Shown piece after piece: positions 1 through 64,000 of a stretch of DNA of 64,000 nt. The notes beneath the pieces were generated by a model. It was not told the DNA's origin and did no database searches. It worked only from the letters and a program-made list of their open reading frames with translations. Location: IMG/VR virus record IMGVR_UViG_3300032334_001259, positions 62,001 through 126,000 of that record. The stretch is one strand, 5' to 3'. The first letter of the stretch is position 1, and every line of letters begins with the position of its first letter. Both the position numbers and the translations under genes were made by a program.

Positions 1-13
1 ATTTCTTTAAATC

Positions 14-367
14 TCATTTCTTTCTCCTTGCTCCACTATTATGTGGAACAGGACTTACTTTATTATTAGAGTCAGGTTCACGACCTTTTTCTTTTGTAAT
101 CCACTTTGATTTATGTCCAAGACCTTTTATAGCATTATTAAGCATATCCATTTCTTCTGGACAATAAGCAGCAGCAAGTGGCTGATCACGGAAATGTTCA
201 TGCTCGTGTGGTGCTTTGTGATGTGGATGTGCGGCAACTACTGTCATAAAACGATAATAATCATAACCTGAATCCATATCAGGATATACTAAACTTGGTG
301 GCATTGTGCTTATATGCTCACCATTGGTTTTTGATTTTGCTTCTATAACAAATTCTGCGGCTCTCAT
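14..367 (-). CDS. Small late protein, possible head-internal protein
   Basis: 117-aa ORF; N-terminus MRAAEFVIEAK resembles the T4 capsid-targeting sequence; late promoter CATAAATA just upstream (373-380). Confidence 0.6.
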   Translation of the reverse strand: MRAAEFVIEAKSKTNGEHISTMPPSLVYPDMDSGYDYYRFMTVVAAHPHHKAPHEHEHFRDQPLAAAYCPEEMDMLNNAIKGLGHKSKWITKEKGREPDSNNKVSPVPHNSGARRKK

Positions 368-372
368 AAAGA

Positions 373-380
373 TATTTATG
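373..380 (-). promoter_or_regulatory. T4-type late promoter (CATAAATA)
   Basis: Reverse complement of tatttatg; matches the T4 gp55 late consensus TATAAATA at 7/8. Confidence 0.6.
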
Positions 381-386
381 AGAAAA

Positions 387-977
387 TTACTTCTTTACAG
401 GAAGTATCCAATATTTTGCAGTTTCGCTATCTCTGCTGCAATCTACACCTTCAAGAAACAATTTGCTACGCTTTGAATCTGTTCTCTTAAATGAGCATTC
501 AAATGTTACACGTGCTTCTGTTGCACTTGGATTAATTGCAGTAACTGTAACTTCACTTTCTGGAAGTTGGTCTGTTTCTACAAGACTTGCAACTGCATGA
601 CGTAGTTTGTAACCTTGTTCAACCATTGTTTCATTAATTTTATTTGCTTTAGCAATATTACGAACAAAATCTTGTGTAATACCAGCAGCTTCCATTGGTG
701 GTTGATGTAGGAATGATTTTTGAACTTTCTCTCCATCACGTTCAAATGTAAGAACAAACTCTGCCATTTGTTGTGAAACACCTTCACTTAACAAATGATT
801 ACGGTCAAGCATGTTCCATGCTGCATTATCAAGGTATAATTTAATACTATTATCAGTATGTTCAACAACACTTGCTTGGACACTACGTAAACTATCAATT
901 TCAATGTTTACAATATCACCAGTTACTGGTGCATTATTTGCTCTTTCTACTGATTTTAAGTAATCACGAAAATTCAT
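387..977 (-). CDS. Hypothetical virion/head-associated protein
   Basis: 196-aa ORF in a tightly packed late operon; N-terminus MNFRDYLKSVE. Confidence 0.65.
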   Translation of the reverse strand: MNFRDYLKSVERANNAPVTGDIVNIEIDSLRSVQASVVEHTDNSIKLYLDNAAWNMLDRNHLLSEGVSQQMAEFVLTFERDGEKVQKSFLHQPPMEAAGITQDFVRNIAKANKINETMVEQGYKLRHAVASLVETDQLPESEVTVTAINPSATEARVTFECSFKRTDSKRSKLFLEGVDCSRDSETAKYWILPVKK

Positions 978-986
978 AATAATTCC

Positions 987-1613
987 TTAATCAAAATCTA
1001 CTGCAACGTGTGTTGGATTATCACCACCTGCAACCTTTGGATAAGTTCCTTTAGGTCTTGCTAAATCTGTTCCACTTGGAACTGCTGCACGTGTTGGCTT
1101 TACAATTTCATGTGGACTATTTGTATAAGGACGATTTGTAGAATCATCCATAGTAATACTTGTTTCATCACCCATTGGTGGTTCAGCACTAACTGTTGCA
1201 ACGGGAGCGGCAATAGGTGCGGCAATTGTAGCTATTGCTGGTGTATTATCAGCAACCATAGACATGCTTGTTTCTGCATTAATCATACCAGCAAGTTTAA
1301 GAATTTGACCAAGAACAGCATCTTCGCCACTTAAGTCAATCTTAACAGCTTCGGAAACTGGAATACCGTTTAGCTTTGAAACACTACTTATAGCACGACT
1401 TACTTCTTCTGGACTACGATTACTGATTTCACCCAACTTTGCTAAAACATCAAACATTTGTGCGCTATTTGCTGCACGTGATGCGGCAAGACCTTCTCTT
1501 ACTGCACCAGTGTGTGGTGTTAGTTTATTTGCATTATCAATAGCACGACCAATATCTTCGGGGCTACGGTGTGAGATTTGTTCAAGTCTCTTTAATACGT
1601 CAATCATTTCCAT
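987..1613 (-). CDS. Hypothetical protein with an internal ~29-aa duplication
   Basis: 208-aa ORF; MIDVLKRLEQISHRSPEDIGRAI and MFDVLAKLGEISNRSPEEVSRAI; Ala/Pro-rich linker. Confidence 0.7.
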   Translation of the reverse strand: MEMIDVLKRLEQISHRSPEDIGRAIDNANKLTPHTGAVREGLAASRAANSAQMFDVLAKLGEISNRSPEEVSRAISSVSKLNGIPVSEAVKIDLSGEDAVLGQILKLAGMINAETSMSMVADNTPAIATIAAPIAAPVATVSAEPPMGDETSITMDDSTNRPYTNSPHEIVKPTRAAVPSGTDLARPKGTYPKVAGGDNPTHVAVDFD

Positions 1614-1615
1614 AA

Positions 1616-2185
1616 TTATGCTCTCCCCGTTCTTGGGCGTTCTGGTAATTTATTTTTTGTTGTTCCAACTGGACTCTTGTCACCCATTGGAAGGTCATTT
1701 GTTGTTTTGCCTACTTCTGGCTTTACTGCGAACTGATGTTCAATAGTCTTAACTTTTAGTGCATTTGCAAGGTCAGCAAGCAATTGTGGTGCTTTTTGTG
1801 TAGGAAGTGGTGTATCAAGAATTGCACGACCTTCTGCTTCTGGAGCAATAGGTGCGGCAAGAACTTCTTGATTTGGTGTTACAACCATAATACGGCTTAA
1901 TGAAATACCAGTTGCCTCATGAATTGCTGCTTGCATTTCTAATGGACTTATTGGATAATTTACAACCATATCAATGATATAAAGATCGGTTGCCTTTAAG
2001 TGACTAAATCCTGTGTGATCTTCACTAACTGGTAAACGCTTTGGTTCACTGATTGCTTCAAGATTCCAACGAGCGAGAACCTTTTGAAGTTTGTCTAATT
2101 CTTCTTTTGTAGGTTCTTGCGCTATTTTAGCACGGAAACCATATTTCTTTTCATGGTCTAACAAATACTGAATATAGGGTTTCAT
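1616..2185 (-). CDS. Hypothetical late protein
   Basis: 189-aa ORF with AGG RBS and late promoter AATAAATA at 2204-2211. Confidence 0.7.
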   Translation of the reverse strand: MKPYIQYLLDHEKKYGFRAKIAQEPTKEELDKLQKVLARWNLEAISEPKRLPVSEDHTGFSHLKATDLYIIDMVVNYPISPLEMQAAIHEATGISLSRIMVVTPNQEVLAAPIAPEAEGRAILDTPLPTQKAPQLLADLANALKVKTIEHQFAVKPEVGKTTNDLPMGDKSPVGTTKNKLPERPRTGRA

Positions 2186-2232
2186 TTCCTAATACCTTTT
2201 AGATATTTATTGTTTTCAGATAGTTTTTATTA

Positions 2233-2658
2233 TTAGTTTTTTCTAAATGTACGAAGCAACTCATTTCTGTCAAAAACTTGTGCTTCTATTGTTTCTGGTT
2301 CATCACCAGTATTTTTACCCATATCAAACTTTAGCTTCTGTGCTTTAAGAGCAAGTTCAGTTTGTTTTAACTTCTTTTGGACTTTACCAAGTTTAGCAGT
2401 CACTGCAGTTGCTAACATTTTAGCACTTGCTTCAAATATGGGTGCACTGAATCGTGCTTCTACATTCATACCAAGACTTTGTAAATTTTCAAAACTTTCA
2501 ACTGCTTTATCTACCAATTCATCCAATTCTTTATCCATAGCATCTTCTGGTTGCTCTGGAATAGCACTTTCAAGTTGATGCGCATTTTCAATTGCTTCTG
2601 CAACTTCTTTACTTGGTGCTGGCGGTAAATCAAATAATTCTTCAAGTTTTTGAGTCAT
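2233..2658 (-). CDS. Helical protein, possible terminase small subunit (gp16-like)
   Basis: 141 aa, acidic N-terminus followed by amphipathic helices and a coiled coil (KLGKVQKKLKQTELALK); size and pattern resemble gp16 of T4-like phages; unconfirmed. Confidence 0.4.
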   Translation of the reverse strand: MTQKLEELFDLPPAPSKEVAEAIENAHQLESAIPEQPEDAMDKELDELVDKAVESFENLQSLGMNVEARFSAPIFEASAKMLATAVTAKLGKVQKKLKQTELALKAQKLKFDMGKNTGDEPETIEAQVFDRNELLRTFRKN

Positions 2659-2666
2659 ATACTAAT

Positions 2667-3107
2667 TTATCTCTTTTTCTTTTTAGTATTTGAGAACATA
2701 TCATGTTCAGTTATGACTCTAAAACTTATACCATTACGTTTACAAAATTCTCTAGCTGCTTCCCACTTGGCTTGATTTACTGCGGCTTGAATTTGATTTT
2801 TAGTAGAGCGACCAGCGGCTTCTAATGTAGTTTCTTTGTGTGGTTTAATTTCTACCAATTCACCTTTGCGATTACCATTAGCATCTTCATAAATTATAAA
2901 AAAATCTGGAACATAACTCTTAACTTTTTTGGCTACTGGATTTTCATATTTTATACTGATACTTTCACTTGCCCATTGTTTTACACTTGGATGAGTATCT
3001 AAAAAATTCATAAATCGTAGTTCCCAACTACTGCGATATTTTATACTACCACGACCAATATATTTTTCTGGATTTGTTGGATTAAAAAGACCTTGACTAA
3101 ACTTCAT
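2667..3107 (-). CDS. gp4: Head completion protein (gp4-like, PD-(D/E)XK/TnsA-N fold)
   Basis: Motifs NPEKYIG, YRSSWE, WASE, YVPDF, VEIKP, VNQAKWEAA are characteristic of T4 gp4. Confidence 0.9.
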   Translation of the reverse strand: MKFSQGLFNPTNPEKYIGRGSIKYRSSWELRFMNFLDTHPSVKQWASESISIKYENPVAKKVKSYVPDFFIIYEDANGNRKGELVEIKPHKETTLEAAGRSTKNQIQAAVNQAKWEAAREFCKRNGISFRVITEHDMFSNTKKKKR

Positions 3108-3460
3108 GGTATAATATTTCTTGCTACGCTTGGTGCTATTGTTGTATTTTTATTAAAACCAAGTTTACTTGTTGCGCCTTTTGCATTGTTAAAAAAGCTA
3201 ATTAGTAGATTTTTAGTATTATTACTCGTAGGATTTGTTTGAAATTGTTTAATAATATCAAGTGGTTCTAACTTATTATTATAACTTAGTGTAATAACGC
3301 TTTGCGCCAGTGAACTTGCGGCATCAACACTTTGGGTTAATTCATAAAAATATCCGAATACTTGACACCATAGTGCTTCACTTATTTGAATAGGTTGGCT
3401 AAAATAGCCATTAAAAAATATTTGGGTATCAGTTTGCTGATTATTAGGTATATTTGCCAT
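3104..3460 (-). CDS. Hypothetical protein
   Basis: 118-aa ORF; 4-nt overlap with gp4. Confidence 0.65.
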   Translation of the reverse strand: MANIPNNQQTDTQIFFNGYFSQPIQISEALWCQVFGYFYELTQSVDAASSLAQSVITLSYNNKLEPLDIIKQFQTNPTSNNTKNLLISFFNNAKGATSKLGFNKNTTIAPSVARNIIP

Positions 3461-3468
3461 AAAATTAT

Positions 3469-4980
3469 TTATTGGTTTGAACTTGAAGTTATTTTGTTAT
3501 TTTGAATATAGTTTTTTGCAAGTGGAACTAAATTAAATCCAGGTGGCACATTTAATTTATTAATATGACTGCTTGCTAAAGTAATATCACTGTCAGTATA
3601 ACCTTGATTTTTTAATGTTTGAATCCAGTCGTCACTATTATACACAGCGTTTGGTGGACTTGTAGGGTCTGCAAAACTAATACTGCTTTGAACATAATTA
3701 GGCTGACCATAATCTACAGCACCAATACTTGCAACGCTATTTGGATCATCAATATATTGTTGTGCTATTACTGCTTTTGCAGTTTCTGTGTTGCTAAAAC
3801 CACCATAGCTTGCCAATGTTGCCGTAGGAACAGTCGCAATAAAATTAGATGCATCATTTACTTGTTGAGCACTATAACCTTGGTTCCATAAAGTAGTTTG
3901 CCAACTATCCGTTTGAAATGGATTTGTTGGAACAAAACTACGTGATGTATCTATACTTTGTGTATTTGTATCTAAATCACTTGGTCTAGGTGGTGGCAAT
4001 GGTACTGCTGACGCAATAGGTCGTATATTTGTATCTGCTAGTGGAAATTCTGTACTGGCATTAGTTTGATTTAAATCATTATTTTGAATAATAGCATTAA
4101 TTTCTTCTGGACTGAAACCTTGATTTGCAGTCGGATTGTAATATGCACCTTGGTCAACAAAACCGAAAGAACCTTGTTCTTGTTGATAATACTGTCCACG
4201 ATTTACAAACTGGCTACCTTGTTGGTTAAGTTGTCCAGTAACTGGATTAATAAAATTATTTCTACCTAAAGCGCCACTTAACGGACTTAATCTATCATCA
4301 TAATAAGCAGTCTCATTAAATCCTGGCATATCTTTAACATAACCACCTTCATAAGTCACACCATTGTAACGAACTTGCATGGTTGCTTCCATGAGATTAG
4401 TGCTATCAGAATAATCATGTGTATCATGTTGGAAACTTGTAATAACAGGACTCATAAGAGTTATCTTATTTGCCTGACCACTTTGCATACTATATATTTC
4501 AATTGCACTAAAAAATGGTGTCAAACTACCATTATCTAAACCCCAAGCACTGTGAAGTCGTTGTTGATAACGATCATCATAATTATAATCATTCAGACTA
4601 TAAAGTCCATCAGCATAATAATAATTGTAATAATCTTGCCATAATTCACGTAAACCATTTTGATTATCATCATGAAATTTTATAGTTACTGGTTCGTATT
4701 TTATACGATCTTGAATATAGGTATGTTTATTATATTGGTTTAAGTCCTTAACATCCATAGTAAATTTTGGTAAGTCAATGCTTTTTACAAGATAACCAAT
4801 TTCACGTGTTGAAACATAACGTGGTACGCCTTGACCTAAAATAAAATTTACATAAAAAAGAAATTTATATTTTGGACTACGACTAAAATTACTAGTTCTA
4901 AAAATTTGAGCGGCGTGTGCATAATCATGAACATCACCGCCGCCCAATAAACTATTCAAAAAACCCCATAAACTAGCCAT
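3469..4980 (-). CDS. Tail-tube-fold baseplate protein (gp19/gp54/gp48-like) with long C-terminal extension
   Basis: N-terminal KYKFLFYVNF...VKSIDLPKF...QYN...IKYEPVTIKFHDD is the tail-tube fold signature; adjacent to gp19. Confidence 0.7.
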   Translation of the reverse strand: MASLWGFLNSLLGGGDVHDYAHAAQIFRTSNFSRSPKYKFLFYVNFILGQGVPRYVSTREIGYLVKSIDLPKFTMDVKDLNQYNKHTYIQDRIKYEPVTIKFHDDNQNGLRELWQDYYNYYYADGLYSLNDYNYDDRYQQRLHSAWGLDNGSLTPFFSAIEIYSMQSGQANKITLMSPVITSFQHDTHDYSDSTNLMEATMQVRYNGVTYEGGYVKDMPGFNETAYYDDRLSPLSGALGRNNFINPVTGQLNQQGSQFVNRGQYYQQEQGSFGFVDQGAYYNPTANQGFSPEEINAIIQNNDLNQTNASTEFPLADTNIRPIASAVPLPPPRPSDLDTNTQSIDTSRSFVPTNPFQTDSWQTTLWNQGYSAQQVNDASNFIATVPTATLASYGGFSNTETAKAVIAQQYIDDPNSVASIGAVDYGQPNYVQSSISFADPTSPPNAVYNSDDWIQTLKNQGYTDSDITLASSHINKLNVPPGFNLVPLAKNYIQNNKITSSSNQ

Positions 4981-4991
4981 TGGCTAAATCC

Positions 4992-5615
4992 TTAGCCAGA
5001 AATACTGGCCCCACTGGTTCTTGTTACTGGTTTACCAACTCCATTACTTGTTGGAATTTGTAATGCATTATCATAACGAATGGTCAATGTAATAGTTGCT
5101 GGATCATTGCTATTATAATCAAAGTTGTTGTAATTTACTTCTGCCAAGAAGCAACCATACAATTGCCAAGTTTCAAGTGTAGTTGGACCGTTTTGACCAT
5201 TGCCACCATCAAGTGCTTCAAATTGTGTAGTAAACTTATAATCAATACCACTAACTGCACTTGCTTGTTCAGCAAAGTCAAATTGCTTTTGGATTTGCTC
5301 ACCAACAAGAACACGCACGCTGCCATTGGCATCATCACGAAGGTTAACAGTAACCTGTTGCCACTCTGGACGACCCTGTAGGTACATTCTGCTGTTATAG
5401 ACTGGAATTTCAATTTGGTTAAAGTTTACGTTTGGACGTGTAAAATCCATAACCTGTTTTGTAAGTTCTGTAGTTGGGTTTGTGACGCCAAAATTCAAGA
5501 ATGTAACTCTAAAGCGGTATTTTAGCAAAGGCATTAATAAGCCTTGATTGCCCGCACTCTGGTCACTATTACTAGCAACAGGAACCGTCATGTTGAGTAA
5601 TGATGCAACTGCCAT
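4992..5615 (-). CDS. gp19: Tail tube protein
   Basis: 207 aa; YRFRVTF, RP(N)V, GRPEWQQVTVNLRDD, ETWQLYGCF, ITLTIRYDNA; directly downstream of the sheath gene. Confidence 0.9.
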   Translation of the reverse strand: MAVASLLNMTVPVASNSDQSAGNQGLLMPLLKYRFRVTFLNFGVTNPTTELTKQVMDFTRPNVNFNQIEIPVYNSRMYLQGRPEWQQVTVNLRDDANGSVRVLVGEQIQKQFDFAEQASAVSGIDYKFTTQFEALDGGNGQNGPTTLETWQLYGCFLAEVNYNNFDYNSNDPATITLTIRYDNALQIPTSNGVGKPVTRTSGASISG

Positions 5616-5634
5616 CTGTATCTCCTATTAAAAG

Positions 5635-5642
5635 TATTTATA
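5635..5642 (-). promoter_or_regulatory. T4-type late promoter (TATAAATA)
   Basis: Perfect consensus upstream of gp19. Confidence 0.75.
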
Positions 5643-5680
5643 ACAATTAGAATACTTTTTAAGGGGGGTATAAAACAAAA

Positions 5681-5702
5681 AAGCCGCCTATAAAGGCGGC
5701 TT
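5681..5702 (-). terminator. Intrinsic terminator after gp18
   Basis: Stem aagccgcct/aggcggctt followed on the minus strand by a T-rich tract. Confidence 0.7.
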
Positions 5703-5730
5703 CTTCTATTTTTTATTTTAGTGTATAATA

Positions 5731-8700
5731 TTATACACCCAAAGTTAAACTTGGAGTAATATTACTTAATCCACCTTGGTTTGCATTTGTGCCAGCAATT
5801 GCACCAGTGTTCAAGATACGAACAGGGATATAAATGAACTCTACAGCCTTTGTTGGTTCAATTGCGATATCAATATGCAATTCATTTTGATCAATAGTAG
5901 ATGGTGTATTGTTTGTAGTATCACAAACTACAAGATAATCATACACACCACGTTGAGTTTTAACATCGTTTAGCAATGCTGATACAGCGTTTGTAGCAGT
6001 ATTACGTGTTACAGTGTCGTTTGGCTCAAATACCAATGGTTTAGCAATACGTTCAAGGTTGTAACGTAGATAGTTGATTAGACGTGCAACGTTGATACGG
6101 TCAAGAGCAGTAGCAGTTGCCTGACGAGTATGGTTACCATAGTTAAGAATACCTTCTGTTGGGAACACTGCAACTGGATTTACGTTATTGCTATATAGTA
6201 AATCACGTAGACCTTGGTTAGTTCCAATACTATAGAACTTACCAGTTACACGGTCAACATAACCAATCTTGATTACATTGTCAATTTTACCACGCAATGA
6301 ACCTGCTGGTGCAAACCATGGAGCACTTGCTTGATCGCTCTTAATAATCATACGTAGGATTGCATGTGTAATAGGAACAACAATCTGACCATTGCCATCA
6401 AGTGCATTTGTATAACCTGCACCTGGATAGAACACAGCAGTATAACTATCACTCGTAGCAAGACCATCTTCACCAGTGCTTGCAACACCACTTGTGTTAG
6501 TAACATAGTTGCTTACACTTGTAGTATCAGCAGTAAGACCCATTGGTGTGTCAGCAATGATAAATCCAGTGTTACGACGATCATTATTAAGTGAAATTAG
6601 ATTTGTCGTCAATTCTGGATATCCTGGACATACAAGAAGATTAAAGTTAGTTTGATCTTCACGTATTGTTGTATTATTATCAACTGCTGTCTTAAGTGCA
6701 TTTACAACAACATTGCGAACTGCCTTACGACCCATGTAAGGAACACCAGCAGTATTGCTACCACTTACACTTTGCCAAGTAGCAGCAACAGCAGGAATAG
6801 TTCCTAATGGATAGTTTGCACTTGTAAACTTGTTAGCCTTGTATTGTTTTACATTATAAGTGCTACGACGAGTATTGAATAGCAACATACCACGTGGATA
6901 TAGTTGTGGATTTGGTGCATCTAAATCAAGATAATTGCTTGTCAATAGACTTACAATTGTTGGCTTTGCATCAAGAGCAGGATCTACTGTGCCGGAAGTA
7001 TCCCAACGTGCATCAGCAAACAAGATACCATTTTCAGTTGTATTATCAGTGTTATCAATTTGAACCCACTGTGCGGTGCCGCTTACACTCTGCCAACGAT
7101 AAATCTTTGGATAGTTTTCAAGATCACTTGTATCTACCCATAGGTCACCATAAACAAGACTTGAATTGTCAGTTTGTTTTGTAGGTTGACTTGCACTAAT
7201 AATTGGACCAAGTGGATCTGTATTTGCAAGATTATATCCACGTGCATCACTACTTACGTTTTGATAACCTCTCCAATCAGTGCCATTACTAATCATAATG
7301 TCAACTTCAAGTGGAGTTGAAGCATACCAATAAGTGCCGTCATCAGGTGCTACAACTGGTTGTGTAGCTTGTTGGTAAAGATTACTTGCAGGATACCAAT
7401 TACTACCAATAAGATAACCATCACTTTCATCATCAAATACGTTATCAAGACTTGTTGTAATACCAGCAGCAGTAATTGGAGTTCCACTTACGTTGTGAAA
7501 TTCAATATCACCACCATTTGTATGACTAATTGAAATGTAATTAGTTGCACTTAATGATGCAGTAAGATATGGAACATTAGCCGCAAGCACATCACTTACA
7601 AAACTTGCCGCACTTGTGCTACTCAATGTAATTGTATATGCGCTACTCCAGCTGCTACTACCAGGACTTGTTGTTCTTATAGTAAAGCTATTACCAGCAC
7701 TAAATGTTGGATTTGCAACACTACCAGTAACAACAGTAGCAGTTCCACCACCATTCCATTGTAATAGTTTATATGTGCCTGTGTTTGTACCAAGAACATC
7801 ATATTCAACAAATAGCGTATCTGCTGCAATACCTAAACCACCAAGTGTTGGATCAAGATTATAAAGTGCAGTTTTACGATCTGCATAAACTGGTGCAGGT
7901 ATAGTGTCAAACGCCATAGTAGCACTGTTATAACGATAAATCTTAAAGTTTGCACCACCGTTTACAGCGGTAGTTTTCATCCAAATACTACCTGTTGGAT
8001 GTGGTTGCGCATCAGTTGATTTCCATGCAGGAACACTGTAGTGTGCACCATAACTAAGTGCAGGACTCCAGTATGTACCTGGTGTTAAGCCAAGAGCATT
8101 AAGTGGGTTACCACTGCTATTACTAATAGTAATTTTACCGTCAGCTGCAGCATTAGCACCACCACTCTTTGCACTTGCGTTTGCAAACAAATTAAAGTAA
8201 CCATTAACAACTTGTGCATTAATACCAGACAAACCAGCACTATTAATAGTTGCGGCAAGATTTGACGCACTTGTGTTTGCTATTGTAAATGTATTACCAT
8301 TTATTACAAGTGCTGTTGCAAGAGTTAACGCACTTGCCTGTGCATTACCAATAAGTGTTGGTGTCTTGATTGCCCATGCATTACTACCAATTAGGTTCCA
8401 AGAATTATCATAAGCCTTGCGATATATTGGATTCTTAACATCAGTTGCATTGATTGCATAACTTCCAACTGTGCCAATATTACTATAAGGAACACCACCA
8501 GTTAACTGTGTTGAATCTGTAATTACAGTTGGGCTTGTTTGTGTGAATGTTTCACTTGTATAATCCCATTCAAATACGCCATAACTTGTAGTTGCGGTAT
8601 CCATCCATTGTGTTCCACCATCTGGATTTGCATATGGACGTGAACTACTGCCAGTTAACTGTGCAAGGTCAACATTTGCACGAAGAACATAAACTTGATT

Positions 8701-9012
8701 AGTAACACCAAGTGTGCTGTGTGCAGCCATAAGACCGTATTCTGCGGTCTCGCTACCAAATAAACGATTTCCACTTGCATCTGTTGGGAAAATCGGTAGT
8801 CCGTAGTTTGTAAGAAGGTCTTTTTGACTTGTAAGAAGTTGTAATGTATTAACTGTTGATTCAGTTGTATAACTTGCAATACCGCCAGCAGTGCTTGTTT
8901 TGTCTGTAGCAGTAGCAAGAAGAACGAAAGGTACTGTGCCAGGACCAGTAGGAGCGTAATTGCTTTGATCAATTACTGTTACTGATACGCCAGGAGATGT
9001 TAAAGTTGCCAT
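5731..9012 (-). CDS. gp18: Tail sheath protein
   Basis: 1093 aa; N-terminal LTSPGVSVTVID; C-terminal WFAPAG..RG, DRINVARL, FEPND..TR, IEPTKAVEFIYI; late promoter CTAAATA at 9040-9046. Confidence 0.95.
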   Translation of the reverse strand: MATLTSPGVSVTVIDQSNYAPTGPGTVPFVLLATATDKTSTAGGIASYTTESTVNTLQLLTSQKDLLTNYGLPIFPTDASGNRLFGSETAEYGLMAAHSTLGVTNQVYVLRANVDLAQLTGSSSRPYANPDGGTQWMDTATTSYGVFEWDYTSETFTQTSPTVITDSTQLTGGVPYSNIGTVGSYAINATDVKNPIYRKAYDNSWNLIGSNAWAIKTPTLIGNAQASALTLATALVINGNTFTIANTSASNLAATINSAGLSGINAQVVNGYFNLFANASAKSGGANAAADGKITISNSSGNPLNALGLTPGTYWSPALSYGAHYSVPAWKSTDAQPHPTGSIWMKTTAVNGGANFKIYRYNSATMAFDTIPAPVYADRKTALYNLDPTLGGLGIAADTLFVEYDVLGTNTGTYKLLQWNGGGTATVVTGSVANPTFSAGNSFTIRTTSPGSSSWSSAYTITLSSTSAASFVSDVLAANVPYLTASLSATNYISISHTNGGDIEFHNVSGTPITAAGITTSLDNVFDDESDGYLIGSNWYPASNLYQQATQPVVAPDDGTYWYASTPLEVDIMISNGTDWRGYQNVSSDARGYNLANTDPLGPIISASQPTKQTDNSSLVYGDLWVDTSDLENYPKIYRWQSVSGTAQWVQIDNTDNTTENGILFADARWDTSGTVDPALDAKPTIVSLLTSNYLDLDAPNPQLYPRGMLLFNTRRSTYNVKQYKANKFTSANYPLGTIPAVAATWQSVSGSNTAGVPYMGRKAVRNVVVNALKTAVDNNTTIREDQTNFNLLVCPGYPELTTNLISLNNDRRNTGFIIADTPMGLTADTTSVSNYVTNTSGVASTGEDGLATSDSYTAVFYPGAGYTNALDGNGQIVVPITHAILRMIIKSDQASAPWFAPAGSLRGKIDNVIKIGYVDRVTGKFYSIGTNQGLRDLLYSNNVNPVAVFPTEGILNYGNHTRQATATALDRINVARLINYLRYNLERIAKPLVFEPNDTVTRNTATNAVSALLNDVKTQRGVYDYLVVCDTTNNTPSTIDQNELHIDIAIEPTKAVEFIYIPVRILNTGAIAGTNANQGGLSNITPSLTLGV

Positions 9013-9092
9013 TTGGTCTATCCTTATAGGTGTTGTTAATATTTAGCGGATAGACCTAAAAGAACCTCCATTTCAGGAGTTATATACGGACA

Positions 9093-9698
9093 TTATAGCA
9101 AACTCTTGACTTTTTCTTCCAATTCAGCAATTGTGCCGTCATTATTAATAAGTTGGTCAAGATTTTCTTTGACCCATGACCATTCACTTGGATGAATATC
9201 ATTTGGTTGTTCGCCATATTGTACAAGTTTAATCATCCAATCAGGGTCTTCACCACGACGAACACCCCATACTTCACCGCCAAGTTTGCGGATCATATTT
9301 ATTTCATTTGGGAAACGAGTATCTGGAATAACAACATTATTATATTGTGCATTACTATTTTTAGCACCTGAAAGTTTTTTTTCAAGACTTGCAATCCAAA
9401 TGTCTGTATGAAAACCTTGGCGGCAAACTTCTGTTCCCCAATATTGTAATGCCCAACGTGGTGTAATATTTTCTATACCAAGTCGTGCTGACCACCATTC
9501 ATCTACGGTTTCACGCCAATCACGGCTTTCTTTTGTGTCACCTTCAAGTAAATGCCGAGGCCATCCAAATACAGTTGCTACAACGTCTTTAAGACTGTCA
9601 GCAAAACTTACTTTTTCAAAATTGTGATTGCCTACAAGAATATCCGCAACGGTTCCTTTGCCACCACCGATAAGACCGCATACCCCAATTATCTTCAT
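9093..9698 (-). CDS. gp1: Deoxynucleoside monophosphate kinase
   Basis: IIGVCGLIGGGKGT P-loop, SFADSLKD, PRWALQYWGTE..R, VIPDTRFPNE. Confidence 0.9.
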   Translation of the reverse strand: MKIIGVCGLIGGGKGTVADILVGNHNFEKVSFADSLKDVVATVFGWPRHLLEGDTKESRDWRETVDEWWSARLGIENITPRWALQYWGTEVCRQGFHTDIWIASLEKKLSGAKNSNAQYNNVVIPDTRFPNEINMIRKLGGEVWGVRRGEDPDWMIKLVQYGEQPNDIHPSEWSWVKENLDQLINNDGTIAELEEKVKSLL

Positions 9699-9736
9699 GT
9701 TAATAATTTAACAAAAAATAATATTATTGTCAAATA

Positions 9737-10489
9737 TTATCCGATAACAAACCACATTGGTGTTTCACCAGTCATACTATTGGTGATTTCAAGTTCAAGT
9801 GCATCTAATTTGGTTTGACCACGTGTGAGAAGGTCGGTTCCATTTAAACTACTGCCACCCTGTGGACCAGGCAGTGTGCTAAACTTACTACGTGCTTCAC
9901 CCAAAATCATCATACATTTTGCTAAAGTATATTCACGAAGCCATGGTTTGCTATAGATATCAGTTAATAATGTAATATCTGGTTTATAATTTTCTGTCCA
10001 AAGCAAAATGGTTTCTTTGTCACTACGTGGACGGCGCATGATTGTAAGTTCTTTTGTAACCGTATTAAACTTATAATTTAAAAAACCACCAAACATCTTT
10101 GCTGCTTCTTTTAAGAAAGCACTATAAAGATAGTATGTTGCCAAACCACCAACACGACCACTTTGTATCATATAAAAGTTTACGAAACCTGCTTCAAATG
10201 GTTCATATTGGCTACTTGTGCCACTGTTTGCACCAATATTACGCTTAAAACAATTACGAACACTTATAACTTCATTTGGTAATGTATAAGTGTTTGTATC
10301 TTGTATGAGTTCTAAAAATGAATAACTTTCTTCAACACTGTTAGCACTGCGTTGGCGATAGCGAATAATAGCCTGAGTTAACGCAGTTTCATAATGAATT
10401 GGATCAAGTTCAATGTCAATGATACCATCACCAAGGGTATAACGGACATAATCAAATACTTCTGTTTTTAATTCTTGCAGTGTTGCCAT
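9737..10489 (-). CDS. gp13: Neck protein (head-tail adaptor)
   Basis: LGDGIIDIELD, WLREYTLAKC..LGEARSKF..LPGPQGG.SLNG; late promoter CTAAATA at 10495-10501. Confidence 0.85.
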   Translation of the reverse strand: MATLQELKTEVFDYVRYTLGDGIIDIELDPIHYETALTQAIIRYRQRSANSVEESYSFLELIQDTNTYTLPNEVISVRNCFKRNIGANSGTSSQYEPFEAGFVNFYMIQSGRVGGLATYYLYSAFLKEAAKMFGGFLNYKFNTVTKELTIMRRPRSDKETILLWTENYKPDITLLTDIYSKPWLREYTLAKCMMILGEARSKFSTLPGPQGGSSLNGTDLLTRGQTKLDALELEITNSMTGETPMWFVIG

Positions 10490-10497
10490 GCAAATAT

Positions 10498-10749
10498 TTA
10501 GCGTGTTTCTATTTCATCACCCCAACGCAACAAAAAATAAACCTGATCTTCTGGTTCTAAATCAGCATGAACTTCTACTGCTGTTCCCCACTGATATAAA
10601 GTGTCATAGGTAGTTCGCCATTCTGGTATTCTTATAGCATGTTCCATTACCCAACGACCACTTTCACTGCGTTGCCAATCCATAAGTGGACCAGCGGCAT
10701 ATATTTGGGCATCTTCTACATCACCCATACTAAAACGATGAACAAGCAT
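10498..10749 (-). CDS. Small protein of the C-terminal F-x-L/M-R-W/F-G family
   Basis: 83 aa ending EDQVYFLLRWGDEIETR. Confidence 0.65.
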   Translation of the reverse strand: MLVHRFSMGDVEDAQIYAAGPLMDWQRSESGRWVMEHAIRIPEWRTTYDTLYQWGTAVEVHADLEPEDQVYFLLRWGDEIETR

Positions 10750-11165
10750 CAGGTATTTAAGATTTGTTCATCCTGAAATACACGTAAACATTTTTCTAAA
10801 GTAAAACGTTTTACAAAATGATTATTTGCATCATATTCTACAAGTTGTGTAGCAATTTTATTGGCTAACCAATTAAAATGATGAACTGGACCATTATCTA
10901 AACGATAACGCCAATCTACCTCACCAAATGCTCCAAGAATATAAGCATGCCTAAATTCATTAAAAGCGGCTGTCATAGTGCTATTGTTTATGAAAGCCAG
11001 TTCTTTGTAATTGGCAATAAACATCATGGCTTGTGCTTGTGTCATACCTAAACCCATCCAAAAACAAATATGTGTCTTGCTTGGGACATGATAAAAAGGT
11101 TGTGGAACATCACTTAAAACAGAAAATGCAGCTTCATTACGCATAATCGTCCTGTCCCACTGCAC
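10749..11165 (-). CDS. Hypothetical protein
   Basis: 138-aa ORF overlapping its neighbours in an operon. Confidence 0.6.
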   Translation of the reverse strand: MQWDRTIMRNEAAFSVLSDVPQPFYHVPSKTHICFWMGLGMTQAQAMMFIANYKELAFINNSTMTAAFNEFRHAYILGAFGEVDWRYRLDNGPVHHFNWLANKIATQLVEYDANNHFVKRFTLEKCLRVFQDEQILNT

Positions 11166-11766
11166 GAACCCAACTTACATTATCTGCCGCAAACAATTGA
11201 TCATATGCCTCATCAACAGCACGGAAACCATAAGCATGATATTTTATGAACCGTCTTGCACTACTAACACCAATATTCTTGGTAAATCTAAACTGACGCC
11301 GTTCAATATCTTCTAAAGTGTGTTCACCTACCCAAATCTTGTCACCATCAGTTGCAATTTGGCAAATGCTGATATCAAAGTCCTCAATACATTCCTGTGG
11401 ATTATCATAAAAATTACGACGAATAAGTTGAAGTTTACCAAGATGATTCATGGTAATACCATCATTTATATCATAAGATATGGCATTATTTGTTTCATGT
11501 ATTGTATGTGGATAATCGTGTGGTGGTATAAGATAATCATTAATTTCACTTATTGTTTTATCTGCACCACGCAATTTTGCTTCTAATGTTTTTTTAAAAA
11601 TATTAAATCTGATTTCACTTTTGAAATAAAGGTCAATGTCACTGTTTGTTGGACGACCAAGAAACCATGACAATGCGGCACCACCAGCTACCCAATAATT
11701 AGTTTTGGATAACGTGATACCAAGTTTGTTTTGTATCCATAGGTCATCACGATGAATAATATGCAT
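11137..11766 (-). CDS. Nucleotidyltransferase, poly(A) polymerase/CCA-adding head-domain type
   Basis: VAGGA...SDIDLYF (pol-beta D-x-D) and EDFDISICQ (RDFTIN-like) motifs; start moved to ATG at 11766 behind a GGAG RBS. Confidence 0.75.
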   Translation of the reverse strand: MHIIHRDDLWIQNKLGITLSKTNYWVAGGAALSWFLGRPTNSDIDLYFKSEIRFNIFKKTLEAKLRGADKTISEINDYLIPPHDYPHTIHETNNAISYDINDGITMNHLGKLQLIRRNFYDNPQECIEDFDISICQIATDGDKIWVGEHTLEDIERRQFRFTKNIGVSSARRFIKYHAYGFRAVDEAYDQLFAADNVSWVRAVGQDDYA

Positions 11767-11767
11767 T

Positions 11768-12049
11768 CTAAACTCCAAATCTCATAAGATAGTAAGTTAA
11801 ATCTTCTGGTTCAAATTGGGCGGTTACAAGTACACGATAATCATCTGTCACAATATCGTATTGGGTATAGAAAGTTACGCTATCTTTAATAGCATTTTCC
11901 CACACCCATTGATAATTTTCACACTTACTCCAGTGCACATTTGCTTCACCTTTGGCATCATGCTCAACTACTTTTGGTGATTTACCAACGTGACCAGAAT
12001 AAACATTAGTGCGAAACACTGTAACAGGTTTAGAAGGGGATATCTTCAT
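11768..12049 (-). CDS. Small protein of the F-x-L/M-R-W/F-G family
   Basis: Likely start MKISPSKP (RBS aaggaag); ends EDLTYYLMRFGV. Confidence 0.6.
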   Translation of the reverse strand: MKISPSKPVTVFRTNVYSGHVGKSPKVVEHDAKGEANVHWSKCENYQWVWENAIKDSVTFYTQYDIVTDDYRVLVTAQFEPEDLTYYLMRFGV

Positions 12050-12446
12050 CTTCCTTACCTTCATGCCAATCTGGACCTGGATCTTTGCCATCAACAATTG
12101 CTTTTGTCATACGATCCATTTTACGCTTGGTTGTGAACTTTTCTTCACGGTCAGCAATAGTTTTGTCCTTAAAGCCAAGCATATTCAAATACTTACGACA
12201 TTCGTTCCAACCGTGCATAAAGTGAATGCAATCTTCTGCACTGCCACTAAAGATAGTAACACCACGTGTGTAAATTGGTAGAGTATCACCATCATCTTTA
12301 GGAATTATAAGTGCAAACTCTGTGCCATTATTAGTTTCATAAGCATATGAATTAAATGCACCACGACTTGGACCGATTTCAAATCCAATCTTGTTGGCAA
12401 GACCTGTCATATCGTTGATAGTGCGGTAATGATTATAATTTGTCAT
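12030..12446 (-). CDS. Hypothetical protein
   Basis: 138 aa; acidic C-terminal tail EDEDIPF resembles an SSB-type interaction tip. Confidence 0.65.
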   Translation of the reverse strand: MTNYNHYRTINDMTGLANKIGFEIGPSRGAFNSYAYETNNGTEFALIIPKDDGDTLPIYTRGVTIFSGSAEDCIHFMHGWNECRKYLNMLGFKDKTIADREEKFTTKRKMDRMTKAIVDGKDPGPDWHEGKEDEDIPF

Positions 12447-12766
12447 GTTTCAAATCCTATTACAAATTGAACTAAATCTTCTTCTTGCAAATAAACATGG
12501 TAGCGTGTGTAAGTTTCACGCATTTTATATACTTGCGGTTTAGGTCTTTCATAGTTTTCACGATAAACACTTGCATAATGTGGTGACCATAGATAAATGT
12601 CACGCAACTCGCAAATGTTTTGTTTAAACCAATTTTCAACATTAATGCAATTTTGTCTGTCACGCACAATAATACGATGGCTGTAATGTTCAACCATTTT
12701 ATTACGACCATCTAATTTTGCCCAACTGATACGTGGGTTAATATATCCGCCATCATATCTCATCAC
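12443..12766 (-). CDS. Hypothetical protein (divergent member of the small-protein family)
   Basis: 107 aa ending EEDLVQFVIGFET. Confidence 0.6.
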   Translation of the reverse strand: MMRYDGGYINPRISWAKLDGRNKMVEHYSHRIIVRDRQNCINVENWFKQNICELRDIYLWSPHYASVYRENYERPKPQVYKMRETYTRYHVYLQEEDLVQFVIGFET

Positions 12767-12773
12767 GATTTAC

Positions 12774-12995
12774 CTATGTTTCAACCGTTTTCCAACCTTT
12801 TAATTCAGGATACAGATAATTTTCCAATACTACGACAGCATCACTCATTGCAATAAGTGCTGCATTTTTATCCGCATCTGCTTCATCATCCATAAGCACA
12901 TCAATTTCTATTGCTAATAATTGGACAATGCCTTCAAGTCGCTCACGCAACTGCGGATCAAGATTTGTGATGTTGCCAGTGCTTGTCTGTTCCAC
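12774..12995 (-). CDS. Hypothetical helical protein
   Basis: 73-aa ORF with GTG start. Confidence 0.5.
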   Translation of the reverse strand: MEQTSTGNITNLDPQLRERLEGIVQLLAIEIDVLMDDEADADKNAALIAMSDAVVVLENYLYPELKGWKTVET

Positions 12996-13359
12996 CTAAA
13001 TGTCCCCAATCACTGTCAACTGTCATTTTACTTGTAATACCACCACGTGGACGGAACTCAATCTCAAGGCGAATACGTTCAGGATCATATACTACCATAA
13101 GATGCTTGAACATAACATCAATGCAACGCTCATAACTGATAATTGTATCACGATACTGATAAAAGTATTCTTTTAGGCTTTTAAGTTCAATGGTTTTATC
13201 TTTGCCATAAAACCAAATTACAATATGTCCAAAATCAGGTTGATCGTGAACACCAAGAAATGTAAACTCTGGCACAGTGATACGTTGTTCATATCCACGT
13301 GCCGCATTAGGCAGTGCTTTCAGCACTGTAAAATCAATAGTATCCCAAAGTTTTTTCAT
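12958..13359 (-). CDS. queF: QueF-like T-fold protein (7-deazaguanine pathway family) lacking the catalytic Cys
   Basis: PEFT...QPDFG, ELKSLKEY, SYE, PRGGI match unimodular QueF; EFTSLCPxTGQPDF is replaced by EFTFLGVHDQPDF. Confidence 0.75.
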   Translation of the reverse strand: MKKLWDTIDFTVLKALPNAARGYEQRITVPEFTFLGVHDQPDFGHIVIWFYGKDKTIELKSLKEYFYQYRDTIISYERCIDVMFKHLMVVYDPERIRLEIEFRPRGGITSKMTVDSDWGHLGGTDKHWQHHKS

Positions 13360-13360
13360 A

Positions 13361-14521
13361 TCACTTTACCGCTTTTAAGAGGATAGTATCACCGTTCAAG
13401 CGTCCTGTCAAGCCAATTTCGACAGCACGTATATTATCAAGGAACTTACGAAGTGCAACCTTGCCACTGTTCTGGAACTCCTTGATTTGTTCCTTTGGCT
13501 TGCGAAGTGTCTTTGCTACACTTTGCTTGGCATCATATCCAAGAATAGTGCTACCCTTGATACCCAATACACCACTACTTGCATCAGCAACATATTTGCC
13601 AATCTTACGTGTCTTGATATTGTAAACCCATAATTCAGTTGCATTCAACACATCAACAGGGCTGATGCTAACAAGGTTCAATTCATCAAACTTTTGCAAG
13701 AACTTAACGTTTTTTACAAGTTTTTCCTTGCTTACAGGACGTGGCTTACGAACCTTGCGAACAGCACTCTTAACATTGCCATAAGTTGTAAGTGCATCAA
13801 ATAGGGATTTATACCACGTATCATAACGCTTGAAATCTGTCTTTGTCATCCAAGCATAGGCTTCACGTAAATCTGCGTCACCTTTCTTGTTTTGGCTTTC
13901 AAGTAATTCACCATACTGTGCCGCATACTTTTCACGTATACGGCTACAGAAAGCCTGTGGCATATTCTTCTCACGGAAGTAAGCCATAAAATCAGGCAAT
14001 TCAATACTACCTTCAATCATTTCATCATACTTGGCTTCAAGTTCACCAATAGTATCATCTAACTTTTCTGCCATAATTTCGGCAACATTGCGTTTTGGTA
14101 CATCCTTAACTACCTTTTTAGTAGCCAGTTTTTCACGACCATATGCAAGCAATTCTTCTAATTTGTTTACAATATATTCAGCATCATGTGCCAATGGTGC
14201 GCCATTAAGAATCATCTTGCTGGCGCTACCAATTGTAATACCGACCCGATTATCATCGCATTCAGCAAAAGCACTAATTTCTGCCTTGCCCCACTTGTAA
14301 TATGTCTGCCCAAATTCTACAACATATTTCCGCATATCACCAGCGGTCATATAATAATTGTAAAAATAAAAGGCATGAGTAATTTCCTGACGCTTCTTCT
14401 CGTCAGTCCATTTACTGGCACCATCCCACTTTGGTTCTGGACCAGTAAACTTCTCGTCCATAAACTTGGGGGTTGAAACCTTACGTTGTGGTTTTTTAGC
14501 GATCATCAATCGGTTTACCAT
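13361..14521 (-). CDS. Conserved hypothetical protein of T4-like phages
   Basis: 386 aa, basic; C-terminal LWVYNIKTRK...IKGSTI...KTLRKP...GRLNGDTILLK. Confidence 0.75.
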   Translation of the reverse strand: MVNRLMIAKKPQRKVSTPKFMDEKFTGPEPKWDGASKWTDEKKRQEITHAFYFYNYYMTAGDMRKYVVEFGQTYYKWGKAEISAFAECDDNRVGITIGSASKMILNGAPLAHDAEYIVNKLEELLAYGREKLATKKVVKDVPKRNVAEIMAEKLDDTIGELEAKYDEMIEGSIELPDFMAYFREKNMPQAFCSRIREKYAAQYGELLESQNKKGDADLREAYAWMTKTDFKRYDTWYKSLFDALTTYGNVKSAVRKVRKPRPVSKEKLVKNVKFLQKFDELNLVSISPVDVLNATELWVYNIKTRKIGKYVADASSGVLGIKGSTILGYDAKQSVAKTLRKPKEQIKEFQNSGKVALRKFLDNIRAVEIGLTGRLNGDTILLKAVK

Positions 14522-15048
14522 ATATACTTCCTTTCGCTTGACCAGAAACTATTACCGTTCCAGTCTTGTTGATCCTGATAATCCCAAAATTCATTAGAGT
14601 AACCAGTCTTATCACCGATCAGTGCATTTGTCAACTGTTCTTTTGAGATACCATGTTGGGTATAACCTTCCATGCACATATTATAATAATGTGTGGATGG
14701 ATTGCTTACATAATCTTGGTCATTCATCATATAAACCCAAGCAACACCATATCCATTACCAGTTTCTACCCATGCACGTTGACGTAGGTAATAACTTGGA
14801 AAACTTTCAAGACGATCAAGTGCTTGTAGGCATTTATCGGTTATATCCCACAAAACACCTTCTACTTGACTTTCCCAATCTAATTCAACATCCGCATGAC
14901 CACGAAATACAAACTTGTAACCTGGCAAAATAGCCGCACCAATAACTTTGCTATCAGGGCAACGACTTGCCATTTGTTGTTTGTTTGTATTCATTCCGTA
15001 ACCGAAATAAAGATGTCTATTCTGCAATTCGTAATCTACCGTATTCAC
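14515..15048 (-). CDS. Gamma-glutamylcyclotransferase (GGCT/AIG2-like)
   Basis: LYFGYGMN..QM..RCP, VEGVLW, LDRLE..P..Y motifs. Confidence 0.85.
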   Translation of the reverse strand: MNTVDYELQNRHLYFGYGMNTNKQQMASRCPDSKVIGAAILPGYKFVFRGHADVELDWESQVEGVLWDITDKCLQALDRLESFPSYYLRQRAWVETGNGYGVAWVYMMNDQDYVSNPSTHYYNMCMEGYTQHGISKEQLTNALIGDKTGYSNEFWDYQDQQDWNGNSFWSSERKYIW

Positions 15049-15096
15049 TATACTAATTTACACCTCACTATGTTGGGCATAATTGCCCGTAGGTTT

Positions 15097-15161
15097 AAAT
15101 TACCATATTTTAGACCGTTGTCAAGAGAAAAATTGACTTGGCTAAAATATAGTTATATATT
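15097..15161. promoter_or_regulatory. Divergent sigma70-type promoter pair
   Basis: Minus strand CTTGACA (15125-15119) with TAATTT; plus strand TTGACT (15133) with TATATT 17 nt downstream. Confidence 0.55.
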
Positions 15162-15176
15162 AAAGAATGAAAAAGC

Positions 15177-15740
15177 ATGAAAATGGTTGAAAAATTCCAA
15201 TTATCTCTTATTTTACAAGGATTTGAGTGTAATGGTTATCCAAAATGTAGGATAACTTTCAATGATCAAATTTTGTATGATAGTCAAATTATTGACACAT
15301 GCAGTGTTAACTGCGACATTACATTAGAAAAAACAAATATAATAAAAATTGAACAATATGACAAAAAATTTGGTGAAAATGGTATTTGGGATACTAAATT
15401 AGAAAATGGAAAAATTGTTCAAGACAAGTATATTATTATAAGAAAAATTTGTATAGATAACATTAATTTACAACCATGGTGGCATTTTGGTTTGTTAGAT
15501 AATGAAATAATTTTTGAACATCAAAATGAAATTGGATTATACAAAAATTCTACTTTCAATTTAAAATTTGATAGTCCACTATATGATTGGTTAATTTGTA
15601 AAAAAAGTGAGGGATTTAAAGAAATTGGACCAGCTTGGAAAAAATCAAGTTTAAATAGTTTTGCTGATGGTTATAGTATAACCATAGAAAGATTTGAAGA
15701 ACTTATTGCAGAGGCTAAACAGTTATTAAAAAAATTATGA
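15177..15740 (+). CDS. Hypothetical beta-rich protein coupled to the radical SAM gene
   Basis: 187 aa, very AT-rich; 4-nt overlap with the next ORF. Confidence 0.7.
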   Translation: MKMVEKFQLSLILQGFECNGYPKCRITFNDQILYDSQIIDTCSVNCDITLEKTNIIKIEQYDKKFGENGIWDTKLENGKIVQDKYIIIRKICIDNINLQPWWHFGLLDNEIIFEHQNEIGLYKNSTFNLKFDSPLYDWLICKKSEGFKEIGPAWKKSSLNSFADGYSITIERFEELIAEAKQLLKKL

Positions 15741-17173
15741 TAAAAACACTTGTTATAACAGTTCCTTTTTTAGAATCATTCAGACCTCCAATAAGTGGTG
15801 CCACTATATGTTCAATTGCAGAAAGTTGTGGTCATAAAGTAAAAGCATGGGATGCAAATATTAAACTTTATAATTCTATTGGTAATACAAAATTTTATGA
15901 TTTACAAAACCAATTTACTAACTTGAAAGTATTAGAACAAAATAGTATTTCTTTAGTAGAAAATTTTGTAGCAAGTTATGATTTTTCAAATTTTGATTAT
16001 ATTTTAATAAGTTTATTTTCTTCTTGGTCACATAATTTTAATACTATTTTATTAAAACATTTAAAAAAGGTTAATAATAAAGCAATTATTGTTATTGGTG
16101 GACCTGGTGTCAGCAACACATTTGAAAATAATAGTTCATATGGCATGACAATGTTACAAAATAATTTATGTGATTATTATGTTGATGGTGAAGGTGAAAA
16201 GACTTTATTAGAAATATTTAAAAATAACAAAAATTATCCTGGTATAAACGGAATACCTCCACAACAAATTATGGATTTAGATTCTTTACCTATACCAAAC
16301 TACGATTATTATAATTTAGAAGATTATGATTATTTGTTAGAAAATGAAAAGGATTTATTTGTTTATGGTAGTAGAGGTTGTGTAAGAAATTGTAGTTTTT
16401 GTGATGTTCCCACTTATTGGCCAACATTTCGTTGGAGAAGTGGTGACAATATTGCAGAAGAATTAATTAAAAATTGGGAAAAATATGGTATCAGGCATTT
16501 CTTTTTTACAGATAGTTTATTAAATGGAAACTTGAAAGCATTTCGTTTACTTCATGAAACACTGGCTAAAAATAATTTGCCAAAATTTCATATTGCAGGT
16601 TATGCAATTATTCGTCCTAAAAACCAACATCCTAAAGAGTTGTTTGACATGCTACAAAATACAGGCACACATTTTTGGAGTGTAGGAGTTGAACATGGAA
16701 GTGATTCTGTGAGAAACAACATGAGAAAAAAATTTTCTAATGAAGATATTGATTGGCATTTAGAACAATCTTATAGAATTGGTTTACAAAATAATTTTTT
16801 AATGATGCCTACATGGGTAACAGAAACGTTGGATGATCACAAAGAATACCTACAAATATTTCCACGTTGGCAAAAATATGTTGCAACAGGGACTATTTCA
16901 TCTATGGTTCTTTCTCCACTTCTTTATGCTTATAGAAATACTCCATTAACAAGCCATGAATACAACATTGATTTTATTCCAAATGAACTTGAGGCATTAA
17001 GAGAAATTTTATGGATTAACCGTGATAATCCTGAATTAAATTTAGTAGAAAGATTTCGTAGAACATTAGCAATTTGGGAACAAGCTGTAGTTTACAAGTA
17101 TCCTTTGTTAATGGCTGAAAATAAAATTATGCGGTTAAATGCAACTATTAAAAAAGTCTTAGAAATATTATAA
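15737..17173 (+). CDS. Cobalamin(B12)-binding-domain radical SAM protein
   Basis: N-terminal B12-binding-like domain (RPP, IVIGGPG, GEGE), SRGC-x3-C-x2-C (GCVRNCSFC), FFFTDSL, GVEHGS. Confidence 0.88.
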   Translation: MIKTLVITVPFLESFRPPISGATICSIAESCGHKVKAWDANIKLYNSIGNTKFYDLQNQFTNLKVLEQNSISLVENFVASYDFSNFDYILISLFSSWSHNFNTILLKHLKKVNNKAIIVIGGPGVSNTFENNSSYGMTMLQNNLCDYYVDGEGEKTLLEIFKNNKNYPGINGIPPQQIMDLDSLPIPNYDYYNLEDYDYLLENEKDLFVYGSRGCVRNCSFCDVPTYWPTFRWRSGDNIAEELIKNWEKYGIRHFFFTDSLLNGNLKAFRLLHETLAKNNLPKFHIAGYAIIRPKNQHPKELFDMLQNTGTHFWSVGVEHGSDSVRNNMRKKFSNEDIDWHLEQSYRIGLQNNFLMMPTWVTETLDDHKEYLQIFPRWQKYVATGTISSMVLSPLLYAYRNTPLTSHEYNIDFIPNELEALREILWINRDNPELNLVERFRRTLAIWEQAVVYKYPLLMAENKIMRLNATIKKVLEIL

Positions 17174-17180
17174 ATTTTTT

Positions 17181-17447
17181 ATGTGGTTTTTGATTATATT
17201 TTTACTGATTGTTGGCGGTCTTATAGTCCTTTATGTGGTAGAGGCTTGGCTTGACCTTGACCGTTGGATTGCGGATGCCCCAAAACGTGAGGCAGAAGGG
17301 TATCGTGAACCTGTCAATATTATGACACCACCGCCCCAACCCAAGCCAGAACCTGTCAAAATACTGACACCAAGCCTTGAAAATTTCCCTAAAAGTAGTG
17401 AAGATGCAAAGGCAAAAATAGATAGATTGTTGAAAAAAAGTGCTTGA
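17181..17447 (+). CDS. Small membrane-anchored protein
   Basis: N-terminal hydrophobic helix and Pro-rich linker. Confidence 0.6.
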   Translation: MWFLIIFLLIVGGLIVLYVVEAWLDLDRWIADAPKREAEGYREPVNIMTPPPQPKPEPVKILTPSLENFPKSSEDAKAKIDRLLKKSA

Positions 17448-17471
17448 CAGTCCTGAAATATATGGTATTGT
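17443..17471 (+). promoter_or_regulatory. Early sigma70-type promoter
   Basis: CTTGACA...TGG-TATTGT followed by tgatggagaa RBS. Confidence 0.6.
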
Positions 17472-17502
17472 AAGAATATAAGGTGAATTGATGGAGAAAA
17501 CA

Positions 17503-17640
17503 ATGGTTTTTACAGGAAAACCCGCATACACCACCAAGAAATTGCGTGATTTGCATGGTCGTGGTTGGGCTATTGTTCGTAGCCACAAGCATCCTGATGG
17601 CACGACCACCTACGTTATGACTTATGTAGGTAAAAAATAA
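17503..17640 (+). CDS. Small basic protein (not in ORF track)
   Basis: ATG 17503 with GGAG RBS; MVFTGKPAYTTKKLRDLHGRGWAIVRSHKHPDGTTTYVMTYVGKK, 45 aa. Confidence 0.6.
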   Translation: MVFTGKPAYTTKKLRDLHGRGWAIVRSHKHPDGTTTYVMTYVGKK

Positions 17641-17642
17641 CC

Positions 17643-17671
17643 CTTGACAGCCCCAAAATCTGTGTTATATT
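17643..17671 (+). promoter_or_regulatory. Early sigma70-type promoter
   Basis: CTTGACA...TGT-TATATT; same geometry and same tgatggagaa RBS as 17443, exactly 200 bp downstream. Confidence 0.65.
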
Positions 17672-17700
17672 ACATTATAGTCAACTGATGGAGAACGGTA

Positions 17701-18120
17701 ATGGCTTACATGTCACAGGAAAAGAAGTCCAAGATTGCCCCTACGGTCAAGAAAATCCTTGCCAAGTATGGTGTTAAGGGTTCACTTTCGGTTTCCAATC
17801 ATATGACCCTTGTGCTGAATATCAAGAGCGGTGGCATTGATTTTATCCAGAATTATAAAGATACTGTTGATGAACGCACTTACCATCACAGCAAGCAATA
17901 TTGGCACGATGGTCGTGTAGTAGACAGTTTGAATGTTAATCCTTATTGGTATCACGAACATTTTACAGGTAATGCCAAGGATTTCTTGACAGAAATCTTT
18001 ACCGCCATGAACGATGGCAATCACGATAACAGCGATATCCAGACTGACTACTTTGATTTTGGTTGGTATGTAGACGTAAATATCGGTAAGTGGAACAAGC
18101 CTTATATTCTCTCCAAGTGA
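17701..18120 (+). CDS. Conserved phage hypothetical protein
   Basis: 139 aa, strong RBS; C-terminal DNSDIQTDYFDFGWYVDVNIGKWNKPY. Confidence 0.75.
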   Translation: MAYMSQEKKSKIAPTVKKILAKYGVKGSLSVSNHMTLVLNIKSGGIDFIQNYKDTVDERTYHHSKQYWHDGRVVDSLNVNPYWYHEHFTGNAKDFLTEIFTAMNDGNHDNSDIQTDYFDFGWYVDVNIGKWNKPYILSK

Positions 18121-18130
18121 GGAGTTTATT

Positions 18131-18397
18131 ATGTCACAGGTTAAAACCAGAGGCGTGAAACTTAAAACAATAATGTATTCACGTGCATTTATGCTTGGTT
18201 ACAAAGAAGTGGTAAATGGTTTGCCTTTCAATCCTGATTATGATAAGTGGAAAAGTGCTGACCAATGGAGTTATGAACGTGGTCGCCATTTTGCTATTTT
18301 AAGTGGCGGCAAACAACCACCAAAAATCGGCAAACAAGTAAACTATCAAGCATTGTTAAACTATGCTGAATTAAATTATAGCGGTGAAATTATATAA
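18131..18397 (+). CDS. Hypothetical protein
   Basis: 88 aa with GGAG RBS. Confidence 0.65.
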   Translation: MSQVKTRGVKLKTIMYSRAFMLGYKEVVNGLPFNPDYDKWKSADQWSYERGRHFAILSGGKQPPKIGKQVNYQALLNYAELNYSGEII

Positions 18398-18401
18398 TAA
18401 A

Positions 18402-18425
18402 AAAGGCGGGAAAAATCCCGCCTTT
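18402..18425. terminator. Bidirectional intrinsic terminator
   Basis: aaaggcggga/tcccgccttt stem between convergent genes, A/T tracts on both sides. Confidence 0.75.
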
Positions 18426-18448
18426 AATTTTTTTTGATGTTCTAACTA

Positions 18449-19096
18449 TTAGAACTTAACTGTGAAAGCACCTGTTACAGCGTCACCAGTTGCATTCCAT
18501 GTGCTATCATAGCTACGTGTAACGCTTAAACCAACTGAATAGTTTGATGTGATGTCATATGTTACGCCTGTACCAAGACGATGGCTTTCGTAAGCATTTG
18601 TAGTATCAAAAGCATTACGATAACGATAGTTGATAGCATTTAGAGTCAAGCCATCAACCAACTTGTAATCAGCTGCGCCATAAAGTGCATAGTATGGGAA
18701 GTTAGTTGTAGCAAAACGCTCACCAACACCAACCTTACCGCTGACAGTTACGCCAGAAAATGCAGGAAGTGCATAACCAGCTTGAACTTCAAGATTTTGC
18801 TTAAGAAGCGCACCTGAAACTTGAGTTGTGCTTGCAACGCCACTGACGCTGAAACCACCACCAAGATTATGCTTATAAGTTACACCATAAGCATCATCAA
18901 CCTTTGCACCAAAATTGTTGCCAAGGTCTTGACCATAGCTAACTGACAAGCTATCATTGCTTGCAGCTGGCTTTGCAGCTTCTGCAGCAACTGGCTTTGC
19001 CGCTTCTGGAGCCTTCTTCTTGTTTGGAAGGTCAGTTGCATTTGCAGTTGCAGTAAGAGCCAAAACAGCCAAAGTTGAAATAATAAGTTTCTTCAT
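18449..19096 (-). CDS. Outer-membrane beta-barrel protein (Omp25/RopB-like)
   Basis: Sec signal peptide ending ANA, then TDLPNKKKAP; alternating amphipathic strands; C-terminal Phe (VKF). Confidence 0.75.
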   Translation of the reverse strand: MKKLIISTLAVLALTATANATDLPNKKKAPEAAKPVAAEAAKPAASNDSLSVSYGQDLGNNFGAKVDDAYGVTYKHNLGGGFSVSGVASTTQVSGALLKQNLEVQAGYALPAFSGVTVSGKVGVGERFATTNFPYYALYGAADYKLVDGLTLNAINYRYRNAFDTTNAYESHRLGTGVTYDITSNYSVGLSVTRSYDSTWNATGDAVTGAFTVKF

Positions 19097-19326
19097 TTTA
19101 AATTTTCCTTTCAGATTGTGGTTATATCATAGACAACGAAGTTTGTCTAATTTTTTTATCAACCAATTTTATTATTAGTTGAAGGCAACGTATGATTTTA
19201 CTCCCACGGTGTTAAAAATTCGATTTGCATCGCTGCCATGCCCCCCACAATGTTGGGAAGCATAGATATTTATCCCAATGCAATGCAACATAAAATAAAA
19301 TGACCAAATAATCAATAAATATTTTA

Positions 19327-20205
19327 ATGCTATTGAGTGAATTATACGACGATCAGCTTAATGAGGGACCATGGACAGATGCCCTAAAACGTCTGGCAAT
19401 GGCTGGAACCGTAGCAACTGGAATAGGAACTGCTGGAATTAGTGCATATAATGCACAAAAATCACCAGAACCAGTAACTGCTGTGGCCCAAATACCACAA
19501 ACACAACAAACTGACATCAAAGCAGAACCAGCGATACAAAAAGCACAAAAAAGTATTAATCCAAACTTTCCAAAATCACTTGCCGATGTTGACAAATTAC
19601 AACCAGGTGCACGTGTAGAAACATTTATTAAGACACTACTACCAATGGTTCAAGCAGAAAATAATAAAATTTTACAAGATCGTCGCAGACTTATACAAGA
19701 TATTAAAATTTTAAAAAGTGGTAAAAAATTATCCAATGAAGAAACTACTTGGGTTCGTAGTTTAGTTGAAAAATATGGTGAAGATAACCTATATGAATTA
19801 GCTAAAAAAGTTGATATCATTCCACCAAGTATTGCATTAGCACAGGCTGGCATTGAAAGTAGTTGGGGAACTGATCCTAAAACTGTAAGCAGTAATGCAT
19901 TTTATGGACAAAAATCATGGGCTAAAAGCGGCGGTGTTGAAGGTCCATATGGTGAACGTTATCGTGCTTTTGAAACACCAAGTCATAGTATTGCGGCATA
20001 TATGACCAATCTTAATACACATAATGCTTATGATGAGTTTCGTGACGCACGTGCAGAATTACGTAAAACTGGCAAACCAGTTGTAGGGTTAGAATTAGTG
20101 CCAAAATTGGTGGCTTATACCGATACGGGTAGCCAATATCCCAAAAAACTTAAAAGTATCATACAAGGGCGCAATTTAGGTCAGTATGACTTACCTAAAA
20201 AATAA
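19327..20205 (+). CDS. GH73 glucosaminidase (Bax-like peptidoglycan hydrolase)
   Basis: IPPSIALAQAGIESSWGT, NAFYGQ, F...SI.AYM.NLNTH.AY, terminal AY...Y motif; N-terminal hydrophobic stretch; late promoter AATAAATA at 19314-19321. Confidence 0.82.
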   Translation: MLLSELYDDQLNEGPWTDALKRLAMAGTVATGIGTAGISAYNAQKSPEPVTAVAQIPQTQQTDIKAEPAIQKAQKSINPNFPKSLADVDKLQPGARVETFIKTLLPMVQAENNKILQDRRRLIQDIKILKSGKKLSNEETTWVRSLVEKYGEDNLYELAKKVDIIPPSIALAQAGIESSWGTDPKTVSSNAFYGQKSWAKSGGVEGPYGERYRAFETPSHSIAAYMTNLNTHNAYDEFRDARAELRKTGKPVVGLELVPKLVAYTDTGSQYPKKLKSIIQGRNLGQYDLPKK

Positions 20206-20207
20206 TG

Positions 20208-20236
20208 CTTGACAACCTATAAATCCGTGTTATATT
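20208..20236 (+). promoter_or_regulatory. Early sigma70-type promoter
   Basis: CTTGACA...TGT-TATATT followed by AGGAG RBS. Confidence 0.65.
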
Positions 20237-20266
20237 GGGTTGTAAGTTGAAAAACAGGAGATTTTT

Positions 20267-20959
20267 ATGCCTAATTGGTGCTATAACCGTGCGACTTTTA
20301 CGCACGATGACCCCGAACAGATTACCCGTCTTGTCAATGCTGCCAAAGCTGGCAAGCTGTTTAATGAATTTTATCCTATGCCACCTGAATTACTTGAGGA
20401 AGCACCCGTAGGTGATGATTATCAAGAACGTAGTGCCGCTATTGCAAAACGCAATGAAGAAGAATTTGGGTATGTAAGTTGGTATGATTGGAGTATTGCA
20501 CATTGGGGAACTAAATGGGATATCTCCGAAATGGATGATGACGACAATTTTAACATCACAAATGATGGCAAAACTGTATCGTTTAGTTTTGATACAGCTT
20601 GGGCACCGCCTACTGAATGGTATGATAACATTGATGGTTTCCACATTGAAGCATATTATCATGAACCTGGTGTTGGTTTCTGTGGTAAATGGACCAGTGA
20701 AGATGGCGATGACCAATATGAAATTGACATGATGGAAGATATTGAGAGCGTTAAAGAACGTATTCCAAGTGACATTCTTGATGAGTTTGGTATTCTTGAT
20801 GACATGGAAATGTATCAAGAAGAAAATCAAGAAGAACTTGAAGAAGACGATGGTGAAGAATGGTGGAGTGCAGACGAAGCACTTGAGGGCATTGATGTTG
20901 GTGAAGTAACTATTGAAATTAAACCAAGTGAAGATGATGAAGAAGGAGAAGACAAGTGA
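20267..20959 (+). CDS. MPNWC-family ferredoxin-like protein (DUF1281/YubB-like)
   Basis: MPNWCYN, WYDW.I.HWGTKWD, FDTAWAPP, Y.EPG..F.G; acidic tail. Confidence 0.75.
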   Translation: MPNWCYNRATFTHDDPEQITRLVNAAKAGKLFNEFYPMPPELLEEAPVGDDYQERSAAIAKRNEEEFGYVSWYDWSIAHWGTKWDISEMDDDDNFNITNDGKTVSFSFDTAWAPPTEWYDNIDGFHIEAYYHEPGVGFCGKWTSEDGDDQYEIDMMEDIESVKERIPSDILDEFGILDDMEMYQEENQEELEEDDGEEWWSADEALEGIDVGEVTIEIKPSEDDEEGEDK

Positions 20960-21099
20960 AGCAGTTTACCTTTAAGATGGATGATGGCGGTATTTTTCTT
21001 TGCATCGCACGTGATTTTCGTAGTGCATGTTTGCTTTTTGATCAAAACCAAATGGGTTTCAAGGCACAAGATATTCTTGAAATCGTAGAACGTGCCTAA
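20956..21099 (+). CDS. Small hypothetical protein (not in ORF track)
   Basis: GTG start overlapping the previous stop, GGAG RBS; MKQFTFKMDDGGIFLCIARDFRSACLLFDQNQMGFKAQDILEIVERA, 47 aa. Confidence 0.5.
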   Translation: MKQFTFKMDDGGIFLCIARDFRSACLLFDQNQMGFKAQDILEIVERA

Positions 21100-21367
21100 A
21101 ATCTACGCACTACCAAGTAAAATATTAGTTGCAGAAACGCTGGTCAAGTGGGAAGTGCTTGACTGGCTTTCTCGCAATATAGGCATTGTTCATAGAAGTG
21201 AAGACCCACAAAAACCTATTCATAGCGGTGAGGGTTGGAGATTTATTTTTACATACAGATTTGCTTCTATTAATACACGTAGAACTACTGTAAAAATTGA
21301 ATTTGATGATAGCGTTCCAGATGATATAATACTTTATTTTTTATTGCGATTTGGTGATAGCATATGA
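21092..21367 (+). CDS. Small protein of the F-x-L/M-R-W/F-G family
   Basis: 91 aa ending DDIILYFLLRFGDSI. Confidence 0.6.
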   Translation: MPKIYALPSKILVAETLVKWEVLDWLSRNIGIVHRSEDPQKPIHSGEGWRFIFTYRFASINTRRTTVKIEFDDSVPDDIILYFLLRFGDSI

Positions 21368-21663
21368 GTAATACACCAGTAGGACAAATATGGTTTGACA
21401 CTGCAACGAGTGAACTTAAGATGTATGATGGTATGGGTTGGATAACTATTAGGAAAATGCCATACACCCAAGACCCATTCAACACTGGTGCAAAGTTTGT
21501 TAAAAGATTTGCATTTTTACCACACAAATGTCATCTAACTGGTCGTAAAATATGGTTAGAATGGGCAATTCGTGGCGAACTAAATGATTTGATTGCCAGA
21601 TATAAAGAATTTCGTTGGTATGATAAGTTTGAATATCTAAATTGGACAATTGCAAATGCTTGA
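21364..21663 (+). CDS. Hypothetical protein
   Basis: 99 aa; overlaps neighbours in the operon. Confidence 0.6.
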   Translation: MSNTPVGQIWFDTATSELKMYDGMGWITIRKMPYTQDPFNTGAKFVKRFAFLPHKCHLTGRKIWLEWAIRGELNDLIARYKEFRWYDKFEYLNWTIANA

Positions 21664-21901
21664 TTTAGACTTTGAAAATGGTTTTTGGATTTCAACTGAT
21701 TGGACAGATGCAACCGATACCATGTGGAAAAACTTTAAAACTTACTGCAAGAGCAAAGGTAACAATAATGAAGTTATTTTACTGACGGAGTTTAATGCCA
21801 AAGCACAAAGATATGTTGGTGATGATGATGAAGATGACCAATGGTTTATACGATTTAATACACCAGAAGATTATACTTTTTTTGTAATGAGATTTGGATA
21901 A
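21650..21901 (+). CDS. Small protein of the F-x-L/M-R-W/F-G family
   Basis: 83 aa ending EDYTFFVMRFG. Confidence 0.6.
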   Translation: MQMLDLDFENGFWISTDWTDATDTMWKNFKTYCKSKGNNNEVILLTEFNAKAQRYVGDDDEDDQWFIRFNTPEDYTFFVMRFG

Positions 21902-22131
21902 TGACAAAAATAAGGGTCCATGATTTAGGACCGCAACGGTGGCATATGACTATCAGGTTTACTGATAATGGCACTATAAACTTTGAGTTTAAGAAATGGA
22001 TGAACGACAATTATCCAGATTGCCTTTGCATACACAGATTTAATAACGGTGAACCATTTTGGGAAGTTCGTGGCGGTGATCCAAGTGACCAAGCATTTAT
22101 AGCAATGCGTTGGGGTGGAGAAAATAATTGA
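21901..22131 (+). CDS. Small protein of the F-x-L/M-R-W/F-G family
   Basis: 76 aa ending SDQAFIAMRWGGENN. Confidence 0.6.
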   Translation: MTKIRVHDLGPQRWHMTIRFTDNGTINFEFKKWMNDNYPDCLCIHRFNNGEPFWEVRGGDPSDQAFIAMRWGGENN

Positions 22132-22155
22132 CATCATATAAAATTGTGTTATTAT
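22128..22155 (+). promoter_or_regulatory. Early sigma70-type promoter
   Basis: TTGACA...TGT-TATTAT. Confidence 0.6.
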
Positions 22156-22177
22156 AATAATAAACACAGGACTTACT

Positions 22178-22399
22178 ATGGTTAGAAAAAGCAGCGAAAT
22201 TATTGAAGATTTTATTAAGTCACTAGAAACTCTTGTTGATGCACTTGATGATGAATGGCATCACAATGATGAAGGTGAATGGCGCATGGCAGATAATATT
22301 CGTAAAAATGTGCTACCAATTGCTAAACAGCGATTTAAAGAACATCTTGATGAATATATTGACCGCAGAATTGAAACTTATTTGGAGAAAAACAAATGA
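22178..22399 (+). CDS. Hypothetical protein
   Basis: 73-aa helical ORF with AGGA RBS. Confidence 0.6.
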   Translation: MVRKSSEIIEDFIKSLETLVDALDDEWHHNDEGEWRMADNIRKNVLPIAKQRFKEHLDEYIDRRIETYLEKNK

Positions 22400-22860
22400 C
22401 AGATGAAACCGAAAAAATGATTAAATGGAAAGTTTCACCACGTTATAAGAAAAGTGTAATTGATATTGAAACTTTTCGCAATGGTGAAAATGAAATTACT
22501 TTGGAAACTGGCTGGCGTTGGGGTCATGTCGTTCTTCTTGTTCCAGAAGGCATTGACTTGGTAACACAACTTAATCCAGAAGAAAATACACGTATCCAAA
22601 TTGATGGTTTAGAATATGATATCTATGATCGTGAAATGGATGATGGTTGTTGGGAAGAATGGGATTTAGATGCACTTGATGATGAAGAAGAATTTATTGA
22701 AGCATGGGATGAAGATTCACACGATGGCATAGCAAATCTTGGTTGGGAAGCGTGGGACAGTGAATTGTTCTTTGATGGTCCACTTGATATAGAAAATCTT
22801 GGCGAACATGTGCCGCCAGTGTGGGATGAAGAAGAAGATGATGAGGATCAAGAACAATGA
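22396..22860 (+). CDS. Highly acidic hypothetical protein
   Basis: 154 aa, Asp/Glu/Trp-rich; ATGA overlaps. Confidence 0.65.
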   Translation: MTDETEKMIKWKVSPRYKKSVIDIETFRNGENEITLETGWRWGHVVLLVPEGIDLVTQLNPEENTRIQIDGLEYDIYDREMDDGCWEEWDLDALDDEEEFIEAWDEDSHDGIANLGWEAWDSELFFDGPLDIENLGEHVPPVWDEEEDDEDQEQ

Positions 22861-23102
22861 CATATAAAATCTCTATAAGCGATGAAACAGCAGAAAGCAT
22901 GTTCCGTGATATGCTTATTGAAGATTATCGTCGTGTTCGCAATGACATCTATAACATGACCAACAAGGCTGCAGAGTTTGGTAAACTTGAAAAGTATGAA
23001 AGTGAAGATTTAGAAGATTGGAAACGTTGGTTTGGTGCAATGAAAATCCTTATGGAATATTATTTGCCACAAAATCAGTATAATGAAGTTGTAGGCGAAT
23101 GA
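22857..23102 (+). CDS. Hypothetical protein
   Basis: 81 aa; ATGA overlaps. Confidence 0.6.
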   Translation: MTYKISISDETAESMFRDMLIEDYRRVRNDIYNMTNKAAEFGKLEKYESEDLEDWKRWFGAMKILMEYYLPQNQYNEVVGE

Positions 23103-23359
23103 AAATAGTAGGTAAACTACGTGATATAGCAGAAGAATGTGAACGTGGTGAACGTTCACCTATTAGCGGTATTTCCACTTGGCCAAAGGAAACTACGGTT
23201 GAGTGGAAAGCTGCACATGTTATTGAACAATCTATGGCGGCATTACTAACTATTATTGAAACTGATGAAGCTGTGCCAAGTGAAGCATTACGTTTTATGG
23301 CGCAACGTAATTTTGAAATATTAACTGGAATGTGCAATGACCCAGAACTGGACAGTTAA
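23099..23359 (+). CDS. Hypothetical protein
   Basis: 86 aa; ATGA overlap. Confidence 0.55.
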   Translation: MKIVGKLRDIAEECERGERSPISGISTWPKETTVEWKAAHVIEQSMAALLTIIETDEAVPSEALRFMAQRNFEILTGMCNDPELDS

Positions 23360-23510
23360 ACTTATAGAAGAAGATGGTGAATTATTTTTGCCATTTCCAG
23401 AAGATGTAATTAAAGTTCTTGATTGGGAAGAAGGCACTGTTGTATGTTGGGAAATCACTACCAATGGTTTAAGTCTTAAAAAGATGGAAAAAAAGGATGA
23501 TGGTGAATGA
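23337..23510 (+). CDS. AbrB/MazE/SpoVT-family DNA-binding protein (not in ORF track)
   Basis: MTQNWTVKLIEEDGELFLPFPEDVIKVLDWEEGTVVCWEITTNGLSLKK..., 57 aa; swapped-hairpin signature LPFPEDV...LDW.EG..V.W. Confidence 0.75.
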   Translation: MTQNWTVKLIEEDGELFLPFPEDVIKVLDWEEGTVVCWEITTNGLSLKKMEKKDDGE

Positions 23511-23713
23511 AATATGTGTCAGTGATCGCATTAGGCATTGTGCTGTGTGCTTGCAGTAAAACACTAGATTATGCACTACCACAAAATCCTACTGGTATTG
23601 AACGTAAATTACTTACGGTTCCGCATCGTGACTGGATTGAAAGTGGTTGTTATCCAAAGTTAGTAGATGGTCAAGATGTGAAAGTATGTAATGCGAATAC
23701 AAATAGTAAGTGA
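23507..23713 (+). CDS. Small lipoprotein
   Basis: Signal peptide II with lipobox LCAC. Confidence 0.6.
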   Translation: MKYVSVIALGIVLCACSKTLDYALPQNPTGIERKLLTVPHRDWIESGCYPKLVDGQDVKVCNANTNSK

Positions 23714-24515
23714 TTTACATTTAGAGTTTGCTGAAATACCAACAATTAAAAATGTGGGTGCAGAAGTGCTTGTGCTTGGCGGCGACATTTGTGTTGCCCA
23801 ACATCTATATCGTCATCCACGCAATAATCTTCGTAATAATGATGGACATGCTGTTGATGCCGCAAAATATCGTGATTTCTTCCAATATTGCAGTGATAAT
23901 TGGGAAAGTGTAATTTACCTTGCGGGTAACCACGAACATTATAGTGGTCGTTGGGATAGAACTGCACAAGTCTTACGTGAAGAAACAGAAAATTATCATA
24001 ATATATTATTTTGTGACCAAGATCGTGTAGATTTTGGTGATGTAGTATTTTTAGCAACTTCACTGTGGACTGATTTTAATAATCATGATCCACTTACAAT
24101 TATGTCAGCAAGTGATATGATGAATGATTATCGTGCTATTACTGAAAGTCCAAAGGATTTTGTATATCATAAACTACGTCCAACTACTGCACTTGCTAAA
24201 CATGTTGCTGATTTAGAATGGTTGCGTGTTCAGTTGGCATTGTTGCGAGACCGTAAGGTTGTTGTATGCACACATCACGCACCAAGTCACAGTAGTATTC
24301 ATCACACTTATGCGCATCAGCATGTTATGAATGGTTGTTTTGTAAGTAATCTTGATGGGTTTATTATGGATCATCCACAAATTAAACTTTTTACTCACGG
24401 ACACGTTCATAACGTCTTTGACTATTATATTGGCGAGACACGTGTAGTCTGTAATCCCAGAGGGTATCCAGGTGAACACAGTGGTTGGAACCCACAATTC
24501 ACCGTTGAGGTTTAA
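23691..24515 (+). CDS. Calcineurin-like metallophosphoesterase
   Basis: SDLH, GGDI, GNHE, THH, HGHVH and NPRGY motifs. Confidence 0.9.
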   Translation: MRIQIVSDLHLEFAEIPTIKNVGAEVLVLGGDICVAQHLYRHPRNNLRNNDGHAVDAAKYRDFFQYCSDNWESVIYLAGNHEHYSGRWDRTAQVLREETENYHNILFCDQDRVDFGDVVFLATSLWTDFNNHDPLTIMSASDMMNDYRAITESPKDFVYHKLRPTTALAKHVADLEWLRVQLALLRDRKVVVCTHHAPSHSSIHHTYAHQHVMNGCFVSNLDGFIMDHPQIKLFTHGHVHNVFDYYIGETRVVCNPRGYPGEHSGWNPQFTVEV

Positions 24516-27500
24516 GCCCAAGTTCCTACGCTTGTATTACCAGTAATACTACCAACTGGCCAAATCTGCATAAATGCACCAGATTGTAATATTGAACTGC
24601 TACCAGGTGTGTTAGTAAATCCGATAAGTGGATTGATATAACCACCTGTTGTAACATCTATGTCACCATCTATAATCAAGTTATAATATTGTGATGATAA
24701 TCCACTTGTTGGTGTAATAGTTACAGGATTTGTAAAGTTAGCAGTCAAGTAATTGCTCATCTGGTAAGCTGCGTTTAGTGCTTGTTGGCTTGAACCGCAA
24801 GCAGGATTTACAACATATGTATGATGTTGTAGAACAGCATTGCTTTGACCGTTGAAACTACCACCCATAGCATAAGTTACTGCTGCACTTGATGCACTGC
24901 TACTCTTGTAAACAACAGCCATAATGCGGTAGATATAACGAGTGCTACTACTTACTACAACACCATTACCTAAACCAAACATAGGTTGTAAACTTGTACG
25001 ATTTGTAATACTAACGTTAGCATTTGGAATAAATGTTTGAGTTGCTGGTAATAGACCACGTTGACTATCTTGTGGTGTAAAGTAAAGAACTTGTCCATCG
25101 TATTCTGTATCACCATTAGTAATGTTGCTATTTGATTGTAGAACACCAGTTTGGAATGTAAGTGGTGCAGTGCTTGTAGTGCCTGCACTTAACGTTACAC
25201 GACTATTTGCAACAATAGCAATATTACCAGCACTTATATTACCACCATAAACTGGCATATAAGCGGCAACATTGGCATTACTATAAACAGATTTTGAAGA
25301 TATTGCACTGTTCATAGCAATTAGATTTGCATTTATGCTACTGATTTCACCTTCTTGGTAAGATGCATTAGCGTTCCATGCAGTGATAACATTGTTGATC
25401 TGTATGCCAAGACTGCTGTTAGCAGCATTGATGTTAGCACGAAGACCACTGATTTCATTTTCTTGGTAAGCGGCATTTGCCAACCAATTAGTTGCGGCAT
25501 AAGAATTAGCAGAAGTAATAGCACTATTTGCCGCCGCAATGTTTGCTTGTAGCGCACTGATTAGATTTGCTTGTGTAGCGGCATTAGATACCCAACCAGT
25601 AGAATTATAACTGTTTGCGGCAACGATAGCGGCATTTGCAGCCTCAACATTTGCACGTAGTGCTGTAATTTCATCTTCTTGATAAGCCGCATTAGCATTC
25701 CAAGTAGTGATGATTGTAGTAGTATTTGCTTGCCATGCACTTGTAACCGCACTGTTGGCAGTCACGATAGCACTATTTGCCGCTGTGATATTAGCACGTA
25801 GACCACTTATATCATTGGCTTGTGATGCGGCGTTTGCGTTCCAATTTACAATAATATTATTAAGTGATGTGGCAGTTGCGGCATTAGCGGCAGTCAAGCC
25901 AGCCTGAACAGCAACAATTTGACTATCTTGGTAAGCGGCATTAGCAGTCCAAGCCGCAGTTACCGCAATATTTGCATTAATAATAGCGGCATTTGCACCA
26001 CTAATATTATTATTTGCGGCATTTATATTAGCACGTAAACCACTGATTTCAGTTTCTTGGAAAGCGGCATTTGCTTGCCATGCACTGGTTACAGCATTAT
26101 TAGCATTTATAATAGCACTATTAGCCGCAGTAACATTTGCATTTGTGCTTGCGATAGCACTATTAGCGGCATTGATATTAGCAGTAAGTGCAGTAATTAA
26201 ATCTGCTTGTGTAGCGGCATTACTGACCCAACCACTGCTATTATAACTATTAGCGGCAATAATTGCGGCATTTGCTGCGGCAACATTTGCATTAAGTAGT
26301 GCAATTTCATTTTCTTGATAAGCGGCATTAGCATACCAAGATGTTGAAGCATAACTGTTAGCGGCACTAATAGCACTATTAGCGGCATTTACATTTGCTT
26401 GCAGTTGTGTGACTGTTGCATAATTGCTGTCGTTTGTAAATGTAGAAATAAGTGTAGGTTGGTTATACCATACTGCACCGTTAGAACTGTTATAATTTAT
26501 ACTGCCAGCCGCACTTATAGAACTGCGAGCACGTGCTGTTGTAAAGAATTGGTTTGTATCTTCTGTAAGATTCTTGGTGTTAGCATAAAGTCCAGTTGCA
26601 ACTACATTGCTCATATACCAAGCAACATTAGTAACATAACCAACTCTTGCGCCAATTGTAGTATTACCAACGTGGAATACCAATGCTGTGTTAGCAGTTT
26701 GTGTTCCAAGTGATAGATTACCACCATTTACGTATAGGTAACCATCATTAGCACCACCAATGTTATAATTTGGATCATTATAAACACTGCTGTTTATACC
26801 CATATCGATATAGTTTGCACCATCAGTGCCAATATCATTTTCTGCAACAAAGTCAGTAGATGCACTGCCACCTTTATAATGGTTTGTATGAACAACTTGA
26901 CTATAAGCATTGATATTACTGTCTATTTGTAAATCAGCATTAGGATAATCATAACCAATATATGCGGCACCAAAGTGACCAGCGTCAGTGAAATAACCAA
27001 ATGTTGCACTTACATTACTTGCATTTAAATTACCAGTAGTAATACCAGTTGTGCCACCATCTACAAGCCAACTATCACTTGCTTGGTCATACTTAATATA
27101 TTTGCTTATACCACTTGCAACATTACCTAAAACAATACCACCACCACTTATTGCTGATAGTGTATTAGCAGTATTACCAAGATAAAGCACTGTGCCTACT
27201 GTTACAGCAGGTTGAATACTATATGTATTGCCAAGAACAGTAAGATTGCTTACAGTTAGGTTAGCAAATGTTACGTTACTATTTGTGCCAATGTTTTGTG
27301 GTAAACTTAATGTAACAACATTACCAACATTAGTAACATTGATTTGGTTTGCTGTGCCATTAACGCCAAGAATACCAGTGCTATCAACAGTGACTGCACC
27401 AGTAGAACCAGTAACATAGATACCAGCACCAGCAGTTAAACTTGTAACAGCACTGGTTGAATTAAATGCAGTGGTTTGGCGAGTATTATCAGCAAATGTA

Positions 27501-29455
27501 ACGCCAGTGTTAGTTCCAAGAACCAGACCATTGCTGTAAAAACTTGCAGTGGTGCCAATAGTGCTGCTACCAGTTGGCGTAGTTTGGAATGTAATGCGTG
27601 TGCCAACAGATGAATTACTTGTAAATGTTTCTGCGGCTTCTAAATTGACACGAACAATACTACCAGCAAATGCACCACCGCCTGTCCAACCTTGACCAGT
27701 TAAACGTAGTATAGTATCGCCAGCCTGTGTAGTAGATGGTGAATCAACTGAACCACGGGCAGCACGAGCAGCAAGTGCAGTATAAGAGTTTTGCCCACTT
27801 GCATAACCAAACGCATCAAAACTAATACGATTTACGGCATTATCTTGACCAGTAACCTGAACCATAGTGTTACTAAAATTACGTGGTTGAGCATAACCTG
27901 ATTCAGAACCATTGATATTAAACACTGCTTGTGTATTTGTAAGACTAATAGGTGCTAAAATAGTTGTTAAACCATTTCTATCAACTCTAAATGCTGGTTT
28001 TGCTTGTGAGTTTAGCACCTGCACTGGGCGGTTTAAGTTTAGATTACCAGTGGCAAATTGTGTGCCAATATTAAAATCTTCTGTTGGACTTGCAAGAGCA
28101 ATTGTATTGCCATATAGTGTAAATTTACCAACTGTTAAACCAGTGCCGCCACCAATATAAAGATTGCCATCCTTTGCGCCAATAGTTTGGTCAGTTCCAA
28201 GTGTTTCATCCAACACATAAATTGTACCAGCACCTACCCATACGTGACGCCAACGCTTTACAGGACTACCAAGATCATAAACATCATCTGTAAATGGTAA
28301 TATACTGCTACTTGTAACCGTGCTACCACCAGTGCCAGGAACAAAAGATACGTCAGTATTTGCTGCTGTGGTAATATTAAAGCCAGCATTTACAACATCA
28401 CGTGTTGTGAATATTGTTGTGCCGTTTGTTGGAATTGATAGGTTGTTTAGAGTTTGGTTTGTAATAACAACATTGGCATTAGCACCAGTTCCAATAGCCA
28501 AAACATTACTTAAATATGGAACACCAGTTCCAGTAATATGGTCACCAACTTGTAATGCTGGTGCTGGATTTGTAGTCATTTGATAAACTGACCAACCAGT
28601 GCCAGCACCACTTATACCATTAGTAATACCATAATCACCAATATTCAAGTTATCACTGCTGCTTGTGCTATAATCTAATACTTGGTTAAGTGTGAGATTT
28701 GCAATTGTAACTGTGATAGGTGCACTTCCTTGCACGATACTACCAACAGGGATTTTAATACCAGGAACACTTACTAAACCAGTGCCAAGTGGTAATAGCG
28801 TAATATCACGATTGCTGACTAAACCGCCAATAGTTTCATCACTAATATAAAGATTACCAAGATTAGCAACATTACCAACAGTTAGATTACTGAATACTAC
28901 ACTGCTATTAGTATAAAGGTTTTGGTTACTTAACTGTGCATTGGCATAAAGAAATCCAACATCATTGTTATAACCACTTAAATTACGTGGTAGTGTGCCA
29001 GCAGTAAGATATCCACTATCATTTACAAAATAACTTACATTTACAGGTATGCTTGCCGCAGTAATATAATTGGTATCATTAGTATAATAACTTAAATTAT
29101 GCGGTAATGTGCTTGTAGTAAGATAAGCGGCATCATTATAAAATGCGCTAACATTATGCGGAATACTTGCTGCTGTAATATATGCCGAATCATTGTTAAA
29201 GAAACTAATGTTTTGTGGCATAGTAGTTTGTGTAATATAACCAACATCATTAGTATATGCACTTAAAACTGTTGGATATGTAAAAGAACTGCCATTACCA
29301 CTGATGATAACACCACCAGGTGTATGACCATCGCCAACACGCAGTGTATTTGTAATTGGATCATACCAAATACGCCCAAGTTCACCAAGTCTGGTCATAC
29401 CATTGCTGTTGTTATTTCTACTGGTGAATAGTTCCTGAACGTGATTTATAGTCAC
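24512..29455 (-). CDS. Long fibre/adhesin protein with coiled-coil shaft
   Basis: 1647 aa, rich in N/T/G/S/A; Mtd-N-like start (GELGRIWYD..TNTLRVGDG.TPGG); tandem NDxGY repeats; Ala/Asn coiled-coil repeats. Confidence 0.85.
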   Translation of the reverse strand: MTINHVQELFTSRNNNSNGMTRLGELGRIWYDPITNTLRVGDGHTPGGVIISGNGSSFTYPTVLSAYTNDVGYITQTTMPQNISFFNNDSAYITAASIPHNVSAFYNDAAYLTTSTLPHNLSYYTNDTNYITAASIPVNVSYFVNDSGYLTAGTLPRNLSGYNNDVGFLYANAQLSNQNLYTNSSVVFSNLTVGNVANLGNLYISDETIGGLVSNRDITLLPLGTGLVSVPGIKIPVGSIVQGSAPITVTIANLTLNQVLDYSTSSSDNLNIGDYGITNGISGAGTGWSVYQMTTNPAPALQVGDHITGTGVPYLSNVLAIGTGANANVVITNQTLNNLSIPTNGTTIFTTRDVVNAGFNITTAANTDVSFVPGTGGSTVTSSSILPFTDDVYDLGSPVKRWRHVWVGAGTIYVLDETLGTDQTIGAKDGNLYIGGGTGLTVGKFTLYGNTIALASPTEDFNIGTQFATGNLNLNRPVQVLNSQAKPAFRVDRNGLTTILAPISLTNTQAVFNINGSESGYAQPRNFSNTMVQVTGQDNAVNRISFDAFGYASGQNSYTALAARAARGSVDSPSTTQAGDTILRLTGQGWTGGGAFAGSIVRVNLEAAETFTSNSSVGTRITFQTTPTGSSTIGTTASFYSNGLVLGTNTGVTFADNTRQTTAFNSTSAVTSLTAGAGIYVTGSTGAVTVDSTGILGVNGTANQINVTNVGNVVTLSLPQNIGTNSNVTFANLTVSNLTVLGNTYSIQPAVTVGTVLYLGNTANTLSAISGGGIVLGNVASGISKYIKYDQASDSWLVDGGTTGITTGNLNASNVSATFGYFTDAGHFGAAYIGYDYPNADLQIDSNINAYSQVVHTNHYKGGSASTDFVAENDIGTDGANYIDMGINSSVYNDPNYNIGGANDGYLYVNGGNLSLGTQTANTALVFHVGNTTIGARVGYVTNVAWYMSNVVATGLYANTKNLTEDTNQFFTTARARSSISAAGSINYNSSNGAVWYNQPTLISTFTNDSNYATVTQLQANVNAANSAISAANSYASTSWYANAAYQENEIALLNANVAAANAAIIAANSYNSSGWVSNAATQADLITALTANINAANSAIASTNANVTAANSAIINANNAVTSAWQANAAFQETEISGLRANINAANNNISGANAAIINANIAVTAAWTANAAYQDSQIVAVQAGLTAANAATATSLNNIIVNWNANAASQANDISGLRANITAANSAIVTANSAVTSAWQANTTTIITTWNANAAYQEDEITALRANVEAANAAIVAANSYNSTGWVSNAATQANLISALQANIAAANSAITSANSYAATNWLANAAYQENEISGLRANINAANSSLGIQINNVITAWNANASYQEGEISSINANLIAMNSAISSKSVYSNANVAAYMPVYGGNISAGNIAIVANSRVTLSAGTTSTAPLTFQTGVLQSNSNITNGDTEYDGQVLYFTPQDSQRGLLPATQTFIPNANVSITNRTSLQPMFGLGNGVVVSSSTRYIYRIMAVVYKSSSASSAAVTYAMGGSFNGQSNAVLQHHTYVVNPACGSSQQALNAAYQMSNYLTANFTNPVTITPTSGLSSQYYNLIIDGDIDVTTGGYINPLIGFTNTPGSSSILQSGAFMQIWPVGSITGNTSVGTWA
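25300..26410 (-). repeat. Coding tandem repeats: W-x-A/S-N-A-A-x-Q...AN-x-I units (coiled coil)
   Basis: About 9-10 imperfect units such as WYANAAYQENEIALLNANVAAANAAI and WVSNAATQADLITALTANINAANSAI. Confidence 0.8.
28946..29272 (-). repeat. Coding tandem 19-aa repeats (S-x-F/Y-x-N-D-x-G/A-Y-I/L-T)
   Basis: Six units from LSAYTNDVGYIT to LSGYNNDVGFL. Confidence 0.8.
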
Positions 29456-29469
29456 CGCCTAACTCCTTT

Positions 29470-29802
29470 TTATTCTAGGTCAGTGTCTTCACTTGCAACT
29501 TGCACTGCGATAGGATGAATTCCTGCATTACGCTTGATAATTGATAACTCGTCTTCAACATCCTCGTCACCAGGTTGATTAAAAATGCTTTCTTCGCCAG
29601 CAACTTTCTTTAAAAGTTCTAATTTTTGCTGCAATGGTGGCACCATTACACCGCCAGTTTCACTATTTGTATGTGTATCTTCTGGAAATGGGTCTTGTGG
29701 TGCTACTACTGGTGTAAGTTCTGCGTGTGGTTGTTGCGCTGTTGGTTGGTTTATCTGTGATAAAACGTCTATCAACTTGCGAATTAGTTCTGCGGCTTCC
29801 AT
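29470..29802 (-). CDS. Hypothetical late protein
   Basis: 110 aa, co-oriented with the fibre gene. Confidence 0.65.
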   Translation of the reverse strand: MEAAELIRKLIDVLSQINQPTAQQPHAELTPVVAPQDPFPEDTHTNSETGGVMVPPLQQKLELLKKVAGEESIFNQPGDEDVEDELSIIKRNAGIHPIAVQVASEDTDLE

Positions 29803-29811
29803 TATAATTCC

Positions 29812-30108
29812 TTACGTACTTTGTACTTGTGGGATTGCACTACTTGCTACATAACCTACTGTTACAACGGTTACTTCTGCGGTGCCAGTTGCAGTAATGA
29901 ACGCAAGTTTATTATTAAGACCTTCCATATTAATAAATCTTGTAGTTCCAGCAGGAATTACATCGCAGTTACCAGCATATGCTACTGGATTTGCACCTAC
30001 TTGATAGTGAACGTGGGCATTTGCAGTAACTTTTGCTCTTGTGCTTGATATAGCAGGTGTTTGACCACTTGTGCTATTATTTGCTGTAATAATGGTTGCT
30101 GATGGCAT
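29812..30108 (-). CDS. Small beta-rich virion protein
   Basis: 98 aa; perfect late promoter TATAAATA at 30128-30135 (minus strand). Confidence 0.65.
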   Translation of the reverse strand: MPSATIITANNSTSGQTPAISSTRAKVTANAHVHYQVGANPVAYAGNCDVIPAGTTRFINMEGLNNKLAFITATGTAEVTVVTVGYVASSAIPQVQST

Positions 30109-30178
30109 CTTCTAAATCCTCTGCAGTTATTTATATGAAAGTTCTTGACTTTATTGGATTAAAAGTATAAAGTAAATT

Positions 30179-31408
30179 ATGGCTGATGTAAAGATACTGC
30201 ACGGTGACTGCCGTGAACAACTCAAAACTCTACCCGACAATAGCATTGATAGCATTGTGACTGATCCACCTTATGGTTTAAGTGTTGAACCAGATATGAC
30301 AGAAGTTCTTCGTCACTGGTTAAATGGTGATGACTATGAACATACTGGCAAGGGTTTTATGGGTAAAAGTTGGGACAGTTTTGTTCCAGGACCAAGTGTA
30401 TGGCGTGAATGTTTGCGTGTTCTTAAACCAGGCGGTCATATGTTATCATTCTTTGGTTCAAGAACTTATGATTTAGGTGTCACAGCAATTAGATTGGCTG
30501 GTTTTGAAATACGTGACCAGATTATGTGGGTTTATGGAACAGGATTTCCAAAGAATCATGATATAAGCAAGGCAATTGACAATGCTGCTGGTGCTGAAAG
30601 AACTGTTGGTGGTAGAGTATGGAGCGGCGGCGCACGTAGTGGTGGTATTATTAAAGATGATGCCAGTGAAACTACCTCAGAACGAATCATTTATGATGAA
30701 CCAGCAACCCCAGAAGCAAAAAAGTGGCAAGGTTGGGGGACAGCACTTAAACCATCACATGAACCAATTTGTGTTGCACGTAAGCCAATAAGTGAAAAAA
30801 CTATTGCAGATAATGTATTGCAATGGGGTGTCGGTGCATTGAATATTGATGCATCACGAGTTGGAGAAGGTGCAAAAAAGTGGGTTACACCACGAGGTGG
30901 TATTTGGACAACAGATAGTGAAGCAAAAGCGGAACTTGTTGATAATCCATTAGGTCGTTGGCCAGCAAACTTTATCCATGATGGTAGCATAGAAACAGAA
31001 TGGGAAAAGTTTTTTTATTGTGCGAAGGCAAATAATACAGACCGCAATGATGGTTTAGATGATTTTGAAGGTGGCAAGACCAATGATGGTCGTAAAAAGG
31101 ATGCGGATAATGCATATCAACGTGGTGCATCAATACGTAAAAACACACATCCTACTGTAAAACCTACTGATTTAATGCGTTATTTGTGCAAAATGATCAC
31201 TCCAACTGGTGGAACAGTCCTAGACCCATTTACTGGCAGTGGTTCTACTGGTCGTGGTGCTGTGTTAGAAGGTTTTAATTTTATTGGTATTGAAATGAGT
31301 GAAGAATATGTTGAAATTGCTAAAGCACGAATTGCTGTGGTAGAAAAAAAGGTAGCACAAGTTGAAGATAAAATTACTACATACAATAATCTATTTGAGG
31401 AAGAATAA
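30179..31408 (+). CDS. DNA amino-methyltransferase (N6-A/N4-C, beta class)
   Basis: TDPPY catalytic motif; HPTVKP..LMRYL; VLDPFTGSGSTG SAM-binding motif near the C-terminus. Confidence 0.92.
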   Translation: MADVKILHGDCREQLKTLPDNSIDSIVTDPPYGLSVEPDMTEVLRHWLNGDDYEHTGKGFMGKSWDSFVPGPSVWRECLRVLKPGGHMLSFFGSRTYDLGVTAIRLAGFEIRDQIMWVYGTGFPKNHDISKAIDNAAGAERTVGGRVWSGGARSGGIIKDDASETTSERIIYDEPATPEAKKWQGWGTALKPSHEPICVARKPISEKTIADNVLQWGVGALNIDASRVGEGAKKWVTPRGGIWTTDSEAKAELVDNPLGRWPANFIHDGSIETEWEKFFYCAKANNTDRNDGLDDFEGGKTNDGRKKDADNAYQRGASIRKNTHPTVKPTDLMRYLCKMITPTGGTVLDPFTGSGSTGRGAVLEGFNFIGIEMSEEYVEIAKARIAVVEKKVAQVEDKITTYNNLFEEE

Positions 31409-32493
31409 TGGGCGTCCAAATATTACAAGGTGATTGCCGTGATGTTTTGAAAACATTGGCAGATGAAAGTGTAAACATGTGTGTAACATCACCACCTTAT
31501 TATGGATTGCGTGATTACAAAACTGCTACATGGAGTGGTGGTGATTCTAATTGTGATCATGTTGAAAAGATTGCCGCACATGGCGGTGAACGTGCTGACC
31601 GTGACCAAGGTGGTAATGTATTCAAGTTTCGTGGAACTTGTGAAAAGTGTGGCGCAACCTCAAGTGATAACCAGATTGGTCTTGAACAAACACCAGAAGA
31701 ATATATTCAACAATTAGTAGAAGTATTCCGTGAAGTTCGTCGTGTTCTTAAAGATGATGGCACACTTTGGGTAAACATTGGTGATAGTTATTACAATTAT
31801 CGCAGTGGAACTGCATTTGTTAAGCAAAGTGTAGCAAAAACTGACCAAGATTTGCCAAGTTTCAGCCCAAGTCGTAATAATAAATTAGATGGTCTTAAAA
31901 GCAAAGACCTTATTGGTATTCCATGGATGTTAGCATTTGCTCTACGTGCCGATGGTTGGTATTTGCGTCAAGACATTATTTGGCACAAACCAAACCCAAT
32001 GCCAGAAAGTGTGAAAGACCGTTGCACAAAGGCACATGAATATATCTTTTTGTTAAGCAAAAGCAAGAATTATTACTTTGACCATGAAGCAATTAAAGAA
32101 GAAGGTGTAATACCTGCTGGTACAAAAGCGGCAAAAGGCAGTGCGGAACGTCAAGCAGAGTTTGGTGTAAATGGTCGTCCACCAGAATATAAAATCTATG
32201 ATGGTATGCGACAAAAGCGTAGTGTTTGGACTGTCACAACAAAACCTTATAAAGGTGCACATTTTGCCACATTTCCAACAGATTTGATTGAACCTTGTAT
32301 TTTAGCAGGTTGCCCAAAAGATGGTATGGTATTAGACCCATTTGGCGGCAGTGGCACAACTGGATTGGTAAGCAATCGTCTTGGACGTAATGCTACTTTA
32401 ATTGAACTTAATCCAGAATATATTGATTTGGCAGAAGATCGCATTGATCCACCTGAACAACGTTTAGACAGTAATCTGTTTACATTTGAATGA
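31408..32493 (+). CDS. DNA methyltransferase, likely N4-cytosine (beta class)
   Basis: TSPPY motif; WYLRQDIIWHKPNPMPESV.DR; HFATFP; LDPFGGSGTT. Confidence 0.92.
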   Translation: MGVQILQGDCRDVLKTLADESVNMCVTSPPYYGLRDYKTATWSGGDSNCDHVEKIAAHGGERADRDQGGNVFKFRGTCEKCGATSSDNQIGLEQTPEEYIQQLVEVFREVRRVLKDDGTLWVNIGDSYYNYRSGTAFVKQSVAKTDQDLPSFSPSRNNKLDGLKSKDLIGIPWMLAFALRADGWYLRQDIIWHKPNPMPESVKDRCTKAHEYIFLLSKSKNYYFDHEAIKEEGVIPAGTKAAKGSAERQAEFGVNGRPPEYKIYDGMRQKRSVWTVTTKPYKGAHFATFPTDLIEPCILAGCPKDGMVLDPFGGSGTTGLVSNRLGRNATLIELNPEYIDLAEDRIDPPEQRLDSNLFTFE

Positions 32494-32855
32494 CACTTTC
32501 ACATACCATTCCCATTATTGTTACAAAGCAACAAGTATTAGATTTTGCTAATTTAACTGGCGATGACAGCGCAATTCATGTTGAAGGTGGTATTGTGCAA
32601 GGTGGATTGATTTTAAGCATGTTACCACAATGGTCTAAAATAGCGATAGAATTAGGTAACTTTTCACTAATATTTAACGATAGCATGACTGTTAAAATGG
32701 ATTGCAAATTTAGTAATCCACTTATTGCAGATACACCAGTAAACATAACGTTTAACTATACACCATTAAAATTTCGTATTTCTAAAATAAGTTGGGAAAT
32801 AAGTGGTGATATGGAATATTGCAGTGGTGATTGGATTATTTGTAGTTTGTCATAA
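32490..32855 (+). CDS. MaoC-like dehydratase (hot-dog fold)
   Basis: FA.LTGD.S.IH...IVQG motif. Confidence 0.7.
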   Translation: MTLSHTIPIIVTKQQVLDFANLTGDDSAIHVEGGIVQGGLILSMLPQWSKIAIELGNFSLIFNDSMTVKMDCKFSNPLIADTPVNITFNYTPLKFRISKISWEISGDMEYCSGDWIICSLS

Positions 32856-32864
32856 TACTGTCAT
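32847..32864 (+). promoter_or_regulatory. Pho box (PhoB-binding site)
   Basis: TTGTCAT-AATA-CTGTCAT, two direct repeats with 11-bp periodicity, about 45 nt upstream of the pstS start. Confidence 0.85.
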
Positions 32865-32907
32865 ATTAGTGTGATAAATTAGGTCAGCATACTAAAAGGA
32901 GAGAAAT

Positions 32908-33831
32908 ATGCTTACTAGGTTTATTGCTGTTGCAGCCGCAACACTTATTAGTACTGCTGCTTTTGCAGTAGAAGTTACAGGTGCAGGTGCTACTTTCCCA
33001 CAACCAATTTATATGAAGTGGGCAGAAGGTTATAAGAAGGCCACTGGTAATGTCATTAATTATCAAGGTATTGGTAGTGGTGCAGGTATCAAGCAAATTG
33101 AAGCAAAGACAGTAAATTTTGGTGCTACAGATATTCCAGTAAAGCCAGAAGACCTTGAAAAGAAAGGTCAAGTTCAATTCCCAATGATCGTTGGTGGTAT
33201 TGTTCCAATTATTAATCTTAAGGATGTTGACCATCTAACATTAACAACAGACATTCTTGCAAAAATTTATAGTGAAAAGATTCGTCGTTGGAATGACAAG
33301 GAAATTGCAGACCTTAATTCAGGTGTAAAACTTCCAGACCTTCCAATTATCAAGATTCGTCGTGCTGATGGTAGTGGCACAACTTGGAATTTTACAAAGT
33401 TTCTTACAGAAGCCAATGAAGATTGGAAGAAGAAGTATGGAACTGGTCAAACTGTTGAATGGGTTGGCGGTGCAATCGGAGCAAAGGGTAATGACGGTGT
33501 TGCAAACAACGTTTACCAGACAAATGGTTCCATTGGTTATGTAGAATATGCTTTTGCCAAGCAAAATGATCTTACTGTTGCTGATATGATTGGCAAGGAT
33601 GGTAAGAAGGTTTCACCTGGTCTTAAGGCTTTCCAAACAACTTGGCCAATGGTTGCTACAAGTTACATTGTTCTAAACAAAGAAAATGATAACAAAGAAG
33701 CAGTTCAAGCGGCAATTAAGTTCTTTGAATATGGTTATGCAAATGACAAGGACGCAGAAGCACTTGACTATATTCCATTGACTGCAGCACAAAAGGCAGA
33801 AAGCAAAAAGGCTTGGTCAGTAGTCAAGTAA
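32908..33831 (+). CDS. pstS: Phosphate ABC transporter substrate-binding protein
   Basis: Signal peptide; GAGATFP, NYQGIGSGAG, FGATD, RRADGSGTT, GSIGYVE. Confidence 0.95.
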   Translation: MLTRFIAVAAATLISTAAFAVEVTGAGATFPQPIYMKWAEGYKKATGNVINYQGIGSGAGIKQIEAKTVNFGATDIPVKPEDLEKKGQVQFPMIVGGIVPIINLKDVDHLTLTTDILAKIYSEKIRRWNDKEIADLNSGVKLPDLPIIKIRRADGSGTTWNFTKFLTEANEDWKKKYGTGQTVEWVGGAIGAKGNDGVANNVYQTNGSIGYVEYAFAKQNDLTVADMIGKDGKKVSPGLKAFQTTWPMVATSYIVLNKENDNKEAVQAAIKFFEYGYANDKDAEALDYIPLTAAQKAESKKAWSVVK

Positions 33832-33854
33832 TTTACATAAAATTACTGTAAAAT

Positions 33855-33893
33855 ATGCCCTACAGAATTATTTTTTGTAGGGCATTATTTTTT
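33855..33893 (+). terminator. Intrinsic terminator after pstS
   Basis: atgccctaca/tgtagggcat stem followed by a T tract. Confidence 0.7.
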
Positions 33894-33895
33894 TC

Positions 33896-33925
33896 TTGAC
33901 ATTATATAATTATCGTGTATAAATA
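33896..33925 (+). promoter_or_regulatory. Composite promoter: TTGACA -35 plus T4 late TATAAATA
   Basis: TTGACA at 33896-33901; TATAAATA at 33918-33925. Confidence 0.65.
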
Positions 33926-33946
33926 GACCTACAACAGAGAGTGATT

Positions 33947-34027
33947 ATGACTAACACGCCTAAACATAACGATTATATCATTTGCCGCATGCCAGAAGGT
34001 TTCTGGATTACGGGGGCGTGTGCCTAA
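33947..34027 (+). CDS. Putative 26-aa leader peptide
   Basis: AGAGAG RBS; MTNTPKHNDYIICRMPEGFWITGACA; its 3' end overlaps the antiterminator strand. Confidence 0.6.
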   Translation: MTNTPKHNDYIICRMPEGFWITGACA

Positions 34028-34055
34028 TGTGAACGCACATTAGTGTATGCACTTA

Positions 34056-34087
34056 GCCCCCGAAGCGAAAGTTTCGGGGGTTTTTTT
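34056..34087 (+). terminator. Strong intrinsic terminator (attenuator) with a competing antiterminator
   Basis: gcccccgaagc-GAAA-gtttcgggggt plus T7; the 5' arm gcccccg is exactly complementary to cgggggc at 34011-34017. Confidence 0.85.
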
Positions 34088-34265
34088 ATTTTCAGGACGG
34101 TATCCCCTTTGCATAAGGATACCCACCGACCAGTACTTGGGCCAAATGGCTGAATAGGTGGTTTCGGCGGTGAAAAATGGGGTGGGAGTGTCAATATTTT
34201 GACATTTTTACCAAAAAATTGCCTAAAATTTGTGCAAACTTTTTTTGATTTTCGTGCATTTTTTT

Positions 34266-34294
34266 CTTGACTTATTATACGGTTGTGCTATTAT
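34266..34294 (+). promoter_or_regulatory. Sigma70-type promoter for the HTH gene
   Basis: CTTGACT...TGC-TATTAT. Confidence 0.6.
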
Positions 34295-34344
34295 GCATAT
34301 GTTGATGACGACATGGTGTCGTCCTTTTTATGGAGAAAGTAACT

Positions 34345-34611
34345 ATGACTATCGTATCAAATACAGACCGTGTTCTTGAAGCCCTTAAGTCTGGTGAGTT
34401 GCTCACCGCAAAGCAGATTTCTGCCCGTTTTGGCGTTGCCAATCCACATGCAGCTATTTCTGCAATCCGTCTCAAGGGTTATGCAGTTTATCTCAATGAG
34501 TATAAGACTGCAAAGGGTGAAGTAACCAAGAAGTATCGTCTTGGCACTCCTTCACGTGAGATCGTCGCAGCTGGTATGCGGGCTCTCATGGATGCAGGCG
34601 TTCGCATCTAA
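34345..34611 (+). CDS. Winged helix-turn-helix DNA-binding protein
   Basis: RVLEALKSGELLTAKQISARFGVANPHAAISAIRLKGY; start at 34345 behind a GGAGA RBS. Confidence 0.75.
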   Translation: MTIVSNTDRVLEALKSGELLTAKQISARFGVANPHAAISAIRLKGYAVYLNEYKTAKGEVTKKYRLGTPSREIVAAGMRALMDAGVRI

Positions 34612-34641
34612 TTATATTATTATATAATTTCAAGATTAAAG

Positions 34642-34666
34642 AGGGGCGGCTTCCGCCCCTTTTTCT
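34642..34666 (+). terminator. Intrinsic terminator after the HTH gene
   Basis: aggggcgg-ctt-ccgcccct plus T tract. Confidence 0.75.
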
Positions 34667-34674
34667 GTTTTTCT

Positions 34675-34748
34675 ATCAGTGTGGTGTAATGGTAACACAG
34701 CGGTCTCCAAAACCGTTATTCAGGGTTCGAGTCCTTGCACTGATGCCA
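34675..34748 (+). tRNA. trnW: tRNA-Trp(CCA)
   Basis: Acceptor atcagtg/cactgat; anticodon loop ct-cca-aa; TTCGA T loop; encoded CCA. Confidence 0.92.
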
Positions 34749-34803
34749 AAAATAACATTATTATGACATTGACACGCAATTTAAAAGGATATATAGTTAT
34801 AGG

Positions 34804-35034
34804 ATGGCATCAAGCAAACCGCCCATCATTCCAGATAATACTTGCCCATATATTGATATGGCACAAGACCTTATTAGCCAAATGTCTGCCCAAGAAGATG
34901 CAGAGTGGCGTAAAAAACAAGCAGATTTAGCAGAAAGTTTATTGGAATATATTCGTGCAGCAAATTTAGAGTTGCGTGAAGGCGGAAAGTATTGGTATAA
35001 TCGTGCAAAGAAGGTAGGAAAGGGAACTGTATGA
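34804..35034 (+). CDS. Hypothetical protein
   Basis: 76 aa; PIIPDNTCPYID motif. Confidence 0.6.
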   Translation: MASSKPPIIPDNTCPYIDMAQDLISQMSAQEDAEWRKKQADLAESLLEYIRAANLELREGGKYWYNRAKKVGKGTV

Positions 35035-35678
35035 AAGGCAAGATAGCGATTTTTGTTGATCACCCAAGAGTTAGCATACATGGTGCTAATGGGTTAATGA
35101 ACGCACTTGCTCAAGATTATCAGTTTAAGATTTTTACAAGACATGATCTTCCATATGATGATTGGTGGGATGATGTTGATATCTGTGCCGTGCCAGGTGG
35201 TATTGGTGATTATATGACATTTAATCGTGTTATGAAACATCATATTCCTAAAATTAAAACATTTCTTGACCGTGGTGGTCGTTATCTTGGTATTTGTATG
35301 GGTGCATATTGGGCTGGCAGTATGTTTCTTGATATACTCAAAGGACGTGATTGTGTTCAATATCTTAGACGCCCTAAAACTGATACACGCCGACCACATG
35401 CAAAAGATTTAGAAGTTACTTGGTTAGGTAATAAAGAAAAGATATTTTGGTATGATGGATGTAGCATTATTGGAAAAGGTAAGTTTGATGTTGTTGCCAC
35501 TTACCCCAATGGTGATGCTATGGCAGGTTACCAAGATCGTATTGGTCTTATCGGCAGTCATCCAGAAGCAGAAAAATTCTGGTATGACGAATATACTTGG
35601 TTGAAGCCAAAGTATGTTGGAAAAGAACACAATCATGAACTATTACATGATTTTGTTGATGAACTTATGAAACGCTAA
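35031..35678 (+). CDS. Class I glutamine amidotransferase-like protein (BPL_N type)
   Basis: VPGG, YLGICMGAY nucleophile elbow, SHPE His-x-Glu. Confidence 0.8.
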   Translation: MKGKIAIFVDHPRVSIHGANGLMNALAQDYQFKIFTRHDLPYDDWWDDVDICAVPGGIGDYMTFNRVMKHHIPKIKTFLDRGGRYLGICMGAYWAGSMFLDILKGRDCVQYLRRPKTDTRRPHAKDLEVTWLGNKEKIFWYDGCSIIGKGKFDVVATYPNGDAMAGYQDRIGLIGSHPEAEKFWYDEYTWLKPKYVGKEHNHELLHDFVDELMKR

Positions 35679-35926
35679 TGATAGAATATATTATTGTATT
35701 TTTATCGATGTTTGTCGTGGATGTATTCTATGCAATATATCTAAAAAGCATTGAAAATAACAAACCTATATTTGCCTCTTTTATGGCTACCATTGTGTTT
35801 TTTGTTGCAAGTATCGCAACAATAGGTTATATTGATAATCACTGGTTACTTGTTCCAGCTTGTTTAGGTGCATTTGCTGGCACATGGGTTGGTGTTATGT
35901 ATAATATTAAAAAGAAGAAAAACTAA
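35678..35926 (+). CDS. Small three-helix membrane protein
   Basis: 82 aa with three hydrophobic segments. Confidence 0.65.
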   Translation: MIEYIIVFLSMFVVDVFYAIYLKSIENNKPIFASFMATIVFFVASIATIGYIDNHWLLVPACLGAFAGTWVGVMYNIKKKKN

Positions 35927-35928
35927 TT

Positions 35929-36006
35929 GGGGAAGTGAGTGCGGAATGGTTACGCCAAGGTCTGCAAAACCTGTTCATGTGGGTTCGAGTCCCATCTTCC
36001 CCTCCA
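35929..36006 (+). tRNA. trnC: tRNA-Cys(GCA)
   Basis: ggggaag/cttcccc acceptor; ct-gca-aa loop; U73; CCA. Confidence 0.9.
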
Positions 36007-36169
36007 TTACTGGAGATAAAGAGATAGATTTGTTAATACACAAAACTCGTATGTGCTTGTGTAACAAATACTACAATCAAGTTTATAAGTACATTTCTAT
36101 CTTAGAAACTAAAAATGTTTTCTTTAATGTAGAAAATAATAAAGAATACCAAGAATGGTTACATAATAC

Positions 36170-36244
36170 GGCTCCATCTTATAATGGTTATTATCCTTGA
36201 CTGTCTATCAGGGGATAGGGGTTCGATTCTCCTTGGAGTCGCCA
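36170..36244 (+). tRNA. trnD: tRNA-Asp(GTC)
   Basis: ggctcca/tggagtc acceptor; ct-gtc-ta loop; G73; CCA. Confidence 0.9.
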
Positions 36245-36255
36245 TAAATAACTAT

Positions 36256-36696
36256 ATGGCACTAGATCCTAAATCCGCACAGAAACTTGGTGAAGCATAT
36301 GGCAAAGGCGTCACCGACGCCGTATTTGGTATTGTTGATGATGTTCGCAATGCGAAAAATATCAAAGCATCAAATAATGCAAAGATTGCCGCAAAAAATA
36401 AAATTACAGAAATCAACAATCAAATAATTCGCAATAATAACGCACTGCGTGAACAAGCAATGCGTGAAATTGCGGCAGAAGCAGAAGCAAGTGCATTAGC
36501 AAAAATGACACCTGCACAACGTCAAGCATATAAAGCAACAAAAGAAGCTAATGCCGCAGCAGCACAACGTGCAGCTAAAGAAGCTAAAAGAAAAAGTGAA
36601 GAGTTTTGGCAGTATTTTTGGGCAATTGTGATTGTTCTAGTCTGCATACCAATTTTAGGTGGTGCTGGCTATCTACTACTTAAATTAGCACACTGA
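36256..36696 (+). CDS. Coiled-coil protein with C-terminal transmembrane helix
   Basis: Start moved to ATG 36256 because the upstream part overlaps tRNA-Asp; CATAAATA late promoter at 36243-36250. Confidence 0.65.
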   Translation: MALDPKSAQKLGEAYGKGVTDAVFGIVDDVRNAKNIKASNNAKIAAKNKITEINNQIIRNNNALREQAMREIAAEAEASALAKMTPAQRQAYKATKEANAAAAQRAAKEAKRKSEEFWQYFWAIVIVLVCIPILGGAGYLLLKLAH

Positions 36697-36741
36697 TTTC
36701 AATTATATCAGTATCTCAATTACATCTATAATTTTCCATGT

Positions 36742-36990
36742 TTGGAGATACTGTTGGATATTCTACCACAAACCTACGATATGGCGTGGGGTCCGTGCTA
36801 TTGGCGGATGCATTATTTTTATCATAATGTAAAAGAATACCATTGGACACAATGGGATGCCAGTGCTGATTATAGCAAACAAAGCATTATGAATGCATGG
36901 GTTGAAGCAAAAAACAAAGCTGATCCAACAATACGAATACGTATAACGTGTCAAAATAACAAATATATTATTTTAGATACACGTCCTTAA
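36742..36990 (+). CDS. Hypothetical protein
   Basis: 82-aa ORF with TTG start. Confidence 0.4.
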   Translation: MEILLDILPQTYDMAWGPCYWRMHYFYHNVKEYHWTQWDASADYSKQSIMNAWVEAKNKADPTIRIRITCQNNKYIILDTRP

Positions 36991-36995
36991 TTTAA

Positions 36996-37072
36996 CCGCC
37001 CATAGATAACGCTGGCTATATCACTGCCCTTTCAAGGCAGAGTAACGAGTTCGACACTCGTTGGGCGGACCA
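36996..37072 (+). tRNA. trnE: tRNA-Glu(TTC)
   Basis: ccgccca/tgggcgg acceptor; ctgcc-ct-ttc-aa-ggcag; CCA. Confidence 0.88.
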
Positions 37073-37125
37073 ATTAATTTGCATATTCTAATAATTTTTG
37101 TTATACTTTCATTATAAGGTGTAAC

Positions 37126-37647
37126 ATGAATACAGAAGAATATGCAGCATTTGAAAAAAGTGCAAGACCAATACTAGAAAGCTATCGTGGTAATATTGAT
37201 TATTATGTTGGCACAATGTATGAAGGTTTTTTAAGTCATCCAAATACAGTTCGTGGTAGTATTGGTGAAGCAATTGTTAGTGCAGATATGTCAAGCCGTG
37301 GACATGTTGTAGAAGATCGTATTAATGCTGGTCATGACAGAATTATTGATGGTATTAAAACAGAAATAAAACACGCAATTCAAGGCAAATTTGGTCCAGA
37401 TAGTCATATTATAAATCATATTAGTGCTGATAAAGATTGGGATAGATTAATATTTTATGGTGTAAACCGTCCATTGGAAGATACACGAAGAGTATGGTTT
37501 ACAAAAGAAGATTTTATTGCAAATATTAACAGTGGTATTTTTCGTCGTCAACAAGGTGGACAAGATGGTGGAAATGATGATTATATGGTTAGCAACACAA
37601 GTAAATTATTGTGTCAACCATGGGTTCATGATATTCAAACTTTTTAA
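37126..37647 (+). CDS. PD-(D/E)XK restriction-endonuclease-like protein
   Basis: GSIGEAIV...GHDRIIDGIKTEIK fits the E...D-x5-7-E-x-K pattern. Confidence 0.65.
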   Translation: MNTEEYAAFEKSARPILESYRGNIDYYVGTMYEGFLSHPNTVRGSIGEAIVSADMSSRGHVVEDRINAGHDRIIDGIKTEIKHAIQGKFGPDSHIINHISADKDWDRLIFYGVNRPLEDTRRVWFTKEDFIANINSGIFRRQQGGQDGGNDDYMVSNTSKLLCQPWVHDIQTF

Positions 37648-37722
37648 TGGCGTGTAGCTCAGTGGTAGTAGCACAGTCCTGATAAGACTGGGGTCATTGG
37701 TTCAAATCCAATCATGCCAACC
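37648..37722 (+). tRNA. trnI: tRNA-Ile(GAT)
   Basis: tggcgtg/catgcca acceptor; cagtc-ct-gat-aa-gactg; CCA. Confidence 0.9.
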
Positions 37723-37729
37723 AAATAAA

Positions 37730-37759
37730 AAATGAGAGGAAATTGCTTTCCTCTCATTT
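37730..37759. terminator. Bidirectional terminator
   Basis: aaatgagaggaaa-ttgc-tttcctctcattt perfect stem between convergent units. Confidence 0.7.
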
Positions 37760-37784
37760 ATTGTAGAATAAACTTTTGGGAAAA

Positions 37785-38018
37785 TTACTTCTTCTGCCAA
37801 ATGTTATAGAGAACCCAAATTGCAATCAAGCCTACAAGACCTTCTGATCCAAGACCTTTTACAATTGATGTAACGTTAGCAATAACGTCTACATTTGGAA
37901 GGAATGGGATTGCTACACCCTTGAAAATTACACTAGTAACAATCATAAGTGCTAGTACACTTAATAGAGTGTCAGCAAGTGCTGAAACCCATGATTTAAC
38001 TGTCTTTAAAATATCCAT
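37785..38018 (-). CDS. Small two-helix membrane protein
   Basis: 77 aa with GGAG RBS and two hydrophobic segments. Confidence 0.7.
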   Translation of the reverse strand: MDILKTVKSWVSALADTLLSVLALMIVTSVIFKGVAIPFLPNVDVIANVTSIVKGLGSEGLVGLIAIWVLYNIWQKK

Positions 38019-38069
38019 TTTATACTTCTCCTAATACCTTTTGTCATAAAAAGGTAATAATATTTATTC

Positions 38070-38146
38070 GCTGTTGGGGCGGTTGTGGAAATCGCACCAC
38101 TCTCATAAGGTGGGAAAAGCTGCTTCGAGTGCAGCCAACAGCACCA
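38070..38146 (+). tRNA. tRNA with CAT anticodon (elongator Met or Ile2/lysidine)
   Basis: gctgttg/caacagc acceptor; ccact-ct-cat-aa-ggtgg; CCA; lacks initiator hallmarks. Confidence 0.85.
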
Positions 38147-38174
38147 TAAGCACAAAGCACCAATTAAATATATT

Positions 38175-38633
38175 ATGAAAAGAATTATTCTAATTTGTTT
38201 GTTATTGTCAGGATGCAACACATTACAAAAAACTAGTGTAGATGTTGTTGGAACTGGTTTATCACATCATTTAATTGAACGGACTAATCCTCCTTATAAT
38301 GAAACCAATAGTGGTGTTGGATTAAGACTTAATTTTAATAATGATACTGCAATACAAAGTGGATTTTACAATAACAGCTATAACAACCAAAGCAATTATG
38401 CAATATTAGATTATTCACCATACAAATTATTAAGACAAAATGATTGTGGAAAAATAGATGTAGGTGGTTTTATAGGAGCAGCAACTGGTTATAAAACATA
38501 TCCAGTTCCAGTTGGTGGTATACAAGGTGCAATTCATTGTGGTGATTTTTATGTGCGTTCAAGGGTAACACCAGCACCAATTGCTGGTGCAGTTTTATCC
38601 GTTGAATTTGGCTATACAATTTTTAAATTTTAG
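38175..38633 (+). CDS. Exported small beta-barrel protein, PagP-like
   Basis: Lipobox LSGC; GLSHH...YNETN.G.G...GFYNNSY...SNY...GG..G.ATGY; C-terminal Phe. Confidence 0.55.
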   Translation: MKRIILICLLLSGCNTLQKTSVDVVGTGLSHHLIERTNPPYNETNSGVGLRLNFNNDTAIQSGFYNNSYNNQSNYAILDYSPYKLLRQNDCGKIDVGGFIGAATGYKTYPVPVGGIQGAIHCGDFYVRSRVTPAPIAGAVLSVEFGYTIFKF

Positions 38634-38791
38634 GGACGACCTTGACCACGATAGGTTTTAGTATTGCGACGAACATGTTTATTTTTAGGACGACTTGCCT
38701 TGGCATGACCTATACTGGTACGTTTTTTAACACTTGCTTTTTTAAATGTAACTTTTTGTGCAGCATTACTTCCACCTTTTGCTTTAGCCAT
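38630..38791 (-). CDS. Small very basic protein ending KTYRGQGRP (not in ORF track)
   Basis: AGGAG RBS; MAKAKGGSNAAQKVTFKKASVKKRTSIGHAKASRPKNKHVRRNTKTYRGQGRP, 53 aa. Confidence 0.75.
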   Translation of the reverse strand: MAKAKGGSNAAQKVTFKKASVKKRTSIGHAKASRPKNKHVRRNTKTYRGQGRP

Positions 38792-38849
38792 GGTTGATCT
38801 CCTATTAAAATATTTACATTAAAATTACAAAATGATACATACAAATATT

Positions 38850-38923
38850 GCGGCTATGATGTAGAGGTAACCTGTCTCGTTGCCAACGAGAATTCACCAG
38901 TTCGATTCTGGTTAGCCGCTCCA
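38850..38923 (+). tRNA. trnG: tRNA-Gly(GCC)
   Basis: gcggcta/tagccgc acceptor; tctcg-tt-gcc-aa-cgaga; U73; CCA. Confidence 0.92.
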
Positions 38924-38936
38924 ATTAAATACCTAC

Positions 38937-39548
38937 ATGGAAGATATAGAAGCAATTTCTTGGAAAAATACTCACAAAGAAGATTTATGGGTATTTGATA
39001 AACTAATTATTGCCAAGAAAATGGGTTATACATGTGGTCCTGTAGGAGTTGATGTGCCTAAACCTGGTTTTTACATTGTGCGCCCGTGTGTCAATATACC
39101 AGGCATGGGACGTGGTGCTAAATTGAGACACCTTATTAAACGAACAAAACACTTACCTACTGGACATTTCTGGTGTGAATCATTCAGTGGTAGACATATA
39201 AGCGTTGATTATAAAAATGGTGAACAAGTGTTAGCAGTAGAAGGATTTCGTAGAGACGGTCATCTTTGGCAGTTTTGCAAATGGGAACGTGTAAATGATG
39301 ATTTGCCATTACCAGAAATATTTCACGACGTAATAAATCGTTATGAATATATCAATGTTGAATATATTGGCGGAAAAGTTATAGAAATTCATTTTCGTCA
39401 TAATCCTGATTTTGTATGGGGCAATAGTGTAGCATATCCAGTTTGGGAAAAAATAGATGTGCGACAATTATATCCAGAAGTTGACTTTGATAGTTTAACT
39501 TTTGTATCATCTCCAGATTATAAACGTTTAGGATTTTATATAGATTAA
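38937..39548 (+). CDS. Conserved phage protein, possible ATP-grasp fold
   Basis: DKLII...GY.CGP, YIVRPC.N..GMG.GA, FWCE.F.G.H.S.D, NVEYIGGK.IE.HFRHNPD. Confidence 0.6.
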   Translation: MEDIEAISWKNTHKEDLWVFDKLIIAKKMGYTCGPVGVDVPKPGFYIVRPCVNIPGMGRGAKLRHLIKRTKHLPTGHFWCESFSGRHISVDYKNGEQVLAVEGFRRDGHLWQFCKWERVNDDLPLPEIFHDVINRYEYINVEYIGGKVIEIHFRHNPDFVWGNSVAYPVWEKIDVRQLYPEVDFDSLTFVSSPDYKRLGFYID

Positions 39549-39553
39549 AATAT

Positions 39554-39628
39554 GCTGGTATGGTGTAATAGTTTGCACATAAGGTTGTGGCACTGGTAGA
39601 GTTAGTTCGAATCTAACAGACGGTGCCA
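39554..39628 (+). pseudogene. Degenerate tRNA-His(GTG)-like gene
   Basis: Intact D arm, T arm (gttag-ttcgaat-ctaac), tt-gtg-gc loop and CCA; acceptor and anticodon stems poorly paired. Confidence 0.6.
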
Positions 39629-39671
39629 TTAAAATTTGACTATTGTCAAATATATGATATATTTAAAATAT

Positions 39672-39744
39672 TGCGGGGTAGTGGAAAAGTGCCACGGTTG
39701 GCTCATAACCAACAAAACTGGAGCGTTACCAGCGACCGCAACCA
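39672..39744 (+). tRNA. trnM: tRNA-Met(CAT), initiator-like, atypical T loop
   Basis: tgcgggg...gaccgca-A-CCA; gttgg-ct-cat-aa-ccaac; T loop AGCGTTA. Confidence 0.75.
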
Positions 39745-39750
39745 ATTTAT

Positions 39751-39826
39751 CTCTGTGGAGTTAGGGTAAGATTAATGCGGCACTTGGACTGCCGAGAACC
39801 TGGGGCAGCGCCAGGCACGGAGACCA
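39751..39826 (+). tRNA. trnP: tRNA-Pro(TGG), atypical T loop
   Basis: ctctgtg/cacggag acceptor; cggca-ct-tgg-ac-tgccg; T arm cctgg-GGCAGCG-ccagg; CCA. Confidence 0.8.
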
Positions 39827-39914
39827 TCTAGAAGGCAAGATACACGTATTACTAAGTGGGTGTATCACATCGTGGGCGTGTTGGAGTGGGGCTGCACGAT
39901 GATTAGCTGATTTT

Positions 39915-39998
39915 GGATCGGTTACCGTAGTGGCGAACGGCCTAGGCTTTTAACCTAGTATACAAACATCATGGGTTCGAGTCCCATCCGATCCTCCA
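39915..39998 (+). tRNA. trnK: tRNA-Lys(TTT) with enlarged variable region
   Basis: ggatcgg/ccgatcc acceptor; ctagg-ct-ttt-aa-cctag; 12-nt variable loop; U73; CCA. Confidence 0.85.
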
Positions 39999-40006
39999 AA
40001 AATATG

Positions 40007-40041
40007 GGTAGAGCATAAATATAATAAAAGGATGCTCTACC
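40007..40041 (+). promoter_or_regulatory. Hairpin next to the RBS with an embedded late promoter, upstream of the HNH gene
   Basis: ggtagagcat (40007-40016) pairs with atgctctacc (40032-40041); CATAAATA at 40014-40021; AAAGGA RBS at 40027-40032. Confidence 0.7.
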
Positions 40042-40042
40042 T

Positions 40043-40471
40043 ATGCCAAGTAAAATAAAAAGTTTTTGTAAAAATTGTGGTGTCAGTTTTATACACGGAA
40101 AAAGTTCATATGGAATATATTGTAGTAATAGGTGTCAGGGGGAACTAAAATCTAAAACAATTATAGAAAATTGGTTTAATGGAACAGATAAAGGATATAA
40201 AGTAGGATTTAGAATTAAACCTGCTATAAGAAATTATCTGTTAGAAAAAACTAATTATAGTTGCTCCGAATGTGGGTGGAATAAAATAAACCCAAAAACT
40301 GGAAAATCTCCATTAGAAATTGATCACATTGACGGAGATTGTTCAAATAATAAAGAAGAAAATTTAAGAGTTCTTTGTCCTAATTGCCATTCTTTAACGC
40401 CAACATGGAAAGCATTAAACAAAGGAAATGGAAATAAAGAAAGTCATAGATATTCTGGTCTTATAAAATAA
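40043..40471 (+). mobile_element. Free-standing HNH homing endonuclease gene
   Basis: Zn-ribbon CxxC...YCSNRC; CSECG; LEIDHIDG..SNN.EENLRVLCPNCH. Confidence 0.88.
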
Positions 40472-40548
40472 GCCTACGTAGTTCAATGGATTAGAATGAC
40501 GGTCTTCGAAACCGTGGGTTACAGGTTCAAGTCCTGTTGGGTCTACCA
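40472..40548 (+). pseudogene. Chimeric tRNA-Arg(TCG): duplicated 5' part joined to a foreign T arm/acceptor 3' strand
   Basis: First 49 nt match 41266-41314 with one mismatch; 3' strand tgggtct does not pair with gcctacg. Confidence 0.75.
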
Positions 40549-41223
40549 ATTATTAATATCTTCTTCTATTTCATTAAATCCAACTTGATTTGATTTGGCA
40601 CCCATTTTATGGTTTGCCTTCCACCAATTTTTCCAAACATTATAAATTCTATCTTTATTAAGTGGATTTAAGTTAAAAAATTCAAGAGATTTGTTAATTT
40701 CAATTGTAAATTTATTTCCATTTAAAAACGCAGAGTGTGGAAATTTAAAATAATTTTTATTTTTTTCATCTAAAAATCTGATTAATTCTTTTTCATACTT
40801 AATTTGTGCATCAACCATGTTATCATCTGAACCACTACTTTCTACAAAGTTTCTTCTGAATAAAAGCCATTTAGTTTCTTTTTCATTAGATAAATCCCAA
40901 TCAATGTAAATTAATTTTTCAAAATTTAACCATTCATTAAATGAAAAAAATCTTGGATGAGCTGCTGTTATGTTTTTATGAAATTTACCTTCATATGCTT
41001 TTCTCCATGCAAATTTTGGAATATTAGGTGCTTCTGCTGAATATATTTCATCTAATTTATTAAAAAAATCTGGTCCAAAATACTTCTCACTACAACTTAG
41101 AATATTAGCAAGTAAATGTCCACCAGTCATAGGAAAATAAGCAATTAATAAACTATCTTTGTGTGGTATTCTTTGAACAGAAAGTAAATTTTCAATAGGA
41201 GTAAATGGCCATGTGTTTATCAT
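40543..41223 (-). CDS. Hypothetical protein, sulfotransferase-like P-loop fold
   Basis: 226 aa, very AT-rich; IAYFPMTGGHLLANIL resembles a PAPS-binding/P-loop start; flanked by the tRNA-Arg repeats. Confidence 0.55.
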   Translation of the reverse strand: MINTWPFTPIENLLSVQRIPHKDSLLIAYFPMTGGHLLANILSCSEKYFGPDFFNKLDEIYSAEAPNIPKFAWRKAYEGKFHKNITAAHPRFFSFNEWLNFEKLIYIDWDLSNEKETKWLLFRRNFVESSGSDDNMVDAQIKYEKELIRFLDEKNKNYFKFPHSAFLNGNKFTIEINKSLEFFNLNPLNKDRIYNVWKNWWKANHKMGAKSNQVGFNEIEEDINNW

Positions 41224-41265
41224 GCAATATTTAATTTAAATATTTTATCTAATAAAAAAATAATT

Positions 41266-41342
41266 GCCTACGTAGTTCAATGGATAAGAATGACGGTCTT
41301 CGAAACCGTGGGTTGGGGGTTCGAATCCCTCCGTAGGCTCCA
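41266..41342 (+). tRNA. trnR: tRNA-Arg(TCG)
   Basis: gcctacg/cgtaggc acceptor; acggt-ct-tcg-aa-accgt; CCA. Confidence 0.9.
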
Positions 41343-41352
41343 AAAAATAATG

Positions 41353-41382
41353 CTTGACATAATTGTAAAGTTGATATATATT
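41353..41382 (+). promoter_or_regulatory. Sigma70-type promoter for the distal tRNAs
   Basis: CTTGACA-17 nt-TATATT. Confidence 0.6.
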
Positions 41383-41399
41383 ATGAATATAATAGTTAT

Positions 41400-41475
41400 T
41401 CCCGAATAGCTCAACTGGCAGAGCACAGTGCTGTTAACACTGGGGTTACTTGTTCGAATCAAGTTTCGGGAGCCA
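41400..41475 (+). tRNA. trnN: tRNA-Asn(GTT)
   Basis: tcccgaa/ttcggga acceptor; cagtg-ct-gtt-aa-cactg; G73; CCA. Confidence 0.92.
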
Positions 41476-41480
41476 CTTTT

Positions 41481-42107
41481 TTAAAACGCTAATGGATAAA
41501 AATACCAAATACCATCAGCAAGTAGGGCAAGTCCAACTAAACCTACAGCAATACTACCGCCCCATAACAGTATGTTAGCACCAAGTATAGCAGTAGTGCT
41601 TAATACAATTGCAATTTGAAATGCCGTACTTGCCAATCCAAATAGTGGATTACGTTGTTTAGCAGCATCACGTTCTGCTTCAAGTTCTCGTGCTTCTGCC
41701 ATAATTTCTTTTTTTCCATGACCTTTTGGATCACTTTCAAGTTTATCAATAACGGCTTGATAACGTGATGCACGTTCTGCTAATATCTTTTTAACATTTG
41801 CTGGTGTAGATGGGTCTTCTAGTTGTGCTTTAGTATCTTCTAAATCTACATAATATAAGTTTTGTTTAATGCTTTTTGCTTGATAAAAAGCCCATGCATT
41901 TGTTACTTCTATATTTGTTTCCATAATTCTTGTAGCATTTTTACCACCAAAAAGTGTGCATACCGATAATATCATTGCAAATACGGTAATGGTAATTGTA
42001 GAAAGTTTTCTTATCTTTGCTTCTTTATCAGCAAGTTTATCTATATCACCTTCTTTACGAGTTTTAAGATATGTGTTTACAGTGTTTTGAAATTGTTTGA
42101 TGTCCAT
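41481..42107 (-). CDS. DUF4337-like membrane protein
   Basis: TM helix, NAWAFYQAKSIKQ, coiled coil, two C-terminal TM helices; start moved to MDIKQF because the longer ORF overlaps tRNA-Leu. Confidence 0.7.
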   Translation of the reverse strand: MDIKQFQNTVNTYLKTRKEGDIDKLADKEAKIRKLSTITITVFAMILSVCTLFGGKNATRIMETNIEVTNAWAFYQAKSIKQNLYYVDLEDTKAQLEDPSTPANVKKILAERASRYQAVIDKLESDPKGHGKKEIMAEARELEAERDAAKQRNPLFGLASTAFQIAIVLSTTAILGANILLWGGSIAVGLVGLALLADGIWYFYPLAF

Positions 42108-42156
42108 GGTATTTTTCTCTTGACTATATGTGATATTTAGGATATATATAATACAT

Positions 42157-42234
42157 GCCCTACTAGCCCAACTGGTTAGAGGTGCTTGCCTTAGAAGCAA
42201 GAGGTTCTCCGTTCGAATCGGAGGTGGGGCACCA
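42157..42234 (+). tRNA. trnL: tRNA-Leu(TAG) without a long variable arm
   Basis: gccctac/gtggggc acceptor; cttgc-ct-tag-aa-gcaag; 5-nt variable loop; A73; CCA. Confidence 0.85.
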
Positions 42235-42236
42235 AT

Positions 42237-42310
42237 GCCGCCATAGTATAATGGTATTACAGTGGATTAGTAACCCTCTGACGGAAGTTCGATTCTTTCT
42301 GGCGGCACCA
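42237..42310 (+). tRNA. trnT: tRNA-Thr(AGT)
   Basis: gccgcca/tggcggc acceptor; loop tt-agt-aa; anticodon stem only 3/5 paired; CCA. Confidence 0.7.
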
Positions 42311-42314
42311 TATA

Positions 42315-42398
42315 GGAAGATAGCGAGCAAGGTGCTCAAACCGTCTTGAAAACGGTGCCACCGAAAGGTTGATGGTTCGATTCCTTTATCTTCCGCCA
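42315..42398 (+). tRNA. trnS: tRNA-Ser(TGA)
   Basis: ggaagat/atcttcc acceptor; accgt-ct-tga-aa-acggt; long variable arm; G73; CCA. Confidence 0.9.
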
Positions 42399-42402
42399 TA
42401 AT

Positions 42403-42476
42403 GCGGAGTTGGCATATTGGTTGTGCTCCAGCCTTCCAAGCTGGCTAAACGAGTTCGATTCTCGTACTCCGCTCCA
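42403..42476 (+). tRNA. trnG: tRNA-Gly(TCC)
   Basis: gcggagt/actccgc acceptor; ccagc-ct-tcc-aa-gctgg; U73; CCA. Confidence 0.93.
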
Positions 42477-42513
42477 ATTTTTCTCCAAGTCATAAAATCG
42501 TAATAAATATTGT

Positions 42514-42672
42514 ATGGGATATTCAATTGCAAAGATGATCGAGTTTGCGTTATCTTATTTGCTTTCTAATGAATTGCTCGTGGGTAAAACTAATTTACCT
42601 GATTCAACCAAAGAAATTATAATCAATTACTTTAATGAACGTATTGCACAAATACGTTCCGAATACAAATGA
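42514..42672 (+). CDS. Small hypothetical protein (not in ORF track)
   Basis: MGYSIAKMIEFALSYLLSNELLVGKTNLPDSTKEIIINYFNERIAQIRSEYK, 52 aa; AATAAATA upstream; ATGA overlap with the next ORF. Confidence 0.45.
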   Translation: MGYSIAKMIEFALSYLLSNELLVGKTNLPDSTKEIIINYFNERIAQIRSEYK

Positions 42673-42962
42673 AACAACCAACAATAGATAATATAATAAT
42701 AGACCAAACAATAAGTTTGGCACCAAATAAAATACTAATAAAAATATTTCCTAATTTAATTGGAACAGTATTTTTTCCACCACTATCCACAGATTTTCTA
42801 AAAGAAACTATACAAGAACCGCTAAAAAAATGGTGTAATGAACATTTAAGTCCTAGTTACAATATTGTTTATAGATATAATGATGGTGATCCGTATTGGT
42901 CACTTTTTTTAGACGATACAAGTGATGTGAATATTTTTATGCTACGTTTTGGTAAAAATTAA
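42669..42962 (+). CDS. Small protein of the F-x-L/M-R-W/F-G family
   Basis: 97 aa ending SDVNIFMLRFGKN. Confidence 0.6.
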   Translation: MKQPTIDNIIIDQTISLAPNKILIKIFPNLIGTVFFPPLSTDFLKETIQEPLKKWCNEHLSPSYNIVYRYNDGDPYWSLFLDDTSDVNIFMLRFGKN

Positions 42963-43321
42963 AGTCCCATTTCTTTGCGAATCTTTGTCGCACTTATAGC
43001 ATGTATTTCTTCATCAAATACTTCTTGTTCAATTTTATAACCAACATCACGACCATATGTTATGTTTACGATGTTAGGAACAAGTTCTACCACAAAATCT
43101 GTGTGGTGTACATAACCTTTTTCATGTAAACTTTGTATAATACGATTTTTTACATCAACAAAGTTAAATGGATTATTGTCTGTTCCACCAACATCACGTA
43201 TCATAATACATACTTGACCTGTTTTAGAATGTGCCCTTTTAAATAAAGCAAAGTGCCCATCATGCCATGGTTGCCAACGTCCTAACATTTGCACAGTTGG
43301 TGCTTGATTATTCCAAGTCAT
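42959..43321 (-). CDS. HxGH nucleotidyltransferase (cytidylyltransferase/NadM/ATP-sulfurylase superfamily)
   Basis: LGRWQPWHDGH, NP F..V..RI, ISATKIR; ATGA overlap with the upstream kinase. Confidence 0.82.
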   Translation of the reverse strand: MTWNNQAPTVQMLGRWQPWHDGHFALFKRAHSKTGQVCIMIRDVGGTDNNPFNFVDVKNRIIQSLHEKGYVHHTDFVVELVPNIVNITYGRDVGYKIEQEVFDEEIHAISATKIRKEMGL

Positions 43322-43791
43322 GATGATTTTAATCCTTTTAACATTGCTTTGATCCAAGTTGGATGTGTATCAAAATCAAGTTCTTCCGTGATATATTTTG
43401 ACCAAAAATCTGCATCTTGTGTATCTACACGGAAATAATAACTGCCTGGTTCTGGTGGAACAAACATCTTATTTGTATCCTCAAACCTACCTTCTTTAAT
43501 TGTATCAACCCAAATAACAGTAGCAGGCCCAAAGGCCGCACGAGTGGCAGCTGTGGGACATACAAAATCTGCAATTGCCCATGAACCTGCTTCTGTAACT
43601 TGATCACATAGCCAACCCATTCTACGGGCTTGCTCTATGCGATCACTTTCACTAAAACCAAGATGGCTATTAATATTTGCACGAACAGCATCTGCGTTCC
43701 AATGAACTGCTTTAAGTTTAGGAGCCAAGGCTTTTGCCAGAGTGGTTTTACCCGACCCTGGCAAGCCCATTATTAATATTTTCTTGTTCAT
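43318..43791 (-). CDS. cysC: Adenylylsulfate (APS) kinase-like protein
   Basis: GLPGSGKTT, NADAVR, LGFSESDRIEQARR, FVCPT..TR match CysC motifs. Confidence 0.8.
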   Translation of the reverse strand: MNKKILIMGLPGSGKTTLAKALAPKLKAVHWNADAVRANINSHLGFSESDRIEQARRMGWLCDQVTEAGSWAIADFVCPTAATRAAFGPATVIWVDTIKEGRFEDTNKMFVPPEPGSYYFRVDTQDADFWSKYITEELDFDTHPTWIKAMLKGLKSS

Positions 43792-45245
43792 GCAGATGTT
43801 GTTACAAGTTTTTTACGAGTTACATTACTAACAACATAGCAAAGTGCACCACTACCGAATACTTCAATTAATACAGCAAGTGCCATTATGCTTGGACCAC
43901 CGCCGAAAAACTGACCATAGATGTAAAGTGGAATACCAATGAATACTCCTACTGCACTACCAGCAAGGAATCCTTGACGAGTAAGGAAGTCGCCAGCCAT
44001 AAGTGCAAGAATAATTGGAATAGCAAAAGTAAGCATTAATGCCTTGCCCCACATAAACAATACGTTAAGATCAAGACCTGGCATATTAGCTAAACCAACA
44101 CCAATAGCAGCTACTACAACCATTGCAATGCGTCCCCAATAAATTGGATCTTTTCCGTTGAATCCATCGTGAACATCATTACCAATAAGGTTTGCAGCAC
44201 TTACCATTTGTGTATCAATAATGCTTACAAGACCAGCAAATACAACGGCAAGATAAAGAAGTGGCAACCAAGTGCCAACTACATTTGCCATAACCATAAG
44301 GTTAATAAACTGTGTTTGTGGACCACTTACATCATAGTGCAAACCTGCACCAAGCATACCTAACATACCACCAACAACTGGTAGAATCGTCCAATAAAAT
44401 GGTGCCATAATAAATGCCTTACGAACATCTTTTTGTTCAATGCTAAAAGCATTTTGATAAGCTGCATTATCAGTCCATGGTGTTGCAAGATGACCCAAAA
44501 CTGTAGGTAAACCAAAACCAAGGAAAAGTCCAGTAGTAAATGCATCACCCCAAAGTGCGATACCATTACCTGTCTTACCACCAATACCTGCGGCTACTGG
44601 TTCAAATCCAGTTGTACCAAATACAGCGATAGCAACAGTTAATAATACTGCCCAAATTACACCAATTTTAACGATATCAGTTGCAACAGTAGCCTTTTGT
44701 CCACCACGCAAACTGTAGACAAGCGCAATTACAACAAGCAGAATGCTCACTGTAAAAGCATTAAGACCTGTTAACAATTCAACGCTTCTGCTACCAGCAA
44801 AAAGATTGATTGTCATACCTTGCAACATGTATAGAGTTGCAGCCGCAAATACACAATATTGAACAGCACGACCGTATTTGCTTCGGAACCATTGGCTTAA
44901 TGTAAAACCATTAGGATTATCTTGTCTAATTTTATTAGCACCGTAACTAAAAAGTATAAGTGCAAAAAAATTACCAAGACTAAACCAAAATACGCCAGCA
45001 ATACCGTTGTTAAAGCCTTGCTGTGCGGCAACAAACAAACCTGGTGCCCAAATCCACGCAGCACCACTACTCAAACTTCCTTGCCAAAAACCTAACTTAC
45101 GATTAGCAACAAGAAAAGATTCTTTGGTCTTATTGAAGCCTTTGGCAAACCAACTTGTAAGCCAAAAAACAAACAATGCATATAGACCAATTACCAATAG
45201 TCCAGTTTCTTGACTGAAAATTGGAAAAATTTTAGTTACATCCAT
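43788..45245 (-). CDS. Na+/solute symporter (SSS; PutP/Dur3-like)
   Basis: About 13 TM helices; SFLVANR, S..AAWIWA..L, YS..GG.KA...TD, AGLVS.ID. Confidence 0.88.
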   Translation of the reverse strand: MDVTKIFPIFSQETGLLVIGLYALFVFWLTSWFAKGFNKTKESFLVANRKLGFWQGSLSSGAAWIWAPGLFVAAQQGFNNGIAGVFWFSLGNFFALILFSYGANKIRQDNPNGFTLSQWFRSKYGRAVQYCVFAAATLYMLQGMTINLFAGSRSVELLTGLNAFTVSILLVVIALVYSLRGGQKATVATDIVKIGVIWAVLLTVAIAVFGTTGFEPVAAGIGGKTGNGIALWGDAFTTGLFLGFGLPTVLGHLATPWTDNAAYQNAFSIEQKDVRKAFIMAPFYWTILPVVGGMLGMLGAGLHYDVSGPQTQFINLMVMANVVGTWLPLLYLAVVFAGLVSIIDTQMVSAANLIGNDVHDGFNGKDPIYWGRIAMVVVAAIGVGLANMPGLDLNVLFMWGKALMLTFAIPIILALMAGDFLTRQGFLAGSAVGVFIGIPLYIYGQFFGGGPSIMALAVLIEVFGSGALCYVVSNVTRKKLVTTSA

Positions 45246-45257
45246 TTTATTTTCCTT

Positions 45258-46334
45258 TTAATTGAAATAATCTATTAATTCGCCATCTCTGTTAAGGTCA
45301 CATGTTATACAATGTATACCTCCACTCCAGAAATAACGATTTCTGTAATGAGAGACGTGAACATTTATACCATGTTTTTCTAACTCATCACAAATTCTTT
45401 TATTGTAATTGAATACAATTACATTATTCTCATCAATGCTTAACATATTACAGTCAAATACGTTATCCATCATGTATTTCTGCCAACCATTATCTAACCA
45501 TTCATTAGCAAGAGCAGCACGAGCAGCATCTCCTTCTTCACCATAGTTCCATAGGTTATGATTATGTTTTTGTTTGAATCCTAAGAACTTATACATGCTT
45601 ACCAAACTGTCACTGCCATCTGTAGTAATAACCTTCCAGTTTGGAAAATCTTTTGCATATTTTTCACTTCCCATAACACTAACGATAAGACCTGGTTTAA
45701 GTGGACGATACCAACTGTCACGCCAACCTATTTCATCGTATATAATATTCTCATAACCTTCACCAAATTCAGAAACAAATTGTTGAAATTCATTATGTGA
45801 TCCATATCTTTGAAATGGTCCACCATTTCCATATGTCATACGTTTGCCAATTTTGGTCATCCAACCTTCACTGTTTATTTGTGTTTTAGTATGATAAACA
45901 GAATTTCCTTGCGCTTTAACATATTCAACAATATTTTGATATTGAGCATATTGTTCTGGTTCAATAAACCAGTGGATGAATTTATCACCCATCATCATGA
46001 TCCAGTCACGAGGCTGCAGTGGGGGTGGCACTATACACTCGGCTGTGGGATATTCTGTGTATTGTAATGGTAATACAAATTGATCATACCATACTCGTGA
46101 CTGGATTCTCTTTTTGAAATCTGCGTTAGTATCAACCGTGGGACGTATGGTTTTTACACCAAATGATTGTAGCAGTCTTTCTAAATTTTGATAGTCTTCT
46201 TCTGTTTCATATGCTATTTGTTCATAACGACGGCGGACATCAATATCTTTTATAAAACTATAAAATTCTGGTGCATAGGTGCGACCAATTACACAATTTT
46301 TTAATGGTTGAAATAAGCAATGCTTTTCGAACAC
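45258..46334 (-). CDS. Amidinotransferase-family (pentein) protein
   Basis: QPRD, KPGLI, N.LSIDE..V and C-terminal GGIHC.TCD with the nucleophile Cys; the usual H-x-D reads W-R-D. Confidence 0.8.
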   Translation of the reverse strand: MFEKHCLFQPLKNCVIGRTYAPEFYSFIKDIDVRRRYEQIAYETEEDYQNLERLLQSFGVKTIRPTVDTNADFKKRIQSRVWYDQFVLPLQYTEYPTAECIVPPPLQPRDWIMMMGDKFIHWFIEPEQYAQYQNIVEYVKAQGNSVYHTKTQINSEGWMTKIGKRMTYGNGGPFQRYGSHNEFQQFVSEFGEGYENIIYDEIGWRDSWYRPLKPGLIVSVMGSEKYAKDFPNWKVITTDGSDSLVSMYKFLGFKQKHNHNLWNYGEEGDAARAALANEWLDNGWQKYMMDNVFDCNMLSIDENNVIVFNYNKRICDELEKHGINVHVSHYRNRYFWSGGIHCITCDLNRDGELIDYFN

Positions 46335-46345
46335 CTTTTATATCC

Positions 46346-47029
46346 TTAAAATATTTCTTTTTTTTGAACTGCTACTGTATACCCAGACCTACGTATAATA
46401 TCATCTACTTGTGGATTTTCAGCAGATTTTATATATTTTTCATTTGAATCTTCGGCTAAAATTTCTTCTAATCTAGAGTCTTGATATGCTATGGGAAACT
46501 GCAACCATTTTCCAATATCTCGTAGATATATTTTTTTATAAAGATACACAAGTTCAGTGCTTACATAAAAAGGAGTAACATCTAGCCATCTAATATACTG
46601 TGTCATGCATCCCCATGTTGGTCCACCACGAATTCTACTTTGTTGCTTTGTTAATATTGTTTTATCACGTCCTATAATAACAGGTTGAACTTCAATATCT
46701 AAACTTTGTAATTTTGTAATAAATTTAGTAAATGGAGGTATTTGTAATTCATCTTTATTCCAAAATGGAACACTAGCACTTATCACAGCGTAATTCTTAC
46801 CACCCATGATATCTAATGTTATGCTATCAATATCATTCCAATATTTGTTGTTAGGTTCTTTATAATGGGGAACAAAATAATTATCAGGATCACTTGTATC
46901 TAATAATTCTTCCCATCCATGAACATCTGGGTGTAGTGCAAAGATTTTACTAAACAGATGATTTCCACTGCCCTGTGGACCAAAAAGTAAAATAATTTTA
47001 TTTTTTTCTTTATTTTTAAAAAAATCCAT
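46346..47029 (-). CDS. Sulfotransferase-like P-loop protein
   Basis: ILLFGPQGSGNHLFSKIF..HP.V, resembling the 5'-PSB loop G-x-x-R-S-G-T; conserved IIGRD. Confidence 0.55.
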   Translation of the reverse strand: MDFFKNKEKNKIILLFGPQGSGNHLFSKIFALHPDVHGWEELLDTSDPDNYFVPHYKEPNNKYWNDIDSITLDIMGGKNYAVISASVPFWNKDELQIPPFTKFITKLQSLDIEVQPVIIGRDKTILTKQQSRIRGGPTWGCMTQYIRWLDVTPFYVSTELVYLYKKIYLRDIGKWLQFPIAYQDSRLEEILAEDSNEKYIKSAENPQVDDIIRRSGYTVAVQKKEIF

Positions 47030-47044
47030 ACATATTTCCTAAAT

Positions 47045-47057
47045 CATAAATATTTAG
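47045..47057. promoter_or_regulatory. Overlapping divergent late promoters
   Basis: cataaatatttag gives CATAAATA on the plus strand and CTAAATA on the minus strand. Confidence 0.6.
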
Positions 47058-47110
47058 TAAAAAAAAATCTAGTATCTTAAAAATATTTATTAAAATTAGG
47101 AAAAAAATAA

Positions 47111-47851
47111 ATGAACAAGAAAATTTATGAGTTTTTATTAAAAAATTTAAATGAAGCATTTAAATTAGAAAGATACACAGAAATTCGCAATAGTATTGAT
47201 GAAAATACTATTATAACCGATCTTCCTTGGACATTAAAACGTTGGGAAAAATTTAAAAAAGATATCAATGATACTTTTCAAGACGTTGATATAGAATTTA
47301 AAGGGACACTAAAAGAATTTACTGAACACGTTGATTACAAATACCAGTGCCGTGTATGGGGTGGTGAAATGTGGAAACCTCGCACTGAGATTTATCGTTT
47401 TACTGGTTGGAATATCGTCAAGGATGTAAACGATCTTAAACCAAATGCAGTATTAGATGTTGGGTGTGGGTTTAATCAATTTAAAGCACATATACCTGGC
47501 TTGATTGGTATTGACCGTTACAATCCAAATGCCGATTATATGGTTGAAATTATGGATTTTAAATGGAAGCCAGAAAGTTTTGATGCAATTATTGTTTTTG
47601 GAAGTATAAATTTTTACAGCTATGATTGGGTTGCGGAAAGATTCTCTAGAGTATTTGAATTACTTGCACCTGGTGGAACAGTATTTTGTCGTGCAAATCC
47701 ATGGAATACAGAACCAGAAAATAAATGGATTGATCCGTATTACTGGGATTTTGACACCGCCGTTCGTATTGCAGAAGCAAATAATGTTAAATTAGAAACA
47801 TGGAAACAAGATAACGGTGACCGTTTCTATTTTGTTTATAAAAAGCATTAA
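47111..47851 (+). CDS. Class I SAM-dependent methyltransferase with an N-terminal ACP-like extension
   Basis: VLDVGCG motif I, SFDAII, LLAPGG; the N-terminal ~80 aa has an acyl-carrier-like pattern. Confidence 0.8.
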   Translation: MNKKIYEFLLKNLNEAFKLERYTEIRNSIDENTIITDLPWTLKRWEKFKKDINDTFQDVDIEFKGTLKEFTEHVDYKYQCRVWGGEMWKPRTEIYRFTGWNIVKDVNDLKPNAVLDVGCGFNQFKAHIPGLIGIDRYNPNADYMVEIMDFKWKPESFDAIIVFGSINFYSYDWVAERFSRVFELLAPGGTVFCRANPWNTEPENKWIDPYYWDFDTAVRIAEANNVKLETWKQDNGDRFYFVYKKH

Positions 47852-47893
47852 GGTATAGGCTGATCTTACCATAAATATCTTGTAGGATCAGCA

Positions 47894-48988
47894 ATGCCAC
47901 GTTTAAGTCTTTACCGTGAAACACATACAAACGATTACAAATGGCAAGATAATCGTGTTCGTGAATTATACACAATAAGTGGTGTAGGTATAAATGTGCA
48001 CAAATACCTTGGAACAAAAGATCAAGGTGAAACAACCGATTTAACACAACCACAATACAGCACACAAAGTGAAAAGAATATCCAAGATTTACTATTCTTG
48101 GAAAACCGTGACCGTGCATATGATAAAGATGTTTATAATTTACGTGGTCATTATACCATTCAAGACAACGATTTTAACCTAAGTCAATTTGGTCTTATGG
48201 TAACTAATGATACACTTTATATTACATTCCATATCAATGATATGAGTGAACGTCTTGGTCGTAAAATTATGCCAGGCGATGTATTTGAATTACCACACTT
48301 GCGTGATTACAGTCCGCTTGATGAAAGTATACCTGTTCCACTTAAAAAGTTTTATGTTGTTCAAGAAGCAGTACGTGGTAGTGAAGGTTATGCTCAAACT
48401 TGGTGGCCGCATATTTGGCGTTGTAAAGTTACACCTATGGTTGATAGTCAAGAATTTAAAGATATTCTTGACCAAGAAGCAATTAAAGGTGATGGAACAC
48501 CAACTGGTAGCACACTTGGTGATCTACTCAGCAGTTACAATCTCAACGTGCAAATTAATAATGCTGTTATTGCTCAAGCACAAACAGATGTACCAGCAAG
48601 TGGTTATAATGTAAACAAACTTTACATATTACCAACACAAGATGGCATTAGTCCAGTTAAAGTAATTAATGGTTATCTTACTGGTGATGGAACTGCACCA
48701 AATGGATTACCAGTTACGGTTGATGTTGCGTTTCCATTAAATGCAACAGTAGGTGAATATGTATTACGAACAGATTATGTCCCATCACGACTATTCCGTT
48801 ATGATGGCACAGCTTGGCGTGCAATACAAGATGTTCAGCGTGCTAATATTACTGGTGCAAATACAAATACACAACTTGGAACATTTATTAATAACAATGC
48901 AACTGTAACATTGGCGAATGGTTATACTATACCAAGTCGTGAGACACTAAGTAATCTATTCAAGTTACAACCAGATATCATAGGATAA
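47894..48988 (+). CDS. gp14: Neck/head-closure protein
   Basis: IQDLLFLENRDR.YD, FGL..DTLYITFH, GRK.MPGDV.ELPHL; late promoter CATAAATA at 47870-47877. Confidence 0.8.
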   Translation: MPRLSLYRETHTNDYKWQDNRVRELYTISGVGINVHKYLGTKDQGETTDLTQPQYSTQSEKNIQDLLFLENRDRAYDKDVYNLRGHYTIQDNDFNLSQFGLMVTNDTLYITFHINDMSERLGRKIMPGDVFELPHLRDYSPLDESIPVPLKKFYVVQEAVRGSEGYAQTWWPHIWRCKVTPMVDSQEFKDILDQEAIKGDGTPTGSTLGDLLSSYNLNVQINNAVIAQAQTDVPASGYNVNKLYILPTQDGISPVKVINGYLTGDGTAPNGLPVTVDVAFPLNATVGEYVLRTDYVPSRLFRYDGTAWRAIQDVQRANITGANTNTQLGTFINNNATVTLANGYTIPSRETLSNLFKLQPDIIG

Positions 48989-48992
48989 CAGC

Positions 48993-50381
48993 GTGGGTCA
49001 ATATTTCTACGACAAACAGATACGCAGATTTATGGGTCAATTCATTCGCATCTTTGATGAGATGTATGTTGAATTTGGCAAAGATAATAATGGAAATAGT
49101 ATATTAAAACGTGTTCCTGTTCGTTATGCCGATACAAACCGTCAGGTCAGTGCTATATTAAAAAATAATAGTGACAATAGCGTGCTCAATGTTCCAATGA
49201 TGGTTTGTTACATTAAAGAAGTAAACTATGACCGAACTCGCATACAAGAACCAAAATATGTTGATAATAAAAGTTTAAGAACACGTGCGAACGATCCACT
49301 TACAGGAAATACTAACACACAACAAGGACAAAATTATACGTTAAAACGTTTAATGCCAGCACCATATCGGCTGACGGTCGTAGTCGAATTATGGACGAGT
49401 AATTTTGATCAAAAAGCACAACTGTGGGAACAGATTACCACAATGTTTAACCCAGATATGGAAATTCAAGGTAATCAAAATTACTTTGATTGGACAAGTT
49501 TAAGTTATGTATTACTAACATCAACAAGTTGGACTACACGTGATATTCCTGTTGGCGCAGATGATCCAATAGATGTTGCTACGCTAACATTTGAAATGCC
49601 AATTTGGTTTAGCACACCTGCAAAGATTCAAAAACTTGGTATTGTTCAAAGTGTAGTGAGCAACATTTATGATGCTAATGGTAATCCAAGTAATGCACTT
49701 ATAGAAGCAACAAACCAATTAGGTAACCGTCAGTATTTTACTCCAACTGGTTATCAAGTATTAGTAAATCAAGGTAATTTAAAATTATTACCACGTGGTG
49801 GTCCTGAAATTTACGCAAACAGTTACAGTATGCCAACAACAACTGCAAATGCTATTGCTTGGGCACCAGTTATAAATTTATTTGGTAATATTGCAAACAA
49901 CTACAGTATGATGTATCTTACTGATAACAGAACAGATAGGTTGGTTACTGGCACAGTTGCATATGATCCAAACAATCAAAATAATTTGTTTTTTAATGTA
50001 GATAGTGCTACTATACCAACTAATATATTACCAAGTGTAAATGCTATTGTTGATCCACGTGTTTATGGTCCTGGTATAGGATTACCAGCAGCATCAACTG
50101 GTCAACGTTACTTGATAGTAAATCCACTTGGTAATGCATCAACTGGTAATGGTTCAGCGGCTTGGCAAAATGCAAACACGAGTATTACACATGCACTACC
50201 AAATGATATTATTCAATATAACGGTAGTGCTTGGGCTGTTTCATATCGACCAAATAGTATCAGCAATGCAAGTTATGTTACAAACACATACACAAATATT
50301 CAATATGCATGGGATGGAAATCAATGGGTAAAAAGTTGGGAAGGAATTTACCCAGAAGGTCTTTGGTCAATCGTGATCTAA
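48993..50381 (+). CDS. gp15: Tail terminator/sheath stabilizer with C-terminal extension
   Basis: YFYDKQIRRF, VPVRYA, PAPY.L, EQI..FNP, TLTF..P.W. Confidence 0.82.
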   Translation: MGQYFYDKQIRRFMGQFIRIFDEMYVEFGKDNNGNSILKRVPVRYADTNRQVSAILKNNSDNSVLNVPMMVCYIKEVNYDRTRIQEPKYVDNKSLRTRANDPLTGNTNTQQGQNYTLKRLMPAPYRLTVVVELWTSNFDQKAQLWEQITTMFNPDMEIQGNQNYFDWTSLSYVLLTSTSWTTRDIPVGADDPIDVATLTFEMPIWFSTPAKIQKLGIVQSVVSNIYDANGNPSNALIEATNQLGNRQYFTPTGYQVLVNQGNLKLLPRGGPEIYANSYSMPTTTANAIAWAPVINLFGNIANNYSMMYLTDNRTDRLVTGTVAYDPNNQNNLFFNVDSATIPTNILPSVNAIVDPRVYGPGIGLPAASTGQRYLIVNPLGNASTGNGSAAWQNANTSITHALPNDIIQYNGSAWAVSYRPNSISNASYVTNTYTNIQYAWDGNQWVKSWEGIYPEGLWSIVI

Positions 50382-50803
50382 CTGCCGTTGGTGCGCTATT
50401 CATAAGTGAAAAAACTGGTCGTGGTTTATTTCTGCTACGAGATCAAGACACATATAGCAATACATGGGGTTTAGTTGGTGGGCAATTAGAACCAAATGAA
50501 ACATTATATGGTGGATTAGTTCGTGAAGTTATAGAAGAAATTGGATTTGAACCACCAATTAAAAAAGTATTACCACTTGAATATTTTAACAGCCCTGATG
50601 GACATTTTAGTTACCACACATTTGTTGTGATTGTACCACAAGAGTTTATACCAACGTTAAGCAATGAGCATAAAGGTTACAGTTGGTGCAGTTTGGATGC
50701 AACTCCTAAACCATTACATCCTGGTTTATATAATAGTTTGAATAATAAAATTATAAAAGAAAAATTAAAAACGATGCAGCAAATATTAAAAATCACCAGC
50801 TAA
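50363..50803 (+). CDS. Nudix hydrolase
   Basis: Nudix box GGQLEPNETLYGGLVREVIEEIG; probable TTG start behind AGAAGG. Confidence 0.88.
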   Translation: MVNRDLTAVGALFISEKTGRGLFLLRDQDTYSNTWGLVGGQLEPNETLYGGLVREVIEEIGFEPPIKKVLPLEYFNSPDGHFSYHTFVVIVPQEFIPTLSNEHKGYSWCSLDATPKPLHPGLYNSLNNKIIKEKLKTMQQILKITS

Positions 50804-51493
50804 GACTGCTTCACGAACACTTACCTCGTGATAATTAGGTAGTTGATTTAAACGATTGCTATAATTGTGGCTAATATGTGTTCTTACACGATAAAAATCA
50901 ACATCAGTATAAACACTGCAAACATCATATAAATGACCATGATGTTTTTCATGTGTAAAATCATTTCTATCATAACCTAGTGTGTCAGCATAAACATTTT
51001 CATTAGTAATATGATCACTGCCATCAAAACCAAATAAGAAAATTTTCTTTGCGCCATCAAATGCGGCAAGATATGCTGCAGTAGCACCACTATCCAAATA
51101 ATAAACATATGGAATAAGATTAGTATCACGATATGTAACCCACATATCATTTGTGACAAACATTTGATTGTGTTTGTCAGTTGGTATTTCCGCAAATAGT
51201 AATCTATTTTTTATTACATAATAATCTGCTTTTACATCACGATAAGCGGCATTACAAGCATAGGTTGTTTTGTATCCTTCTGCAACACGACGATTATTTT
51301 GATTTAAAATAAGTTGAATATCTTGACTGTTACGACTAATACCATTACCAATAACTATAGCAGTAGTAACCGCACGATCATATGGAAAACTACGTGGATT
51401 TACAAACAACGATTTCATTTTATCGTTATCGGTAAATGTTAATGGTTCACCTTTGTAATCTCTGCGATAATAAGGAAAGTTTAATTCTGGCAT
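50786..51493 (-). CDS. Rossmann-like protein (MptE/DUF115 or GT29 sialyltransferase-like)
   Basis: AIVIGNG.SR, Y.CNA.YRD, SGATA..LA...G.K.IFLFGFD; late promoter CATAAATA at 51499-51506. Confidence 0.6.
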   Translation of the reverse strand: MPELNFPYYRRDYKGEPLTFTDNDKMKSLFVNPRSFPYDRAVTTAIVIGNGISRNSQDIQLILNQNNRRVAEGYKTTYACNAAYRDVKADYYVIKNRLLFAEIPTDKHNQMFVTNDMWVTYRDTNLIPYVYYLDSGATAAYLAAFDGAKKIFLFGFDGSDHITNENVYADTLGYDRNDFTHEKHHGHLYDVCSVYTDVDFYRVRTHISHNYSNRLNQLPNYHEVSVREAVLAGDF

Positions 51494-51501
51494 AGCAATA
51501 T

Positions 51502-51747
51502 TTATGGTATCACAACTTCACTTGGAAAGTGTTCAAGACTATATTTCATTTGACTAAACTGTGTAGCAACATATCGTGAACCTTGTTCGTCAAGTGCATA
51601 GGCATCTAATTCAAAATCTGGCCAGTTGCCTTGTGCTTTCCATGCTACATATTCTTGAAAATGACGGTTTTCTGGATCAGGTGTAATATGCCATCCGTCT
51701 TCATTGTCAACAATTGTTCCGTGCCAACATAATGTATATTTTGTCAT
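51502..51747 (-). CDS. Tail fibre assembly/XkdW-like small protein
   Basis: IT.DPENRHFQEYVAW..QGN.P motif; directly after a fibre gene. Confidence 0.6.
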   Translation of the reverse strand: MTKYTLCWHGTIVDNEDGWHITPDPENRHFQEYVAWKAQGNWPDFELDAYALDEQGSRYVATQFSQMKYSLEHFPSEVVIP

Positions 51748-51750
51748 AGT

Positions 51751-53079
51751 TTACATATCCGCATCTGCATAAAGTGTAACTGTTTGGTTGCTTCCCCATA
51801 CTAAATTTGTGCCATAACTTGCAATACTTGCTGTAGTTAAACTCCATCCGTCCACTGTTATAGATGTCGCTGTTATACTTGTCATGCTTACATTAACAGG
51901 AGCATAAGGAGTGGTAGTAGTAGTTCCTACACCAACCATATTCCAACTTGTGGAACTAAAAGATATAGCAGGTGCTACACGCATTTGTTGAGGATGGTTA
52001 ACACGACCACGTGTATCGCCATTAGATGTATAAGTTACCCATGGACCCCATTCTTTGCCACCACTTGTAAGAGTATAATAGTATCGTTGACATATTGCAA
52101 GTTCCGTTGGATAGTGTCTATTTTCATAAGGTGTTGCGATACTACCTGGCTCAAATTGAACACCAGTCCATTGCATAGTGCTACCAACTGCAGTTAAAAC
52201 GTTACCACTTAATGCACGACTATTGGCACCAGTATAGTTACCACTTGTCCAAGTATTTGCGCTCGCTGGTGCGTAAACAGAACCATTCCATACTGCAAAT
52301 CCTAACTCTATACCACAACCGCTACCACCGCCCCAAGTTCCAGTAGTTGAACCTTGCACGGGAATGCTAACATAAGTCCATGTATTTGCACTTGGAATAT
52401 TATATGTAAAAGTTAAACTTTGGTCAAAGGTTGGATTGTTTCTTATAAATCCACTATAAACACCAGCATTACTACTACGTGTCCAAAAACTTAAAGTAGC
52501 ATTTCTTGCCCAAGTTTGTCCCCAACCTAAATCACGAGCAATGTAACCTTCAATTTTTTGTGATAAGAAAATGTAATCACTAGTATTTAATGTTGAAGGA
52601 ACACTTGTAGTTGTCCAACCATAATAGCTAAAATGTCCTGTTGGACTTGTAATACTGCCTTGATTTTGTCCAGTATAACCTTTACTTACGGTATTTGTGG
52701 TTGTATTCCAAACCCAACGGTCAATATAATACGCAGCAAAAGAAGAAACAGCAACATTGGCTGCACCATTGCGTTGGTCAATTTTGAAATCACCATTTAT
52801 GATACGATTTCTTGCGCCAAATGATTGAACCGTGCCAAACACAGTTCCATCACTAAAACCAACGTTGGAAGCATACACATTGCCTTGAACACCAATTCCA
52901 CCCACGACTTGTAGAGCACCAGTTGTTCTACTTGTTGCAGCAGTATTAGCTGCAATAACAATAGGTGTAGAAACACCAGCCTGTGTTGCAGTCCAAGTTC
53001 CTTGTGCACTATTATAGGTGTAACTTGTATTGTTTAATACATATGTTTGACCGTCTGTTGGACTATTAGGAAATGGCAT
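51751..53079 (-). CDS. Tail fibre protein with carbohydrate-binding-like domain
   Basis: RNRIINGDF.IDQR, YYIDRW, TGVQFE.G..ATPYE.R....EL..CQRYY. Confidence 0.8.
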   Translation of the reverse strand: MPFPNSPTDGQTYVLNNTSYTYNSAQGTWTATQAGVSTPIVIAANTAATSRTTGALQVVGGIGVQGNVYASNVGFSDGTVFGTVQSFGARNRIINGDFKIDQRNGAANVAVSSFAAYYIDRWVWNTTTNTVSKGYTGQNQGSITSPTGHFSYYGWTTTSVPSTLNTSDYIFLSQKIEGYIARDLGWGQTWARNATLSFWTRSSNAGVYSGFIRNNPTFDQSLTFTYNIPSANTWTYVSIPVQGSTTGTWGGGSGCGIELGFAVWNGSVYAPASANTWTSGNYTGANSRALSGNVLTAVGSTMQWTGVQFEPGSIATPYENRHYPTELAICQRYYYTLTSGGKEWGPWVTYTSNGDTRGRVNHPQQMRVAPAISFSSTSWNMVGVGTTTTTPYAPVNVSMTSITATSITVDGWSLTTASIASYGTNLVWGSNQTVTLYADADM

Positions 53080-53639
53080 TAATATCTACCTACCGCTATT
53101 TCTATTTTTCTTATAGAAGCATCTGTAATTATTTCCATGCTTTTACCAATTATACATCCAACTTCATATTTTGTTTTATCCAATGCACAAGCAACACCTT
53201 TAATGTCACTACTGACAAGTAATGTTCCTTTTGCAACTGGTCCACGCACCATACATGGAACACGACCAGTAAGTGCTACTGGAACCCAATTATCTTGTTC
53301 AAAATTATCATTCATAAGGTATGCAGGATTTGTTGAAACTACACCAGCAATAGCAGTATCGTGACTTTGTTTTGATACAGTCACATCAAGATCGCCACCA
53401 AATACCATAACAGTGCCAGGCGTATAATAATCATCAGCATGATACATTTCTGCCAAATCAGCATATTTTGCTGTAGTTGATGTACCAACAAATGTTACAC
53501 CATAAATTGTGCTCCAATAAGAAGTAGAAGAACCAAGATTTGCCGAATTATTAGCACTTGGGTAAAAACTACCAGCAACTGCTACTTGATTACGTGATGG
53601 ATCATATGACAGATATGATGGAGATAACGTTATCGACAT
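53079..53639 (-). CDS. Fibre-tip protein with peptidase-G2/intramolecular-chaperone-like domain
   Basis: AKYADLAE.Y, PGTV..FGG, GVVSTNPAYLMN, VAL.GRVPC. Confidence 0.75.
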   Translation of the reverse strand: MSITLSPSYLSYDPSRNQVAVAGSFYPSANNSANLGSSTSYWSTIYGVTFVGTSTTAKYADLAEMYHADDYYTPGTVMVFGGDLDVTVSKQSHDTAIAGVVSTNPAYLMNDNFEQDNWVPVALTGRVPCMVRGPVAKGTLLVSSDIKGVACALDKTKYEVGCIIGKSMEIITDASIRKIEIAVGRY

Positions 53640-53648
53640 CGCAACTCC

Positions 53649-56600
53649 TTATGCTTGCGCTTCTGTCCAACTCAAACGTGCCTGAATAGTTCCAGTTGAA
53701 GCACCAATATTTGTTGCAACAATTGTAACAACATCTGGTCCATCAGGATAAACTTGAATAGCACCAGTTGATACTCCACCACTTAATATACTTGTTCCCA
53801 TATCACGGACCAAGTTAAGGTCTTGTTGAGTAGCCGCTGCCGCACTTGTAGCAAAGTTTGTATAGAAACCAAAGATAGGCTCACCACCGCTAATTGTTGT
53901 GCCACCAAAGTGAATGATGTATTGTGCAAAACTACTACCACCAACAGATGTCCAACTATCACTTGTATATGCAGTGGTGCCGTTAAGGAATAACTGAATC
54001 AAGAATGAACCGTTACTAAACAAGTCCATTTGACGCAGAACCATCTGCATACGATTTACAATTTCACGCTGACCAAGTTGGTTACCAGTAATACCGTTAC
54101 TGACACTTGGTGAAAGTCGGAAACTCATAATGGCATTACGTGCGCCTGAATTAACACTGATGTTTGTATTCATGCCCTGAATAAACACGAATGATTTATC
54201 GTCATCAAAGCGACCGTCCATAATAACACTAGTTCCCCAGTGACTGATAGTTGGTGCAAATGCAGGACTATGACTTTCAACTGCAATAGGTGCAGTTGCA
54301 CTATAAGTCCAAGTTTGTCCACTGCTCATACCCATTGGGCTAAATGTAACAGTTTGGCTACCACTTGAAACTGGATATTGACTTAATGTAACGCTTGTAT
54401 TAGCAACAAAACTTACAACATAAGTGCCTTGTGGAATACCAACACCTGTTACATATTGTCCAATTTGAACACCACTTGTGCTTGCACCTGTAATAACATT
54501 ACTTGTTGTTGATAGCGTAAATGTTAATGCACCACCTGCCTGTGCACGAGTTACACCAGTTAATGATGGTCCAAAATAAAGTGTTTGTGAACCAGTTGCT
54601 GTTACAGCAACACTTAAGACAACGCTTGAATTTGTAGCTATGCTTATAACATATGCACCGCTTGGAATACCTGTTCCAATTACATATTGTCCAGTAGAAA
54701 CACCACTTGTGCTTGTCATACCAATAGTACTACTGCCATAAGTTAATGTGCCAGTCAGTGTAGCTGCTTGAGAAACACCAGTATAATTGATGTATTCCTG
54801 TTGAGTTGCATTTCTAATTACTGCAGTTCCACTTGTTGGCCAACCACTCCAATCACTTATATAAATTACGTTATCACCACCAGCTGCACTTTGTGTCAAA
54901 ATGCCATATTTTGAAAATGTATTTGTTTCATAACGGCCTGGTAAGTTACCACTGCGCATATATGCTTCATTATTATAATTGTTGTTTGCAAGTTTATGAC
55001 AATAAATTACGTTGCCATCTGCTCCACGGAAGCCCCAACGAATGAAACCTGCACCATACCAACTATAATCCATATAGAACATTTGCATCTTGGCAAGGTT
55101 CATGTTAAATCCGCTTGGTCCTGTTCCATCACACTTATCAATATTCCAAAGATTTTGTGGAATACGTAGGTCAACAGTTTTGCTTACAATAGCATTTGTT
55201 AAGTTTGCAACACCACGATAAGCAGGTGAGATAGTCATACTTGTATCACTAGCAATATTGACAATACGATAACTCATGCCCTTAATAACAATAAAATCAT
55301 TTGGTTGTAGTTGCTTACTAAAGATAGTGCTTACACCGTTTACTGTTTGACCAGTTACAGTGCTACTACCAGCATTGACGCTGACAAATCCACTTATTTG
55401 TTGTGTGCTACTACGACGAACTGCATATAATGTTTGACCATCAAACTCAAAGAAAATACCATTTTGACTATCAAACATACCTGTACGTACAGCAGCATTA
55501 TACCACCCAACAACACTTACAACAACAGGACCACTTGCTGTTGTAGCAGTTACAGCGGCTGACAATGTATATGTGAATGTATAGGCATCTTTAACTGCAG
55601 CAACCGTAAATGTGCCATTATAACCAGTTTCATTTGCACCCGAAATAGTGATTGAAACACCAGGATTAACATTATGAGCTTGTTTGGTAACAACAGTTGC
55701 TGTGCTACCTGCTGTTAAAGCATTGGCAGTTAATGAATCAACGTTAAAGTTTGGCTTCATAATTGTGCCAGTGCTCATTTGAATACCCTTACCACTTTGG
55801 TAACGGAAGTAACGACGAGTTTGACGAACATATTGTTGGTTATGGCTTTGAGCATTTGTGCTGAACTGAACACCGCCATCAAATGCACGGTGAACTGTTA
55901 AACCTGGTGGACGAACAAACATATTTGCAGTCGCAGTGACAACAGTATTACTTGCACTGGCATTAGCAGGATTACTTAATGTAATACTTGTATTTGTTAC
56001 GTTACCTGTAATGTATGTTCCAAAAGGAATACCAGTTGTTGGCTGAATATATTGTCCAGTAAATGCGTTAGCAGTTGCACTACAAGTAGCCGTTACACTA
56101 TTTGCGGTTGTTGTGATGGTCAATAAATTGCTTGTTTTAACATAACTTGCTGGTGCACTAGCTACATAAGTTGTAAATGCAGTTGCATTTGGAACAGTTG
56201 TTACAGTCCAACTACCATTTGGTGGAGTCGTAGCGTTAGCACCTGTAATTGCTATTTCATTGCCTAAACTTAAACCATGAGGAACACTTGTGGTAACTAC
56301 CAACAAATTACTGCTTACTAAATCAATATTTGCAATACCTATTTGTGCATTTGCAAATTGTTTACCAGTATAAATTGCAGTTACGCCTGCATTGTTAATA
56401 CTACCAGTAGTTCCTGTATATGTATATTTTGCAGTATAACTAAAACTTGTGCTTGCTACTACAGCATCAACAACATAAAGTCCGTCCGCACCTGCCCAAA
56501 TTGTATCTTGTATATACACAACACTACCTAATGTTGGAGGTGTAGATGTAGAAACTAAAACAGTTCTACTACCATTTGTAGCCGTAATATCAGTATATGT

Positions 56601-57053
56601 CTGTGTTGTGTTAGTATAATATGCAAATGGACGATTATTAATAAGAGCAAGTGATTCCCACTTGGTTGACTGTGAACCATATTCAAAGTCAGTATCAATC
56701 AACGCTTGTGGTTGTGATATTCTAAACTTATTAACAGGGTCAGTTAGTGTTTCACTCGGAGTAAATGATTGGTCAAATGTATCGGTAATAATCTGCAATT
56801 TATCAGATGAACTCATGGCAACTGTGTTGTAGTTAAGAACAATAGTTGTATAGTTATTTTGACCTGTGCTGTCAGAAGTAATTGTATAACTTGTAGCTGT
56901 AAGACTATTATCGCTAAAATTGTAAATTACAGTGTTTGTTGTGACGTTTGTAATCAATATCATACGTTCACGTGGAATAACTTTGTTAATCACAATTGTG
57001 CGTGTAGTTGGATTAAATGTATAATATTGGTCTAAAATAACGTTTCTTGACAT
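53649..57053 (-). CDS. Large virion structural (baseplate/fibre) protein
   Basis: 1134 aa, T/S/G/N-rich; RYFRYQSGKG and IFFEFDG segments; preceded by the fibre operon. Confidence 0.8.
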   Translation of the reverse strand: MSRNVILDQYYTFNPTTRTIVINKVIPRERMILITNVTTNTVIYNFSDNSLTATSYTITSDSTGQNNYTTIVLNYNTVAMSSSDKLQIITDTFDQSFTPSETLTDPVNKFRISQPQALIDTDFEYGSQSTKWESLALINNRPFAYYTNTTQTYTDITATNGSRTVLVSTSTPPTLGSVVYIQDTIWAGADGLYVVDAVVASTSFSYTAKYTYTGTTGSINNAGVTAIYTGKQFANAQIGIANIDLVSSNLLVVTTSVPHGLSLGNEIAITGANATTPPNGSWTVTTVPNATAFTTYVASAPASYVKTSNLLTITTTANSVTATCSATANAFTGQYIQPTTGIPFGTYITGNVTNTSITLSNPANASASNTVVTATANMFVRPPGLTVHRAFDGGVQFSTNAQSHNQQYVRQTRRYFRYQSGKGIQMSTGTIMKPNFNVDSLTANALTAGSTATVVTKQAHNVNPGVSITISGANETGYNGTFTVAAVKDAYTFTYTLSAAVTATTASGPVVVSVVGWYNAAVRTGMFDSQNGIFFEFDGQTLYAVRRSSTQQISGFVSVNAGSSTVTGQTVNGVSTIFSKQLQPNDFIVIKGMSYRIVNIASDTSMTISPAYRGVANLTNAIVSKTVDLRIPQNLWNIDKCDGTGPSGFNMNLAKMQMFYMDYSWYGAGFIRWGFRGADGNVIYCHKLANNNYNNEAYMRSGNLPGRYETNTFSKYGILTQSAAGGDNVIYISDWSGWPTSGTAVIRNATQQEYINYTGVSQAATLTGTLTYGSSTIGMTSTSGVSTGQYVIGTGIPSGAYVISIATNSSVVLSVAVTATGSQTLYFGPSLTGVTRAQAGGALTFTLSTTSNVITGASTSGVQIGQYVTGVGIPQGTYVVSFVANTSVTLSQYPVSSGSQTVTFSPMGMSSGQTWTYSATAPIAVESHSPAFAPTISHWGTSVIMDGRFDDDKSFVFIQGMNTNISVNSGARNAIMSFRLSPSVSNGITGNQLGQREIVNRMQMVLRQMDLFSNGSFLIQLFLNGTTAYTSDSWTSVGGSSFAQYIIHFGGTTISGGEPIFGFYTNFATSAAAATQQDLNLVRDMGTSILSGGVSTGAIQVYPDGPDVVTIVATNIGASTGTIQARLSWTEAQA

Positions 57054-57089
57054 AAGAAGTCCCTGTTGTTACGATTACAGATATTTATG

Positions 57090-59252
57090 TTAATCTGCGC
57101 CTAGCAATATATCAACTGGTTTAAATGGATATATTTTTGGAGGTTGGCTGTAACTTCCAGTAACTGTTCTAACCAAAACTTGGCTGGCTATTGGTAATGA
57201 ATCTGCAAACTTAATAAGTGGACCAGATAACACTGTTCCATTTGGATAATAATAATTTATAACCGTATATCCTTTATTACCAGTAAGGACAAAACTTTGC
57301 CATAAACTTTCAATATTGTAAGCCCATGCAGGTTGTAATTGTCCATTAACTGTTACTGTTAATTGCCATGGACTTAATATAGTAACATTGGCTTTATTAT
57401 AAGTTAATGAAAAAGTATTAGTTCTACCATCAACATAATTACTTAAATCATCTAAATCATATATAGAACTTATAATTGGTGTTCCATTTGAATAATAATG
57501 ACTATTACTGTAAAGTGCATTTGCAGTTACATTACCATTTACATTTAAATTACCACCAACTCCTACACCACCACTTACTACCAATGCACCAGTTGTTGAA
57601 GAAGTAGATGTTGTTGCACTATTAGATACAAGATTGCCACTTGTTTTATTATATTGTAGATAAGTTGCACCACCAAAGTTTGTTCCATCATTAAATTGAA
57701 CAAATGTGTTGCTACCACCAGCAGGCGTAGTTATAGTGCTACCATTACTATAAAGATAGTAATTACTGTAAAATGCATTAGCATTTACTGTATTAGCAGA
57801 TAAAGTCCCTTGGGTAATTGTAGTAGTGCTTGGTGTTATGATATTACCATTTTCATATATGCGCATGGCTTCAACAAGTGAAGAACCATTATAAGTGCTA
57901 AACACCATTTGACCAACGTTGGTTGCTGTTGCACTATTTGTTACACTTATACGTGCACTATTGACAAGTGTATTTCCACCAGGCACTTTGTCAACAAAGT
58001 CAATCTTACTTTGGATACCACTGCCGCTACCGCTGCTTCCTTGAATTTCAAGAGCACCAACACCAGTAACTTGGCTACCAGTATCACCAAGACGTGCGCC
58101 CATAATAGTTAGATAAGCACTACTACCAGCAATTAAACCGATGTTTTGGACACCAGTTAGTGTAGTAGTTGAACCAATTAATATATTAGCAGCATAAATG
58201 TTACCACCAACACCCAAGCCACCAGCAAGAACTAGCGCACCTGTGCTAGTTGAAGTGCTTTGTGTTGTGCTGTTAGATACAAGATTACCACTTGTTTTAT
58301 TATACTGAATATATGTTGCACCACCTAATGAACCAGCATCACTAAATTGAACCATGGTATTACTACCACCAGCAGATGCAGTAACAGCAACCCAACTTAG
58401 ATTGCCGTTGCCATCTGTGCGTAAAAAATAACCAGCGGTTCCGCCAGTAACATTTAAACTGTTAACATCTATGTTTAAATTACCAGTTACTGTAAGCGTA
58501 TTAGCTACAGTTAAATTACCATAACTACTTGGATTGCTACTTAAATCTAACCAATATTTGTTATTGTAAGCATCTTGAATATATTCATAAAGAATATCGG
58601 TATTACCCTGATACCAAGTATCACCCAAATTAGGAGCAGTTGGTGCGACATTCCCAGTTCTAAAACGAGGAACCGCAGTAGAACCAAGATAAATGTTTCC
58701 ACCAGCAGCAACGTTTATATTACCATTATTTGTTACATTAATATTACCAGCAACATTTTGAACATTTGCATATTCAGTAAGTGTAACTGTTTCATATGAT
58801 TGTGTAACAATATTACCAATAACATTTAAAGTTCCCGCAATATTAACATTGCCAGGAAATGATGTAACATTAGAATTAACGCTATAAAGGTTTGTAAAAT
58901 TAATTGATGTAGTATTAATTGTAACGTTAGAACCGCCACCATTAATAAAATAAAATGCATTACCGTTTATTGTTCCTGCTTCTACAAACACCATTGCGCC
59001 AGGACTAATTTCACGCCAATCATTAAAATCACTACTACGTGTCCAACTACCATTAGAACCTGTTCCTAAAGTAGTTACACGATAGATACCATTAAGTGAA
59101 GTAGGTGTTTGGTCTTTAACAAGAACACGATCATTTGCTGACAAACTTACGCCGTCAAGTGTGTTTGGTGCAGCGCCAAGATTTATGTTAGCACCAGTTG
59201 ATGATGCTTTTACGCTATCTTTGTAATCGTTAACGAGACGAGTTAATGCCAT
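57090..59252 (-). CDS. Tail fibre protein
   Basis: SVKA.STGANINL...DGV.L..NDRVLVKDQ...NGIY; internal repeats; late promoter GTAAATA at 59271-59277. Confidence 0.8.
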   Translation of the reverse strand: MALTRLVNDYKDSVKASSTGANINLGAAPNTLDGVSLSANDRVLVKDQTPTSLNGIYRVTTLGTGSNGSWTRSSDFNDWREISPGAMVFVEAGTINGNAFYFINGGGSNVTINTTSINFTNLYSVNSNVTSFPGNVNIAGTLNVIGNIVTQSYETVTLTEYANVQNVAGNINVTNNGNINVAAGGNIYLGSTAVPRFRTGNVAPTAPNLGDTWYQGNTDILYEYIQDAYNNKYWLDLSSNPSSYGNLTVANTLTVTGNLNIDVNSLNVTGGTAGYFLRTDGNGNLSWVAVTASAGGSNTMVQFSDAGSLGGATYIQYNKTSGNLVSNSTTQSTSTSTGALVLAGGLGVGGNIYAANILIGSTTTLTGVQNIGLIAGSSAYLTIMGARLGDTGSQVTGVGALEIQGSSGSGSGIQSKIDFVDKVPGGNTLVNSARISVTNSATATNVGQMVFSTYNGSSLVEAMRIYENGNIITPSTTTITQGTLSANTVNANAFYSNYYLYSNGSTITTPAGGSNTFVQFNDGTNFGGATYLQYNKTSGNLVSNSATTSTSSTTGALVVSGGVGVGGNLNVNGNVTANALYSNSHYYSNGTPIISSIYDLDDLSNYVDGRTNTFSLTYNKANVTILSPWQLTVTVNGQLQPAWAYNIESLWQSFVLTGNKGYTVINYYYPNGTVLSGPLIKFADSLPIASQVLVRTVTGSYSQPPKIYPFKPVDILLGAD
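57548..58373 (-). repeat. Two imperfect ~175-bp direct repeats within the fibre gene (57548-57723 and 58200-58373)
   Basis: Both encode AGGSNT.VQF.D....GGATY.QYNKTSGNLVSNS.T.STS..TGALV..GG.GVGGN. Confidence 0.75.
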
Positions 59253-59281
59253 TTAAGTTCTCTAATATAGTATTTACCCTA

Positions 59282-60601
59282 TTAGAGACGACCAACCACC
59301 ACCTCTATTACACCTACGCCATCACCCATACTTTGAAGTGCTTTACCAATAACACTACCAATTTTTGGATTGCGTTCCATACGAGCAGTTCCATCACCGT
59401 TACTGACCATCATAGCACCTTTTTCAATTGGTCCTGTGACTTTACATGGAACACGACCTTGTAGTGCAACAGCAACAAAGTTCTCTTCTAAACCACCATT
59501 CATGAGATAAGCAGGATTAGTTGATACTACACCAGCAACATATTGACTAGCATTGATATTGCTTAATGTAACTTCAGCAGTTCCACCAAAATCAACTACT
59601 GTACCTGGTTCATAATCTACATCACTTGTATAACGTTCGGCCAAGTCAGCGTATTTTGCTGTGGTTGAGGTTCCAAGGAAGTTTACTGCATATACGTTAT
59701 TCCAATATAAACTAGTTGTGCCAAGATTTACAGATGCGTTAGCACTTGGTGATACAGCACCACTAAATGTTCCAGTAGTTGCTGTAACAGGACCACTACT
59801 ATAAACATTACCAACAAATATTGTGTTAAAGTAATTGCTTGGACCACCAAGGTTTAGTGTATTGTTTGTTGTTGGAAGTATATTTTGATTACTACGCCAA
59901 GCACTAGCAGCATTGTTATAAGTCCAAGTTACAACACTATTATTTCCAAGTAGGATACCAGCACCATCAACACCACTTGTTGTATTTTGGTTGTTTGCTA
60001 ATACAAGATTTTTATTATCTGTAACAATGTTACTTGAACCACTTGTTGTAATAGCTCCAGTAACTTGTAAGTTACCACTAACAATAAGACTGTTTACAAT
60101 GTTAACGTTACCAGTTGTATCAATATAAGCACGAGTAGTATCATTCTGTTTTAAGTTAAACTGACTGTTTGTTACAGAACCAACGTGGAAACTTGTTGCA
60201 TCAGTAATTGCCATACCAACGGCACTACCAGTATTGTTACGAACAAAAAGATTTCCTGCGCCGCCAGCTTGTAGTGAAGTATTACCAGTAATAATAACAC
60301 TACCATTCGCAGCAATAAATGCAGGTGTTTGACTTGCCATTTTAAAATTAAGTTGTGTTGCACTTGCACTACCAAAGTGGGTATAGCTGTTATCTGCAAC
60401 TATATACGCACTAACACTGCCACTATAATTGTTAGCATAAATTGTTCCATAACCATTGCTACCCGCAGGTGCAGTAACTGAAAATCCAGATGATCCAGTT
60501 GTTATAAGCGAGCCACCAATTGTAAGGTTACCACTTACAGCATCAATGCTTGTTGGTCCTACTGTAAGACCATTGTGTACTATAAAATTACTATTAGCCA
60601 T
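59282..60601 (-). CDS. Fibre protein with C-terminal peptidase-G2/chaperone-like domain
   Basis: MANSNFIVHNGL start; C-terminus paralogous to 53079-53639. Confidence 0.78.
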   Translation of the reverse strand: MANSNFIVHNGLTVGPTSIDAVSGNLTIGGSLITTGSSGFSVTAPAGSNGYGTIYANNYSGSVSAYIVADNSYTHFGSASATQLNFKMASQTPAFIAANGSVIITGNTSLQAGGAGNLFVRNNTGSAVGMAITDATSFHVGSVTNSQFNLKQNDTTRAYIDTTGNVNIVNSLIVSGNLQVTGAITTSGSSNIVTDNKNLVLANNQNTTSGVDGAGILLGNNSVVTWTYNNAASAWRSNQNILPTTNNTLNLGGPSNYFNTIFVGNVYSSGPVTATTGTFSGAVSPSANASVNLGTTSLYWNNVYAVNFLGTSTTAKYADLAERYTSDVDYEPGTVVDFGGTAEVTLSNINASQYVAGVVSTNPAYLMNGGLEENFVAVALQGRVPCKVTGPIEKGAMMVSNGDGTARMERNPKIGSVIGKALQSMGDGVGVIEVVVGRL

Positions 60602-60625
60602 AGTTCCATATCTCCCTGTTGGCTA

Positions 60626-63600
60626 TTATAAAGGCATGTAAATTTGTTGGACTTTAGCATAACTTGACACGCCTGCGTTTGCATAAAGTCTTGCGGTTGT
60701 TCCACTTACGTTAGCGTAGAAGTTACCAATACTAGTTCCATTTGCGCTTACTACACCATAGGTTTGAACACTTGCGTTGCTACTGCCACACACAAGAACT
60801 ACTTCAGCAAGTGTAAAGTTATTGTTTGTATAATCACTCAATGTAACAACATATTTTGCACCACGATACGTGCTTGTTGAAAAACTATCAATTATGGTTG
60901 GAACACCCGCACTTAAACTTGTATTTGCGCTTAATGTGCTGATACCACCACCAAAGAAATTACCACTACTATTTGCAAGATGTGCAACACTGTTAACTGC
61001 TGTTGTATATACACCACCAGTGTTTGCAACAACTGTATTACCGCCAGTAGCATCAGTTATGCTTGTAACAGTTCCTGTTGTAGTAAGAGCACGTGCGTCA
61101 ATTATATCAGTGCTTAATGGTGCTTCTGTAAATGTAAGAGTCGTGCCACTTACACTATAGGCAGTAGTTGGAAGCTGTATAACACCATTAATTGAAACCA
61201 AAGTGCCTGCGGTAGTAGTGCTTTGACTTAATGTAAAGTTAGTTTGACTGCCATCACCAACAAACTGATCTGCTGTAATAATAGTAAACGCAGTCCCAGT
61301 TCCACTCCAAGTTGTTCCAGTATAAAATTCCAATTGACTGCTGTTGGTATTAAAACGTATCATACCTTGTTGTGCATTACTTGGACGATTTGCCTGTGCA
61401 CCAGTTGGAATAATCATAGAATCTGTGCCATTAATTTGCAGAGATGTGTTACCAACTATTTGGCTTGGTGCTACTTTAATTCCAACTTGTCCAGTTGCAC
61501 CATTAGTTGTAAGTAGATTTTGATAACCAGCTGCACTATTACCGTGAACAACAAGGTTTGCAACAATTTGATTTGCATTAACTGTAACATTTGTGTTTAA
61601 TTGTGGGTATAGATTAATATTGCCAGCATTTGCGTATGGGTAAATGTTGCTTGTATAAATTGTTGGAACATTCTTTGATGTAGTTCCATTTATATTACCA
61701 CCAACATTTAGATCACCAGAAATACCAGCGCCGCCACGAACTTGCAGTGCACCTGTGTTAGTAGTTGTACTTGCAGTTGTGCTACTAATAACAAAACTAT
61801 TTGTATTTGCTCTCATACGAGCAAACTCATTTGCATTAGCCACACCACCAAGTGAGTAAATGATATCGTTAGCAGTAGTTGTAGAAATTACAAGGTTACC
61901 ACCACCAGTTGTTGTATTACCAGCAACATATAGATAACCGTCATTTGCTTTTGTTAAACTAAAAGCAGCTTGACTATAACCGCTGCCGTTGATACCCATA
62001 TCAATAAAAGTGTCAACATCTGTTCCATTATCAGCAGTAACAACAATATCACCACTTGCTTGTGCGCCAGTATTGCTATTTTCTAGGTTTATTTGTGTAT
62101 AGTTATTAGTATTACCGCTAAATTGAGCCACTACGTTAGCAAGTGGAGTATAACCAGTTTGACCAGCATAAAGTGCATTCATACCAGTTACTGGTAAACC
62201 GTAGAAAATACCACCTTGTGTATAAACATTTGCGGTTATAGCATTGATATTACCAGTAACAATTAAGTTACCAGCAATATATGCATTACCATTACCACCA
62301 CTTGTTGTTGTTAAAAGACTAGTAAATACAGCACTATTTGGAACGTTAGCACCTATTGCACCATTTAAGTAACCAATAACTTGGCCCGCACTGTTTAAGT
62401 TTCCAACAGAAGCATTGCCTGTTACTGTTAAACTATTCAATGTGCCAATTGAAGTAATGTTTGGTTGACTAGAACTAACACTAGCGATAGTTCCTTCAAG
62501 AATTGTATTTGTATTACCAATCTGTCCAGCACTTACTGCATTTACACTTATGTTACCAGTGAGAGTCATACTTGCACCACTAATCGTAGCGCCAGCATTA
62601 CCAATAGTTCCTGCATTTAAAGTAGGAGCAGCAACAGTTCCCTGTGATGTAATAGTGCTACTTGTTGTAAGAGTAGTAAATGCACCAGTAGATGCAGTTC
62701 CATTACCAATTGGAGTATTTTGGATTGCAGCAGCATAGATGTTACCACCAACACCCATACCACCATAAATTACAGCAGCACCAGTTGTTGTTGATGTTGA
62801 TGTGTTGCCACTATAAGCAATGATATTACCAAGTTTTACAGTATCATATATTAGATACGCATTTGCAAGATCAACAGTTGTGCTTGGTTCTGATCGAAGA
62901 TTACTGAATACATACCATGCATTGTCTATGTGATTTCTTACAATACCAGTATGGTTATACCCAACAGCAGCATCGTATTTGTGGCTGTAGAAACCTATTT
63001 CATAGTTATAATTGGTAAAACCCGATACCGCAAGGTATAATAGCGGAGCATTGGCAACAAGCGAAGTACTTCCAAGACTTGTAAGATTAGCAACAGTTAA
63101 GTTACCCGCAATATAAGAGTCACCGCCAGCGTAGAAACCGCCAGTTATTTGTAATGCACCTTGACCACTGCCATAGCTGTTTGCTGTTCCTGTTAGTGTT
63201 GCAGTCGAGGCAGTAATTGCCGCACCAGTATTACCAATAGTGCCAGCATAAACTGCTACACCATTAAATGTGTTAGCATTTACGGCACCGCTGACAGTTA
63301 GAGATGATAAAGTACCAAGACTTGTAATATTCGGTTGACTTGGTGTAGCACTACCAATAGTGCCTTCAAGTATAGTAGTTGTGTTACCGATTTGACCAGC
63401 ACTAACAGCGTTTACACTTACGTTACCAGTAAGAGTCATACTAGCACCGCCGAATGTAGCACCACTATTACCGATTGAACCAGCATTTAATGTTGCAGCG
63501 TTAAGTGTACCATTAACGGTTGCAGTTGTGAATACACCAGTATTAGGTGTGTTGGCACCAATTGCACCAGTTATATAACCAATGTGTTGACCGCCACCAG

Positions 63601-64000
63601 TAGAAGTAAAATTATCTGCTTTTAAATCATTATTAACGGTAGTTGTACCAGTATCAGCACCAATGCTAACTGTTGTTGCTGCTCCACCAATGTTTACAGT
63701 TGTAGTGTTTGCATTAAAGACAGATGCAGTGCCAGTAGAACTTGTATCAATTGTTGGATTTGCGCCATTCATCAATACTTGTGTAGTATTTGGTAAGTTT
63801 AAGGTTGCATTTTTAATAGTTACTAGACCAGATGTGGCACCAATATTAATATTAGTAGCAGCACCAGCAAAATTCATTGTTGTTGCAACATTATCATATA
63901 AACTTTGTGTAGTTTGACTACCAATAAGGAAAGGATTAGCAATATTTGCTGTTCCACTTGTAGCACCCATTTTAAGTGCAGTAGCAGCACCAGCAAAATT
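60626..64000 (-). CDS. Large fibre/structural protein, 5' end beyond the window
   Basis: Frame stays open to the right edge; G/N/T/A-rich repeats; C-terminal IDSFS.STYRGAKYVV domain. Confidence 0.8.
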   Translation of the reverse strand, partial: NFAGAATALKMGATSGTANIANPFLIGSQTTQSLYDNVATTMNFAGAATNINIGATSGLVTIKNATLNLPNTTQVLMNGANPTIDTSSTGTASVFNANTTTVNIGGAATTVSIGADTGTTTVNNDLKADNFTSTGGGQHIGYITGAIGANTPNTGVFTTATVNGTLNAATLNAGSIGNSGATFGGASMTLTGNVSVNAVSAGQIGNTTTILEGTIGSATPSQPNITSLGTLSSLTVSGAVNANTFNGVAVYAGTIGNTGAAITASTATLTGTANSYGSGQGALQITGGFYAGGDSYIAGNLTVANLTSLGSTSLVANAPLLYLAVSGFTNYNYEIGFYSHKYDAAVGYNHTGIVRNHIDNAWYVFSNLRSEPSTTVDLANAYLIYDTVKLGNIIAYSGNTSTSTTTGAAVIYGGMGVGGNIYAAAIQNTPIGNGTASTGAFTTLTTSSTITSQGTVAAPTLNAGTIGNAGATISGASMTLTGNISVNAVSAGQIGNTNTILEGTIASVSSSQPNITSIGTLNSLTVTGNASVGNLNSAGQVIGYLNGAIGANVPNSAVFTSLLTTTSGGNGNAYIAGNLIVTGNINAITANVYTQGGIFYGLPVTGMNALYAGQTGYTPLANVVAQFSGNTNNYTQINLENSNTGAQASGDIVVTADNGTDVDTFIDMGINGSGYSQAAFSLTKANDGYLYVAGNTTTGGGNLVISTTTANDIIYSLGGVANANEFARMRANTNSFVISSTTASTTTNTGALQVRGGAGISGDLNVGGNINGTTSKNVPTIYTSNIYPYANAGNINLYPQLNTNVTVNANQIVANLVVHGNSAAGYQNLLTTNGATGQVGIKVAPSQIVGNTSLQINGTDSMIIPTGAQANRPSNAQQGMIRFNTNSSQLEFYTGTTWSGTGTAFTIITADQFVGDGSQTNFTLSQSTTTAGTLVSINGVIQLPTTAYSVSGTTLTFTEAPLSTDIIDARALTTTGTVTSITDATGGNTVVANTGGVYTTAVNSVAHLANSSGNFFGGGISTLSANTSLSAGVPTIIDSFSTSTYRGAKYVVTLSDYTNNNFTLAEVVLVCGSSNASVQTYGVVSANGTSIGNFYANVSGTTARLYANAGVSSYAKVQQIYMPL

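What the first reader, a model, noticed from the sequence alone, without database searches (positions are those of the whole stretch)
42959..47851. Late-expressed 'activate-import-modify' cluster: HxGH nucleotidyltransferase, APS kinase, SSS transporter, amidinotransferase-like, sulfotransferase-like and methyltransferase
Seen: five co-oriented, tightly coupled genes (two ATGA overlaps) plus a divergent MTase, sharing overlapping late promoters. Established: an HxGH nucleotidyltransferase of the ATP-sulfurylase superfamily plus CysC makes PAPS, the donor for sulfotransferases; amidinotransferases plus SAM methyltransferases build guanidino/creatine-type groups; SSS proteins import small solutes. 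Inference: a phage-encoded pathway that imports a precursor and installs sulfated or amidinated/methylated groups on a late target such as virion glycan, fibre or host surface, or makes a small metabolite. A second sulfotransferase-like gene (40543) and a GT29/MptE-like gene (50786) lie nearby. I know of no characterised phage system with this combination.
Basis: partly seen in the sequence, partly recalled or inferred. Interest (0 to 1): 0.8.

Follow-up and report, generated by a model that had tools for sequence, protein, structure and literature searches.

The report
Phage tail-island sulfation-type tailoring cassette
A giant freshwater phage carries, among its tail genes, a tightly packed operon for a membrane importer, a PAPS-making kinase with an unusual partner enzyme, and sulfotransferase-, methyltransferase- and amidinotransferase-like proteins; it is most likely a kit for chemically decorating some late target, but the target and the imported compound are unknown.

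Summary
The gene layout is real: five co-oriented minus-strand genes with two ATGA overlaps, and a divergent methyltransferase gene across an 81-bp spacer. The cassette recurs in about 24 related freshwater phage contigs, beside neck and tail-fibre genes, but it is modular.

- **Fixed core:** methyltransferase, SSS permease and a 227-aa sulfotransferase-fold protein (p227). Their order is kept down to 37% permease identity, and one protein fuses p227 to the methyltransferase.
- **Kinase:** a convincing APS kinase. Relatives 55-69% identical are translationally coupled to genuine sulfotransferases in 10 other viral contigs, and one sits near a sulfotransferase in Ralstonia phage phiRSL1.
- **HxGH enzyme:** it derives from NadM-type NMN adenylyltransferases, not from ATP sulfurylase. 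It is fused to this kinase in more than 50 contigs. A role in making APS is an attractive inference, not a result.
- **Amidinotransferase-like protein:** it has the fold and the catalytic Cys, but lacks the catalytic His and Asp. It is present in only some cassettes, so the creatine-type logic is not supported.
- **Nearby genes:** calling 40543 sulfotransferase-like has no statistical support. Calling 50786 GT29-like rests on one weak hit.

Best reading: a late sulfation-plus-methylation tailoring cassette in a host-recognition-type variable island. Its acceptor and the permease substrate are unknown. Interest is moderate to high.

The parts
42959..43321 (-). Minimal (120 aa) HxGH nucleotidyltransferase. 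It has GRWQPWHDGH near the N-terminus, an invariant YGRDVGY, and ISATKIR at the C-terminus. It is a NadM/archaeal-NMNAT-derived scaffold lacking the middle part of NMNAT. Proposed, not shown, to make the kinase's adenylylated substrate (APS).
   Evidence: Pfam CTP_transf_like 22.1 bits (cut-off 21), NCBIfam NMNAT models E 1e-6 but far below cut-offs. The family profile A6 matches PDB NadM 2qjt at E 5e-9 and MJ0541 at 6e-8; no ATP sulfurylase appears at E<=10. MJ0541 residues 72-109 have almost no counterpart. It is fused to the kinase in 52 of the 80 best kinase loci. ATGA overlap with the kinase stop.
43318..43791 (-). APS-kinase-family P-loop kinase (157 aa). Most likely a true adenylyl-sulfate 3'-kinase that makes PAPS.
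   Evidence: Pfam APS_kinase E 6.5e-15, 55.9 bits. PDB APS kinases reach 2.7e-8. Family-invariant GLPGSGKTTL, D34, R37, F46, R51 and FVCP. Homologues 55-69% identical are stand-alone and overlap the stop codon of Sulfotransfer_3/1 genes in 10 viral contigs. phiRSL1 ORF238 lies about 4.7 kb upstream of a Sulfotransfer_2 gene in one co-oriented cluster. In the tree, the window clade falls on the same side of the deepest well-supported split as the sulfotransferase-coupled clade.
43788..45245 (-). Sodium:solute symporter family permease (485 aa) of a phage-specific clade. Substrate unknown.
   Evidence: Pfam SSF 1.4e-13, TIGR00813 9e-29, phrog_20720 4e-64. The closest solved structures are DUR3 urea symporters, E 6e-16, over the N-terminal 190 residues only. 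77 viral loci carry relatives. It is always flanked by methyltransferase and p227 homologues in the aquatic groups.
45258..46334 (-). Amidinotransferase-fold (guanidino-group-modifying superfamily) protein, 358 aa. It keeps the nucleophile Cys (GGIHCITCD) and both guanidino-binding Asp, but has Trp for the catalytic His and Asn for the triad Asp. It is an accessory module of the cassette.
   Evidence: Profile A1 matches PDB HsvA, AGAT, SxtG and StrB1 at E 2e-18 to 7e-13. The AF2 model has pLDDT 82, and Foldseek returns the same enzymes at E about 1e-17. Active-site columns were read. Present in only 9 of 24 cassette loci.
46346..47029 (-). p227: a sulfotransferase-fold protein with a degenerate 5'-phosphosulfate-binding loop (GPQGSGNH). 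It is the first gene of the operon and part of the fixed triad with the permease and methyltransferase.
   Evidence: No Pfam, NCBIfam or PHROG hit. Atlas feature neighbours include Sulfotransfer_1/3 clusters at 0.93-0.95. The AF2 model has pLDDT 91.5; the best PDB folds are TPST1 (E 2.5e-4, TM 0.45), SULTs and the olefin-synthase sulfotransferase domain, with P-loop kinases lower. hhalign against a real phage sulfotransferase aligns only the P-loop (E 0.002, probability 14%), with Gly where that protein's Arg sits. P0139 fuses a p227 domain to the same methyltransferase family.
47030..47110 (.). 81-bp AT-rich divergent spacer with crossing promoter-like boxes: CATAAATAT at 47045-47053 (+, towards the methyltransferase) and ATAAATAT at 47090-47083 (-, towards the operon).
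   Evidence: Sequence read, positions. Both boxes are conserved in L007 and L008, and the TAAATA core in all five spacers aligned. No enrichment of the motif in the window, and no sigma-70 excess.
47111..47851 (+). Class I SAM-dependent methyltransferase (246 aa, motif I VLDVGCG) of a virus-specific family. Divergently transcribed; part of the fixed triad.
   Evidence: Pfam Methyltransf_25 scores only 19.7 bits, below the cut-off. Atlas neighbours score 0.98-0.99 to viral AdoMet-MTase clusters. Homologues flank the permease in all aquatic groups, and the family is fused to p227 in P0139 (HMM E 2.7e-38). The PDB profile search was uninformative.

Best explanation
The locus is a modular tailoring cassette in the variable, tail-fibre-bearing part of the structural region of a freshwater T4-like jumbo phage. 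This position is analogous to the 'host recognition cluster' described for aquatic T4-like myophages.

- **Core.** The evolutionarily fixed core is methyltransferase + SSS permease + p227 (sulfotransferase fold).
- **Added in this lineage.** The core has been joined to a PAPS-supply pair. The kinase is a true APS kinase. The translationally coupled 120-aa NMNAT-derived nucleotidyltransferase most likely makes its substrate, adenylylating sulfate or a similar small oxyanion.
- **Added in this genome.** An optional amidinotransferase-fold protein stands where relatives carry an Asp/Asn-hydroxylase-like Fe/2OG dioxygenase.
- **Proposed mechanism.** The permease brings in a solute: either the acceptor or a precursor of it, or sulfate. 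The NTase and kinase make PAPS. p227 transfers the sulfuryl group, and the methyltransferase methylates the same acceptor. In relatives a second sulfotransferase-like protein (p210) also takes part. The whole unit is transcribed from divergent T4-late-like promoters.
- **Shown.** Gene anatomy; family or fold of each protein; modular co-occurrence; coupling of the kinase to sulfotransferases in other phages.
- **Inferred.** APS formation by the NTase; sulfotransferase activity of p227; the permease substrate; the acceptor (tail-fibre or virion protein residue, versus a small molecule); late timing.
For: - **Operon coupling:**
- **Kinase family:** Pfam APS_kinase E 6.5e-15, with APS-kinase-specific residues invariant.
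- **Kinase coupling elsewhere:** stand-alone kinases overlap the stop codon of Sulfotransfer_3/1 genes (E 7e-18 and 2e-11) in 10 contigs. phiRSL1 ORF238 lies in one co-oriented cluster with a Sulfotransfer_2 gene, E 4e-21.
- **Kinase tree:** the sulfotransferase-coupled clade shares one half of the tree with the window clade and two NTase-fused clades, while NTase-fused kinases occupy both halves (unrooted).
- **NTase partnership:** the NTase is fused to the kinase in 52 of 80 loci. Metazoan PAPS synthases are also kinase-then-adenylyltransferase fusions (established knowledge).
- **NTase shape:** it lacks the region corresponding to MJ0541 residues 72-109 and has invariant Arg42 and Arg91. 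This fits a smaller anionic substrate.
- **p227 fold:** sulfotransferase-like.
- **p210 in relatives:** a weak Sulfotransfer_3 hit, and it directly follows the NTase.
- **Fixed triad:** methyltransferase, permease and p227 stay in fixed order in all four loci of the distant group examined, at 37-41% permease identity. P0139 is a p227-methyltransferase fusion.
- **Hydroxylase link:** bacterial fusions of Asp/Asn hydroxylase with Sulfotransfer_3 domains exist.
- **Location:** beside the gp15-like and virion proteins and the tail fibres, as in the published variable island (PMC7029224).
Against: - The NTase's only detectable relatives are NMN adenylyltransferases. There is no similarity to ATP sulfurylase.
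- 53 of 55 kinase+NTase loci outside the cassette show no recognisable sulfotransferase within 8 kb.
- p227 has no significant sequence match to any sulfotransferase family. It carries Gln/Gly where the essential Lys/Arg of the 5'-PSB loop sits. Its Foldseek TM-scores are only 0.37-0.49, and P-loop kinases appear in the same list.
- The permease travels with p227 and the methyltransferase rather than with the kinase. Two cassette lineages (L013, L029) lack the kinase and NTase nearby.
- No SSS member is known to me to carry sulfate (own knowledge).
- No expression or chemical data exist. No RNA run was listed.
Confidence: 0.45

Rival explanations
1. Cofactor salvage, NadR/PnuC-like. The permease imports a nucleoside-type vitamin precursor such as nicotinamide riboside. 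The kinase phosphorylates it and the NMNAT-like NTase adenylylates it, rebuilding NAD+ or a related dinucleotide, for example against NAD-depleting defences. p227, the methyltransferase and the amidinotransferase-fold protein would be unrelated neighbours.
For: The NTase family's closest relatives are NadM-type NMNATs. The gene order permease-kinase-NTase with ATGA coupling mirrors an import-phosphorylate-adenylylate logic. The kinase-NTase fusion is widespread without sulfotransferases. In Xylella phage Bacata it sits next to a COG3236 gene, a domain I recall as NADAR-type (own knowledge).
Against: The kinase is specifically APS-kinase-like, not NadR-RNK-like: Pfam AAA_28 reaches only 3.4e-5 against APS_kinase at 6.5e-15. 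Its close homologues are coupled to real sulfotransferases. The NTase lacks the middle segment present in NMNATs. The permease's constant partners are p227 and the methyltransferase.
Confidence: 0.15
2. One reading: an imported precursor is amidinated by the amidinotransferase, N-methylated (creatine-like) and sulfated, giving a guanidino metabolite or guanidinated surface group.
For: The amidinotransferase fold, the nucleophile Cys and both guanidino-binding Asp are present. The gene directly precedes the permease gene in all genomes that have it. Cyanobacterial toxin clusters combine an amidinotransferase, a sulfotransferase and an APS kinase (own knowledge).
Against: The catalytic His is replaced by Trp or Phe in this clade, and the triad Asp by Asn in the whole phage family. 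The gene is absent from most cassettes, which otherwise keep all other parts. The methyltransferase is linked to p227 and the permease even where no amidinotransferase-fold gene exists.
Confidence: 0.1
3. DNA hypermodification. The cassette decorates phage DNA bases or their sugars, with the permease importing the attached group.
For: In phiRSL1 the kinase lies among three TET-associated glycosyltransferases, which I know as DNA-base glycosyltransferases (own knowledge), and a sulfotransferase. In gut phages the homologous permease is followed by two PAPS_reduct + ParB-like pairs. I recall this gene-pair type being predicted to modify DNA (own knowledge). The window also has two DNA methyltransferases at 30179-32493.
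Against: The cassette has no base-modifying transferase, hydroxymethylase, TET/JBP or glycosyltransferase. The methyltransferase lacks DNA-methyltransferase family hits. The cassette sits in the tail region with late-type promoter boxes, and its distant relatives sit among genes with peptide- and protein-modifying domains: SPASM radical SAM, SET, Asp/Asn hydroxylase.
Confidence: 0.1
4. A PAPS-like but non-sulfate donor. The NTase adenylylates a different small phospho- or oxy-anion, the kinase adds the 3'-phosphate, and p227 transfers that group. This would be analogous to the Campylobacter O-methyl phosphoramidate pathway, in which an APS-kinase homologue phosphorylates CDP-amidate and methyltransferases finish the group (recalled from memory, not tested here).
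For: p227's donor loop is non-canonical. A methyltransferase is obligatorily linked to p227. The NTase is not a sulfurylase homologue.
Against: Close kinase homologues pair with canonical sulfotransferases. No glutamine-kinase or amidohydrolase-type genes are present in the cassette.
Confidence: 0.08
5. No common pathway: a hypervariable island that accumulates unrelated mobile accessory genes.
For: Island content varies between close relatives. Such islands are known to hold unrelated cassettes (PMC7029224).
Against: There are translational coupling, fixed gene order over deep divergence, a p227-methyltransferase fusion and kinase-NTase fusions.
Confidence: 0.1

Closest known systems
Cellular PAPS supply plus decorating enzymes, e.g. 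rhizobial NodPQ (ATP sulfurylase/APS kinase) + NodH (sulfotransferase) + NodS (N-methyltransferase), or Xanthomonas RaxPQ + RaxST (own knowledge)
   Same: A dedicated APS-kinase-type enzyme is encoded next to sulfotransferase-like and SAM methyltransferase genes, to decorate one acceptor.
   Different: The adenylyltransferase is not a CysDN or Sat homologue. The sulfotransferase-like protein is far from any Pfam family. A permease belongs to the unit. The carrier is a lytic-type jumbo phage and the acceptor is unknown.
Metazoan bifunctional PAPS synthase (APS kinase N-terminal, ATP sulfurylase C-terminal; PDB 1x6v listed)
   Same: The order is kinase then adenylyltransferase, fused in 52 viral contigs and ATGA-coupled here. 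The kinase domain is homologous.
   Different: The second domain is a 120-aa NMNAT-derived Rossmann module with no match to the sulfurylase family. Its activity is unproven.
NadM/archaeal NMN adenylyltransferase (PDB 2qjt, 1f9a) and NadR
   Same: The GRxQPxHxGH and SxTxxR motifs and the overall N- and C-terminal alignment. NadR also combines an NMNAT with a P-loop kinase.
   Different: The phage protein lacks about 35 central residues and the C-terminal helical extension. The partner kinase is APS-kinase-like. NCBIfam scores are far below the family cut-offs.
Amidinotransferases HsvA, AGAT, SxtG, StrB1 (PDB 5wpi, 1jdw, 6u1r, 1bwd)
   Same: Same fold over the full length, the nucleophile Cys in GGxHC, and two guanidino-binding Asp.
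   Different: Catalytic His replaced by Trp, triad Asp by Asn. A 22-residue low-confidence insertion lies at residues 77-98. About 15% identity.
Host recognition cluster (variable island in the structural region) of pelagi- and cyanomyophages (PMC7029224)
   Same: A large non-syntenic island between neck and virion genes and the tail fibres. It holds tail fibres plus seemingly unrelated enzyme cassettes (radical SAM, LPS-type, transport). Asp/Asn beta-hydroxylase is common in these phages. The distant relatives of this cassette sit in just such islands.
   Different: That paper does not describe this methyltransferase-permease-p227 unit, the kinase-NTase pair or any sulfation function. The present phage is a roughly 338-kb jumbo phage whose gp15-like protein is nearest those of PA5oct and Atu_ph07.
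Ralstonia phage phiRSL1 ORF232-ORF238 cluster
   Same: Homologous APS-kinase-like protein (51% identity) encoded with a sulfotransferase in a jumbo phage.
   Different: phiRSL1 has no NTase domain, permease, p227 or this methyltransferase. Its partners are TET-associated glycosyltransferases and sugar-activation enzymes.

Membership tests
APS kinase (CysC; PF01583 / TIGR00455) | Significant match to the family model | tested here: met
   Pfam 55.9 bits against gathering cut-off 21.1. NCBIfam TIGR00455 scores 54.2 bits, below its equivalog cut-off of 138.7. It is therefore a family member, not a certified equivalog.
APS kinase (CysC; PF01583 / TIGR00455) | P-loop plus the APS-binding motifs (DGD-N-x-R, LGFSxxDR, F-I/V-S-P) | tested here: met
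   GLPGSGKTTL, NADAVR (DGDAVR in Bacata gp31), LGFSESDR and FVCP. D34, R37, F46, R51 and FVCP are invariant in the phage family. The motif identities themselves come from my own knowledge.
APS kinase (CysC; PF01583 / TIGR00455) | C-terminal lid region of canonical enzymes | tested here: not met
   Only residues 4-86 align to Pfam profile positions 4-91 of 152. The rest is shorter and unaligned.
APS kinase (CysC; PF01583 / TIGR00455) | Works with a sulfotransferase (functional context) | tested here: met
   Homologues are translationally coupled to Sulfotransfer_3/1 genes in 10 contigs, and one lies in a cluster with a Sulfotransfer_2 gene in phiRSL1. Enzymatic activity cannot be tested with these tools.
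ATP sulfurylase (Sat type) | Sequence or profile similarity to the family | tested here: not met
   No Pfam or NCBIfam sulfurylase hit. No sulfurylase chain appears among 55 PDB matches at E<=10 with the family profile.
NMN adenylyltransferase, NadM/archaeal type | GRxQPxHxGH and SxTxxR motifs | tested here: met
   GRWQPWHDGH and ISATKIR. The profile matches 2qjt at 5e-9 and 1f9a at 6e-8.
NMN adenylyltransferase, NadM/archaeal type | Full-length match, including the central region between the two motifs | tested here: not met
   HMMER aligns MJ0541 residues 4-71 and 110-133 only. The phage family has about 13 positions where MJ0541 has about 38. NCBIfam scores 27.8 bits against a cut-off of 127.
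Sodium:solute symporter family (PF00474) | Full-length match to the family model | tested here: met
   Residues 44-433 align to profile positions 1-406 of 406, 51 bits against 22.8.
DUR3 urea/polyamine symporter subfamily | Full-length similarity to DUR3 | tested here: inconclusive
   Best PDB hits are DUR3, but only over residues 19-211 (E 6e-16). Source names vary between urea-proton symporter and PutP.
Amidinotransferase (guanidino-group-modifying superfamily) | Fold | tested here: met
   Foldseek gives HsvA, SxtG, AGAT and StrB1 at E 3e-17 to 1e-15 and TM 0.58-0.64. The profile search gives E 2e-18.
Amidinotransferase (guanidino-group-modifying superfamily) | Cys-His-Asp catalytic triad | tested here: not met
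   Cys342 is present. The His column (GGHSDGTY in the sugar-linked clade) reads GWRDSWY here. The column aligned to the first Asp of the amidinotransferases' FDAAD motif is an invariant Asn144. Equating these columns with AGAT His303 and Asp254 rests on my own knowledge.
PAPS-dependent sulfotransferase | Fold | tested here: met
   AF2 pLDDT 91.5. The top PDB folds are TPST1/2, SULTs and the olefin-synthase sulfotransferase domain (E 2.5e-4 to 2e-3), but TM is only 0.37-0.49.
PAPS-dependent sulfotransferase | Match to a sulfotransferase family model | tested here: not met
   No Pfam, NCBIfam, PHROG or PDB-sequence hit. hhalign against a real phage sulfotransferase gives probability 14%.
PAPS-dependent sulfotransferase | Lys/Arg of the 5'-phosphosulfate-binding loop (PKSGTT / PRSGST) | tested here: not met
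   The loop reads GPQGSGNH. In the hhalign register Gly20 faces the Arg. Gln19 is nearly invariant in the family.
Class I SAM methyltransferase | Motif I and family match | tested here: inconclusive
   VLDVGCG is present and invariant. Pfam scores 19.7 bits, below the cut-off of 27. Atlas neighbours are AdoMet-MTase clusters at 0.98-0.99.
T4-type late promoter | TATAAATA box upstream of late genes | tested here: inconclusive
   The exact box is absent from the spacer and not enriched (3 found against 9.9 expected). The variant (C)ATAAATAT is conserved in relatives and precedes several structural genes. A gp55-type sigma factor was not looked for and was not among the window proteins scanned.
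Host-recognition-type variable island of T4-like aquatic myophages | Lies within the structural region next to tail fibres, with content varying between relatives | tested here: met
   The flanks are the gp15-like protein, a virion protein and tail fibres. Module gain and loss among 24 loci is shown. The definition comes from PMC7029224.

The most novel reading that the evidence does not exclude
The 120-aa NMNAT-derived nucleotidyltransferase is a new, non-homologous kind of ATP sulfurylase. Fused or coupled to an APS kinase, it would form a minimal viral PAPS synthase. With the phage-specific SSS permease acting as a sulfate importer, the cassette would give the phage a self-contained import-activate-transfer sulfation system, used late in infection to sulfate and methylate its own tail-fibre or host-recognition proteins, in hosts that cannot supply PAPS.
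Probability: 0.2. Interest if true: 0.85.

Novelty: new variant of a known kind. Interest (0 to 1): 0.62.

Why it matters
Sulfation by phages has no characterised example that I could find in six literature searches. Here three independent gene linkages tie a widespread viral APS-kinase family (more than 473 IMG/VR hits) to sulfotransferases. That points to a neglected viral chemistry.

- The kinase-NTase fusion is a concrete, easily testable candidate for a new route to APS/PAPS, or for a new PAP-linked donor.
- The methyltransferase-permease-p227 unit is one of the very few cases of a secondary transporter conserved as part of a phage enzyme cassette.
- It sits in the island that is thought to determine host recognition in abundant aquatic myophages.
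- If the acceptor is a tail fibre, this would be a chemical layer of host-range variation.

Tried and rejected
- **DNA similarity:** megablast of the locus against isolated phages found nothing. tblastn of p227 found nothing, and tblastn of the methyltransferase gave one partial hit in an unannotated marine viral record. No cultured carrier of the full cassette is therefore known.
- **T4 late promoter:** the exact TATAAATA box is not enriched, and the sigma-70 and terminator scans were at background.
- **Kinase/NTase boundary:** I considered a frameshifted single gene because phrog_10255 covers both proteins. I rejected this: a clean ATGA junction with its own ATG is conserved in relatives.
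- **phiRSL1 ORF238 as a kinase-NTase fusion:** rejected, because its C-terminal half has no HxGH motif.
- **Gene 40543 as a second sulfotransferase:** no hit in Pfam, NCBIfam, PHROGs or my family HMMs.
- **Permease substrate from cellular homologues:** a groundwater MAG and a Bdellovibrio MAG have uninformative neighbours (SecDF, a short-chain dehydrogenase, a cupin protein). The rest are Oscillospiraceae prophage-like loci.
- **Profile comparisons:** p227 and p210 against a real phage sulfotransferase aligned only short motifs. The methyltransferase profile against the PDB was uninformative.
- **Transcription:** no RNA run was listed.
- **Literature:** searches for phage sulfotransferase, amidinotransferase or symporter systems found nothing relevant.

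Full report
**Observation**

On the minus strand the order is p227 (46346-47029), an amidinotransferase-fold gene (45258-46334, GTG start), an SSS permease (43788-45245), a kinase (43318-43791) and an HxGH nucleotidyltransferase.

- The NTase's real start is the ATG at 43321, not the TTG at 43357.
- The permease/kinase and kinase/NTase junctions are ATGA overlaps.
- The other two junctions are 11-12 nt gaps with AAGGA ribosome-binding sites.
- The methyltransferase gene (47111-47851, + strand) diverges across an 81-bp AT-rich spacer.

**Genomic setting**

The window is part of a 338-kb IMG/VR contig. The phage is T4-like. The gene at 48993-50381 matches the gp15 tail-sheath stabiliser, and its nearest relatives are in the jumbo phages PA5oct and Atu_ph07. 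Around the cassette lie the tail tube, sheath and adaptor genes, a virion protein and several tail-fibre genes. The sequence was found only in freshwater DNA metagenomes. No RNA run was listed.

**Promoters**

The spacer has CATAAATAT on the + strand (47045) and ATAAATAT on the - strand (47090), crossing each other. The same motif lies just upstream of the genes starting at 40043, 47894 and 51493. Both boxes are conserved in the two closest relatives compared, L007 and L008, whose methyltransferases are 70% and 89% identical. A TAAATA core is invariant in all five spacers aligned. The canonical TATAAATA is not enriched in the window: 3 found against 9.9 expected. 'Late' is therefore a reasonable inference from T4 biology, not a result.

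**Kinase**

- Pfam APS_kinase scores E 6.5e-15, and PDB APS kinases reach 2.7e-8.
- An alignment with phage homologues keeps the P-loop, D34, R37, F46, R51 and FVCP invariant. From my own knowledge these correspond to the DGD-NxR, LGFSxxDR and FISP elements of APS kinases. Bacata gp31 even has DGD. Only the N-terminal 86 residues align, and the lid is shortened.
- The decisive evidence is genetic. A scan of IMG/VR found more than 473 relatives.
- In 10 of the best 80 loci, a stand-alone kinase 55-69% identical to the window's overlaps the stop codon of a gene that is a bona fide sulfotransferase (Sulfotransfer_3 E 7e-18, Sulfotransfer_1 E 2e-11).
- In the cultured jumbo phage phiRSL1, the homologue ORF238 lies in a cluster with a Sulfotransfer_2 protein (E 4e-21) and three TET-associated glycosyltransferases.
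- In a kinase tree, the window clade, the sulfotransferase-coupled clade and two NTase-fused clades share one well-supported half, while NTase-fused kinases occur on both sides of the deepest split (unrooted). A common activity is therefore the simplest assumption.

**Nucleotidyltransferase**

It is 120 aa long, with GRWQPWHDGH, an invariant YGRDVGY, and a C-terminal ISATKIR.

- The family profile matches NadM-type and archaeal NMN adenylyltransferases (2qjt E 5e-9, 1f9a E 6e-8). Weaker matches are NadR, PPAT and pantothenate synthetase. No ATP sulfurylase appears even at E<=10.
- HMMER aligns MJ0541 residues 4-71 and 110-133. The central 38 or so residues of the NMNAT are therefore largely missing.
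- The NTase is fused C-terminally to the kinase in 52 of 80 loci and is a separate adjacent gene in 4. phrog_10255 is this fusion.
- That the enzyme feeds the APS kinase with APS is an inference from three things: the fusion, the analogy to kinase-sulfurylase fusions in animals, and the loss of the nucleotide-substrate region.
- Against the inference, nearly all fusion loci lack a recognisable sulfotransferase within 8 kb.

**Permease**

It is a full-length SSS family member, in phrog_20720. Its closest solved structures are DUR3 urea symporters, over the N-terminal 190 residues only. Relatives in 77 viral loci fall into groups:

- freshwater jumbo-phage relatives at 54-78% identity;
- a 37-41% group in other T4-like aquatic phages (this group comes);
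- a roughly 30% group in gut phages and Oscillospiraceae prophage-like loci, where the permease is followed by two PAPS_reduct + ParB-like pairs.

Cellular homologues gave no operon clue. The substrate remains open.

**p227 and the methyltransferase**

- p227 has no family hit.
- Its language-model neighbours include viral and bacterial Sulfotransfer_1/3 clusters.
- A confident AF2 model (pLDDT 91.5) finds tyrosylprotein sulfotransferases, cytosolic SULTs and the olefin-synthase sulfotransferase domain as best PDB folds. E-values are 2.5e-4 to 2e-3 and TM-scores 0.37-0.49, and P-loop kinases appear in the same list.
- Its donor loop reads GPQGSGNH. Aligned to a real phage sulfotransferase's GLPRSGST, a Gly faces the Arg. 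A defining residue is therefore missing.
- The methyltransferase is a class I SAM enzyme of a virus-only family.
- The two are functionally tied. P0139 is a natural p227-methyltransferase fusion.
- In all four loci of the distant group examined, the order methyltransferase-permease-p227 is fixed, followed in two by an Fe/2OG dioxygenase.

**Amidinotransferase-fold protein**

- A profile of 27 homologues matches HsvA, AGAT, SxtG and StrB1 over the full length (E 2e-18 to 7e-13).
- The AF2 model (pLDDT 82) gives the same enzymes by Foldseek (E about 1e-17).
- The nucleophile Cys (GGIHCITCD) and the PRD and xRD aspartates are kept.
- The catalytic His column (GGHSDGTY in a clade that sits next to sugar-nucleotide genes) is Trp or Phe in the permease-linked clade. 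The triad Asp column is an invariant Asn.
- The gene is optional.

**Modularity**

A synteny table of 24 group-1 loci shows the following.

- The cassette always lies beside the 364-aa virion protein and gp15.
- Common parts are the methyltransferase, p227, a roughly 240-aa dioxygenase, the permease, the kinase, the NTase and a 210-aa protein, p210.
- The dioxygenase has an HxD...H-x10-R signature, and its nearest recognisable neighbours are Asp/Asn beta-hydroxylases.
- p210 has a weak Sulfotransfer_3 hit.
- The amidinotransferase-fold gene is present in 9 of the 24 loci.
- The window genome has no homologue of the dioxygenase or p210. Among loci that span the whole cassette, it alone lacks both.
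- Bacteria have Asp/Asn-hydroxylase-Sulfotransfer_3 fusion proteins.
- The distant relatives sit in islands rich in radical SAM/SPASM, Asp/Asn hydroxylase, TauD and SET-domain genes.
- Such islands match the 'host recognition cluster' described for pelagi- and cyanomyophages. That is a large variable island inside the structural region which holds tail fibres plus enzyme cassettes (PMC7029224).

**Interpretation**

The best-supported reading is a late tailoring cassette whose chemistry centres on sulfation and methylation.

- PAPS comes from the phage's own APS kinase, for which the support is strong.
- The NMNAT-derived enzyme supplies the kinase's substrate. This is plausible but unproven.
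- p227 is the transferase. The fold supports this, but the sequence motif is against a canonical mechanism.
- The methyltransferase acts on the same acceptor. The fusion supports this.
- The permease imports either the acceptor or a precursor of it, which its tight link to p227 and the methyltransferase favours. Alternatively it imports sulfate, which would make the system self-contained.
- The amidinotransferase-fold protein is an accessory, possibly non-catalytic or mechanistically altered.
- The location, and the peptide- and protein-type enzymes in related islands, lean towards a protein acceptor such as a fibre. Nothing here shows it.

**Novelty**

APS-kinase and sulfotransferase annotations exist in the public records of phiRSL1 and Xylella phage Bacata. 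I found no description of a phage sulfation system, of the kinase-NTase fusion, or of the methyltransferase-permease-p227 unit. I file the locus as a new variant of known kinds: PAPS-dependent decoration, and variable-island cassettes.

Noticed in passing
L016 (Ralstonia phage phiRSL1, NC_010811.2 165109-177498): ORF238 (APS-kinase-like) is followed by three TET-associated glycosyltransferases (PF20691), an APH-type kinase annotated as an NDP-sugar pyrophosphorylase-like protein, an NTP_transferase and a Sulfotransfer_2 protein. This may be a sulfated glycosyl modification, conceivably of DNA bases, in a cultured jumbo phage.
   Followed up: partly
L014 7912-11820 and about 50 similar loci (L042-L093, L179-L202): Gut phage contigs and Oscillospiraceae prophage-like loci carry a homologous SSS permease (about 30% identity). 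It is directly followed by two pairs of PAPS_reduct-domain and ParB-like proteins. This is a conserved permease-plus-putative-modification module of unknown function.
   Followed up: partly
L009 9051-11715; L011 4715-5722 and 9408-10972: Amidinotransferase-fold paralogues that keep the catalytic His lie next to DegT-like, epimerase/dehydratase and UDP-glucose dehydrogenase genes in two other jumbo-phage contigs. This suggests a guanidino- or amidino-sugar pathway.
   Followed up: no
L204 1-6646; L205 1-2189 and 11304-11585; L203 221-1284: Distant relatives of the cassette sit in islands packed with radical SAM/SPASM enzymes, Asp/Asn beta-hydroxylases, a TauD dioxygenase and a SET-domain protein. 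This is a peptide- or protein-modification flavour.
   Followed up: partly
L149 9466-11013 (and 6 other kinase loci): A tryptophan-halogenase family gene (PF04820, E 6.5e-100) lies near the kinase-NTase fusion in seven viral contigs.
   Followed up: no
window 30179-32493: Two adjacent DNA methyltransferase genes (phrog_67, E 1e-72 and 4e-83).
   Followed up: no
window 32908-33831: A PstS-like phosphate-transporter subunit gene (phrog_5385, E 9e-54). This is a typical aquatic-phage auxiliary gene.
   Followed up: no
window 24512-29455 and 60626-63970: Very large ORFs (1647 and 1114 aa) without any PHROG match at E<=1e-5. Over-represented 9-mers such as TGGTGCTGG and GCACCAGCA suggest repetitive coding sequence, but I did not locate them.
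   Followed up: no
window 41481-42200: The 239-aa ORF is 52% identical to L007:15788-16411, which is a DUF4337 protein (E 6.5e-37). It is conserved just outside the cassette in relatives.
   Followed up: no
L176/L177 (MAG nzgw467 contig JAHFMX010000003.1): The same roughly 11-kb segment, carrying an SSS homologue, SecDF and an SDR gene, occurs twice on one contig. This is either a tandem duplication or an assembly artefact.
   Followed up: no
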